Shown here in pieces: positions 1 through 64,000 of a stretch of DNA of 64,000 bases. This DNA is from an uncultured Pseudomonadota bacterium (GTDB taxonomy: Bacteria > Babelota > Babeliae > Babelales > RVW-14). The notes under the pieces were generated by a model, which was given only the letters and a program-made list of their open reading frames with translations, did not search any database and was not told the origin of the DNA. The position numbers and the translations under genes are program-made. Location: the NCBI GenBank assembly GCA_964446935.1, contig CAYUQI010000001.1, positions 4,320-68,319 on the forward strand, written 5' to 3'. Positions within the stretch are counted from its first letter, which is position 1; each line of letters opens with the position of its first letter.

Positions 1-1073
1 TGTGCTGTACCAAGTGTCAGACTAGCAATAGCTTGTGTTTCGCCACGTTGAAATATTGCCGAACCATGAGCACAAGGTAATGAGCCAACTTCAACAAAAA
101 TTGGTCGAATCTGATCAAATGGTCTGCCATCAACACGTTGCTTTTTTTGTACCAAAAGATCTGGAAGCATGTCTTTGATGATTGAATCAATGACATATTT
201 AAGGACAGAATCAGTTACTTTTTCAGCCTTAATATCTTCTTCAAACTTTTTAATAAGTGATTTCTTTAAATCATCAAGGCCTTCGCTGCGTTCAAGTTTA
301 GTGGCAGCAAAAATTTGGTCTCCGAAGTTTGATGGAAGTATGTCTTTGACACGTTTTTTCCAGCCTTCCCAGTCAATTTCCGAAGGAAGTTCGGCTTTCT
401 TTATTCCTAATGATTTTTGAATCTCTAATTGCCAGTCGATTTGCTTTTTAATTTCTTCGTGTGCCGAGAAGAATAATGTAACAAGTTCATCTTCGGATGC
501 ATTGTTACAGTGCCCCTCAACCATACAAATGCCTGCCTTGGTTCCAGCAATAATAATGTCTGTGTCGGATTGTTCAATTTCTTCAAATGTTGGATTAATT
601 TTCCATTTTCCATCGATTTTTGCTACTTGGACAGCGCCAACTGGTCCCAAAAAAGGGATTTGAGAAAGCGTAAGCGCCAGCGAGGATCCTATAACGGATA
701 AAATGTTGGTTGGGTATTTACCGTCGGAAGAATAAACCGTTGCAAGGATTTGAACCTCGTTGAAATAGGTGGCAGGAAAAAGTGGCCGTATTGGTCGGTC
801 GATAAGGCGAGAGGTAAGGACTTCGGTGTCTGAGAGTTTGCCTTCTCGTTTTATATAGCCACCAGGTATGCGGCCAGCTGCAGAAGTACGTTCACGATAC
901 TCAACAGTTAACGGGAAAAAACCCATGAAATCACGGGCCTCTTTTGATGAAACAGCTGTCGCAAGGACAATATTGTTCCCTGATTTTATCCATACAGCAC
1001 CATCTGCTTGGCGTGCATGTTTCCCTACTTCAACCTCCAACCCTAGCTCTGAGGATTTAAATATTTTATGCAT
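1..1073 (-). CDS. pnp: polynucleotide phosphorylase (PNPase), N-terminal part; the gene runs off the left edge
   Basis: Absent from the ORF track because it is open at the window edge. My translation from ATG (1073-1071, minus) gives MHKIFKSSELGLEVEVGKHARQADGAVWIKSGNNIVLATAV...FFPLTVEYRERTSAAGRIPGGYIKREGK...LTSRLIDRPIRPLF...IAGTKAGICMVEG...RVDGRPFDQIRPIFVEVGSLPCAHGSAIFQRGETQA. These are RNase-PH-type PNPase motifs, and the gene lies directly downstream of rpsO. Confidence 0.9.
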   Translation of the reverse strand, partial: MHKIFKSSELGLEVEVGKHARQADGAVWIKSGNNIVLATAVSSKEARDFMGFFPLTVEYRERTSAAGRIPGGYIKREGKLSDTEVLTSRLIDRPIRPLFPATYFNEVQILATVYSSDGKYPTNILSVIGSSLALTLSQIPFLGPVGAVQVAKIDGKWKINPTFEEIEQSDTDIIIAGTKAGICMVEGHCNNASEDELVTLFFSAHEEIKKQIDWQLEIQKSLGIKKAELPSEIDWEGWKKRVKDILPSNFGDQIFAATKLERSEGLDDLKKSLIKKFEEDIKAEKVTDSVLKYVIDSIIKDMLPDLLVQKKQRVDGRPFDQIRPIFVEVGSLPCAHGSAIFQRGETQAIASLTLGTA

Positions 1074-1075
1074 CT

Positions 1076-1348
1076 TTAGGTATACCCATGTTCTTTAAGG
1101 GATTGTGTTACTCGTTCGTAACTTTTTACGTCGTTTTCTTTGAGATATCTTAAGAATGTGCGACGTTTACCGACCATAAGAATCAATCCACGTTGTGAAT
1201 GATAATCTTTTTGTGCTTTTTTCAGGTGTTCTGAAATTTGGCGAATGCGTTCTGAGAGAAGTGCTATTTGAACTTCACAAGAGCCAACATCTCGCGGAGA
1301 TTTGCCGAAGCTTTTAATAATCTTTTCTTTAATTTCCTTGGTTAACAT
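1076..1348 (-). CDS. rpsO: 30S ribosomal protein S15
   Basis: ORF 1076..1399 trimmed to the internal ATG at 1348. This gives MLTKEIKEKIIKSFGKSPRDVGSCEVQIALLSERIRQISEHLKKAQKDYHSQRGL..., 90 aa, typical S15 length and motifs. Confidence 0.93.
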   Translation of the reverse strand: MLTKEIKEKIIKSFGKSPRDVGSCEVQIALLSERIRQISEHLKKAQKDYHSQRGLILMVGKRRTFLRYLKENDVKSYERVTQSLKEHGYT

Positions 1349-1418
1349 GTTCTTTGTCTTTACCTCAATTATGTGAACAACGGTATGATAACGTAACAAA
1401 ACTTTTATTACTTTATTA

Positions 1419-1494
1419 TGGTAGGCGCGAGCGGACTCGAACCGCTGACCCTCGCTACGTCAAAGCGATGCTCTACCAACTGAGCTACGCGCCT
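1419..1494 (-). tRNA. tRNA-Val (anticodon GAC), CCA encoded
   Basis: The minus-strand sequence aggcgcg-ta-gctcagttggtagagc-a-tcgct-ttGACgt-agcga-gggtc-agcggttcgagtccgct-cgcgcct-a-cca folds by hand into a cloverleaf with a 7-bp acceptor stem. Confidence 0.9.
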
Positions 1495-1510
1495 TCACCG
1501 GATAAGATTT

Positions 1511-4500
1511 CTATGTCAATGATATTTTATCGAGCCCTATTTCAAGCTGCTCTTCTTCGCGAGCCTTGCGTTCAAAATCAGAGATTTCTTCTCCAATGTA
1601 TTTAAGCTTGAAAGAAGGTATTCCGGTTCCAGCAGGTATTAGTTTACCAATAACCACGTTTTCTTTCAACCCATAAAGATAATCAACTTGGCCCATTAAT
1701 GCTGCTTCGGTTAAAACCCTGGTTGTTTCTTGGAATGATGCTGCAGAAATAAAGCTTTCTGTTCCTAATGATGCCTTGGTTATACCCATTAAAATAGGTT
1801 TAGCTTGTGCTGGTTTTTTACCTTCGCTAACAAGTACCCGATTGATGGTTTGCAATAGGAACTTGTCAACGCGGTCACCGGCGACAAATTTAGTATCGCC
1901 AGATTCGATAATTCTGACTTTTCTAAGCATTTGCCGTACAATTAATTCTATATGTTTGTCATTGATATCAACGCCTTGCAGGGCATAAATTTCTTGTATT
2001 TCTCGTACAAGATATTTTTGTACCTCATCTGGTCCCAAAATACGTAAAATATCATGAACGTTTGGTACCCCAGATGTTAAAGGATCTCCGGCCTTAACTC
2101 GTTCACCGTCTTCGACGTTAAGGTGTCTGCTTCGTGAAACAGAATATTCAAAGGTTTCGCCTTCGTCTGATGTTACGGTGATTCTTCGTTGACCGCGATG
2201 GAGTCCACCAAAGCGAACAGTTCCATCTGTTTCGCTCAAAATAGCAGTATCTTTTGGAATTCGTGCTTCAAATAATTCTGCAACGCGTGGCAAACCACCT
2301 GTAATATCTTTGGTTCGTTTTTCTTCACGTGGCAGCTTGGCAATCATATCACCAGGTAGCACTTGAGCATTGTCATCAACAACAATGATTGCTCCTGTTG
2401 GAAGATAATAACGAACTTCCTCGCTATCGCTATTATTGACAATAGCAATATATGGTTGTCGTTTTTCTTCTCTACGTTCCAAAACAACTTTTATAGTTTT
2501 TCCAGAGCCTTCATCAAATTGTTCTTGGTAGGTAACGTTTTCAATCAAGTCAACAAATTGAGCTTGGCCGCCTTTTTCAGTTAAAATAACTTTGAAAGGA
2601 TCCCATTCGGCGATCTTTTGCCCAACCGTTACCATGGCATTGTCATCAACTAAGACAGTAGAGCCGTACTCAATTGTAAATTCTTCAAGTTCTCTGCCAT
2701 CATCAGCAATGGTAACAATTTTGGACTTTCTGTTCATAACAATCCAATGTCCGTGGCGATTCTTTACGGCATAAACGCCTCTAAAAGATACCTTGCCATT
2801 GAATTTAACTTTGAAATGAGTTGCTTCAACCAATCCAGTAGCAGTACCACCAACGTGGAACGTTCTCATGGTAAGCTGAGTACCTGGTTCGCCAATGGAT
2901 TGTGCAGCAATGACGCCAACAGCTGTACCAACGTCAACCAAGGCAAGTTTAGAAAGATCCATGCCATAACATTTGGCACAAGCGCCTCTCTTGGCTTGAC
3001 ATGTTAATACTGAACGAATAGCAATGGATGTAACGGACGAATCTCTAATTTTTTCAACGACAGCATCGGTAATAAGTTCGCCTTGTTGAGCCAAAATTGT
3101 ACCAGTTACAGGATCTTTGATGGTTTCTGCAGCAACACGACCATACACACGATCAGCAAGTGGTTGAATAATTTCACCATATTCTTTAAGGTCTCGTGCG
3201 GTTACATATCCTAGCGTCTGGCAGTCAATCATAGAAATGACTACGTCTTGTGCAACATCGACAAGTCGTCGAGTTAAATATCCTGAATCTGCTGTTTTTA
3301 ATGCTGTATCAGCAAGTCCTTTACGTGCCCCGTGAGTAGAGACGAAATATTCAAAAACACTCAAACCTTCTTTAAAGTTTGCAAGCACAGGCGTTTCCAT
3401 AATTTCACCTGATGGCGTTGCCATCAAACCTCTCATACCTGCAAGCTGACGTATTTGTTGACGTGAACCGCGAGCTCCGGAATCAAGCATCATAAATACG
3501 GGATTAAAAGGAGTGTTGCTTCTGTTGGCATTTGCAGCTGCTTTGCGATCTTCTTCCTCGAGGACGCTGATCATCTCATTGGCAACATCTTCAGTGGTGC
3601 GGGCCCAGATTTGCACTGTTTTGTTGTAACGTTCTCCATTGGTGATTGCACCATCCAGATAAAGCTTTTCAGCTTTTTCTGTTTCTTCTTGGGCTTTTGC
3701 AACGATGCGATGTTTTGATTGAGGGATAATAAGATTGTCTACAGAGAGTGAAATACCGCCTAATGTTGCATAGCTAAAACCAAGTTTTTTGATTTTATCA
3801 AGTGTGGCAACAGTGGCTGCGGCACCAAATGCTTTGTAGACTTTGCCAACAAGAATAGAAAGATCTTTTTTCTTAACTGCTTTGTTAACCCAGGTAATGT
3901 CGGCACCTTCAGGGAGAGCCTCATACAACAAAACTCTGCCGACTGTTGTTTCTGAAAAGGTGTTGTTATCTAAACGAACTTTAATAGGTGCTTGAATATT
4001 GACCTTGCCATGTTGATAAGCATAAATAACTTCGTTAATGTTACTAAAAACAAGCCCTTCCCCCATAGTGTTTTTACGACCTTTAGTCATAAAATACAAA
4101 CCAAGGACCATATCTTGCGATGGAACAGCAAGTGGTCGACCATTGGCAGGGGTTAAAATATTTTGAATTGCTAAAATTAATTCTTCGGCTTCAGCTCGGG
4201 CTGTTTTACTTAATAGTACGTGAACCGCCATTTGGTCACCATCGAAGTCAGCGTTAAATGCTGCGCAAACCAATGGGTGAATTTTAATTGCTTTACCCTC
4301 GACAAGGGTTGGATAAAACGCTTGAATACTCAAACGGTGCAATGTTGGTGCACGGTTTAATAAAACAGGGCGGTCTTTTACGACTTCTTCAAGAGCTTCC
4401 CAAACTTCTGGGGTCATTTCTTCAACCATGCGCTTAGCGACACGCAAATTAGGGGCAAGCTCTCTGCGTTGCAATTCTACATAGACATAAGGCTTGAACA

Positions 4501-5623
4501 GCTCAAGTGCCATAATCTTTGGTAATCCACATTGATGCATTTTAAGTTCTGGATCGACAACAATGACTGATCGTCCAGAATAGTCAACACGCTTACCAAG
4601 TAAGTTTTGACGGAAACGGCCTTGTTTACCTCTAAGCATTTCGCTTAATGATTTAAGAGGTCGTTTGTTTGATCCCCTGACCGGTTGGCCTCGGCGACCA
4701 TTATCAATAAGAGCATCAACCGATTCTTGAAGCATACGTTTTTCATTTTTAATAATGACATCAGGAGCTTCAAGTTCAATTAAACGTTTAAGACGAATAT
4801 TTCTGTTAAGAACACGACGATACAAATCATTCAGGTCGGAGCTTGCAAAACGGCCACCTTCAAGTGGAACTAATGGACGAAGATCTGGTGGCAGTACTGG
4901 AAGAACTTCCAAAATAATCCATTCTGGCCTGATGTTTGTTTGCATCATGGCGCCTAATACTTTGTATCGCTTGGCAAGTCTGTGTTTTGCTGCTACTGAT
5001 GATGTTTGGGTATATTCTTCTTCGATTTTGCGAACTTCAAAATTGAGATCCATTAAGGCAAGCAACATTCTAATTGCTTCTGCCCCCATGGCACCTTTAA
5101 ATACCGTATCTTCAAGATTTGCTGAAACATAAGCCTCATAATCTTGGCTGCTTAAAATAGTTTTTTGAGGATAAGGAGAGTTTCCTTGATGAACAACAAT
5201 ATAACTATCAAAATAAATGACACGTTCAAGATCGCGAACGGTCATGTTTAAAATAAGGCTTAGATAACTTGGGATTCCCTTTAAAAACCAAATGTGACAC
5301 ACCGGGGATACGAGATTAATATGTCCCATGCGTTCACGACGGACACGTGCTTGGATAACTTCAACACCGCATTTTTCGCAGGTGACACCACGGTGTTTCA
5401 TACGTTTATATTTACCGCAATTACATTCCCAATCTTTGACTGGGCCGAAAATACGAGCACAAAATAATCCATCACGTTCTGGTTTTAACGTACGATAGTT
5501 AATTGTTTCTATTTTTTTTACTTCACCATACGAAAGAGAACGGATTTTTTCTGGAGACGCAATACTCATACGCATTGCGTTGAACTGTGTTGTACTAAGG
5601 TATTCTCTGAATCGTTCAAGCAT
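1511..5623 (-). CDS. rpoC: DNA-directed RNA polymerase subunit beta'
   Basis: ORF 1511..5668 trimmed to MLERFREYL (ATG at 5623), 4 nt after the rpoB stop. It has the N-terminal Zn finger CNCGKYKRMKHRGVTCEKCGVEV, the NADFDGD catalytic motif and full-length beta' collinearity. Confidence 0.97.
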   Translation of the reverse strand: MLERFREYLSTTQFNAMRMSIASPEKIRSLSYGEVKKIETINYRTLKPERDGLFCARIFGPVKDWECNCGKYKRMKHRGVTCEKCGVEVIQARVRRERMGHINLVSPVCHIWFLKGIPSYLSLILNMTVRDLERVIYFDSYIVVHQGNSPYPQKTILSSQDYEAYVSANLEDTVFKGAMGAEAIRMLLALMDLNFEVRKIEEEYTQTSSVAAKHRLAKRYKVLGAMMQTNIRPEWIILEVLPVLPPDLRPLVPLEGGRFASSDLNDLYRRVLNRNIRLKRLIELEAPDVIIKNEKRMLQESVDALIDNGRRGQPVRGSNKRPLKSLSEMLRGKQGRFRQNLLGKRVDYSGRSVIVVDPELKMHQCGLPKIMALELFKPYVYVELQRRELAPNLRVAKRMVEEMTPEVWEALEEVVKDRPVLLNRAPTLHRLSIQAFYPTLVEGKAIKIHPLVCAAFNADFDGDQMAVHVLLSKTARAEAEELILAIQNILTPANGRPLAVPSQDMVLGLYFMTKGRKNTMGEGLVFSNINEVIYAYQHGKVNIQAPIKVRLDNNTFSETTVGRVLLYEALPEGADITWVNKAVKKKDLSILVGKVYKAFGAAATVATLDKIKKLGFSYATLGGISLSVDNLIIPQSKHRIVAKAQEETEKAEKLYLDGAITNGERYNKTVQIWARTTEDVANEMISVLEEEDRKAAANANRSNTPFNPVFMMLDSGARGSRQQIRQLAGMRGLMATPSGEIMETPVLANFKEGLSVFEYFVSTHGARKGLADTALKTADSGYLTRRLVDVAQDVVISMIDCQTLGYVTARDLKEYGEIIQPLADRVYGRVAAETIKDPVTGTILAQQGELITDAVVEKIRDSSVTSIAIRSVLTCQAKRGACAKCYGMDLSKLALVDVGTAVGVIAAQSIGEPGTQLTMRTFHVGGTATGLVEATHFKVKFNGKVSFRGVYAVKNRHGHWIVMNRKSKIVTIADDGRELEEFTIEYGSTVLVDDNAMVTVGQKIAEWDPFKVILTEKGGQAQFVDLIENVTYQEQFDEGSGKTIKVVLERREEKRQPYIAIVNNSDSEEVRYYLPTGAIIVVDDNAQVLPGDMIAKLPREEKRTKDITGGLPRVAELFEARIPKDTAILSETDGTVRFGGLHRGQRRITVTSDEGETFEYSVSRSRHLNVEDGERVKAGDPLTSGVPNVHDILRILGPDEVQKYLVREIQEIYALQGVDINDKHIELIVRQMLRKVRIIESGDTKFVAGDRVDKFLLQTINRVLVSEGKKPAQAKPILMGITKASLGTESFISAASFQETTRVLTEAALMGQVDYLYGLKENVVIGKLIPAGTGIPSFKLKYIGEEISDFERKAREEEQLEIGLDKISLT

Positions 5624-5627
5624 TCTG

Positions 5628-8600
5628 TTATTCACCGACCTGCTCCTTACTTGTCTTGAATAAATCAACCTGTAGTCCCAAGCTCTGCAATTCTTTTACC
5701 AAAACATTAAATGATTCAGGGATGCCAGGATCTGGAACTTCCTCACCGCGAACAAGCGCTTCATAGGCTTTAATACGCCCATTAACATCGTCTGATTTAA
5801 TGGTGAGCATCTCTTGCAGTGTATATGCTGCGCCATAAGCATACAGTGCCCACACTTCCATTTCCCCAAGTCTTTGTCCACCGAATTGAGCCTTACCGCC
5901 CAGTGGTTGCTGTGTAATAAGTGAGTATGGACCAACTGAACGAGCATGCAATTTGTCATCAGCAAGGTGATTAAGTTTCATCATGTAAATATATCCAACG
6001 GTAACCGGTTGATCGAATGGAAGCCCTGATCGCCCATCATACAGCTGATAAGTTCCTGTTATTGGTAAATTAAGCTCTTTAAGAAGCGGTTGTATTTCTT
6101 TTGCATAATCTGCACCATCAAACACGGGGGTTGTGAATGCTAATCCATGTTCGGCTGTTTTTTGTGCTAAATCATGTAGAGCATCTTTACCATAGGTTTT
6201 TTCTATTTCATTAATAAGCGTTGTGTCATAAATACTACTTAACTGTTTTTTCAATTCTTGATAAGCAAGCTGATTGACTTTTTGGGCAAGATTTTTGCCA
6301 ATTTCTTTACTTGCCATGCCAAGCATTGTTTCTAAAATTTGCCCAATGTTCATACGACCAGGAACGCCGAGTGGATTCAGAACAACATCAACAGGTGTTC
6401 CATCTTCCATATAAGGCATATCTTCCGGATTAACAATGCGCGAGACAACACCTTTGTTACCGTGACGTCCTGCCATTTTATCGCCAACTGACAAGCGGCG
6501 TGTTGCTGCTACATAGACTTTTATCATTTTAATAACACCCGAAGGAAGTTCATCACCCTTACGCAATTGAGCAACACGATCTTCCTTGAGCGCTGTCAAA
6601 ACATGAATTTGATTAGTATAAACTTCTTTATAGATGTTTAATTTAGCGTCAATTTCTTTATTGCCGGTTGAAATAGCGATTATTTTATCAATAGTCGCTT
6701 CTTCAAGCTTTTCAGCTGAGAAAACACCTTTGTCGGTAAATTGTTTAAGAGACGAATCTTTAGCAATTTTACCGTTTAACAAGTCGACAACTTTTTCTTT
6801 AATACCTTTTTGAAGAATTGTTAGGTGATAATTAAAATCTTCATCGATTTTGAGTGTTTCTCTTTGGACTATTTCTTTGTAGCGTTTATCTTTGCGAATA
6901 CCGCTACGCGAGAATACTTTGACGTCAACAACGGTTGCTTCAACTCCTGGCGGAACGCGTAATGAGGTATCACGAACTTCTCGTGATTTTTCACCGAAAA
7001 TAGCGCGTAAAAGTTTTTCTTCAGGAGAGACTTGAACGTCCCCCTTGAGTGTAACTTTACCTACTAGAATATCGCCCGGTTTGACACGTGTTCCAATTTT
7101 AACAATTCCATCCTCATCGAGGGCAACGAGATCTTTTTCTGGAATGTTTGGAATGTCACGAGTAATCTCTTCAGCACCGAGCTTTGTTTCGCGAGCTTCA
7201 GCTACGAATTCTTCAACGTGTACTGATGAAAAAATGTCATCAGCTACAAGTCGTTTATTGACAACAATAGCGTCTTCAAAATTGTATCCCTGCCATGGCA
7301 TGAATGCCACCAAGATGTTGCTACCAAGAGCGAGTTCGCCATTTTGTGTGGCAGCGCCACATGCTATGATATCGCCTTTTTTAACGGTATCGCCAACAAC
7401 AACAATAGGATTAAAGTGAATCCATGTATTATGACTTGAGCGTGAGAATTTCTTTAGATAATAAATATCAACAGGATGAGCCATCCATGCAGCTTCATTG
7501 GTTCCTTTTTGTTCTATCCTGATGACTATTTTTTCTGCAGAAACGTATTCAATCGTTCCTGCTGTTCGTGAATTAATGACAGCGCCTTCAAGCGATCCGA
7601 GTTCTCTTTCTATTCCTGTTCCTACCAAAGGAGCTTGGCAGCGAATAAGCGGAACTGCTTGACGTTGCATGTTTGATCCCATAAGTGCTCGGTTTGCGTC
7701 GTCATGTTCCAAAAATGGAATAAGCGCTGTAGGAACGGAGAATATTTGTTTTGGCGATGCATCAATATAGGTAACATTTTCAACGTTTTCAGCGATAATG
7801 TTACCATCTTTTCTGACAAGAACCTTAGGCCCAATAATTTTATTTTTATCATCACAAGCCGTTGTTGCTTGTGCAATTTTTTCACCTATTTCCTGAAAGG
7901 CGTCAAGATAAAGAACCTCACCCTTTATGGCTGATTTATTGACTGAGTGATAAGGAGTTTCAATAAATCCAAGATCATTGACGCGAGCATACGTGGAAAG
8001 TGATGAAATAAGACCAATGTTTTGTCCTTCTGGTGTTTCTATTGGACAAATTCTTCCATAGTGAGATGGATGGACGTCACGAACTTCAAATGTTGCTCGT
8101 TCCCTTGTTATTCCACCGGGGCCGAGTGCCGAAAGTCGTCGTTTGTGTGCCATTTCTGCCAAAGGATTGGTTTGGTCCATAAACTGAGATAATTGACCAG
8201 TGCCAAAGAATTCACGCAAAACAGCGGCCAATGGTTTAACGTTAAGAAAATCATATGGCATTAAGGATGCATAATTTTCTTGAAGTCTGAAACGTTCCTT
8301 AACGATACGTTCTATTCGTGCAAAACCAACGTATAATTGGCCTTGTAAAAGCTCCCCAACAAGACGTACGCAGCGATTGCCTAGATGATCAATATCATCT
8401 AATTCACCTTCGCCACGTTCTTTCAAGCTAATGAGATATCTGAGTGTTGCAATGATATCTTCTTTGGTGAGGTGAGTAGTACTTTCTTTAATCGTTAAAG
8501 CAAGTTTTCGATTTGTTCTGATACGGCCAACGATAGTAAGATCATAAAAACGTTGATTAAAGAACAAGTTACTGATGTATTCTTCCATTAATTTGAGTGT

Positions 8601-9959
8601 GGGAATATCGCCAGGTTTGAGTTTGGTATAAACTTCACGCAATGCTTCTTCATGGTTAGAAGTGCTATCATGTGCAAATGTTAATGCCATTGTTGGTTGA
8701 ACAACATATCCGGAAGATTGAATTACCTTGATTGAAATATTATTGTATTTGGCCAGCTCGTCAATTATTTCTTCAGTGAGTTCTTGTCCTAATGTTGCTA
8801 ACACTTCACCTGTTTTAGCAACAATAACATCTTGAGCTATGAAACGGCTGAGCAGGCTGGTTTTTCTAACTGTTAAATGAGAAAAACCTTCTTTTTGAAG
8901 TTTCTCTATATGTGTTTTGGTTAATCGTTGTCCAATGACAAATTTATCTTCAATTTCTTTTGGAAGCATTCCAGCTTCTAAGCGTTGTCCAATAAGACTA
9001 CTGTCAACCTTGCGATAAAATTTTCCTGCTTTGACTTCAATAGTGTCAAAATCATAAAAAAGAGAAAGAATAGAATTTTTTTCTATGCCAAGTGCCTGTA
9101 AGAACGTTGTTGCAAGAATTTTCTTTTTCTTATCAATACGAACGTAAATAAGATCATTATGATCAAATTCAAAATCAAGCCAGGAGCCACGGCTTGGAAT
9201 GATTCGTGCAATGTGATAAGGCTGTCCGCGATAATCTTTTGATTTTTTGCTGAGTGAGAACATAACGCCGGGAGCCCGGTGAATTTGGCTGACAACGACA
9301 CGATCAACACCGTTAATGAGAAATGTTCCTTGACTACCTAAATGAAAAATCCCGTCGTGATCTTCATAAAGATCTATCATGACGGGGAAGTCGCAGAAAA
9401 AGACATCTTGCTCTTTTATATCGCGAACAATTTTTTGTGATGTTTCAGGATCAATATCCCAACTAATAAGCTGCATTTTTACTTTAAGAGGGAGTGAAAA
9501 TGTCTTTCCACTATAACGACATTCATCAACAGATACAGCTATTTTGATGGATACGCGTGAAAAACATTTTTTACAATGAACATACGCAGCGGTTGCCTTT
9601 TTGCATTGAGGACATACCTTACCATCTACAAGCTTAGCAAAGCCTCCTTTTTTGCACGATGAACAAGCCCATTTATAACGATTTTGTATACCGGTAACTT
9701 GTCCGCAAATGCATGACCAATCGCCGAGTTCATAACTCACATATTCAAGTGAGATACGTTCGTTATGTTCAACAGGAAATGTATCACGAAGGACTTTTTC
9801 GAGTCCGATGTATTTACGTTCTGAAGGAATACAATCAAGTTGAACAAAATCGTTAAACGATTTTGATTGAACCTCGATAAGGTTAGGGAGGGAAACAACC
9901 TCCTTAATCTTTCCAAACGTTTTTCTTAAAAAACCTTTTCCTCGACCAAATCTAGACAT
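5628..9959 (-). CDS. rpoB: DNA-directed RNA polymerase subunit beta (1443 aa, with a Cys-rich N-terminal insertion)
   Basis: Motifs seen: FMDQTNPLAEMAHKRRLSALGPGG, RDVHPSHYGRICPIETPEGQNIGLI, GDKMAGRHGNKGVVSRI, NHLADDKLHARSVGPYSLITQQPLGGKAQFGGQRLGEMEVWAL. Confidence 0.97.
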   Translation of the reverse strand: MSRFGRGKGFLRKTFGKIKEVVSLPNLIEVQSKSFNDFVQLDCIPSERKYIGLEKVLRDTFPVEHNERISLEYVSYELGDWSCICGQVTGIQNRYKWACSSCKKGGFAKLVDGKVCPQCKKATAAYVHCKKCFSRVSIKIAVSVDECRYSGKTFSLPLKVKMQLISWDIDPETSQKIVRDIKEQDVFFCDFPVMIDLYEDHDGIFHLGSQGTFLINGVDRVVVSQIHRAPGVMFSLSKKSKDYRGQPYHIARIIPSRGSWLDFEFDHNDLIYVRIDKKKKILATTFLQALGIEKNSILSLFYDFDTIEVKAGKFYRKVDSSLIGQRLEAGMLPKEIEDKFVIGQRLTKTHIEKLQKEGFSHLTVRKTSLLSRFIAQDVIVAKTGEVLATLGQELTEEIIDELAKYNNISIKVIQSSGYVVQPTMALTFAHDSTSNHEEALREVYTKLKPGDIPTLKLMEEYISNLFFNQRFYDLTIVGRIRTNRKLALTIKESTTHLTKEDIIATLRYLISLKERGEGELDDIDHLGNRCVRLVGELLQGQLYVGFARIERIVKERFRLQENYASLMPYDFLNVKPLAAVLREFFGTGQLSQFMDQTNPLAEMAHKRRLSALGPGGITRERATFEVRDVHPSHYGRICPIETPEGQNIGLISSLSTYARVNDLGFIETPYHSVNKSAIKGEVLYLDAFQEIGEKIAQATTACDDKNKIIGPKVLVRKDGNIIAENVENVTYIDASPKQIFSVPTALIPFLEHDDANRALMGSNMQRQAVPLIRCQAPLVGTGIERELGSLEGAVINSRTAGTIEYVSAEKIVIRIEQKGTNEAAWMAHPVDIYYLKKFSRSSHNTWIHFNPIVVVGDTVKKGDIIACGAATQNGELALGSNILVAFMPWQGYNFEDAIVVNKRLVADDIFSSVHVEEFVAEARETKLGAEEITRDIPNIPEKDLVALDEDGIVKIGTRVKPGDILVGKVTLKGDVQVSPEEKLLRAIFGEKSREVRDTSLRVPPGVEATVVDVKVFSRSGIRKDKRYKEIVQRETLKIDEDFNYHLTILQKGIKEKVVDLLNGKIAKDSSLKQFTDKGVFSAEKLEEATIDKIIAISTGNKEIDAKLNIYKEVYTNQIHVLTALKEDRVAQLRKGDELPSGVIKMIKVYVAATRRLSVGDKMAGRHGNKGVVSRIVNPEDMPYMEDGTPVDVVLNPLGVPGRMNIGQILETMLGMASKEIGKNLAQKVNQLAYQELKKQLSSIYDTTLINEIEKTYGKDALHDLAQKTAEHGLAFTTPVFDGADYAKEIQPLLKELNLPITGTYQLYDGRSGLPFDQPVTVGYIYMMKLNHLADDKLHARSVGPYSLITQQPLGGKAQFGGQRLGEMEVWALYAYGAAYTLQEMLTIKSDDVNGRIKAYEALVRGEEVPDPGIPESFNVLVKELQSLGLQVDLFKTSKEQVGE

Positions 9960-10030
9960 TCAACCGCTCCTGAACACGTTATTGACCAAACACGCTATCA
10001 CCTACCACGTGTATGTATGCACATTTCATT

Positions 10031-10076
10031 TAAGAAAGTAAAGGGATACCGCTTTAATGTAGTCAAAACGGTATCC
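10031..10076 (-). promoter_or_regulatory. Hairpin plus U-rich tract between rplL and rpoB (candidate attenuator or partial terminator)
   Basis: Perfect 8-bp stem ggataccg/cggtatcc (10044-10051 and 10069-10076) with a 17-nt loop. On the minus-strand RNA it is followed by cuuuacuuucuu. The position matches the known rplL-rpoB attenuator of E. coli. Confidence 0.45.
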
Positions 10077-10120
10077 AAGCAAAATTATTGTAACCTATGA
10101 TGGCTAAGATTGATGCTGCT

Positions 10121-10507
10121 TTAAGCAAGATCAACTTTAGCACCAGCGGCTTCAAGTTCTTTTTTTATCTTTTGAGCATCTTCTTTTGGTGCTGCTTCTG
10201 AAACAACAAATGGTGCGTTTTCAACAGCTTCTTTTGCTGCGCCAAGAGAAAGACTTGTTACTGCTCTAAGAGCTTTAATAACGTTAATTTTGTTAGCGCC
10301 AGCATCTTTAAGCGTAACTTTGTATTCATTCTTTTCTTCTGCTGCGGCCGGAGCGGCTGCTGCAGCTGCTGGCATTGCAACGGCTGCAACTGGTGCAGCG
10401 GCTGAAACCCCAAACGTGGTTTCAAGCGATTTTACAAGTTCAGCAAGTTCTAAAACACTGAGCTTTTTAACTTTTTCACTGATTTCTTCGACATTTTTTG
10501 ATGACAT
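10121..10507 (-). CDS. rplL: 50S ribosomal protein L7/L12
   Basis: 128 aa with an Ala-rich hinge ([21 protein letters not shown]) and the C-terminal domain [24 protein letters not shown]...[11 protein letters not shown]. Confidence 0.96.
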
Positions 10508-10651
10508 TGAGTTAACTCCTCGTAACCTACAACTACTAATAACCCACGGTTTTACTACAGTTTTCGCCTATTTGTCTAAAAACTTTGATTGTTTTAGATC
10601 CCCAAATTGTCGACGAATGACACTAAATCTAGCATAAAACAGCATACTTTA

Positions 10652-11179
10652 CTACTGCTTTCCTGCTTGTTGTTTCTCAATTTCCTTCACTGTACAGACC
10701 AATTTCGTTGTTACTTGATTCAAGAGACGTACTAAATTGGTTGCAGGAGCCTGCAAAGTACCCAAAAGTTGTCCGATTAAGACATTTTTTGGAGGTAGCG
10801 ATGCAAGGAAATCAAGATCGCTTTTAGACAATAATTTAGCCTCATAGAATCCTGCTATAATCTTCAAGGCCTCATTGCTTTTGGCAAAGGTAGCAAGCTG
10901 TTTTGCCGTAGCAGGAACATCCTTGCTCGCAAAAACCAAACCAACCTGATCTTTGAAGAGTTCGGCAAATGTATCAGCCCCTGCTATATCCTGTGCTGCG
11001 CGTTGCATAAACGTAGCCTTGGTGACTTTAAATGTGCCACCGTCACTACGCAAGTTCTTTCGTAACCCTTGTAAGAGGGAAACAGAAAGCCCTTTATAAT
11101 TAACCAAAAAGGTAGCCTGAGCCGCCATCATCTGCTGTTTGAGATCTGAAATTATAGCTTCTTTTTGTTGCCGATTCAT
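10652..11179 (-). CDS. rplJ: 50S ribosomal protein L10
   Basis: 175 aa, MNRQQKEAIISDLKQQMMAAQATFLVNYKGLSVSLLQGLRKNLR..., in the conserved position between rplA and rplL. Confidence 0.93.
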   Translation of the reverse strand: MNRQQKEAIISDLKQQMMAAQATFLVNYKGLSVSLLQGLRKNLRSDGGTFKVTKATFMQRAAQDIAGADTFAELFKDQVGLVFASKDVPATAKQLATFAKSNEALKIIAGFYEAKLLSKSDLDFLASLPPKNVLIGQLLGTLQAPATNLVRLLNQVTTKLVCTVKEIEKQQAGKQ

Positions 11180-11202
11180 AGTTTTCCCTTGTCCGTTAAG
11201 TG

Positions 11203-11895
11203 TTATGCGATCTCATCTGGATTGATAGAAAGCCCAATGCCCATGGTGGACGAAACGGTGATTTTCTTGAGGTATTTACCCTTCGATGTTGGTGGCTTAT
11301 TTGCTCGAATAGCTTGTACTAATGATACAAGATTTTCAGTTAATTTATCTGCTCCGAAAGAGACCTTTCCAAAAGGAGCATGCACTGCGCCGGCCTTATC
11401 ATTTCTAAATGAAACGCGGCCCTTTTTGAGATCAGCAACAATACCTGCTATGTCAAACGTAACCGTACCAACCTTTTTGTTAGGAAGGAGCCCGCGAGGG
11501 CCAAGGAATTTGGCTACTCGACCAACGACGCCCATCAAATCAGGCGTTGCTACGGCAGCATCAAATTCGCACCAACCTGTCTCAATCTTAGCGATAAGAT
11601 CTTCTGCTCCAACAAAATCAGCACCAGCTTTTTGGGCTTGTTCTTCGTATTCGCCTTTGGCAAAAACAAGAATACGAATCTTTTTACCTGTTCCATGAGG
11701 AAGCAAAACTGATCCTCTGACCGTTTGCTCACCTTTGGAGGCATCTATTCCCAAAATTACACTGGCATCAACAGTTTCATCGAATTTTGCATGCGCATTT
11801 TTGACAACAAAATCCAACGCCGACTTCCAGGAGGTGATTTTAGCTTCTTTGAGTTTTTCTTTAACACTTATATGTTTTTTACCTTGTGTACTCAT
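11203..11895 (-). CDS. rplA: 50S ribosomal protein L1
   Basis: 230 aa with FDETVDASVILGIDASKGEQTVRGSVLLPHGTGK...ATPDLMGVVGRVAKFLGPRGLLPN, typical L1 motifs. Confidence 0.96.
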   Translation of the reverse strand: MSTQGKKHISVKEKLKEAKITSWKSALDFVVKNAHAKFDETVDASVILGIDASKGEQTVRGSVLLPHGTGKKIRILVFAKGEYEEQAQKAGADFVGAEDLIAKIETGWCEFDAAVATPDLMGVVGRVAKFLGPRGLLPNKKVGTVTFDIAGIVADLKKGRVSFRNDKAGAVHAPFGKVSFGADKLTENLVSLVQAIRANKPPTSKGKYLKKITVSSTMGIGLSINPDEIA

Positions 11896-11934
11896 AATTA
11901 TTCCACGTTACCTGTTTGCGAGTTGGCCTGAATG

Positions 11935-12360
11935 CTAATCAACTACCGAGAGTCCCATGCTCCTGGCGCTTCCTGCAACAATTTTTTTTGCAGCTTCAAT
12001 ATCGTTAGCATTGAGATCTGGCATTTTTACCTTAGCGATCTCTTCAATATCTTTCCACTTGATTGTACCTGCTGATTCTTTGCCAGGATTTTTAGAGCCT
12101 AGCTGGATATTCGCCTTCTTGCGGAGCAACTCAGAAACTGGAGGAGTTTTGAGTACAAAGTCGAACGATTTATCCGTGTAAATCGTGATGAGAACAGGAA
12201 CAGTCTCCCCCTTGCGACTCGCCGTTGCTGCATTAAATTTTTTGCAGAAATCCATAAGGTTGACTTGATGCTGTCCAAGCATCGAACCAACCGGCGGTGC
12301 AGGGGTCGCAGCGCCACCTTGCAGCTGCATCTTAATATTTGCTTTTATAGCTTTTGCCAT
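11935..12360 (-). CDS. rplK: 50S ribosomal protein L11
   Basis: 141 aa, [43 protein letters not shown]... Confidence 0.96.
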
Positions 12361-12386
12361 TGCAACCTACCTGTTATTGTTAAACA

Positions 12387-12905
12387 TTACTTTTTGACCT
12401 GATCAAACCCCAATTCAACAGGAGTTAATCGACCAAAAATACTAACCATGACCGTTATTTTTTCACGTTCCTCATCGACCTTATCAATGATGCCAACAAA
12501 TCCAGAAAAAGGGCCTTGAGCAATATGAACTTCATTACCTACTACAAACGGTGTCTTTTCGGCCGACACTGCCAGCTTCCCTGACATTTGAGCAAAAATA
12601 CGCTCTACTTCTTTGTCAGAGAGTGGCATTGGACTTTCTCCACCTAAAAATCTTGTAACGCGTGGTGTTGATGAAACGAGACGGAACGATTCTCCTGTCA
12701 TTTCCATTTGAATCAATAAATAACCAGGGAAAATCTTCTCTTTTTTGGTTTTTGTTTCAGTAAAGAAAGAGGCAACCTCTCCAGCTGGAATGAGGACTTG
12801 CCCGAACAAATCTTGAAGATTTTCCTCAATGATTCGTTTTTCTAAATCGGTTTTTACTATATCTTCAAAACCTGTGTAAATCTGAACAACATACCAACGT
12901 TTCAT
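12387..12905 (-). CDS. nusG: transcription termination/antitermination factor NusG
   Basis: 172 aa, MKRWYVVQIYTGFEDIVKTDLEKRI...PGYLLIQMEM... plus a C-terminal KOW-like segment GNEVHIAQGPFSGFVGII. Conserved secE-nusG-rplK order. Confidence 0.93.
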   Translation of the reverse strand: MKRWYVVQIYTGFEDIVKTDLEKRIIEENLQDLFGQVLIPAGEVASFFTETKTKKEKIFPGYLLIQMEMTGESFRLVSSTPRVTRFLGGESPMPLSDKEVERIFAQMSGKLAVSAEKTPFVVGNEVHIAQGPFSGFVGIIDKVDEEREKITVMVSIFGRLTPVELGFDQVKK

Positions 12906-12931
12906 TGTATACCAACTCTTTGTTTTAACTT

Positions 12932-13117
12932 TTAAAAACGTGTAATATAGCGAATGAATGAGCTAAATGCTGCATCCATTCCACCAAGTACTAATGCGCA
13001 AAAAAGAACCAAAATGCAGACGATGATTGTTGAGCCAACGAGCTCGTCGCGGCTAGGCCATGTTACTTTTTTTAACTCAGCCTTAACTTCCTGTAAAAAG
13101 GACACAATCTTGTTCAT
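12932..13117 (-). CDS. secE: preprotein translocase subunit SecE (single transmembrane (TM) form)
   Basis: 61 aa, ...QEVKAELKKVTWPSRDELVGSTIIVCILVLFCALVLGGMD, immediately upstream of nusG. Confidence 0.88.
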   Translation of the reverse strand: MNKIVSFLQEVKAELKKVTWPSRDELVGSTIIVCILVLFCALVLGGMDAAFSSFIRYITRF

Positions 13118-13147
13118 CGCTTTAATCTCCGTACGTTGGGCGTGTTA

Positions 13148-13224
13148 TGGCAGGCCAGGAGGGATTCGAACCCCCAACCCGCGGATTTGGAGTCCGCCGC
13201 TCTACCAATTAGAGCTACTGGCCT
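13148..13224 (-). tRNA. tRNA-Trp (anticodon CCA), CCA encoded
   Basis: Minus strand: aggccag-ta-gctctaattggtagagc-g-gcgga-ctCCAaa-tccgc-gggtt-gggggttcgaatccctc-ctggcct-g-cca. Confidence 0.9.
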
Positions 13225-13236
13225 ACTTCCGCCTTT

Positions 13237-13395
13237 TTATTTTGTTTCTTTGTGCGCAACGTGCTTGCGGCATTTGGCGCAAAATTTATTCAATTCAAGC
13301 TTGCCATAGTCTCTTTTTTTAGAAACTTTTTGGCTGTAGTTGCGAAGACCGCAATCTCCGCACTCCATGTGAATAATAACCCTATTTTTAGCCAT
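13237..13395 (-). CDS. rpmG: 50S ribosomal protein L33
   Basis: Below the ORF-track size cutoff. My translation is MAKNRVIIHMECGDCGLRNYSQKVSKKRDYGKLELNKFCAKCRKHVAHKETK (52 aa), with the CxxC...CxxC Zn-ribbon L33 pattern, in the canonical place upstream of secE. Confidence 0.88.
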   Translation of the reverse strand: MAKNRVIIHMECGDCGLRNYSQKVSKKRDYGKLELNKFCAKCRKHVAHKETK

Positions 13396-13439
13396 AATCA
13401 AACTCTCTTGCTATAAATCGTAATATTTAAAATACTTAC

Positions 13440-13515
13440 TGGAGCCCGCGACCGGGTTTGAACCGGTGACCTCTCCCTTACCAAGGAAGTGCTCTACCAA
13501 CTGAGCTACGTGGGC
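13440..13515 (-). tRNA. tRNA-Thr (anticodon GGU)
   Basis: Minus strand: gcccacg-ta-gctcagttggtagagc-a-cttcc-ttGGTaa-gggag-aggtc-accggttcaaacccggt-cgcgggc-t-cca. There is one A-C mismatch in the acceptor stem. Confidence 0.85.
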
Positions 13516-13610
13516 ACCTTTATCCAATTTTATTCAAGTACACTTATTCTGCGATTGAATATACAAAAAGCCCATTTGGTCGACGACGAGCACAGTATAG
13601 AAACTTTTAC

Positions 13611-13686
13611 TGGAGCTGGCAACTGGACTCGAACCAGCGACCTGCTGATTACAAATCAGCTGCTCTACCAACTGAGCTATGCCAGC
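13611..13686 (-). tRNA. tRNA-Thr (anticodon UGU)
   Basis: Minus strand: gctggca-ta-gctcagttggtagagc-a-gctga-ttTGTaa-tcagc-aggtc-gctggttcgagtccagt-tgccagc-t-cca. Confidence 0.88.
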
Positions 13687-13695
13687 ATAGTCTTA

Positions 13696-13772
13696 TGGAG
13701 CGGGAAACGGGTCTCGAACCCGCAACCTTCAGCTTGGAAGGCTGACGCTCTAGCCAATTGAGCTATTCCCGC
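13696..13772 (-). tRNA. tRNA-Gly (anticodon UCC)
   Basis: Minus strand: gcgggaa-ta-gctcaattggctagagc-g-tcagc-ctTCCaa-gctga-aggtt-gcgggttcgagacccgt-ttcccgc-t-cca. Confidence 0.88.
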
Positions 13773-13830
13773 AGCCAACACATATTTTCAAGCGCGCTCA
13801 TCTTTACAAGCTTGTCAACAACATCGTTTA

Positions 13831-13858
13831 AGTATACCTGAGCTGCTACGTGAGTCAA
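13831..13858 (-). promoter_or_regulatory. Candidate sigma70-type promoter inside the tRNA cluster (between tRNA-Tyr and tRNA-Gly)
   Basis: The minus strand reads TTGACT-16 nt-TATACT (the + strand shows agtata at 13831-13836 and agtcaa at 13853-13858). Confidence 0.35.
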
Positions 13859-13905
13859 AGCATAAAAAAATTGATCGACACACAGGATGTAAGCGTGTTT
13901 ACACG

Positions 13906-13990
13906 TGGTGGGGAGGACAGGATTCGAACCTGTGAAGGCAGAGCCAACGGATTTACAGTCCGTCCCCTTTGACCGCTCGGGAACCTCCCC
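13906..13990 (-). tRNA. tRNA-Tyr (anticodon GUA), long variable arm
   Basis: Minus strand: ggggagg-tt-cccgagcggtcaaagggg-a-cggac-tGTAaat-ccgtt-ggctctgccttc-acaggttcgaatcctgt-cctcccc-a-cca. 85 nt, class II architecture as in bacterial tRNA-Tyr. Confidence 0.88.
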
Positions 13991-14289
13991 GTGCTAATTT
14001 TCAACCTGTAATGTCGCAATTTAATTCAATTATGATAGGTATTTTGCGAAATTTTTCAACTTTTTTGTTAATTTTTATGGTCTAACATTAAAAAGAGGGG
14101 CTAGAAATAGATTTTTTGCTGGATTAAGGGTTGGTTTAATAAAAAATTTGGTTGAATTATTGAAAATATTATTGTGTAAACATTAATTTTGAATGGTTTG
14201 GATATTGCAATATAAGTGTGATTGAAATGCAATTGGTTATTATGATTTTGATGACTGATTCAATGTTTTTATGGAAGATGAATGATGAA

Positions 14290-15024
14290 TTAATGTGTCT
14301 TGAGAAAGCCATCAACAAGTGCTTGTTGCGTTTCTGCTTCAGATAATCCTCTGCTTTTAAGATAAAAACGGTGTTCATCATTGAAGGTGCTAATTGCTGC
14401 TCCGTGTTTACACACAACATTGTCTGATTTAATTTCGAGTTGTGGTAGGGCTATGGCCTTTGCTGTATCGCTTAAGAGTATGCTTTTACATGATTGTTCA
14501 GCCATAACATTTTCAAGATTCGATTCAACATTAATAAGATTATTGGCAACGATTGTTGCTTGTTGATCAATTACTGATTTGATAAGAAGGGTACTTGTTG
14601 TGTTAGAGGCATTGTGGTCTTGTATTGTTTTAAATTTATATATGGTGTCACTTGTGCCAAGGCAGGCGCATGTTATTGCTGCGTGGGCTTCTTGTCCAAG
14701 GAGTCTGATGGTTAACTCTTTTTCGATGATAAGACCTTTTAGCGAGGTGTGTTGCGATGATGGCAAGTTGTATTCAAGTGAGCAGCCTTCGTGAAGAACA
14801 AATGTAAGCATGTGTTTAATCATCTTGGTATTTTGATGATGTGATAAAAGATCATCGATTAAAACCATTTTTACGCAAGGGGCAAGGGTGAGTGTAACAT
14901 CAATTGTAGGTGGTATGAGCTCGTTAATGAATTGATCTTTAAGTAATTGTGTTAATGAGTGGGTTTGTGGGGTTCTGGCATCTACATAAATGCCAAGCTT
15001 TGGATTGATTATGTGTGCTTTCAT
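14290..15024 (-). CDS. sufD: Fe-S cluster assembly protein SufD-like (short, 244 aa)
   Basis: The C-terminal half resembles SufB/SufD: ...CKHGAAISTFNDEHRFYLKSRGLSEAETQQALVDGFL. It overlaps the sufB stop by 4 nt. Confidence 0.75.
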   Translation of the reverse strand: MKAHIINPKLGIYVDARTPQTHSLTQLLKDQFINELIPPTIDVTLTLAPCVKMVLIDDLLSHHQNTKMIKHMLTFVLHEGCSLEYNLPSSQHTSLKGLIIEKELTIRLLGQEAHAAITCACLGTSDTIYKFKTIQDHNASNTTSTLLIKSVIDQQATIVANNLINVESNLENVMAEQSCKSILLSDTAKAIALPQLEIKSDNVVCKHGAAISTFNDEHRFYLKSRGLSEAETQQALVDGFLKTH

Positions 15025-16418
15025 AATCCCTCCATTTCAAGTTCTATAAGCCGATTCATCTCAATGGCAAACTCCATAGGAAGTTGTTTGACAAATGGTT
15101 CTACAAAACCATTGACCACCAGTGTTCGCGCTGCTTGTGCATCAATTCCTCGACTCATGAGATAAAAAAGGTGGTCATCCCCAATCTTGCTTACTGTCGC
15201 TTCGTGCCCAACATCAACCTTGTTGCTACTGATATCAATGCGTGGATAGGCGTCGGCACGTGAATGATCATCCATAAGTAGTGAATGACATTGTACATAT
15301 GATTTGCAGTTATCTGCATGGGGAGCGATCTTAATTAATCCTCGATAACTCGTTCTTCCGCCGTGTGAACTTATTGATTTAGAAACAATGCGAGAACTTG
15401 TGTGTGGTGCCTGGTGTATGATTTTGCTACCGGTATCTTGCACTTGTTGTGCAGAGCTGGCAAGAGCAATTGAGAGAACTTCTGCACGAGCACCAGATTC
15501 TTTTAGGACGACAGCCGGATATTTCATACTAACACCACTGCCAAGATTGCCATCAATCCATTCAACAATAGCATCTTGATAGGCTATTGCTCGTTTGGTA
15601 ACAAGGTTAAAAACATTTTTTGACCAATTTTGTATGGTGAAGTAACGAACGCGAGCGCCTTTTTTTGCAATAATTTCGACTACGGCGCTATGCAAAGAAC
15701 TGCTGGGGTATGTTGGGGCGGTGCAACCTTCAATGTACGTTATATGGCTATTTTCGTCCGCAATAATTAGTGTTCGTTCGAATTGCCCCATTTTTTCTGC
15801 ATTAATACGAAAATATGATTGTAATGGAATTTCAACATGAACGCCTTTTGGAACATAAATAAAGCTTCCACCACTCCATACTGCCGTATTGAGAGCTGCA
15901 AATTTGTTGTCATTAAAAGGGACAATTGAGCCAAAATATTCTTTAAAAAGTTCTGGGTATTGTTTGAGTGCTGTGTCGGTATCAAGGAATATGACCCCTT
16001 TGGCTTGCCATTCTTCCTTGAGGTTGTGGTAAACAACTTCTGATTCGTATTGGGCGCTTAGGCCTGCCAAGTATTTACGTTCAGTTTCTGGTACTCCCAA
16101 ACGGTCAAAAGTTTGTTTGATAGGGGTGGGAACAGTGTCCCACTGAGAAAATTGTTGTTTGGTTGGTTTGAGATAAAAATGAATATCGTTGGTATCAAGT
16201 TTGCTTAAGGATGGGCCCCAAGAAGGCATTGGTGTTTTGACAAAATGGTTGAGTGCTTGAAGCCTATGCTCAAGCATCCAGATTGGTTCTTGTTTGCGTG
16301 CCGAAATATCGCACACAATTTGTTCGTTAAGCCCTAGCTCTGATTTGAATTCGAAAGATTCTTGTGAATGAAAATCTTCTTGATCAACCGTGCCAGGATT
16401 TGGTTCTTGTAACTTCAT
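15021..16418 (-). CDS. sufB: Fe-S cluster assembly scaffold protein SufB
   Basis: 465 aa with ...HITYIEGCTAPTY..., ...CHSLLMDDHSRADAYPRIDI..., EATVSKIGDDHLFYLMSRGIDAQAARTLVVNGF. Confidence 0.92.
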   Translation of the reverse strand: MKLQEPNPGTVDQEDFHSQESFEFKSELGLNEQIVCDISARKQEPIWMLEHRLQALNHFVKTPMPSWGPSLSKLDTNDIHFYLKPTKQQFSQWDTVPTPIKQTFDRLGVPETERKYLAGLSAQYESEVVYHNLKEEWQAKGVIFLDTDTALKQYPELFKEYFGSIVPFNDNKFAALNTAVWSGGSFIYVPKGVHVEIPLQSYFRINAEKMGQFERTLIIADENSHITYIEGCTAPTYPSSSLHSAVVEIIAKKGARVRYFTIQNWSKNVFNLVTKRAIAYQDAIVEWIDGNLGSGVSMKYPAVVLKESGARAEVLSIALASSAQQVQDTGSKIIHQAPHTSSRIVSKSISSHGGRTSYRGLIKIAPHADNCKSYVQCHSLLMDDHSRADAYPRIDISSNKVDVGHEATVSKIGDDHLFYLMSRGIDAQAARTLVVNGFVEPFVKQLPMEFAIEMNRLIELEMEGL

Positions 16419-16519
16419 ACCTTAATTGCGTAAACCCCCTCAAACTAGGATAGAATTAAATAACTTCTCTTTGTTAATTATACCTCAAAAACGGGAGTCT
16501 AGGAAGCCAATCTTAGACG

Positions 16520-18388
16520 TTATATTTGATCGAAAACTTGAGGTTTTACTTCAATTTCCTTGATAAGTGTGCGAATTTGAAAAATAAGGACTGATATGGC
16601 AGCAGGGGTCATGCCTGGTATTAATTGAGCCTGTGCTACCGTTTTGGGTTGATAATAAGTGAGCTTTTGCTGTAATTCCTTACTTAACCCTGGCAGGTTG
16701 TGATACGAGAAACTGGCGGGGATAACAAGATGTTGGTATCGAACAACCTTGTCAGCTTCTTTTCTTTCTTTTTCCAGATAACCTGCATACTTTATCTCGG
16801 CATGAATACACAAGAGTGCTCGTGATGATAATGCCTCTGTAGAGAGGCGCTTGGCTGCTAAGAGTGGTGTAAGGAGAGCCTTTGCTTGTTGTTGTAATTC
16901 TTTGGTAAATTCTATGCCAAGTAAAAGTTTGAGAAGATCGATGTTTTCAGGTTTTTTGATAAGTTCAACAGCATTTTCAATAGTTTCTTTTTCTTGCAAA
17001 AAGGCCGTATAAAGATCGTTGGCAATGAGCCCTAATTGCTTGCCATACGGCATCAGGCGCATAAAGACATTATCTTGTCGTAGCAACAACCTTCGTTCTG
17101 CGCGTGATGTGAACATACGGTATGGTTCATCAGCACCAAGTGTGACCAGATCATCGATCATAACCCCAATGTAGCTTTCGGTGCGGCTGAGAGCAAAAGG
17201 TTCTTTGCCTGTGTGTTTGAGGTGGGCATTGATACCTGCAATAAGCCCTTGCCCTGCAGCTTCTTCATAACCAGTGGTACCATTGATTTGACCAGCGAGA
17301 AAGAGCCCCTGAACCGTTTTGGTTTCGAGAGAGTGCTGTAAGTTATTGGGTTGGATAAAATCATATTCAATGGCATATCCACACTTGGTAATAATGGCGT
17401 TTTCAAGCCCTTTTATGCTGTTGATGTAGGCTTGCTGCACCTCAAGTGGAAGTGATGTTGAGAGCCCCGCTGGATATACTTCATCGATGAATTCTCCTTC
17501 TGGCTCAATGAATACGTGGTGTGATGTGCGATCTGGATAGCGGCCAACTTTGTCTTCGATTGATGGACAATAACGCGGGCCTGTTCCTTTGATGTTGCCG
17601 CTGTAGAGAGCTGAAAGATGTAGATGGTTGCGGATGATTTCATGTGTTTGTTGATTGGTGTATGTTGTAAAGCAGGGTATCTTCTCTTGCACGTTGAACG
17701 GATTAAATTCGTAGAGGTAATCAAGTTTTTCACAATGTTGTTGATCAAGGGCATCAAAGTTGATACTTGATTTTAATAATCGAGGAGGAGTTCCTGTTTT
17801 TAGTCGACCACAGGATATTCCCATAGCTCGAGCAATAGAATGCGAAAGCCCATAAACAGCATTTTCTCCACGGCGGCCAGCTTTGTAACGAGTACGACCG
17901 ATGTGAACAAGTCCATTCATGAAGGTACCGGTGGTGACGACAATGCAGGGAGCGTGGTAGATGGCGCCGTTGTCTGTTCGGATACCAGAGACTTTATTGT
18001 TTTCTGTTAAAAGCTCCATCGCCATTGCTTCGGTGATGGTGAGGTTGGGTGTCTTTAAGAGAAATTCTGTTGCCTGTGCACTGTACGCATATTTATCAAT
18101 TTGTAATCGCAACCCTTGAACAGCTGGTCCTTTACGCGTATTAAGCATGCGAGCTTGTAAATATGTTTTTGAACATAGTTGGGGCATAAGCCCGCCAAGG
18201 GCGCTTACTTCAAATACAATGTGTCCTTTGCCAAGTCCCCCAACGGATGGGTTGCAGGGCATGGTAGCAATTTTGTTTGCGTCAAGTGTGATAAGCAGTG
18301 TTGATGATCCCATTTTTGCTGCTGCGTAGGCAGCTTCAATACCGGCATGCCCTCCGCCAACAACAATAACATCAAAATTTGTTTTCAT
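16520..18388 (-). CDS. mnmG: tRNA uridine 5-carboxymethylaminomethyl modification enzyme MnmG (GidA)
   Basis: ORF 16520..18412 trimmed to MKTNFDVIVVGGGHAGIEAAYAAAKMG (ATG at 18388). FAD-binding GGGHAG motif, ...GPRYCPSIEDK..., about 620 aa. Confidence 0.94.
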   Translation of the reverse strand: MKTNFDVIVVGGGHAGIEAAYAAAKMGSSTLLITLDANKIATMPCNPSVGGLGKGHIVFEVSALGGLMPQLCSKTYLQARMLNTRKGPAVQGLRLQIDKYAYSAQATEFLLKTPNLTITEAMAMELLTENNKVSGIRTDNGAIYHAPCIVVTTGTFMNGLVHIGRTRYKAGRRGENAVYGLSHSIARAMGISCGRLKTGTPPRLLKSSINFDALDQQHCEKLDYLYEFNPFNVQEKIPCFTTYTNQQTHEIIRNHLHLSALYSGNIKGTGPRYCPSIEDKVGRYPDRTSHHVFIEPEGEFIDEVYPAGLSTSLPLEVQQAYINSIKGLENAIITKCGYAIEYDFIQPNNLQHSLETKTVQGLFLAGQINGTTGYEEAAGQGLIAGINAHLKHTGKEPFALSRTESYIGVMIDDLVTLGADEPYRMFTSRAERRLLLRQDNVFMRLMPYGKQLGLIANDLYTAFLQEKETIENAVELIKKPENIDLLKLLLGIEFTKELQQQAKALLTPLLAAKRLSTEALSSRALLCIHAEIKYAGYLEKERKEADKVVRYQHLVIPASFSYHNLPGLSKELQQKLTYYQPKTVAQAQLIPGMTPAAISVLIFQIRTLIKEIEVKPQVFDQI

Positions 18389-18491
18389 GCGATTATTACA
18401 AGAACCCCTCAAAAATCGTTTATTTGATGATCAAATGCAGCGATAAGTTTATCTGAAGACGGCTTGTTTGACAAATACCGCCATGGATACG

Positions 18492-19880
18492 CTATTTTCT
18501 TGTTTTTGCAAATGCGAGCTTTGTCTTCTTGCTTTCAATCATATGATCAACAATAGGTGTAGGGTATTTAACTGACTGATCCTGCTTCTTCCACCAGTTA
18601 TGAATGGCCCGTGGCGACAGGCTTTCTAGCTCAGGAATCCATTGTTTGATGTACATGCAATTTTTATCAAATTTCTTTTGCTGAATCCATGGGTTGAAGA
18701 TGCGAAAATAGGGCTGGGCATCGCAGCCAGTTGATGATGCCCATTGCCAATTGCCGTTATTGACAGAAGGGTCATAGTCAACAAGCTTGGTGGCAAAGTA
18801 TCGCTCTCCCCAGCGCCAGTCAATGTGGAGGTCTTTTGTTAAAAATGATGCAACGACCATGCGCACACGGTTGTGCATAAATCCTGTGACATTCAGTTGT
18901 CGCATGCCAGCATCGACCAATGGAAACCCGGTCATCCCTTGGCACCACAGTGTGAATAACTTTTTATCATAATGCCATGGGATGTGTTCAAAGCGTTTGT
19001 TGAATGCATGCCCAAAGATACGTGGAAAGTGATAGGCGATGTGGGTAAAAAAGTCGCGCCAATACAATTGTCGAATCAGTGGGTGTGTGGACCCTAGGGT
19101 TTGTCGAATGGCAGCATATGTTTCTCGTATCGAGCAAGTGCCAAATTTAAGGTGTGCGGAAAGCCCAGTTGTTCTAGCCAATGCCGGATAATCACGTTCC
19201 TTGGGGTAGTTTCTAAAAAGCGATAATTGTTTGAGTAACTTCAGGCTCTGTGTTCGCCCTCCGTGAGTAAAAATAGTTGGGTTGGTCGTTGGGGAAATTT
19301 TTGTATAGATCGATGATGAAGCGGAGCTTTTGATTGGTTTTGTATAATAATTTTTATGCTTGTTTGCTTGTGGTTGTTGCACGTTGAGCCTGAGTGCTTT
19401 TTTGAAAAACGGGGTGAAGATAGTGTATGGGGTTCCATTGTCCTTCAGAACTGCTTCCGGTTCATGTAATAAAAGATCTGGTGATGAAATAAATGAAATT
19501 TGGTCAGGTACACATACTTTTTTGATAAAAATATCGCGTTTTTTGCTATAGGGTGTGTAATCGTGGTTAACAAAGATTGCGTCAATTTTTTCTTGCCTGA
19601 TGAGTTGTTTGACAATGTCAGCTGGATTACCAGCAAAAAGATACAGGCGTGCATGAGCTTTTTTCAGTTGTTGTTCAAGGTTTTGCAATGATTCGACCAT
19701 AAATTGTAGTGCATTGAAGCTTTTATATTTGTTCGTCGATGAAAATTGTTTTGGATCGAATATAAAACAGGGGATGACAATGTTTGATTGTTCAAGCGCT
19801 TTTAACAAACCGGTATTATCATCCAACCGTAAGTCACGGCGGAAGATGAATAGTGCCTTTTCAAAAACTTTCTTCTTCAT
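18492..19880 (-). CDS. phr: deoxyribodipyrimidine photolyase / cryptochrome family protein
   Basis: ORF trimmed to MKKKVFEKALFIFRRDLRLDDNTGL (ATG at 19880, preceded by an AGGGAG RBS). C-terminal FAD domain: TGFPLVDAGMRQL..TGFMHNRVRMVVASFLTKDLHIDWRWGERYFATKLVDYDPSVNNGNWQW. Confidence 0.9.
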   Translation of the reverse strand: MKKKVFEKALFIFRRDLRLDDNTGLLKALEQSNIVIPCFIFDPKQFSSTNKYKSFNALQFMVESLQNLEQQLKKAHARLYLFAGNPADIVKQLIRQEKIDAIFVNHDYTPYSKKRDIFIKKVCVPDQISFISSPDLLLHEPEAVLKDNGTPYTIFTPFFKKALRLNVQQPQANKHKNYYTKPIKSSASSSIYTKISPTTNPTIFTHGGRTQSLKLLKQLSLFRNYPKERDYPALARTTGLSAHLKFGTCSIRETYAAIRQTLGSTHPLIRQLYWRDFFTHIAYHFPRIFGHAFNKRFEHIPWHYDKKLFTLWCQGMTGFPLVDAGMRQLNVTGFMHNRVRMVVASFLTKDLHIDWRWGERYFATKLVDYDPSVNNGNWQWASSTGCDAQPYFRIFNPWIQQKKFDKNCMYIKQWIPELESLSPRAIHNWWKKQDQSVKYPTPIVDHMIESKKTKLAFAKTRK

Positions 19881-19893
19881 ACTCCCTCTCTTC

Positions 19894-19923
19894 TTGACCA
19901 GATTAAATGTATAATGGTATAAC
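19894..19923 (+). promoter_or_regulatory. Candidate promoter for the OMP gene
   Basis: TTGACC (19894-19899), an 18-nt spacer, then TATAAC (19918-19923) preceded by a TG (extended -10-like). Confidence 0.35.
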
Positions 19924-20000
19924 ACAAGTGTATTTTGATTCTTGTTATGATGTCAAAGATAAAAAGGATGAGAAGTTTGGTTCTCAATGAAAGAAAAAGC

Positions 20001-21515
20001 ATGAAAATAATGATGTTCCTGCGTCGTTTGTTTCTTATGGTGCCGATAGTAGCGATTATCTCATTAAGCTGCTTGGCAACTCCTCTCAACAACGTATTTG
20101 ATACACATCCAATCTACACCGTTTTCGGTGCTGATAAATACTACAAAGAACGTGACAAAGGCGAGATTCGCATTCAGTTATCGCCATTTTACCAACAGAC
20201 ATCAACCTCTCGAGATAAAGATGGAATCAAAGTGGCAAATGGCGATCGCTTAGGGTTGTGGAACATGTTTGGTATTTTTTACGGACGGAATGGATCGCCT
20301 ACTGCTAAATTTTTTGATCCTACTGCCCATGCAGACCGTTATCCGAATTTGAGTGCAGCTCAAACACTTATAGCCACCGATGCTGTTACAGGTACCCCCA
20401 TTAATACAGATCCTGCTAATGAATATCATGCTGATAAAAGCACCACGAGTCGTACTGATTTAACTTTGGAGCAATATTTTAAGCCAGAAAAATACAAGAA
20501 ATTTGCTTATTACTCATCTGTTCAAACAAATTACGAGAAGGTTGGTTTACGAGGGCAACTTAACTTTGATTTTGGTTTTGGGTTAGGGGTATCTGTTAAA
20601 GGGGGTGTTGTTGATATTAAAAATCGACCAACATTTCATTTTAATTCTACTTTTATTGAAGACAGAAATGGAACCGAAAAACCAGAAGCAAAAACAATTT
20701 ACTACACTCTTTATGATGATCCAACGCGTGATGTTGTTCTCAAAGACCTTAATCTTGATCTCTCTCCATTCCGCAAAACAGCTGCTGAAGATATTCATAT
20801 GCAACTGTACTGGCATATCCCTTTTGATCTTGAAGACAAGGCTGGTGATGTAACAGCAATCATTATTCCTTATTTTGCTGTTGGATGCTGGTTTCCTACA
20901 GGGTATGAAACTGATCAAAACAAACCTTTTTCTGTGCCAACGGGTAATGATGGATACTTTGGTATAACTGCTGATTTTTCACTTGGTTTTGATTTCCCAA
21001 TTTTACCCAAAAATGGGCAAACATTGCAGTGGAATCTTGGAGTTGGAATTTTAGCTTTTAATGAACGAGAGTTAAAAGATATACGTGTACCAACCGCTGG
21101 TACACCCGCTACTCAGGGAGGGCTGACTGATTTCAAAACGATCTATCAATGTGGGCTTATTCCCTGGAAAGTTAACATCGATAAACGTCCTGGCTTAGTG
21201 TGGCATTTCAGTACTTCGCTCAAAGCCGAGAATTTTATTGATGGTCTTTCAGCATACATAGACTTCGTTTATTCTCAGCATTTAAAGGACAGTGTGAAGA
21301 TTAAAGAGATGAGTGCAACGCGAAAAACAGCGTTTGAGAACGGTGTTGATACCTACAAGCAATGGTCGAGTTGGAAAAACCAGCAGATTGATTTTGGCCT
21401 TAATTATCAAGTGGCTGAAGTATTGAGTATTGGTGGTGCGGTGCAAGCACACATCAGCGGGGTACGGGTATACCGTGCAACAACGCTATTGGGAAGCGTT
21501 ACCCTTGCCTTCTAA
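20001..21515 (+). CDS. putative outer-membrane beta-barrel protein (lineage-specific)
   Basis: ORF 19935..21515 trimmed to MKIMMFLRRLFLMVPIVAIISLSCLATP (signal-peptide-like). It has alternating hydrophobic/polar stretches, many Gly/aromatic beta-strand ends, and the C-terminus ...LLGSVTLAF ends in Phe as in BAM substrates. I recognised no family. Confidence 0.55.
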   Translation: MKIMMFLRRLFLMVPIVAIISLSCLATPLNNVFDTHPIYTVFGADKYYKERDKGEIRIQLSPFYQQTSTSRDKDGIKVANGDRLGLWNMFGIFYGRNGSPTAKFFDPTAHADRYPNLSAAQTLIATDAVTGTPINTDPANEYHADKSTTSRTDLTLEQYFKPEKYKKFAYYSSVQTNYEKVGLRGQLNFDFGFGLGVSVKGGVVDIKNRPTFHFNSTFIEDRNGTEKPEAKTIYYTLYDDPTRDVVLKDLNLDLSPFRKTAAEDIHMQLYWHIPFDLEDKAGDVTAIIIPYFAVGCWFPTGYETDQNKPFSVPTGNDGYFGITADFSLGFDFPILPKNGQTLQWNLGVGILAFNERELKDIRVPTAGTPATQGGLTDFKTIYQCGLIPWKVNIDKRPGLVWHFSTSLKAENFIDGLSAYIDFVYSQHLKDSVKIKEMSATRKTAFENGVDTYKQWSSWKNQQIDFGLNYQVAEVLSIGGAVQAHISGVRVYRATTLLGSVTLAF

Positions 21516-21532
21516 AAATGCCTGTATTCTCT

Positions 21533-21561
21533 TTGACAAATGCTCAAAAATCACGTAAAAT
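21533..21561 (+). promoter_or_regulatory. Candidate sigma70 promoter of rpsU-rbfA-kdsD
   Basis: TTGACA (21533-21538), a 17-nt spacer, then TAAAAT (21556-21561), about 60 nt upstream of rpsU. Confidence 0.5.
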
Positions 21562-21624
21562 TAGGGTCAGTCGGTAAAGTCCACAAACATTAATTCTAAT
21601 TTTGTAAGGCGGTGTCGAATTCCC

Positions 21625-21834
21625 ATGCCAAAAAAATATAACATTGAGACGCAAGTCACAGGAAATTTGGAAAAAAGCTTAAAACAATTCAAGAAAAAGC
21701 TTGAGCGCGAAGGTGTTTCACGCGATATCAAGCGTCAAGTCTATTTTGAGCCTCCAACACAAAAAAAACGTAAACGTCTCATGAGAGCTGTTAAAAATAA
21801 CATGATCAAGATGTTTGAAAGTATGCTCTCGTAA
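21625..21834 (+). CDS. rpsU: 30S ribosomal protein S21
   Basis: 69 aa, MPKKYNIETQVTGNLEKSLKQFKKKLEREGVSRDIKRQVYFEPPTQKKRKRLMRAVK, the S21 pattern. Confidence 0.9.
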   Translation: MPKKYNIETQVTGNLEKSLKQFKKKLEREGVSRDIKRQVYFEPPTQKKRKRLMRAVKNNMIKMFESMLS

Positions 21835-21848
21835 GGTTGATTCTTTTC

Positions 21849-22232
21849 ATGACCAAATCAAGTGCTTCTGATATTAAAAGGGAACGGAGGAAGTCGTTGT
21901 TTCTCAGGGAGATGACAACGCTTATTCGTGAGCTGGCAGAACGAGAGTCTGTCATTGCCAATATTTATGTTTCACACGTTGAGATTTCACCTAATTCTGG
22001 CGTGTGTTATGTGTATTTTGCCACCTACAAAGAACCTGGCGAAGAAATCTTCAATGACGCCCTTAATACCCTAAAGCTCTATAAGCCATCATTACGCAAG
22101 ACTTTTGCCGGACGTGTTCAAACGCGTTATGCTCCAGAACTTGTTTTTTTGTATGACAAGGCTAAAGAAAAGGAGCGTAGAATTAATGATCTTTTAAACA
22201 AAGTTCAGGATGAATTAAGCGATCACAAATAA
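21849..22232 (+). CDS. rbfA: ribosome-binding factor A
   Basis: ORF (TTG at 21837) trimmed to the ATG at 21849. RRKSLFLREMTTLIRELAERESVIANIYVSHVEISPNSGVCYVYF... resembles RbfA in layout and length. Confidence 0.8.
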   Translation: MTKSSASDIKRERRKSLFLREMTTLIRELAERESVIANIYVSHVEISPNSGVCYVYFATYKEPGEEIFNDALNTLKLYKPSLRKTFAGRVQTRYAPELVFLYDKAKEKERRINDLLNKVQDELSDHK

Positions 22233-22244
22233 CCAAGGCAGGTT

Positions 22245-23258
22245 ATGTTCGAGCAAAAATTTAAACAATCATATGCTCAGAATCTTCCACGACATAGCAT
22301 GGCAATCCAAGAAGCTTTAATGCAGGTGCTGCGTAAAGAGGCTGATGCTATTGTTTCTATTGTTAATCAATTTCCTTCAAATGCGTGGCAGCTTGTTGAA
22401 GCTATTCTTGCAACAACAGGGAAGGTTGTCTTTTCTGGTGTTGGTAAATCGGGCATTGTTGCTCAAAAACTTTCTGCGACAAGTTCAAGTCTAGGGATTC
22501 CTTCTTTTTTCTTACATCCCAACGATGCTTTGCATGGTGATTTAGGTTCAGTGCAAAAGGGTGACATGGTAATTGCTTTGTCCAAAAGTGCTACCGGTGA
22601 CGATTTTGATCATATTTTCCCTCTTTTAAAATCCAGTGGTATTACAACATGTTTAATCTGTTGCAAACAGGGCGTTTTGGCCGAAAAAGCTGACCTAGTT
22701 ATTGCTTTGCCACTTGATCGGGAAGCATGTCCTCTTAACTTAGCACCAACAAGCAGTTCAACGATTATGATGGCATTTGGTGATGCTGTTGCTGTGGTGG
22801 TAAGTAGTCTAAAAGGTTTTAATAAACAGGAATTTGCTCGGTATCATCCCGCAGGAGCTTTAGGCAAGCGCCTTTTGTTGACTGTGCGTTCGCTCATGCA
22901 TGCGGAGTCTACGCTTCCTCTGTTGAGTCCTACTACGTCATTTAAAGATCTTTTGGTTACTATTACCTCAAAAAAATTGGGGTTGGGTATTATCGTTGAT
23001 GAAAAACAGGAGTTAAAAGGAGTAGTGACTGATGGTGACTTACGCCGAGCTTGTGAGTTAGGGCCTGCATTGTTTGGTAAGGTTGCTGCTGATATTGCAA
23101 CACTACGGCCAAAATTTGTGTCGCCAGATACATTGGCTTACGCTGCGCTTGAAATTATGGAAAGTTTTAATATTACATCATTGGTTGTTGTCGAAAACAA
23201 TCGGGTTGTTGGGCTTGTTCACATCCACGATCTGATTAAAGCAGGGATACAGGGGTAG
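22245..23258 (+). CDS. kdsD: arabinose-5-phosphate isomerase (KdsD/KpsF family: SIS + tandem CBS)
   Basis: SIS motif GKVVFSGVGKSGIVAQKLSATSSSLGIPSFFLHPNDALHGDLG, and a C-terminal CBS pair (...GLGIIVDEKQELKGVVTDGDLRR..., ITSLVVVENNRVVGLVHIHDL). Confidence 0.88.
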   Translation: MFEQKFKQSYAQNLPRHSMAIQEALMQVLRKEADAIVSIVNQFPSNAWQLVEAILATTGKVVFSGVGKSGIVAQKLSATSSSLGIPSFFLHPNDALHGDLGSVQKGDMVIALSKSATGDDFDHIFPLLKSSGITTCLICCKQGVLAEKADLVIALPLDREACPLNLAPTSSSTIMMAFGDAVAVVVSSLKGFNKQEFARYHPAGALGKRLLLTVRSLMHAESTLPLLSPTTSFKDLLVTITSKKLGLGIIVDEKQELKGVVTDGDLRRACELGPALFGKVAADIATLRPKFVSPDTLAYAALEIMESFNITSLVVVENNRVVGLVHIHDLIKAGIQG

Positions 23259-24082
23259 TGGTAAATCTAGTACTTATTTTTCTGGTGAGTTTGTGTTGGG
23301 GGTCGTTCCTCAATGTTCTTGCCTGTCGTTTGTTGCATGGGAAAAAATTTTTTACATCACGGTCTCATTGTCCAACATGTGGTACCACCATAGCCTGGTA
23401 CGATAATATTCCCGTTATATCGTGGTTTTGGCTCAGGGGGCGGTGTCGTGCCTGTCAACAACCCATTTCGTTGCTCTATCCTGCAATTGAACTCGTTACA
23501 GCACTAATATTAACTGGACTGTTTTATTGGGTGGTAATGATTCCAATGGATGTTTCATTTTTTGATCACCTTCACGTAACATATGTAGACTCAACAAAAA
23601 TGTTAAAGTATTTCTTGAGCTATTCGTTAATGGTTAGTGCATTGGTCGCAGCAACAAGAACTGATCTTGAATCAATGCTCATCCCTCAATTGTTTACTCT
23701 GTGGTTTGCTCCTGTTGGGGTTGTGTTGTCTTTGATAGGATGGCTGCCATTGTCATGGAGTGAGTCACTGTTGGGAATCGCATTGGGTTATGGCATTTTA
23801 TGGTTGATAGCTTTTGTCTTTAAAGTAATTACCAAAAAAGATGGACTTGGTATTGGGGATATGGAGTTGCTAGCAATGATTGGATCATTTATCGGTCCTG
23901 TGGGAGTGTGGATAACGTTGATGATTGGTTCTTTATCAGGCCTAGCGATTGGTACATTATATCTTGCCATCGGTAGGCATGGTCGCGCAACACGAATTCC
24001 ATTTGGTCCCTTTTTGGCACTCGGTGCTTTAGCGTATTTATTCTTTAAAAATACTATTCTTTCAATTGTTTTTGGATTATAG
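23258..24082 (+). CDS. pilD: prepilin peptidase / N-methyltransferase (A24 family)
   Basis: GTG start overlapping the kdsD stop. Motifs: CPTCGTTIAWYDNIPVISWFWLRGRCRACQQPIS, the Asp motif GIGDMELLAMIG, and multiple TM segments. Confidence 0.9.
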   Translation: MVNLVLIFLVSLCWGSFLNVLACRLLHGKKFFTSRSHCPTCGTTIAWYDNIPVISWFWLRGRCRACQQPISLLYPAIELVTALILTGLFYWVVMIPMDVSFFDHLHVTYVDSTKMLKYFLSYSLMVSALVAATRTDLESMLIPQLFTLWFAPVGVVLSLIGWLPLSWSESLLGIALGYGILWLIAFVFKVITKKDGLGIGDMELLAMIGSFIGPVGVWITLMIGSLSGLAIGTLYLAIGRHGRATRIPFGPFLALGALAYLFFKNTILSIVFGL

Positions 24083-24173
24083 GCTCATAATCTACTGGTG
24101 CAAATAAAATATTGCTGATAGAGGCTCCCTCTGTTATCATCAAAACAACTTTGGTGAATAATCTACTTATCTG

Positions 24174-25901
24174 ATGGAGCGGGAACCCATGCTCAGAAAA
24201 AAAATTGGTGATATTCTTATTGATCTCAACATTATAACCCCTCAGCAGCTTGCCGAAGCGTTACATGAACAAAAGACAACAGGAAAACTTCTTGGCCAAG
24301 TGTTGCTTGAACGTGGTTTTGTTAGCAAAAACGATCTTGCTCGGGCATTGGCTCGTCAGGTTGGTGTTCCATTTGTTGAAAAAATAACCGAACAGATGGT
24401 TGATCCGGCTCTCTTGGGCAAAGTTCCGCTTAAATTTCTTCGTCAGCATACCGTTATTCCCATTATGTATGAAGGCCAAAAAACTATTGTTACTGAAAAT
24501 CCCCGCGATCTTCAGCCTCTGGATGATCTTTCACTTCTGATGACAGGTGAAGTTGTTTATGCGGTTTCAACTGACGATACCATTACCGATGCTATTAACA
24601 AATATTATCCACTTGAGACCAGCAAAGAAATGATGGAGGAGCTGAAGGCTGGAGGGGTTGAAGAGCTTGAGCTTGGTGCTGTGCCACTCGAAGAAAAAGA
24701 CATCATGGAGATGGCAAACGAAGCTCCAATTGTCAAATTGGTTAACCATTTGCTTCTGCAAGCCGTCAAAGAAGGGGCTTCTGATATTCATATTGAACCA
24801 TTTGAACGAGAACTACGGGTTCGTTATCGTATTGATGGTAATATGTATCTACGTGTTACACCTCCCAAACGCTATCAAAGCGCCATTGTTTCGCGTATCA
24901 AAATTATGTCGAACCTCAATATTGCTGAAAAACGTATACCTCAAGATGGTCGCATACAAATTAAAATTGCCGATAAACCAATTGATATTCGTGTCTCCAT
25001 TTTGCCATCAAATTATGGTGAGCGTGTTTCTATGCGTTTGCAAGACAGGTCGATGGGCATTGTTGATTTTGAAAAACTTAATTTAAGTGAACGAGATTAT
25101 AAATTACTTTCTCTGATCATTGCGCGGCCGAATGGCATTATTTTGGTTTCAGGTCCTACCGGTTCTGGTAAAACGATGACGTTGTATTCTATTTTGGCTC
25201 GATTAAATCAATCAGATGTAAATATCATTACCGTTGAAGATCCTGTTGAATATACAATGCATGGGGTTAATCAAGTTCAGGTGAATGAGAAGGCAGGGCT
25301 AACCTTTGCGGCAGCGCTTCGTTCTATTTTACGTCAAGATCCTGATATTGTGCTGATTGGTGAAATTCGTGATGCCGAAACAGCGCAGATTGCGACCCAG
25401 GCGTCGTTAACAGGTCACCTTGTATTGAGTACTATTCACACCAATAGTGCACCAGCAACAATTACTCGTCTGTTGGACATGGGCGTGGAACCATATCTTA
25501 TAGCTTCATCACTTATTTGTGTCATGTCACAGCGACTTGTGCGTAAACTTTGCAATAAATGCAAAGAAAAATACCTTCCAGATCCTGAAATGATTGAGCG
25601 GCTAGGGTTGTCTACACAAGAAGCAGGTAAAATTACTTTCTATCGTGCCAAGGGCTGCGATGAGTGCTTAAATATGGGATATAAAGGTAGACTTGCGGTT
25701 TTTGAATTGATGGAAGTGAGCGACGACATAGCAAAACTGATCGTTCAAAGGGCCGATGCTACCGTCATTAAGCGCAGGGCGCTTGAAGAAGGAATGACCA
25801 CATTGGCATCAGATGGTATCCGACAAATTAAAGCAGGGCTTACCACAATAGAAGAGGTTTTATCAGTTGCATATGCTGACGAACCTCTTGAACTCGAATA
25901 A
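24174..25901 (+). CDS. pilB: type IV pilus assembly / type II secretion ATPase (PilB/GspE family)
   Basis: 575 aa. N-terminal T2SSE_N-like repeats (LGQVLLERGFVSKNDLARALARQ), Walker A GPTGSGKT, Asp/His boxes (ITVEDPVEY, RQDPDIVLIGEIRD, TGHLVLSTIHTN) and the tetracysteine CNKC...CDEC. Confidence 0.92.
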   Translation: MEREPMLRKKIGDILIDLNIITPQQLAEALHEQKTTGKLLGQVLLERGFVSKNDLARALARQVGVPFVEKITEQMVDPALLGKVPLKFLRQHTVIPIMYEGQKTIVTENPRDLQPLDDLSLLMTGEVVYAVSTDDTITDAINKYYPLETSKEMMEELKAGGVEELELGAVPLEEKDIMEMANEAPIVKLVNHLLLQAVKEGASDIHIEPFERELRVRYRIDGNMYLRVTPPKRYQSAIVSRIKIMSNLNIAEKRIPQDGRIQIKIADKPIDIRVSILPSNYGERVSMRLQDRSMGIVDFEKLNLSERDYKLLSLIIARPNGIILVSGPTGSGKTMTLYSILARLNQSDVNIITVEDPVEYTMHGVNQVQVNEKAGLTFAAALRSILRQDPDIVLIGEIRDAETAQIATQASLTGHLVLSTIHTNSAPATITRLLDMGVEPYLIASSLICVMSQRLVRKLCNKCKEKYLPDPEMIERLGLSTQEAGKITFYRAKGCDECLNMGYKGRLAVFELMEVSDDIAKLIVQRADATVIKRRALEEGMTTLASDGIRQIKAGLTTIEEVLSVAYADEPLELE

Positions 25902-26004
25902 ATTAATATTTCTTTTCTCAAAAGTATTTACTTTACTTACTTTCCTTCGGTACCATACAAAAAGTTTGCAATAATACAAAGTTTTCAAGATGGAGTAGGC
26001 AGCA

Positions 26005-26589
26005 ATGCCCTTCTGGGTGCATGAATCTCGAGCAAAATGTATGCTCAAGAGTATGCCGGTGCGAACAAGGGCAATCATCTCTGTAATGCTTGTCGGTGCA
26101 GTTGTTTTGTACGCGTTGTCGGTATATGTCCATCTTCACCAAAAATTAGCCGATCTTCACGAAAATAGTGTTCAAAAACTTCATCAAAAAAATATATTCG
26201 AGCAAACACTCGTTCGTTTTAATGTTGTGACTGAACAACATCAAAGATTAGTTGATGAATATAATACCCTTTGTTTACCACTTGGTTCTTTGCAAGAAAC
26301 GACCAATCTGCTATTGCAGACTCTGGAGGAGCATCATATTTCCTGCCGTGGTATTGAGCAAGTGCGGTCTGTCAAAAAAGATTGTTTCCAAAAACATTAT
26401 GTAAAGATTGAAGGAAAAGGCTCATTCAGAGATTTCATGAATTTCCTTGGTTGTGTTACTTCATTTAAAAATCCAGTTTCATGCACATGGCTTGTTTTGG
26501 ATAAGCGGCGTACGCAGCGACTCATAAAATTCCAAGCCATGATGCGTATTATTTGTTTGTCTAAGGGTCTGATACATGAAACAATGTAA
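26005..26589 (+). CDS. PilO-like pilus alignment protein (start uncertain: 26005, 26041 or 26053)
   Basis: One N-terminal TM (AIISVMLVGAVVLYALSVYV), a coiled-coil-like stretch, then a PilO-type core (HYVKIEGKGSFRDFMNFLGCVTSFKNPVSCTWLVL). Sits between pilB and the pilP/pilQ-like genes. Confidence 0.55.
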   Translation: MPFWVHESRAKCMLKSMPVRTRAIISVMLVGAVVLYALSVYVHLHQKLADLHENSVQKLHQKNIFEQTLVRFNVVTEQHQRLVDEYNTLCLPLGSLQETTNLLLQTLEEHHISCRGIEQVRSVKKDCFQKHYVKIEGKGSFRDFMNFLGCVTSFKNPVSCTWLVLDKRRTQRLIKFQAMMRIICLSKGLIHETM

Positions 26590-26908
26590 CAAATTGTTGG
26601 AGTTGGTTGTTGGGTGCAGTTGTTTTATACAAAGTATCTATCCTACCAGCCCTGACACATCTGCTACCATTCGTGACCCCTTTCAGTATTATTCACAACA
26701 TACATCAACTAAAAACACGGCATCTATAACTCTTGAAGGGGTTGTTTGCGTTGGTAATAAGCGAAGTGCTGCTATTATTGCTCATGGTCAAAAACGAGAA
26801 GTTGTTCAACGTGGTGAGTGCTTTGAAGGATATACGCTTATCGTATTGGAAAAAGATTTTGTTGTTGTGCAACGGGGAAAAATCAAGAAAAAGATTTTTA
26901 TCAAATGA
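26576..26908 (+). CDS. PilP-like lipoprotein
   Basis: 110 aa with a lipobox-like LVVGCSC, the RDPF motif, then the beta-sandwich pattern LEGVVCVGNKRSAAIIAHGQKREVVQRGECFEGYTLIVLEKDFVVV typical of PilP. Immediately upstream of the secretin. Confidence 0.6.
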   Translation: MKQCNKLLELVVGCSCFIQSIYPTSPDTSATIRDPFQYYSQHTSTKNTASITLEGVVCVGNKRSAAIIAHGQKREVVQRGECFEGYTLIVLEKDFVVVQRGKIKKKIFIK

Positions 26909-26929
26909 CTCTTATTGAGGGGGATTTTT

Positions 26930-28648
26930 ATGAAGCATTCTGTAGTGCTACCAGTTTTATTTTCTTTTTGCAGCAATAGTTGGCTTGTAAATGCAGAGTC
27001 TATTCAACGTGATTATGATTTATCAAGTGTTCCTTCTACTGATATTAGTTTGGTTAAGCAAGAACACAAGGTGCATCATGAGCAAACGTTAGAATCATTT
27101 AAAAACGTTGTTCAAGATGTTGTTGCTTCGTCGAATAAAACGAATAAAACAAAGCGAGCTCGTACAGCAAAAACTAATAATAAGCGAGAAAAAAGTCGTA
27201 AAATACAACAAGCGCTGTCATCATTACTTGCTGAACAAAAAGAGGTCTCACAAGGGCTTGTTGATATTATGCAAAAACAGCTTGAGGACTCTGAACTTCA
27301 ACAAAAAAGAGTTTCGTTACACTTAAAGAAAATGCCAGTTAAGGATGCATTGAGTTTGCTGAGCAAAAGCAGTGATGTTCAATTTGTTGTCGATGGTGAT
27401 GTAACTGGAACGGTGCAGGATCTTAAGCTCGACAACATTTCGCTATCTGCTGCATTACATAGTATTTTGAGTAGCAATGACCCTCGGCTTGCTCTCATCA
27501 AAGAATTTGGAGTATGGCGCATTATGAAAATGCAAACGGCTCGTGAGTTGTTTGCTGGGATGGTGTCTCAAGAGCGAGAACGTGATTTTATTTCTGCTGT
27601 TATCCCTATTGCTTATGCCAAATGGAATGATTTGCTTAAACAACGTATTGAAAAATTATGGCAGGGAATAACGCTTACTAGCGGTGATAAACAAAATGGG
27701 TATCTTGTATTTGATGATGTAAATCGCAAGGTTTTTTGTCGATCTCACGCACAAAATGTAAAAGATTTTACCTACTGTTTGCAGGAAATTGATGTCAAAA
27801 TACCCCAAGTTCGGATCGATGCTCGTGTCGTACTTGCCAAAAAGGATTTTGAGGAAGCGTTTGGGTTTCGTTGGGGCGGTGTGTATAATCGGCGCGAGAG
27901 CGTCAAAAGAACAACATTTGTTGGATTAGGTCCGGTAACGGTTACTGATAAGGGCAAGGAAGGTGATCCAGCTAATAAAAATACTCCTTATGAAAATATT
28001 ATGGGGTGGGCACTCAATTTGTTGCCAACCACGGTTAATGCAACCTTGTCAAAGATCCCTTTTGTTTTTGGCAATAACGATATGAATACCAAGCGATTGA
28101 CGTTTGAACTTGATTTGGCTGAAAAACGGAATGAAATTAAGACGATTTTAAAACCGTCGTTACTCGTCTACAATGAAGAAAATGCTGAAATTTTGGTTGG
28201 TGAAGAAATGCCGCAAGAGGTGAGGCTTGATGAAACCGTTGAAAGCAAATTAACTAACATTACAACGGTTAATTACAAGGCTATTGGGATGAAAATTAAA
28301 GTTAAACCGTTTGTTGCCCCTAATCATGAGGCCGTTTTTTTAGATATTTTTGTTGAAAATTCCTATGTAACGCCACCTGACATCCCAGGAATAAAAACCC
28401 TTGGTACCGAACGATCAAGTTTTAATTATACGATTCGTACCTCCCGATCAGTTAATCGGGTGTTACTGAGGAGTGGCCAGACAACGATGATTGGTGGCCT
28501 CATTTCCAATAAAAAGGATTCTGAAAAATATGGGATTCCATTTATCCAGGATATCCCTATCCTTGGTTTGTTGTTTAAGAGCTCTCGCAAACTTTTGACC
28601 GATGAACAACTTATGATTTTTATTACACCAACATTAATTGATATTTAA
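26930..28648 (+). CDS. pilQ: secretin (PilQ/GspD family)
   Basis: ORF (TTG at 26915) trimmed to the ATG at 26930 after a GAGGGGG RBS. Signal peptide; N0/STN-like segment VSLHLKKMPVKDALSLLSKSSDVQFVVDGDVTGTVQDLKLDNISLSAALHSIL; C-terminal secretin core ...MIGGLISNKKDSEKYGIPFIQDIPILGLLFKSSRKLLTDEQLMIFITPTLI. Confidence 0.9.
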   Translation: MKHSVVLPVLFSFCSNSWLVNAESIQRDYDLSSVPSTDISLVKQEHKVHHEQTLESFKNVVQDVVASSNKTNKTKRARTAKTNNKREKSRKIQQALSSLLAEQKEVSQGLVDIMQKQLEDSELQQKRVSLHLKKMPVKDALSLLSKSSDVQFVVDGDVTGTVQDLKLDNISLSAALHSILSSNDPRLALIKEFGVWRIMKMQTARELFAGMVSQERERDFISAVIPIAYAKWNDLLKQRIEKLWQGITLTSGDKQNGYLVFDDVNRKVFCRSHAQNVKDFTYCLQEIDVKIPQVRIDARVVLAKKDFEEAFGFRWGGVYNRRESVKRTTFVGLGPVTVTDKGKEGDPANKNTPYENIMGWALNLLPTTVNATLSKIPFVFGNNDMNTKRLTFELDLAEKRNEIKTILKPSLLVYNEENAEILVGEEMPQEVRLDETVESKLTNITTVNYKAIGMKIKVKPFVAPNHEAVFLDIFVENSYVTPPDIPGIKTLGTERSSFNYTIRTSRSVNRVLLRSGQTTMIGGLISNKKDSEKYGIPFIQDIPILGLLFKSSRKLLTDEQLMIFITPTLIDI

Positions 28649-28649
28649 T

Positions 28650-38158: not shown

Positions 38159-40078
38159 ATGAGTGGAATTATAGCTTGTATTGGAAGCAAACCTTGCCGG
38201 CAGGCAATTCTTGAAGGTTTGTGTCATCTTGAATGTCGAGAATATGATTCTGCCGGTTTTGCTTGTATCGATAGCAATCATGGTCATATCAATTATCATA
38301 AAGAAGCGGGCGGCATAGTACCAATCAAGCGGCTTATTGAAGCCATACACTTTGATGGTTCTGTTGGCGTGGCTCATACTCGTTGGGCGACACATGGAAT
38401 TGTCGATGAACACAATGCCCATCCTCATTTCAATTGCAATAAAAGTATAGCGGTTGTACATAATGGAATTTTAGAGGCTCACGAAGAAATACGCCAAAAG
38501 CTTATTGATCAAGGGCATACCTTTACATCATCAACTGATACCGAGGTGGCGGCACATCTTTTGGAAGCACTTGTTGACCAATGTAAAGATTTAAAAAAAG
38601 CAATTATGGAATTGGTTAAGCGCCTTAAGGGTGCTTATGCTTTGGTTTTTTTATTGGAACAGTTACCAGACAAATTAATTGTTATTCGTCATCGATCTCC
38701 TATGAGCCTGGGTATTGGCAATGGCGAGGTTTATGCAGCATCTGATTTGGTTGCCTTTACTGACAAAACACGTAATGTCATTTTTATGCCAGATGATACG
38801 GTTGCCTTTTTATCAAAAGATGGTGTTGAATTATATGGATTTGATGGGCGATCGATCCCGTATTATGTCCAGGAAATTGATGAATCTTTTTTGACATCTG
38901 ACAAAGAAGGCTTTGAACATCATTTTCTTAAAGAGATATTAGAGCAGAAGCGTGCCATTAGCAGAACGATATCGTTTTATAAAGTTATTGGTAATTATAA
39001 TGAAGCAATTATCGATGATGATATTGCGCTTCAAAAAAACCATCTTCATGTTGATTACAGTGATGCCATTTGGCGACATGTTGGTCTTACTACCGATATG
39101 GTAAAAGATCTTGAACATATTCATTTGATTGGTGCTGGTACGTCATATCACGCATCGTGTATAGCTCGCTTCTTTTTTGAACACGTATGTAATATTCCAA
39201 CGTATGCTCATTTATCGTCTGAGTTTCGTTATGCACCTTTTTTCATTAAGCCAAATGGTGCGTATGTTGTTATATCACAGTCCGGTGAAACAGCTGATAC
39301 ACTAGAATCTTTGCGTTTGGTTAATTCTTTTGAACAACATACCATTGCGCTCACTAATGTTGCTTCAAGCAATATGGTTCGTGAGGCAAGTGGTTTTCTG
39401 CCAATGCAGGCAGGTCCAGAAATTTCTGGTGCATCAACGAAGGCTTTTTCCGCTCAATTAGCAAGTTTGTATTGGCTTGCGCACCGTATTGCACTTGATT
39501 GTGGTAAGGTAACGCCAGAACAAATGTTAGTAGCCGAAGAATCATTGTTTATTGCCGCTGAAATTTTGGAAGCAGCAATTGATGGTTATAAATTTAAAAT
39601 TGTACAAGAGCTTGCCCCGCATTATGCAACCTATGATCACTTTATTTTTTTGGGACGACACATATCCTATCCACTTGCTCAAGAAGCAGCGTTCAAAATT
39701 TCAGAAATTTCACATGTATTTGCTCAGTGTTATCCTGCAGGTGAATTACGAAATGGTCCTATTTCAATTATCAATGACAAAGCGCCCGTGGTTTTGTTCT
39801 CGGTGTTAGATGATTTGATTTATCAAAAGATGATTGAAAATGCACGTGACATTAAATCACGTAATGGTCACTTGATAGTCTTTGCATTTGAAGGGCAGCG
39901 TGAGCTTATTGAGCTAGCAGATTGTGTATTTGTATTACCTCGTGTTACTCCTATGCTGGCGCCACTTGCCATGACAGGGCTAATGCAATTTTTTATATAT
40001 CATATTTCACGTTGTCTTGGTCAGCCTATTGATAAACCGAGAGTTCAGCGTAAACAGGGTTCAATGGATCAGGTCTGA
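38159..40078 (+). CDS. GlmS-like protein (glutamine amidotransferase class II + 2x SIS) with substituted catalytic residues
   Basis: Full-length collinear with glutamine-fructose-6-phosphate aminotransferase (HTRWATHG, VVHNGI, SSTDTEV, SQSGETADTLESLR). It starts MSGIIACIG rather than MCGIVG, has GELRNGP rather than GELKHGP, and ends ...IDKPRVQRKQGSMDQV rather than ...KPRNLAK(S/A)VTVE. Confidence 0.8.
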   Translation: MSGIIACIGSKPCRQAILEGLCHLECREYDSAGFACIDSNHGHINYHKEAGGIVPIKRLIEAIHFDGSVGVAHTRWATHGIVDEHNAHPHFNCNKSIAVVHNGILEAHEEIRQKLIDQGHTFTSSTDTEVAAHLLEALVDQCKDLKKAIMELVKRLKGAYALVFLLEQLPDKLIVIRHRSPMSLGIGNGEVYAASDLVAFTDKTRNVIFMPDDTVAFLSKDGVELYGFDGRSIPYYVQEIDESFLTSDKEGFEHHFLKEILEQKRAISRTISFYKVIGNYNEAIIDDDIALQKNHLHVDYSDAIWRHVGLTTDMVKDLEHIHLIGAGTSYHASCIARFFFEHVCNIPTYAHLSSEFRYAPFFIKPNGAYVVISQSGETADTLESLRLVNSFEQHTIALTNVASSNMVREASGFLPMQAGPEISGASTKAFSAQLASLYWLAHRIALDCGKVTPEQMLVAEESLFIAAEILEAAIDGYKFKIVQELAPHYATYDHFIFLGRHISYPLAQEAAFKISEISHVFAQCYPAGELRNGPISIINDKAPVVLFSVLDDLIYQKMIENARDIKSRNGHLIVFAFEGQRELIELADCVFVLPRVTPMLAPLAMTGLMQFFIYHISRCLGQPIDKPRVQRKQGSMDQV

Positions 40079-40179
40079 TCTTGTATGACATCCTAGATTC
40101 TGGACAAATTTGATATACTTCAGTTACAGTGTTCACGTCATAAACGTTCTTGTGCTGCATATTTATATGAGGGAAGCTC

Positions 40180-41589
40180 ATGAATTTGGAAATCATTGTT
40201 GCATTTGGAGTATATTTTTCAATATTAGGGACTATTGGATTCTTCGCTTATCTGCGGAGTAGGAAGACGGCTGATTTTATTCTTGGTTCCCGTTCACTTA
40301 GTTATTGGGTTACGGCGCTTGCTGCACACGCAAGCGATATGAGCGGTTGGTTATTTATGGCGTTTCCTGCAGCTGTGTATGCTCATGGTTTGATTGAAGC
40401 ATGGACTGCTGTTGGCCTCGTGGCTTTTATGTATTTGAATTGGCGGTTTGTTGCTCCTAAATTGCGTGCACAGACTGAACGATATCATGCTTCCACATTG
40501 TCATCATTTTTGGAACAACGATGTAATGATCAAACAGGATTGATACGAAACATAAGTGCATTATTTTGTTTATTGTTTTTTATCTTTTATATTTCTGCAA
40601 ATTTTGTTGCTTTGGGCCATTTGTTTGAATCGATTTTTTCCATTAGTTATTCAACCGGCATTTTTTTAGGTGCGTTGGTTATTTTTTATATCTTGCTGGG
40701 AGGGTATCTCTCGATTGCATGGGTCGATTTTTTCCAAGGCATGTTTTTGCTCGCTATGATTATTCTGGTACCTGTTATTGCTTTTTTTACCCTCAATGGG
40801 ACTCAAGACATTATCCATGCCGCATCTACACGGCATGTTGTCCTTAGTGCTATACCTCGTTCATTAGGAGATTTTGCAACTGCTCTGTTGCTAGCTATTG
40901 GATGGGGACTTGGTTATTTTGGCCAGCCCCACATTGTGACCAAGTTTATGGGGATTAAGGATGTATCTGAAATGCGTAAGGCGCAGAGGCTTGGATTAAC
41001 GTGGCAAAGTTTAACACTTTTGGCTGCGATAGGAGTTGGGTTGGTTGGGCTTGCCTTTTTCCCCCAGGGGTTAGCAAATCCTGAGCTTATTTTTGTTACG
41101 ATGACCAAACAGTTATTCAGACCATTTTTTGCTGGGCTTATTTTGTGTGCAATTCTTGCTTCAGCGATCAATGTTATTGGTGCTCAAGTTCTTGCTTCCG
41201 CATCGATTTTGGCTGAGGACTTTTACAAACATATTATGAGGCGTAAGCCATCAGATGTTTTGAATCAACAGGTTCAATGGGCATCTCGTTTAAGTGTTGT
41301 TGCTATTTGTGTGCTGTCATTGTGGTTTGCATTGTACAATCAACAAAAAACAATTTATGAACTTGTTTATTATGCATGGGCGGGCCTTGGTTGTTCATTT
41401 GGTCCGATTTTGTTGTTGACTCTGCATAGAGATAATGTTCATACGAACGTGGCACTTGCGGGAATCACCATGGGCGGTGTTACCGCAGGACTTTGGCCTC
41501 TTGTTAATACAACCATACCTGCGATGATTGTTGGATTTGCTGTAAGCGTTGCGGCTATGGGTGTTGTAGCTATAGTTAACAGACGATAG
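40180..41589 (+). CDS. putP: sodium:solute symporter, PutP-like (sodium/proline symporter family)
   Basis: 469 aa with about 12 TM segments. The N-terminus ...[36 protein letters not shown] closely parallels E. coli PutP ([36 protein letters not shown]). Confidence 0.82.
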   Translation: [469 protein letters not shown]

Positions 41590-41593
41590 ACTG

Positions 41594-42955
41594 TTATTCT
41601 CCCTCTGGAAACAGCTGTAGAAGCTCATAAACATTCCGAAAACCAATCAGATTACATGAGGTTTTAACCTGTTGAAATTTGGAAACAAAAATTTGTTCAA
41701 GTCCAAATTTTTCGGCTTCTTTAATACATGAACCTATTTGATTGATGGCCTTAACGTTGCCAGTCAGGCTCAGTTCGCCGATAGCGACTGCTTTAGCGGG
41801 CAGGTTTTTTTGGAAATAACTGGAAAGCAACGCCAGAGCGATTCCGAGATCTGCTGATGATTCTTTTATTTTGAATCCCCCGCTGACTTTGAAAAAAATG
41901 TCATGTGCGCTAAAGCGAATATGGAGATATTTTTCTAAAATTGCGGCAACAAGTACAACTCGTTTGTAATCAAGCCCTGTTACCACGCGCTGCGGTACTC
42001 CAAACTTTGATTCAACAACGAGTGCTTGGAGCTCAATCAACAGTGGTCGCGTTCCCTCAAGGCAACAAATCATTGAGGCTCCAACAGAGCCTGATGCTTC
42101 GCTCAAAAATTGCTGATTAACGTTGGCTACCTCAACAAGTCCTTGTTCTTGCATTTCAAAGAAGCCAACTTCGTTAATGGTACCAAATCGGTTTTTAACT
42201 GATCGTAAGATGCGTGTATGCCAACGGTCTTCTGCTTGCAAGTAGAAGACCGCATCAACCATATGCTCAAGAACCTTTGGACCAGCCATTTCGCCTTCCT
42301 TGGTAATGTGGCCGGTGATAAGAACCGCGATGTTTTGTTCTTTAGCGAGTCGCATGAGATGAAATGCTGCCTCACGTAATTGAGCAATGGTGCCAGGGAT
42401 AGCATGAGATTGAAATGAGATATGACAATTTTGGATGGAATCGACGATTAACAAATCAGGTTTTTCCTGTTGTGCTGTTGCGACAATGGTTTCCAGGCAT
42501 GCTTCATCTGAAAATAAAAGATTATCATTTGCGACACTGAGGCGTTGTGCTCTACCTTTAACCTGTTCAAGTGATTCTTCTGACGAAAAATAAATGATTT
42601 TGTGTTTGGTAGCAAGAGCATTGGCGACTTGTAGTAACAGCGTTGATTTTCCTATGCCAGGATCGCCTGTTAAGATTATAAATGAACCGGGTAAGATACC
42701 CCCACCCAAGACGGTATCCCATTCACGAATATTACTGAGCATGCGAGCTTGAGGTGATAATTGAATGTTTGCGATAGGCGTCAAGACTGCACAATGGGCA
42801 TTGGCCTGTGGACCTTTGGTTGATGCAAATACGGCCGGCAAAGGTTTTTGTTCAATTAAGCTGTTCCACTCATTGCAGGTTGGGCAACAACCTACCCATT
42901 TAAGAGAGATGTAGCCACAATTGGAGCATGAGAATGATGCCTTGTTTTTGCTCAC
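41594..42955 (-). CDS. radA: DNA repair protein RadA/Sms
   Basis: N-terminal Zn finger FSCSNCGYISLKWVGCCPTCNEWNS, Walker A GDPGIGKST, the KNRFG motif (RSVKNRFGTINEVGFF) and a Lon-like C-terminal domain. Confidence 0.94.
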   Translation of the reverse strand: MSKNKASFSCSNCGYISLKWVGCCPTCNEWNSLIEQKPLPAVFASTKGPQANAHCAVLTPIANIQLSPQARMLSNIREWDTVLGGGILPGSFIILTGDPGIGKSTLLLQVANALATKHKIIYFSSEESLEQVKGRAQRLSVANDNLLFSDEACLETIVATAQQEKPDLLIVDSIQNCHISFQSHAIPGTIAQLREAAFHLMRLAKEQNIAVLITGHITKEGEMAGPKVLEHMVDAVFYLQAEDRWHTRILRSVKNRFGTINEVGFFEMQEQGLVEVANVNQQFLSEASGSVGASMICCLEGTRPLLIELQALVVESKFGVPQRVVTGLDYKRVVLVAAILEKYLHIRFSAHDIFFKVSGGFKIKESSADLGIALALLSSYFQKNLPAKAVAIGELSLTGNVKAINQIGSCIKEAEKFGLEQIFVSKFQQVKTSCNLIGFRNVYELLQLFPEGE

Positions 42956-43608
42956 AGTGCTTCAGCTGATGAGGTTTGTTTTGGGGCTGTTGCATATGGT
43001 GCATTCGATGTTTGTGGTTTATCAATCGAAAAACAACTACGGCAACGTGCCTCATAAAAATCAGATGCCCCTACGAGAATAATTGGATCATCGTATTTGG
43101 CTGGTTGACCGTTAATAAGCCGTTGGGTATGGTGAGCTTCTTTACCGCAGCATAAACAAATTGCTTTTAGTTTTATTACATCATCAGCTATTGCCATGAG
43201 TCGTGGTATGACACCAAATGGTTCTCCGCGGAAATCAAGGTCAAGTCCGGCGGCAATAACATGTTTGCCTGTAGCAACAAGTGTCTCAATGACGTTGATG
43301 ATTGGATTGCTAAAAAATTGAACCTCATCAATACCAATAACATCAATATTTGATTGCGCGAGCTCTAATATTTTCTCAAATCCTGAAGCATTATCCGAAA
43401 TTACAAAAGCAAAACGTTCTTTGCCTTCATGTGAAACAATGCAGGTAGGAACTTGATTATAACGTTTGTCGATATGATGTTTGATGGTGAGAACGCGTTG
43501 TTTTGCATATTCAGCACGACGCAGTCGACGCATAAGTTCTTCTGTTTTACCAGAGAACATTGAACCACAAACAACCTCTAATCGCCCCGGTTTTATATCT
43601 TTAGTCAT
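42952..43608 (-). CDS. tdk: thymidine kinase (with about 25 aa of low-complexity C-terminal tail)
   Basis: LEVVCGSMFSGKTEELMRRLRRA (P-loop), GIDEVQFF, and the C-terminal Zn-binding CLCCGKEAHHTQR...CRSC. Confidence 0.92.
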   Translation of the reverse strand: MTKDIKPGRLEVVCGSMFSGKTEELMRRLRRAEYAKQRVLTIKHHIDKRYNQVPTCIVSHEGKERFAFVISDNASGFEKILELAQSNIDVIGIDEVQFFSNPIINVIETLVATGKHVIAAGLDLDFRGEPFGVIPRLMAIADDVIKLKAICLCCGKEAHHTQRLINGQPAKYDDPIILVGASDFYEARCRSCFSIDKPQTSNAPYATAPKQTSSAEAL

Positions 43609-43852
43609 GGTACCACCCTCGTAAACATGGATATTTTATGTAATGCCAAATTACAGTATACCATGGTTTGATCAAGACCTTAATTTGTGGTTCTAAGAAA
43701 CAGATTTTTGCGCCATGAATTTATTTGCCTTCGCCAGGAGTGCAAATATCACGTCGAAGTTTTCGCGAAGTAGGTGGCTATACTGCACAGGTTGGCTGGC
43801 GGACAGGCTGACAAAATGAAGTCTCGGCTCAATGACATATTGATTGCATTTG

Positions 43853-45103
43853 CTAATGAGCGTTTTGGGCTGCAGGTGGTGGCGCAGGTCGACGTAAGAC
43901 CAGTCGTCCCAATATACCTGTTTGTGCCCCAATTCCTTCTGCAACACCTTGCCCAACTTGTCGTCCAATAGCCTTAAGATCAGGATTTGGTTGTTGGTTT
44001 CCAGGATCATTTCCCGCTGTATTTGCCATGCCATTTACAGCTGCCCGCAACGCCCCTTCTGTTAAAGAATTTAATTGGTCTTGAGTTGGCATATTAAGAA
44101 TGCCTGGTGGGAGATTGTCTCGCAAACTGGAAACAAATTTATTAAAGCGATCTTGATCAGCGAGTATCTCATTGAGCAATTCAGGCGTGATATGCTGTAC
44201 AACACTTTTTAGTTTTTCGCGGTTGGCAGGATCATCAAGGCCATTGATAAAGGCATTGACGGCACCACGGCCAGCGCTTTCACCAAGTGGCTCAACAATA
44301 GCAGTCCAAGCATTACTAAACCATTTTTTAATACCACCCCAGTTTGGTAAAACATATTTATAAACAATAATGCTAATGGCAAAAATAATAACCGAGATAA
44401 TAACAACTTTTTTGAGTTTACTGGATTGAACCAGTGGCTCCTTGGCTCCATAGGTTTCAAGCAGCATAATAAAAGATGTAATCTTTTTTTCATCTATGAC
44501 AGGTCCAAATTGTTTGTTGATGCTAAGCATTTCACGTTTAATTTTGTCAATTGAGTGTGCCAGTGTTTCTCGTTTTTGTTCATAACTCAAAAAGCTTTCA
44601 TTAATCATGTAGATCATGATAAACAGCTTACTCAGTGCCGATTGGAATGGCTTGAGCACAATACTCTTGTTTATTGCTTTTAATGAATAAAAGGTTTGGC
44701 AGTGTTCAAGTATTTTAGCTACATATTCTTTTTTTAGATTCATGCTGCAAATAAATTGATGAAATTTTAAAAAATAAAATTTATTAAGGCGTCGCAATAA
44801 GTAGATACTATCGGCATCATCTTGTTGCTCAAGCCATTCTATTAATTTAATGATGATGGAACCTTCTTTTTGAACGTCAGGAAACAGCGAAGCATTAATA
44901 ATAAGATTGTTGTTGTATGATAATGGAAAGTGTCCATTTTCAACTAATTGATAATATCTGTTTTCAAATGAATCGTAAGCCTGTTGTATGCGTGTGTCCA
45001 GGCCTTCTTCAAGTAAGTTTGTATTAATAGGACTGCTTGCAAAACATGGTAAAAAAAAGTTTATGTATGCTGCAATCGTTACAATCCATGGAAGGAACTT
45101 CAT
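43853..45103 (-). CDS. hypothetical membrane/secreted protein (orphan)
   Basis: 416 aa. Signal-like N-terminus MKFLPWIVTIAAYINFFLPCFASS, one central TM KKVVIISVIIFAISIIVYKYVL, and a Gly/Ala/Pro/Gln-rich tail ...GNDPGNQQPNPD...RRPAPPPAAQNAH. I recognised no family motif. Confidence 0.55.
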   Translation of the reverse strand: MKFLPWIVTIAAYINFFLPCFASSPINTNLLEEGLDTRIQQAYDSFENRYYQLVENGHFPLSYNNNLIINASLFPDVQKEGSIIIKLIEWLEQQDDADSIYLLRRLNKFYFLKFHQFICSMNLKKEYVAKILEHCQTFYSLKAINKSIVLKPFQSALSKLFIMIYMINESFLSYEQKRETLAHSIDKIKREMLSINKQFGPVIDEKKITSFIMLLETYGAKEPLVQSSKLKKVVIISVIIFAISIIVYKYVLPNWGGIKKWFSNAWTAIVEPLGESAGRGAVNAFINGLDDPANREKLKSVVQHITPELLNEILADQDRFNKFVSSLRDNLPPGILNMPTQDQLNSLTEGALRAAVNGMANTAGNDPGNQQPNPDLKAIGRQVGQGVAEGIGAQTGILGRLVLRRPAPPPAAQNAH

Positions 45104-45353
45104 CTTTGTATTCCTTCGAGCGTTGTTTGGTTAATATGTTTTATTGATCTATTCCCCCTTAATCAATTTTAGAAGGATGCAGTGTAAAACAGGAGGGGTT
45201 GCAAAGTCAAATGAGACGCGTTCAGCGTGCTAAATGTCATTTTTTGCGTGTTTTTTTATTCTAATTGTCATGTACATGAAGAAGCAAGATCCTGTGTTTC
45301 TAACCTTGTATTTGTTCATTCATTGATAAATCATTTTATAACTGTTTAGTATC

Positions 45354-45396
45354 AAAGGCTGGGAATCTAATAATGATTCTCGGCCTTTATTTTATT
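45354..45396 (+). terminator. Hairpin with U-rich tail that is fully paired only in the + strand orientation
   Basis: aaaGGCTGGGAATC-taataat-GATTCTCGGCCttt-attttatt. All 11 core pairs form on + strand RNA (two are G-U). On minus-strand RNA those two positions become A-C / C-A mismatches and no U tail follows. Confidence 0.45.
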
Positions 45397-47257
45397 CAAC
45401 CGTAACGGCTTTTGCCAAATTACGTGGTTTATCGATGGGGCGTCCTAACTCCCTGGTGATGTAATAGATAAACAGTTGCATAACGCCCGTCATGGCCAAC
45501 GGTGCTAAAAGCGGATGTATAGTAGGGATCACAAAGGCACAATCAGCCATTTCAATGAGCTCTGTTTGATGTTCGAAGGCAAAGATAATCAAGTGCCCAT
45601 TACGAGCTTTAACCTCTTGGGCATTAGCAACGAGTTTAGTGTAAATTACCTCATCGAGTACTGAGAATATAACGACAGGTGTTTTGGCATCAACGAGGGC
45701 AATAGGGCCGTGTTTAAGTTCCCCCGATGGATAACATTGTGAAAAAATATACGAAATTTCTTTGAGTTTGAGAGCAGCTTCCATGGCAAAAGGATAGCTG
45801 ATATGCCGTCCTAAAAATATGAAGCGGTCATAATGAGCATAGCGTGGTGCATATTTGGTCGCAATATCAAATTTATAGGTTTCGAGTGTTGATTCCAGAA
45901 TCTCTGCAACTAATAGTAATTGTTCTTCGGCATAATGGAATTGTTGTAACGAAAGTTGTTTTCTTTCTGCTGCCATGCGATGTGCGAGCCAAAAAAGAAT
46001 AGCCATTTGGGCTGAAAAAGCTTTGGTTGATGCCACAGAAATTTCAGGGCCAGCTTGCATAAGCAATGAGCCCTTAGCTTCACGGACGATTGAGCTTGCA
46101 GGAACATTTGAAATAGCAATGGTGTGTTGATTGAATGAATTGATCAAACGCATTGCTTCAAGCGTGTCAGCTGTTTCGCCGGATTGCGAAATCAACATGA
46201 AAAGGCTATTTTCTTCAGGAAAAAACGGCATGTAGCGAAATTCTGATGCCAAATAAACACGTGTTGGTATTTTGCAAACAGCTTCAAAGAAAAATTGCGC
46301 TATGCGGGCTGCGTGCCATGATGTGCCAGCGGCAATGAGGCTTAGATGTCGAAGATTCTGTACCTGTTGTACCGACAAACCCATCTGGCGCCAGAGCGCT
46401 GTCTGCTCATTTGAAGTAGTATCAAGTTGTTTGAGTGACGTGACCGTACGGTTAATGGCCTGTTTTTGTTCATAAATTTCTTTGAGCATGAAATGTTCAA
46501 ACCCTTCTTTTTCTACATTCAAAAGAGTTTGATCGATAGGTGTCATAGTATATGGCAACGGGGTGCCATTAAACGAATACAGCTCTACGCTCTCACGTGT
46601 TACTAATGCAATGCTGCTATCTGGCATAAAAAGTGCGTTCGATGTTTTATCTGCAAATGCAAGTACATCCGAGGCGACAAAGTTTTCATGAGCGCCAACT
46701 CCAATAACCATGGGTGATTTGTGGCGGACAACCATGAGCATGTGTGGATATTCTTTACTGAGGGCGATGAAGGCAAAAGCTCCTTTAATGGTGTGTACGA
46801 GATCAATTAAAGCTTGTTTTGGATTGTTTGGATGCTTCTTAAGGGAATCGCTCAAAAGGTGTGCTATGACTTCGGTATCCGTTTGCGATGTGAAGGTATG
46901 TCCTTTGTTGATAAGTTCTTGACGTGTCCGTGTATGTTCTTCAACAATGCCGTTGTGGACAATAGCAAGCGTTTTTTTGCAATTAAAATGGGGGTGCGTA
47001 TTATTTAAAGTAACCGCTCCATGAGTTGCCCATCGTGTGTGGCCTATACCAACAGGGCCATCCTTTTCAATTGACATTGAAAGGTTTTTGATTGGTTCGT
47101 TTGTGCCACATTCTTTTTTCACATACAAGGAGTTTGTATCAGAAGTGATACAAGTAAAGCCAGCAGAATCATAACCACGATATTCAAGCCGAGATAAGCC
47201 TTCTGAAATAACTTTCTTACTTGAGCCAGAACCGATATATCCAACAATACCGCACAT
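45392..47257 (-). CDS. glmS: glutamine-fructose-6-phosphate aminotransferase (isomerizing), canonical
   Basis: 621 aa with MCGIVGYIGS (Cys1 nucleophile), HTRWATHG, SQSGETADTLEAMR, KLKEISYIFSQCYPSGELKHGPIALVD, and the C-terminal tail IDKPRNLAKAVTVE. Confidence 0.96.
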   Translation of the reverse strand: MCGIVGYIGSGSSKKVISEGLSRLEYRGYDSAGFTCITSDTNSLYVKKECGTNEPIKNLSMSIEKDGPVGIGHTRWATHGAVTLNNTHPHFNCKKTLAIVHNGIVEEHTRTRQELINKGHTFTSQTDTEVIAHLLSDSLKKHPNNPKQALIDLVHTIKGAFAFIALSKEYPHMLMVVRHKSPMVIGVGAHENFVASDVLAFADKTSNALFMPDSSIALVTRESVELYSFNGTPLPYTMTPIDQTLLNVEKEGFEHFMLKEIYEQKQAINRTVTSLKQLDTTSNEQTALWRQMGLSVQQVQNLRHLSLIAAGTSWHAARIAQFFFEAVCKIPTRVYLASEFRYMPFFPEENSLFMLISQSGETADTLEAMRLINSFNQHTIAISNVPASSIVREAKGSLLMQAGPEISVASTKAFSAQMAILFWLAHRMAAERKQLSLQQFHYAEEQLLLVAEILESTLETYKFDIATKYAPRYAHYDRFIFLGRHISYPFAMEAALKLKEISYIFSQCYPSGELKHGPIALVDAKTPVVIFSVLDEVIYTKLVANAQEVKARNGHLIIFAFEHQTELIEMADCAFVIPTIHPLLAPLAMTGVMQLFIYYITRELGRPIDKPRNLAKAVTVE

Positions 47258-47430
47258 GAAAAACCTTTCTACATCGCAAGAGTTTAAAACACTAGTATGC
47301 CAGGGGTTGCGTTCTTATTCAAAATAAAGGCATAAAATCTAATGAAGATGGATGAATATAACCGTTTGTGCGGTCTTAGAGCGTGGTTTGTTTGGTTTTT
47401 ACATCATGCCAATAGCGTGTTATAACTATC

Positions 47431-47569
47431 TTTTGTCACCCTGAACTCCTAAGTGAGTTTGCGGTAGTAAATGTTTTCCTTTGTCATCCTGAATTAATTT
47501 CAGGATCAACATTCCAATGTTATTATTCCGAAATAGCATGGATGCTGAAATGCGTTTAGCATGACAAAA
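47431..47569. repeat. cluster of short hairpin repeat units (REP/MITE-like) at the left edge of the glycan locus
   Basis: The unit TTTGTCAT(C/G)CT(G/A)AA-5 nt-TTTCAG(G/C)AT appears at 47480-47507 on the + strand (hairpin ATCCTGAA-ttaat-TTCAGGAT). It appears inverted at 47539-47568 (ATGCTGAAa-tgcg-TTTAGCAT...gacaaa). A degenerate third copy TTTTGTCACCCTGAA lies at 47431-47445. Confidence 0.6.
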
Positions 47570-47627
47570 AACGGAAGCCATTTATTTGTTGACACTATGG
47601 ATACGTTTGAGCAATGAAAGATTAACG

Positions 47628-48569
47628 ATGGCAACAAAGCGTGTTTTAGTAACCGGGGGTTCTGGTTTTTTGGGAAGTCATTTATGCAAAGCTTTGGTGA
47701 TGCAAGGACATCAGGTAACGGTGCTTGATAACTTGTATACCGGTAATCTTAACAATCTTGCATCAATTCGAAACAATCCCAATTTTACTTTCAAAAAACA
47801 TGATGTTATTGAGCCATTTGACATGGACGTTGATTGGATTTTTAATTTTGCCTGTCCAGCATCGCCACCGCATTATCAAAAGAATTCAATTTTTACTACA
47901 AAAACAAGCGTTTTTGGCGCGCTTAACATGCTTGAGCTTGCGCGCAAATATAATGCTCGCATTATGCAAGCATCAACGAGTGAGGTATACGGCAATCCAT
48001 TGGTGCATCCGCAGACAGAACGATACGTTGGCAATGTTAACCCTATTGGTCCACGTGCTTGTTATGACGAGGGTAAGCGTTGCGCTGAATCATTATTCTT
48101 TGATTACAAGCGTATGTATAATGTTGATATTAAAGTGATTAGAATTTTTAATACGTATGGCCCATATATGGATCCTTATGATGGTCGAGTGGTGAGCAAC
48201 TTTATCGTTCAGGCATTAAAGCGTGAGCCATTGACTATGTATGGTGATGGAACACAAACACGGTCTTTTTGTTACGTTGATGATTTAATAGCTGGTATCC
48301 TGGCCATGATGAATTCTGATGCAACCCTTACTGGACCAGTAAATTTAGGAAATCCAACAGAATTCACCTTGCTTGATTTAGCTAAAAAAATCCAAACATT
48401 GATTGGTAGTCGGTTGCCTATTCTGTTTAAGCCTTTGCCTCAAGATGATCCAACACAACGGAAACCTGATATTTCTTTAGCAAAAAAAATGTTGGGATGG
48501 GAGCCAAAAGTTAATTTGGAAACAGGGTTACGACATACCATTGATTATTTTACGCAGCTGCTATCATGA
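47628..48569 (+). CDS. uxs: UDP-glucuronate decarboxylase (UDP-xylose synthase)-like extended SDR
   Basis: ORF (TTG at 47586) trimmed to [23 protein letters not shown] (ATG at 47628). Motifs [24 protein letters not shown], and [12 protein letters not shown] (the YxxxK of the UXS/ArnA-decarboxylase subgroup). Confidence 0.8.
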
Positions 48570-49732
48570 AAGTTGTTATTTCAGCCGGTGGGCGTTTTCA
48601 TGCTCATCAGTTAGCCAATCAGCTGATCAAACGAAATGCACTTGGTGCTTTTTTTACGTTCGATTACACCAGCGTTGATAGAAAAAAAATTCCACCGCAC
48701 TATGTTCATTGCATTAAACGATGCAAAGTGATGAATGATGCCTTTGTTGCTCTGCAGCTTGGACGGGTATGGGATAAATCTCGTTTTAATGTCTTTAAAG
48801 ATACTATGTTTGATCGCTGTGTAAGTAAACAATTGAATTGGGTTGAGCCCTTCGATTTGTTTGTTGGATGGGCACATTATTCTGGTCATTCGATACCTGC
48901 TGCTCGTAAGGCTGGTGCGCGAATAATCATTGAATCAGGGTCGTGTCATATTCAGGTTCAACAAAAACTTCTACAACAAGAATATGAACGATGGGGTGTG
49001 CCATTTCAGCCAATTCATGCACAAACAGTAGAAAAGATGATTAATGAATATAATCAGGCTGATTACATTATGACGCTTTCATCATTTGCTCATGATAGTT
49101 TTATTACACAAGGTTTTGTACCAACAAAGGTTTTGAAAGTTCCATGTGGCATGAATGTTGAGTATTTTTCAGATGATAAAAATTATATTCAAAAGAAAGA
49201 TAAATTCCGTGTTATTTTTGTTGGGTTGGTAACGTTACGCAAAGGAATCCATTACCTTTTGCAAGCGTGGCATGAGTTGCATTTACCGCTTAAGGATACT
49301 GAATTGGTGATTGTTGGTGCATTACAGAAAGATTTTGCTGCTATCAAGCAAAACTTACCAATTGATTCAAATATTATTTTTGTAGGCCCTGTTTCACGTG
49401 AGCGGCTTAAAGCGTTGTATCAGCAATCATCACTTTTCGTTTTGCCTTCTATTGAGGACGGTTTTGGTATGGTTATTGGGGAAGCAATGGCAAGCAAACT
49501 TCCTGTTGTATGCACTACCAATACGGCTGCGCCAGAAATTATTATCGATGGTTTGCATGGTTTTTTAGTGCCTCCACAATCCATTGATATGCTTGCTGAA
49601 AAAATTCAATGGTGTTATCAACATCAAGAGGAGGCGTCAGAAATGGGGTTGTTGGGTTATGAACGTATACAAGATTTTACATGGGATGTGTATGGACAAA
49701 ATGTGTATAACGTGTACGAGGGTTTACTTTGA
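48566..49732 (+). CDS. glycosyltransferase, GT-B fold (GT4-like)
   Basis: C-terminal [39 protein letters not shown] (E-x7-E type motif). ATGA overlap with uxs. Confidence 0.82.
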
Positions 49733-50754
49733 ATAGCATAAAAAAAATATTACTTGTTGGGGCCTTTTCTCCAGATCCCTCTATTTATACCTACGCCCAA
49801 TCATTTGTATCTGCTTTATCCCTGTTGGGCTTCCATGTGATGCCTTTTAATTATCGGAAGAAAGCTAGTTGGTGGGGAACTCTAAATGCATGGTGGTGTA
49901 ATAATGCACTTATACGTGCGGTAACAACATATAAACCAGACCTTGTGTTTATTATTAAGGGAGAATTACTTACGCCTGAGACCTTGTGTTGTATTAAACA
50001 AATCTGTGGATCAAGACTTATTAATTTTTATCCCGATAATCCATTTGTGGTGTGGAATGGGAATTCAAATGAACATGTTCTTGCATCATTACCAATCTAT
50101 GATTGTTGGCTATCTTGGTCGAAAATGTTAGAGCCTGTTCTTATTTCGGCGGGGTGTAAGCATGTTTGTTACTTCCCATTTGCTTATGATGAAACATTGT
50201 TTAATAAGTCTCTATCCATAACAAATAATGATTACGCTCAATATGCATCGGATGTATGTTTTGTGGGGACGTGGGAACCTGAGCGAGAGGCATGGTTAAA
50301 TGATCTTATAACTTGTATGCCTAGCATATCATTGGCTGTGTGGGGTAATGACTGGGTAACCAAATGTCATAATGCAGCAATCAAAAAAATACTTCGTGGC
50401 AGTGCTATTTACGGGGATTCAATGATTAAGGCTTTTCGTTTATCAAAAATTGTGCTTAATTTTATACGTGTTCAAAATTTGGCGGCGCATAACATGCGGA
50501 CGTTAGAAGTGCCTGCCAGTGGGGCTTTTTTGCTAACGCAGCGTACACAAGATCAGGCTGAAACATTATTTAAGGAGGGTGAAAGTATAGCCTGTTTTGC
50601 TGACAGCAAAGAACTTGTTAATAAAATTGATTTTTATTTGCATAATGCGAATGAACGTATCAGAATTGCCAATAACGGTTTTGCTCGAGCTGGAATGTTC
50701 ACCTTAACCAAGCAGCTTCAGCAGTATTTTAATCAATGCTGCTTGTATTTGTAA
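49729..50754 (+). CDS. CgeB-like glycosyltransferase family protein
   Basis: The pattern DVCFVGTWEPEREAWL...NMRTLEVPASGAFLLTQRT...FKEGESIACFADSKELVNKIDFYLHNANERIRIANNG resembles CgeB/DUF3880-type GT-B proteins. This is from my recollection, not a search. Confidence 0.55.
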   Translation: MNSIKKILLVGAFSPDPSIYTYAQSFVSALSLLGFHVMPFNYRKKASWWGTLNAWWCNNALIRAVTTYKPDLVFIIKGELLTPETLCCIKQICGSRLINFYPDNPFVVWNGNSNEHVLASLPIYDCWLSWSKMLEPVLISAGCKHVCYFPFAYDETLFNKSLSITNNDYAQYASDVCFVGTWEPEREAWLNDLITCMPSISLAVWGNDWVTKCHNAAIKKILRGSAIYGDSMIKAFRLSKIVLNFIRVQNLAAHNMRTLEVPASGAFLLTQRTQDQAETLFKEGESIACFADSKELVNKIDFYLHNANERIRIANNGFARAGMFTLTKQLQQYFNQCCLYL

Positions 50755-50764
50755 GGATTATGCT

Positions 50765-51436
50765 ATGCACACAGGAGATACGGTTAATAAACTTTCGGAT
50801 ATTAAAATTCGATATATCAACGGTCATTTGAAGGGCCGAGATATTCTCGATGTTGGGTCTGGTTATGCCTATTATAGTGAATGGCTTGCAACTAACAATT
50901 CCAATTTAAGAGTTATTGCACTTGATCAATTAGATCTTATGAGTTGTAAAGGAGTTGAATTTGTTAAAGCAGATCTTGAGCAACCAATCCCTTTCCCGCG
51001 TGACTATTTTGACACGATCTTGGTATTTGATGTTATTGAACATATTGTTCACGAAGAATCATTGCTTGATGAACTTCATAGGATATGCAGACCCTCAGGG
51101 GTAATCATTGGGTCGGTACCACATAGTGATGACTATTTTTTGCCCGCGTATAATTTAACGTTTTACAACCGAACAGATATGACACATAAACGTTATTATG
51201 CTATTGATACTCTCAAACGATTACTGAATAATCATGGTTTTGATGTTGTGACCGTTGATGCACAAGGAATAGTTCCTCCCAATCTTTTTGCCGAGTTTTT
51301 TCCTCGGTTGATCAAACCGTTGGTAAAAAAGGGGATAGGGCTTTTGCGCCGCATGCGGGTTATTAATCCTTATATATTGTCTTCAGATTTGTTTTTTGTT
51401 GCTCAGAAATCAACGCATTATAAAGGTATAAAGTGA
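50765..51436 (+). CDS. class I SAM-dependent methyltransferase
   Basis: Motif I ILDVGSGYAYYSEWL, then ILVFDVIEHIVHEESLLDELHRICRPSGVIIGSVP. Confidence 0.8.
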   Translation: MHTGDTVNKLSDIKIRYINGHLKGRDILDVGSGYAYYSEWLATNNSNLRVIALDQLDLMSCKGVEFVKADLEQPIPFPRDYFDTILVFDVIEHIVHEESLLDELHRICRPSGVIIGSVPHSDDYFLPAYNLTFYNRTDMTHKRYYAIDTLKRLLNNHGFDVVTVDAQGIVPPNLFAEFFPRLIKPLVKKGIGLLRRMRVINPYILSSDLFFVAQKSTHYKGIK

Positions 51437-52716
51437 TGGTGCCTTTTAAAAAACCTAAAATAGCAATTCTTACAGTGCGTAATTCGTACAATTACGGTGG
51501 TATTTTATCAACATTAAAAGTTACCTATCAATTTTGTCAGAACTATTTCGAACCGAAGGTTTTCTTTTTGGGATTTGATCATGAAATTGCAACGAGTCTT
51601 CGAAGACTAAAGTTTACATCGTCAGTTAAACCGTTATCGTATTTCGGGATGAATTGTATTGAGGTAGGAGCACGGTGGGCTTTTTGGGAGCCGGGGCACT
51701 ATTCTTTTACGTATCGCCACTGGAAAACATTACTTAAAGATTATGATTATTTTTTTGTTGTGAGTGGGACTTGTATGGCTGCTCATCCTCTTATGCTTTT
51801 ACATAAAAAATTTACCATGTGGATTGGAACGCCATACAATGAGGATCGTGCCGAGCGAGTAAAAGAACTTGATGGGGTTCGTTATGTCCTTAATCAACTT
51901 GCTCATCAGAAAATGAATGCTATTGAAAAAAAGATACTTTCACGATCAAGTTTTACGTGGGCAATAAGTACGTATGCTAAATCAAAGTTTGAGTATATTC
52001 TTGGGCATACGAGAGATACGATGGTATTGTGTGGGTATCCGATTGATTGTTCCAAGGTTTCAGTTGTTAAAAAAGGGGGATCTGAAAAAATTATTATAGC
52101 CGTCGGGCGTTTTAGTGATCCACGCAAGAACATTGATATGCTCTTTCGTGTTTTTGACAAGCTTTATCAACAAATGTCCGATATTAAATTGTATATTGTT
52201 GGCAAGAAGCCTTTGGACGAAAAACTTACGCAGTTCTCATCGTTACCATCATTTCAGAATATCATTTTTACGGGACAAATTGCTGGGGATGATCTGTTTT
52301 CGCTTTATAGAAGAGCGCATCTTATGCTTATTACGTCCTATCAAGAGGGGTTAGGGATTGTTGGACTGGAAGCACTTTTGCATGGAACCCCCGTGGTAGC
52401 AACCGATTGTGGCGGAACCCGCGATTATGTGGTGAACAATATATCTGGCTTTTTGGTTCCTATTAACAATGATGATGAAATGGTTGCACATGCCTATGCT
52501 GTTTTGTCTGATGATCAATTACGTGAACGGCTTGCACAAGGGGGGCGGCAATTGGTAGAAGAAATCTTTGCTATTGGTAAGATTTATGCTTTGTTTAAAC
52601 GAGGACTTGTGGTGGCGTATCCAGAATTACAAAAATGGTTTGAAGAGCGTGATCGTATGACCAAACTGTTACATGAGCGAAAAACAAATGTTTATTTAGC
52701 CCAGGATATTGTATGA
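51433..52716 (+). CDS. glycosyltransferase, GT4-like
   Basis: SYQEGLGIVGLEALLHGTPVVATDCGGTRDYVVNNISGFLV. Confidence 0.82.
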   Translation: MMVPFKKPKIAILTVRNSYNYGGILSTLKVTYQFCQNYFEPKVFFLGFDHEIATSLRRLKFTSSVKPLSYFGMNCIEVGARWAFWEPGHYSFTYRHWKTLLKDYDYFFVVSGTCMAAHPLMLLHKKFTMWIGTPYNEDRAERVKELDGVRYVLNQLAHQKMNAIEKKILSRSSFTWAISTYAKSKFEYILGHTRDTMVLCGYPIDCSKVSVVKKGGSEKIIIAVGRFSDPRKNIDMLFRVFDKLYQQMSDIKLYIVGKKPLDEKLTQFSSLPSFQNIIFTGQIAGDDLFSLYRRAHLMLITSYQEGLGIVGLEALLHGTPVVATDCGGTRDYVVNNISGFLVPINNDDEMVAHAYAVLSDDQLRERLAQGGRQLVEEIFAIGKIYALFKRGLVVAYPELQKWFEERDRMTKLLHERKTNVYLAQDIV

Positions 52717-53864
52717 GGGTGCTTGTTGTAAGTCACACATATATTTCTCCAATTAATCGTGATAAATGGAAGATGTTAGCGCAGCGGCATCCAGATGTTT
52801 CCTTAATGGTTATTTTTCCTAAAAGATGGCCAACGTGCTTGTTTCAACATAAAGCTCAGATAAGCCAAAATGAACTATCTGATAATTGTTCTTTCATGGC
52901 TCTTGATTCATTTAAAGAGGGTAATGAATTGCTGTATAGGTATTCAGCAAAACAACTGTTTGGGGTGATGAAAACATTTAGGCCAAACATTATTCATGTT
53001 GAACAGGGTGGCAATGCATTCAGTTTTTTTCAGGTGAATTTTTTTGCCAAGTTACTGAGGCTTAAGGCAAAAAGTGTTTTTTTTACTTGGATTAATTGGC
53101 AACATACTTTTTCGTTAAAAGGCAAAATGTTGCTCAAGCCAATTGAAAAGATAAACATGGCGTGCTCGCATGGCGCTATTGCTGGGAATCATGATGCTGA
53201 AAAGATTCTTCGTGCCAAGGGGTTTGCTAAGCCTGTTTTGGTGTTGCCGCAATTAGGAATAAACCGAATGCTTTTTGCTATGCGAGATCAGTCCCCAGCA
53301 TATAAGCGATCATATAAATACGTTGCTTTTATTGGCCGTATTACTGAAGAAAAAGGGGTTTTTTATTTGGCCAGAGCTTTTTTATCATTGGCCAATCAAT
53401 TTCCTGATTGGAAGTTATTGTTTGTTGGAACAGGGCCGGCGTTTCAACGATTGAAAAGTTTTGTAGCCGGCAAAAGAATGCTGAATCGTGTTGAAATGTA
53501 TCAATCTGTGCCGCATGAAACAGTTGCATCCATGATTCGATATGTTGATATTTTGGTTTTGCCTTCATATGAAACAGCAACATGGAGAGAACAGTTTGGA
53601 CATATTTTAATTGAAGCGATGGCAAGTGGGGTTTCGATTATTGGTAGTGATGCGGGTGAAATCCCTTTTGTTATTGGAGATGCTGGGTTAATTTTTAAGC
53701 AACGCAATGAAGCAGAACTTCTTGCGCAATTAAAAACTTTGATGCAAGATGATAAATTAAGAAAAAAACTTGGAATGATAGGATATCAACGAGCTCATTC
53801 ACACTACTCGCATGAAGCAATTGCCGATAAAACATATGCCTTCTGGCAGCAGCTTGGTGGGTAG
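52713..53864 (+). CDS. glycosyltransferase, GT4-like
   Basis: PSYETATWREQFGHILIEAMASGVSIIGSDAGEIPFVIGDAGLIF. Confidence 0.8.
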   Translation: MRVLVVSHTYISPINRDKWKMLAQRHPDVSLMVIFPKRWPTCLFQHKAQISQNELSDNCSFMALDSFKEGNELLYRYSAKQLFGVMKTFRPNIIHVEQGGNAFSFFQVNFFAKLLRLKAKSVFFTWINWQHTFSLKGKMLLKPIEKINMACSHGAIAGNHDAEKILRAKGFAKPVLVLPQLGINRMLFAMRDQSPAYKRSYKYVAFIGRITEEKGVFYLARAFLSLANQFPDWKLLFVGTGPAFQRLKSFVAGKRMLNRVEMYQSVPHETVASMIRYVDILVLPSYETATWREQFGHILIEAMASGVSIIGSDAGEIPFVIGDAGLIFKQRNEAELLAQLKTLMQDDKLRKKLGMIGYQRAHSHYSHEAIADKTYAFWQQLGG

Positions 53865-53886
53865 AAGACACAAAAAAGGAGAAAGC

Positions 53887-55278
53887 ATGATGACGGTAGC
53901 TGTTGTTGGTGCTGGCTATGTTGGATTGGTTACAGGGGCTTGTTTTGCCTCTAAGGGCTTCAGAGTTATTATCATAGAAAATAATCACGAAAAAATTGAT
54001 TTGTTGTTAGCGGGTAAAATTCCGTTTTATGAACCTGGTCTTGATACGCTTGTTATGGAAGGGATCAAGAACAAAAATCTTATCTTTGTGCCAACTATAA
54101 AAGAGGGACTTGCTTATCAGCCGGAAGTTCTTTTTTCATGTGTTGGTACCCCATCACTTCCTTCAGGGGCTGCTGATTTGTCCTACGTTGAGCAGGTAGC
54201 TCGAGAAATTGGTCGCTGTGCGAATAATTATTTGTTGGTTGTGAATAAATCGACAGTGCCTGTTGGTACCGCACGTAAGGTAAAAAGTAGTATTTATGAA
54301 CATATGGCGCAACGTGGGATTGCTGTTCAGTGTGATGTTGCCTCCAATCCTGAATTTTTAAAAGAGGGTAGCGCTGTTGATGATTTTTTATATCCAGATC
54401 GCGTTGTCGTTGGTGTTGATTCTGATCAAGCAGCGACACTTCTTCATAAACTTTATAAACCTTTTATCACTAATGAATCTCAATTTATATGCATGAATAT
54501 TGAATCTGCAGAACTTACCAAATATGCATCAAACGTTATGCTTGCCATGCGTATTAGCTTCATAAATCAATTGGCGCAGTTGGCAGATAAAGTTGGTGCT
54601 GATATTAAAGAAGTAAAAGAAGGAATGGCAAAAGATGCTCGAATCGGGCCACATTTCCTCAATGCTGGTATTGGATACGGTGGCAGTTGTTTTCCTAAGG
54701 ATGTTAAAGCATTGATAACAATGGGCAATGATTGTCACTTTCCTATGACGCTTGCACAAGAAATTGATAATATTAACACCTTTCAGCGCGTATGGTTTGT
54801 TAATCGTATTATTGCACATTACGGCCCTCGTTTAGCAGGAAAAACAGTTGGTTTATGGGGGCTTGCATTCAAACCAGAGACTGATGACATTCGATGTGCA
54901 CCTTCGATTGATGTCATTGATGAATTGCTGAGCCATAAAGCACATATTGTCGCCTATGATCCAGTAGCTCATGCCAATATTGCTGCTCGATATGGCGGAT
55001 CTGTTAGTTTTGCAACATCAGCGCATGAGGTGCTTGCTGCTGCAGATTTTCTTGTTATTTTGACTGAATGGAAAACATTTTTACAATGTAAGCCTCATGA
55101 TTTTGCTCAATTAGCTGACAAAACTGTGTTTGATGGGCGCAATTGTTTTGAACCGTCTTTGATGCATGCTGCTGGTATAACATATGTGTGTGTTGGACGT
55201 AATACCTCTATTTGCGATGAACATGTTCGTCAAACAAATGTAAAGAAACAAAAACAACCCTATGAAGCGGCTCTGTAA
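53887..55278 (+). CDS. ugd: UDP-glucose 6-dehydrogenase
   Basis: ORF trimmed to MMTVAVVGAGYVGLVTGACFA (ATG at 53887 after an AGGAG RBS). Motifs NPEFLKEGSAVDDFLYPDRVVVG, and GIGYGGSCFPKDV with the catalytic Cys. Confidence 0.93.
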   Translation: MMTVAVVGAGYVGLVTGACFASKGFRVIIIENNHEKIDLLLAGKIPFYEPGLDTLVMEGIKNKNLIFVPTIKEGLAYQPEVLFSCVGTPSLPSGAADLSYVEQVAREIGRCANNYLLVVNKSTVPVGTARKVKSSIYEHMAQRGIAVQCDVASNPEFLKEGSAVDDFLYPDRVVVGVDSDQAATLLHKLYKPFITNESQFICMNIESAELTKYASNVMLAMRISFINQLAQLADKVGADIKEVKEGMAKDARIGPHFLNAGIGYGGSCFPKDVKALITMGNDCHFPMTLAQEIDNINTFQRVWFVNRIIAHYGPRLAGKTVGLWGLAFKPETDDIRCAPSIDVIDELLSHKAHIVAYDPVAHANIAARYGGSVSFATSAHEVLAAADFLVILTEWKTFLQCKPHDFAQLADKTVFDGRNCFEPSLMHAAGITYVCVGRNTSICDEHVRQTNVKKQKQPYEAAL

Positions 55279-55309
55279 ATATTGGTTAATTTGAAATTGT
55301 GGATAAGAG

Positions 55310-55475
55310 ATCCGTTCGTGGTGAGGAGCAATACGTAGTATTGCATCTCGAACCATGAACACCATATAACAGTTTTTTTGTTGGGGATAACCTCATGTTT
55401 TTAAATAAAATATTTTTTATGAGTTCATGGTTCGAGACACTCGGCCTATGGCCTCGTTCCTCGCCACGAACGGAT
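55310..55475. repeat. 166-bp nested inverted-repeat (MITE-like palindromic) element in the ugd-GT intergenic gap
   Basis: Outer arms: ATCCGTTCGTGGTGAGGAG (55310-55328) versus its reverse complement TTCCTCGCCACGAACGGAT (55457-55475), 17 of 19 positions matching. Inner arms: TCTCGAACCATGAAC (55346-55360) versus GTTCATGGTTCGAGA (55423-55437), perfect. AT-rich centre; no ORF of its own. Confidence 0.65.
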
Positions 55476-55524
55476 TACAAGAATTACACAAATTTCCAGG
55501 CTATGCTTGAGGTTGATTTGCTTT

Positions 55525-56757
55525 ATGCCTCCTGAAAATAAACGAATAAAAATTACCTATGTTCATCATGGGAAAGGACTGGGGGGGGCGGCATTAAGCC
55601 TTTTGTATCTTATCCAATCGTTGGATAAACGAGTATATGATCCAGTTGTTATTTTTTTATATGATTCGTCAGCTGTTGCATTGTTTCAGGGTTACAATAT
55701 ACCTGTTATCGGACCGCTTAACATTATGGATTTTCCACATACAAAAATTTGGTGGCTGAGGTGGTATCATTCTTTAACGTTGATGCGGTCGATTGGCAAT
55801 ACGTTCAAAACGGTACGATTTGTTGCCCCACGTATCTTTAATCAATTAAAACCAGATATTGTTCACCTTAATACCAGTTCACTTATTGGGTGGGCATGGG
55901 CTGCGCGAAGAATGGGGATTCCTGTGGTGTGGCACATCCGTGAGCCATTGGCTGATGGGTACGCAGGAGTGCGCAAAACATTTATTCGAAATGTTATTAA
56001 ACGTAATGCTACTGCAATTATTGCCATATGCAAGGATAATGCTGCTCCATGGCAGAATGATAGCAAAACGCATGTTGTTTATAATGCCGTACCAACTGAC
56101 CGTTTTCATGAACATCAAACAATCGAAAGTTTTCTTGAACGATATCATCTTGATGAACAAGCACCTAAGATCTTATTTCTTGGGGGAATTTCACAAGAAA
56201 AGGGAACGCATATCATTTTGAATGTTTTTCAACAGTTACGCCATATTGTACCCTCGGTACGACTTTTAATTGCAGGAGAGTCTGCGTTTATTGATTCGCC
56301 TGTATATTCAATAAAACATGTATTTCCAGCTGCTCGGTATAAGAGTGCAATAAAAAAACAGTTAGGAGTGCTCGCCGAATCAGTTGTTCTTCTGGGTCCA
56401 ATCCTTGATGTGCCTGCAGCAATGGCTGCAAGTTCGGTGATTGTGTTTCCAGCAACGGTTGGGCATTTTGCGCGACCTATTATTGAAGCTGGATTTATGA
56501 AGAAACCAACGGTGGCTTCAAAACTTCCTCCACTTGATGAATTAATTATTGACGGGAAGACTGGTTTCTTAATAGATCCAAATGACAATGCTGAGTGGGT
56601 GGAGAAGTTGACCCTTTTGCTTACGAATAAAAAACTTGCTACTACTATTGGGCATCGTGCATATGAATTTTGTGTTCAGCGTTTTAATTGCCAACATCAT
56701 GTATCAGCAATTGGTACTATTTACAACTCGCTTATACGAGAAGGAGATACACCATGA
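55525..56757 (+). CDS. glycosyltransferase, GT4-like
   Basis: ORF (TTG at 55507) trimmed to MPPENKRIKITYVHHG (ATG at 55525). N-terminal GGAALSLLYL..., and a C-terminal GT-B half ...FPATVGHFARPIIEAGFMKKPTVASKLPPLDELIIDGKTGFLI. Confidence 0.75.
   Translation: MPPENKRIKITYVHHGKGLGGAALSLLYLIQSLDKRVYDPVVIFLYDSSAVALFQGYNIPVIGPLNIMDFPHTKIWWLRWYHSLTLMRSIGNTFKTVRFVAPRIFNQLKPDIVHLNTSSLIGWAWAARRMGIPVVWHIREPLADGYAGVRKTFIRNVIKRNATAIIAICKDNAAPWQNDSKTHVVYNAVPTDRFHEHQTIESFLERYHLDEQAPKILFLGGISQEKGTHIILNVFQQLRHIVPSVRLLIAGESAFIDSPVYSIKHVFPAARYKSAIKKQLGVLAESVVLLGPILDVPAAMAASSVIVFPATVGHFARPIIEAGFMKKPTVASKLPPLDELIIDGKTGFLIDPNDNAEWVEKLTLLLTNKKLATTIGHRAYEFCVQRFNCQHHVSAIGTIYNSLIREGDTP

Positions 56758-64000: not shown

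Follow-up and report, generated by a model that had tools for sequence, protein, structure and literature searches.

A full-length but degenerate GlmS homologue at the ancestral glmS locus of Dependentiae: a candidate retained pseudoenzyme

The window considered here, i.e. the whole stretch of 64,000 nucleotides of DNA that was analysed, comes from a parasitic bacterium of the Dependentiae (TM6) and contains two homologues of the GlcN-6-P synthase GlmS. One of them, a degenerate ancestral glmS that we call glmS-B, lies on the plus strand at 38159–40078 and encodes a 639-residue protein with a class-II amidotransferase (Ntn) domain and two SIS domains (Pfam GATase_6/7 and SIS twice). The product starts MSGIIACIG (ATG AGT GGA), at a position homologous to the start of the syntenic orthologues; an in-frame stop is found at 38132–38134, 27 nt upstream, and no alternative start was found for the frame. 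The reading frame is unbroken and stays codon-collinear to its end, with none of the frameshifts, premature stops or truncations of a pseudogene. It belongs to the GlmS/GFAT family by its score against TIGR01135 (560.7 bits, cut-off 418.05) and scores 580.1 bits against NF001484 (cut-off 381). As these values lie above the cut-offs of curated GlmS models, annotation pipelines will call glmS-B GlmS, and they have already given its relatives that name. The AF2 model has an intact fold (mean pLDDT 86.9), its domains matching 1xff (TM 0.94) and 7dnr/4s1w (TM 0.90–0.91). An Rfam scan returned tRNAs only, with no glmS ribozyme or riboswitch by either glmS copy; a promoter and terminator scan at glmS-B gave nothing above shuffle expectation, and there is no terminator-like site between rpsI and glmS-B.

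The gene occupies the glmS position in a conserved order, gyrB-tadA-dksA-rpsI-glmS-SSF-radA-TK. The conserved block upstream (33902–38099) comprises gyrB on the minus strand, a tadA-like deaminase gene, a dksA-like gene, a tRNA and rpsI; the one downstream (40180–45103), also conserved, comprises an SSF (PutP-like) symporter gene on the plus strand and radA, a thymidine kinase gene and a hypothetical gene, all on the minus strand. The gyrB-to-TK order is found with a canonical glmS at L003, L004 and L090–L092 and with a degenerate glmS at L001, L002, L005, L087, L103 and L104. glmS-B is the ancestral, vertically inherited gene in the syntenic position, and it is the canonical copy, the newer of the two, that has been displaced; the first-pass annotation, in treating glmS-B as the second copy, had the two the wrong way round. 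It had also pointed to the neighbouring Na+/solute symporter. That adjacency is uninformative, because relatives with a fully canonical glmS share rpsI-glmS-SSF, and a functional link to the symporter was rejected.

The canonical glmS lies at 45392–47257 on the minus strand, so that its motifs and position had been given correctly but not its orientation, which was said to be collinear with glmS-B. It encodes 621 residues (MCGIVG, GELKHGP and KPRNLAKAVTVE; 659.5 bits against TIGR01135) and is 55% identical to glmS-B at the protein level. All its catalytic residues are intact, it departs from the family at only 3 of 199 invariant positions, and from its sequence it is presumed to be a working GlcN-6-P synthase. 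It borders a glycan-synthesis gene block (47586–57560, plus strand) containing an epimerase/dehydratase gene, six glycosyltransferase-type genes, two methyltransferase genes and a UDP-sugar dehydrogenase gene; relatives have kdsB-murA-atpG there. A foreign origin was considered and rejected: the best matches are all from Dependentiae (60–68% identity, versus ~41% outside the phylum) and the composition is ordinary. A scan of a genome collection with this copy brought up no close relative and missed UASB124. A working copy stands beside the degenerate one in the window; UASB124 likewise has both (P0006 and P0081, on a single 806-kb contig), as does JGI sample 3300075153 (P0002 and P0059), the check for a second copy having covered these three of the eight degenerate lineages. 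The gene trees of the two copies mirror each other.

Cys1 is the sole catalytic residue of the glutaminase, and Glu488, His504 and Lys603 are the three catalytic residues of the isomerase (PMC9272926). When aligned residue by residue to E. coli GlmS (4amv, 3ooj), glmS-B has Ser in place of Cys1 and Asn in place of His504, which bears out the first-pass annotation. The Ser codon is AGT (38162–38164, plus strand), where the syntenic orthologues L001–L005 have TGT or TGC; the Asn codon is AAT (39752–39754, plus strand), within GELRNGP in a diverged His-loop (GELRNGPISIIN versus GELKHGPIALID). Amongst 121 relatives, position 1 is Cys in 119 and position 504 is His in 119. Of the isomerase triad, Glu488 is kept, His504 has become Asn and a Lys stands at the aligned position of Lys603. 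This last point corrects the earlier view that the C-terminal tail (KPRVQRKQGSMDQV; 40034–40078, plus strand; AF2 pLDDT <50) had been replaced and Lys603 lost with it. The tail is codon-collinear with the canonical one and has diverged via point substitutions, a frameshift was rejected as its origin, and Lys632 (40052–40054) aligns with Lys603 (KPRNLAK versus KPRVQRK). Eight of the nine positions from 600 to 608 are substituted, the lid N-L-A-K-S-V-T-V-E having become V-Q-R-K-Q-G-S-M-D plus QV; mutation of the stop codon has made the tail two residues longer. Altogether glmS-B is remodelled at the R26 loop, the 480–492 helix, the His-loop and the C-tail lid, at sites where relatives are 95% invariant or more.

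The motifs HTRWATHG, HNG, TDTE and SQSGETADT are kept, as had been reported. The glutamine-binding residues Arg73, Trp74, Thr76, His77, His86, Asn98, Gly99 and Asp123 are all as in E. coli, and every residue checked in the glutamine pocket and phosphate loop is canonical, as are Lys485 and Glu488. The segment at the domain junction (38996–39049, plus strand; residues ~280–297), predicted to be disordered, was thought to be peculiar to this copy. It is typical of Dependentiae GlmS, in which the junction spacer has a modal length of 63–64 residues (63 in glmS-B, 41 in E. coli, 39–46 in the clade of the canonical copy), and was rejected as a specific feature of glmS-B. Nonetheless, because Cys1 and His504 are replaced and the lid-forming tail is scrambled, glmS-B, as judged from its sequence, cannot be an ordinary glutamine-dependent GlcN-6-P synthase, and on this central point the two analyses agree.

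The changes are not spread evenly. In glmS-B, 30 family-invariant positions differ, versus 0–2 in canonical sisters, and they comprise 22 of 45 positions in catalytic or coupling segments, 2 of 36 in ligand-binding segments and 6 of 118 elsewhere. The enrichment in catalytic and coupling segments is strong (Fisher p = 8e-11, for segments delimited after the changes had been seen) and the pattern is common to all eight degenerate proteins. Excess substitutions are found in every conservation class, at roughly 5–14% per site, and constraint on glmS-B is clearly relaxed. For canonical pairs, GlmS identity tracks gyrB identity (mean difference -0.1); for pairs with degenerate copies it lies only about 10–14 points below the expectation based on gyrB. 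The divergence of glmS-B appears non-neutral, lying far below neutral expectation. P0002 and P0006 are the closest degenerate pair, the other pairs (63–67% protein identity) being judged too diverged for meaningful dS.

A degenerate glmS is found at the same locus in seven further Dependentiae lineages. The first-pass annotation had asked whether orthologues with Ser1 and Asn504 form a clade; the search returned no such clade, although it did recover one independent lineage, L087, with Ser (again AGT) at Cys1, Thr504 and Glu603. L087 is sister to a species with a canonical GlmS (100% bootstrap) and falls outside the clade of the window (90%). The window protein and that of L087 have 21 changed invariant positions in common, and at eight of these the replacement is identical (hypergeometric p = 1e-8). 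The identical replacements are all conservative and apparently lie one nucleotide step away, so that residual structural constraint alone could explain them. Largely the same positions have been released in both independent lineages. A single origin of all eight degenerate genes was considered, since the NJ gene tree groups them (74% bootstrap), but L087 and P0096 go with the canonical P0016 both in the species tree and by variable-site similarity. The state thus arose at least twice, and convergence or long-branch attraction accounts in part for the grouping in the gene tree.

Two members of the clade, P0006 and P0002, keep every catalytic residue and, on sequence, may still be enzymes, in which case long retention in the clade is no proof of an old dead state. 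Several members keep Cys1 and the full glutamine pocket. Amongst the degenerate proteins P0096 has no Glu488, and P0004, P0090 and P0096 have no Lys603. In each degenerate lineage the tail, the His-loop and the 399–401 loop are different, and the tail has no new consensus; at the sugar loop (398–400) the clade has a remodelling in common, from SVA to SGA or AGS. Sporadic losses of the tail or of Lys603 are found elsewhere in the phylum (P0064, K603M; P0061). Degenerate copies are spread across a family-level radiation (gyrB 76–79% identity) of genomes of about 1.3 Mb. A profile search with the eight degenerate proteins gave no further members, and a metagenome scan anchored on the symporter gave 15 loci and zero new degenerate genes.

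The explanation that we favour, with confidence that is no better than even, is that glmS-B is a UASB124-like Dependentiae glmS that lost GlcN-6-P synthase catalysis alongside a second, canonical glmS and was kept as a folded, full-length pseudoenzyme. Essential catalytic residues have been lost and the predicted fold is retained, as in a pseudoenzyme, and the gene looks retained rather than dying because related lineages show the same state, once independently. We think it rather unlikely that glmS-B is instead a redundant relic, dispensable after the canonical takeover and drifting, uninterrupted so far and without a role, towards a pseudogene. The number of invariant positions changed, the excess in every conservation class, the presence of a working copy, the variability of loops and tail in every degenerate lineage and the sporadic losses in P0064 and P0061 would all suit such a relic, whose decay might be long and slow if truncated products were weakly selected against. 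They have to be set against the fact that all eight degenerate ORFs are intact and full length, at 636–639 residues, although protein searches rank full-length matches first and fragmented or deleted versions would escape them. When unconstrained mutation was simulated, an ORF stayed stop-free in 3% of cases after ~60 extra amino acid changes and in 0% after 110, indels not being counted. Nor would drift readily give changes concentrated ~9-fold in catalytic segments with 94–95% of the other invariant positions kept, the same positions changed in two independent lineages, or a degenerate state extending across a family-level radiation. The UASB124 genome is reduced, at 1.29 Mb (PMC4776705). 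Such genomes are expected to shed useless DNA.

An altered enzyme also seems unlikely. It might be an ammonia-dependent aminating or deaminating sugar-phosphate isomerase, working with Glu488, Lys485 and Lys632 on a substrate that does not depend on His for ring opening, or a Ser-Ntn amidohydrolase working with Ser1. In its favour, Glu488, Lys485, the Lys at position 603 and the phosphate loop are kept, the sugar-loop change shared by the clade could mean a new substrate, and Ser has arisen twice at position 1, where removal of Met should expose it; in other Ntn hydrolases Ser serves well as the nucleophile. The retention of Cys1 with a full glutamine pocket in several clade members points the same way. 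However, class-II amidotransferases mutated from Cys to Ser have essentially no glutaminase activity, the tail is predicted to be disordered and has no conserved new sequence, and the losses of Glu488 or Lys603 in P0096, P0004 and P0090 leave the group without a conserved alternative catalytic set. The suggestion of a FrlB-like deglycase finds no support either, nor does a NagB-II-like deaminase role. NagB-II, the GlmD GlcN-6-P deaminases, the FrlB/FraB deglycases and AgaS are homologous to the isomerase half of GlmS and have amino-sugar or ketoamine phosphates as substrates, but they are SIS-only proteins, whereas glmS-B has a full glutaminase domain, and it scores far under the cut-offs of the NagB-II, GlmD, FrlB and AgaS-type NCBIfam models (87.8, 52.6, 25.2 and 22.8 bits versus 430, 580, 430 and 529). 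Moreover, SIS deglycases depend on a Glu/His pair of which the His is absent in glmS-B. As to an artefact, be it a sequencing or assembly error in the Ser codon, which the first-pass annotation had wished to exclude, or a true start elsewhere, we find it scarcely credible. One base change turns TGT into AGT or CAT into AAT, and the source is a metagenome assembly, but an error is implausible because 30 invariant positions, clustered in functional elements, differ rather than one codon; the start, besides, is that of the orthologues and follows closely on a stop, the identical protein is on record from two contigs, and the same Ser codon occurs in an independent lineage.

If glmS-B is a retained pseudoenzyme, it probably still binds glutamine and hexose phosphate, given the binding residues that it keeps. 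After removal of Met the protein would begin with Ser1; glutamine would be bound without a useful rate of hydrolysis, as in C1S and C1A mutants of class-II amidotransferases, and hexose-6-phosphate without ring opening or lid closure. With ligands bound but not turned over, glmS-B would act non-catalytically, as a ligand-binding or regulatory protein. The earlier suggestion of a pseudoenzyme or sensor fits with this selective loss of catalytic elements from a protein that keeps its binding pockets. The protein probably still dimerises via its SIS domains, and its partner might be a second glmS-B subunit or the canonical GlmS. In the mixed dimer, glmS-B would contribute Asn504 to the sugar site of its partner and would damp the activity of that site.

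With canonical bacterial GlmS (E. coli; PDB 1jxa, 2j6h, 4amv), glmS-B shares the fold, the two-domain architecture, the glutamine pocket, the phosphate loop, Lys485, Glu488 and the Lys at 603; it differs in Ser1, Asn504 and the substituted R26 loop, 484–491 helix, His-loop and C-tail. The best structural match to the glmS-B model is the laboratory C1A mutant of E. coli GlmS (3ooj), which is folded and was crystallised with glucose-6-P and glutamate, so that a GlmS lacking the nucleophile can hold both ligands. That protein is an engineered single mutant with synthase site and tail intact, whereas glmS-B is natural and has lost His504 and the lid too. In beta-lactam synthetase and carbapenam synthetase, relatives of asparagine synthetase B, a glutaminase-type N-terminal domain is kept without Cys1 and the second domain is active and neofunctionalised; in glmS-B, by contrast, the second active site is damaged as well. 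The viral pseudo-glutamine-amidotransferases (vGATs) are amidotransferase homologues that have no enzymatic activity and work together with an active cellular amidotransferase as partner (PMC7605207), a precedent for a regulatory pseudo-amidotransferase. They are proteins of eukaryotic viruses, have no sugar-phosphate domain and come from another amidotransferase lineage, derived from FGARAT. Searches of a paper library found no natural full-length GlmS homologue lacking both the nucleophile and the ring-opening His, and they gave nothing relevant on GlmS pseudoenzymes or on the glmS of Dependentiae.

A more ambitious proposal, which we regard as improbable, is that Dependentiae have at least twice in parallel turned the ancestral GlmS into a conserved, non-catalytic protein that binds glutamine and hexose phosphate, with Ser in place of the Ntn Cys both times. 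It would sense nitrogen or sugar-phosphate status and regulate the supply of cell-envelope precursors, possibly via poisoned heterodimers with canonical GlmS, and would be the first family of full-length GlmS pseudoenzymes known from nature. The enzyme GlmS is essential, conserved universally and much studied, and it is a drug target. If functional, glmS-B would show the recycling of a two-site, channel-coupled amidotransferase into a binding or regulatory module, and would separate the positions of GlmS that are conserved for catalysis from those conserved for folding. For Dependentiae genomes in which the degenerate glmS is the only one, metabolic reconstructions would wrongly infer UDP-GlcNAc synthesis.

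The degenerate glmS (38159-40078, plus strand; 639 aa, N-terminus MSGIIACIG; protein P0001) lies within a conserved gene order, gyrB-tadA-dksA-rpsI-glmS-SSF-radA-TK-hypothetical, where SSF is a Na+/solute symporter gene and TK thymidine kinase. The order is found both in relatives with a canonical glmS (loci L003, L004, L090, L091 and L092, with GlmS clusters P0003 and P0031 at the first two) and in relatives whose gene is itself degenerate (L001/P0006, L002/P0004, L005/P0009, L087/P0090, L103/P0096, L104/P0021 and the P0002 contig). By position, the window ORF is therefore orthologous to the ancestral glmS. The symporter, which the first-pass annotation had offered as a functional clue, does adjoin the gene but, because canonical-glmS relatives have the same order, is plain inherited synteny. 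At locus L088 (Ga0172379_10000551) of a close relative (SSF 68%, radA 76% and TK 79% identical to the window), SSF, radA and TK are present with two extra genes between SSF and radA; the gyrB-tadA-dksA-rpsI-glmS block was not found within 6 kb upstream of SSF, so that either synteny is broken here or the locus has lost its glmS. A weak consensus scan placed, at 37545-37601 just upstream of rpsI, a terminator-like hairpin and, immediately after it, the highest-ranking promoter-like site of the region (TTGACA-17-TAGACT). From rpsI to the degenerate glmS the scan found no terminator-like site, so co-transcription of this pair is possible.

Further upstream, 22245-28648 holds kdsD (SIS+CBS) and then type IV pilus/type II secretion genes (prepilin peptidase, PilB/GspE-type ATPase, secretin); the kdsD and prepilin-peptidase pair is immediately upstream of the gyrB block at L005. 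A 779-aa ORF (28650-30989, minus strand) matches PRK02122, a NagB-LmbE-type 'glucosamine-6-phosphate deaminase-like protein', at 188.8 bits, below the cut-off of 384, and has no Pfam match at E <= 0.001; it is a divergent amino-sugar enzyme homologue some 7 kb upstream of the degenerate glmS. Three ORFs of 416-445 aa within 31184-33829 and 43853-45103 match no significant Pfam family, and NCBIfam, against which the two other than 31184-32443 were scanned, gave no hit either. The 416-aa ORF is syntenic yet only 34-40% identical between relatives and so evolves fast.

The ATG at 38159 is the sole plausible start: 38132-38134 is an in-frame TAG, and ATG TGT/TGC GGA opens every syntenic orthologue examined, at the matching position, except that of L087. 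The protein has a class-II amidotransferase domain and two SIS domains (Pfam) and passes the curated GlmS models TIGR01135 (560.7 bits, cut-off 418) and NF001484 (580.1, cut-off 381). Residues were mapped with HMMER onto two solved chains of E. coli GlmS (4amv and 3ooj) and in a 122-sequence MAFFT alignment. In these, the Ser and Asn (AAT, 39752-39754) previously read at Cys1 and His504 indeed occupy those positions, which are C and H, respectively, in 119 of 121 relatives each. Cys1 is the only glutaminase catalytic residue of GlmS, and those of the isomerase are Glu488, His504 and Lys603 (PMC9272926). Canonical residues are retained at Arg26, Arg73, Trp74, Thr76, His77, His86, Asn98, Gly99, Asp123, Thr302, Ser303, Ser347, Gln348, Ser349 and Thr352, as well as at Lys485 and Glu488. 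The supposed loss of Lys603 does not hold, since Lys632 (the protein's own numbering) aligns with it (KPRNLAK vs KPRVQRK). Nor has the C-tail been replaced: it is codon-collinear with canonical tails and free of frameshifts, and point substitutions account for its divergence (8/9 positions substituted, and a mutated stop codon adding two residues).

Dependentiae (TM6, Babeliales-type MAGs) supply all the nearest homologues, and GlmS in this group is mostly 628-639 aa long. Its EIYEQ-to-GTS spacer there is typically 63-64 residues, compared with 63 in the degenerate copy and 41 in E. coli; the junction insert, once thought peculiar to the degenerate copy, is therefore the lineage norm, and AF2 predicts it to be disordered. 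An AF2 model of the window protein (mean pLDDT 86.9) has low confidence only in the linker, insert and tail, and its domains superpose on 1xff (TM 0.94) and 7dnr/4s1w (TM 0.90-0.91). GC and GC3 are ordinary for the window.

A second, canonical glmS is present at 45392-47257 as had been noted, although on the minus strand and so not collinear with the first (621 aa; MCGIVG, GELKHGP, KPRNLAKAVTVE; TIGR01135 659.5 bits); its protein shares 55% identity with the degenerate one. Its spacer and those of its only close relatives in a search of 5.8 billion proteins, P0081 and P0059 (66-68% identity), are 39-46 residues. P0081 and P0059 share a uppS-gpsA-glmS context. P0081 lies with degenerate P0006 on one 806-kb contig of UASB124 (contig LDIV01000001 belongs to TM6 population genome UASB124, 1.29 Mb; PMC4776705), and P0059 and degenerate P0002 were recovered from one JGI sample. 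The trees of the two copies are mirrored, (canonical window copy,(P0081,P0059)) and (P0001,(P0006,P0002)), which, with the co-occurrence, indicates that the two-copy state arose before the window, UASB124 and P0002/P0059 lineages split; this covers three of the eight degenerate lineages. Where relatives continue after the hypothetical gene with kdsB-murA-atpG, the window has a sugar-modifying block (45392-57560) comprising the canonical glmS, an epimerase/dehydratase, six glycosyltransferase-type genes, two methyltransferases and a UDP-sugar dehydrogenase, the composition of which is not foreign-looking.

Eight clusters deviate strongly at family-invariant positions, namely P0001, P0002, P0004, P0006, P0009, P0021, P0090 and P0096, each with 11-36 deviations where the median is 2; searching with a profile turned up no further members. 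All eight are encoded at the rpsI-glmS-SSF locus and are 636-639 aa long. P0006 and P0002 keep all catalytic residues with altered tails, P0004 has K603H, P0096 has E488S and lacks Lys603, and P0090 has H504T and K603E. The P0090 gene call (L087, JGI Ga0620600_0000038, 9989-10000) begins at an internal ATG; starting instead from the in-frame ATG 12 nt before it yields MSGIMAYAGSKPC, restores the homologous N-terminus MSGIM and places Ser (AGT) at Cys1, a codon change identical to the window's. In the clade of the window, G27E, G70A, M252L/F, V399G/A, A400S, E445D, Y491H/G, A508E/S and tail changes are each common to at least four of the five members, so remodelling goes back to the ancestor they share. 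Other Dependentiae GlmS proteins, not counted among the degenerate ones, sporadically carry substitutions at catalytic or tail positions that are otherwise invariant: K603M and K503Q in P0064, the tail RPRHSAKPVTIE in P0061, and H77T in P0052.

A species tree (gyrB, tadA, dksA, rpsI, SSF, radA and TK; 2196 columns, 500 bootstraps; like all trees here, neighbour-joining) puts the window, L001, L002 and L005 in one group (90%) whose sister is canonical L003, and pairs L087 with canonical L092 (100%). In the variable columns of GlmS, P0090 and P0096 lie nearest each other and P0016 (L092), P0090 being just 37% identical to P0001. Degeneration thus occurred at least twice. The GlmS gene tree groups all eight genes at 74%, which is in part convergence. 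P0001 and P0090 have 21 changed invariant positions in common (hypergeometric p = 1e-8), significantly so within both catalytic and non-catalytic classes, and at 8/21 the new residue is the same (C1S, R22H, Q311R, F478L, Y491H, L509I, D511N and E535D).

All sequences come from metagenome assemblies. It is very unlikely that sequence error lies behind the substitutions, and the AGT codon recurs at L087. Slow decay of the ancestral gene is a minority possibility. GlmS identity equals gyrB identity in canonical-canonical species pairs (mean difference -0.1 points, n=10), and is 10.0 points lower with one degenerate partner and 13.8 with two. The window protein is 63-66% identical to its orthologues, a level comparable with SSF (66-69%) and tadA (60-63%) in these genomes. 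Its 30 changes at some 200 invariant columns (>=95% conserved in canonical sequences; canonical sisters, 0-2) are concentrated (Fisher p = 8e-11) in catalytic/coupling segments (E. coli 1-7, 22-30, 480-492, 498-512 and 596-608; 22/45 changed) rather than in ligand-binding segments (70-88, 96-101, 121-126, 300-306, 345-354 and 397-403; 2/36) or elsewhere (6/118), the boundaries following literature residue roles but drawn after the change list was seen; all eight degenerate proteins have the same enrichment. Under simulated unconstrained mutation of an orthologous coding sequence, with indels left out of the count, 19%, 3% and 0% of runs were stop-free at 30, 60 and 110 aa changes. Retention as a folded protein is argued for by the site-specific loss, by ORFs that stay intact throughout a family-level radiation of ~1.3-Mb genomes, by only modestly accelerated divergence and by the parallel trajectory of an unrelated lineage.

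Judged by its residues, the window protein cannot perform glutamine-dependent GlcN-6-P synthesis. An altered catalytic activity, with Lys485, Glu488 and a Lys603 equivalent still in place, is marginally less probable than decay. The most likely state, to which we give about an even chance, is a ligand-binding pseudoenzyme. Such a protein might work by dimerising through its SIS domains, either as a homodimer or with canonical GlmS. His504 of GlmS is supplied by the neighbouring subunit, so a heterodimer would donate Asn504 into the partner's site. The window protein is the ancestral enzyme, freed from GlcN-6-P synthesis by the second copy, and erosion of GlmS may be recurrent in the Dependentiae phylum.
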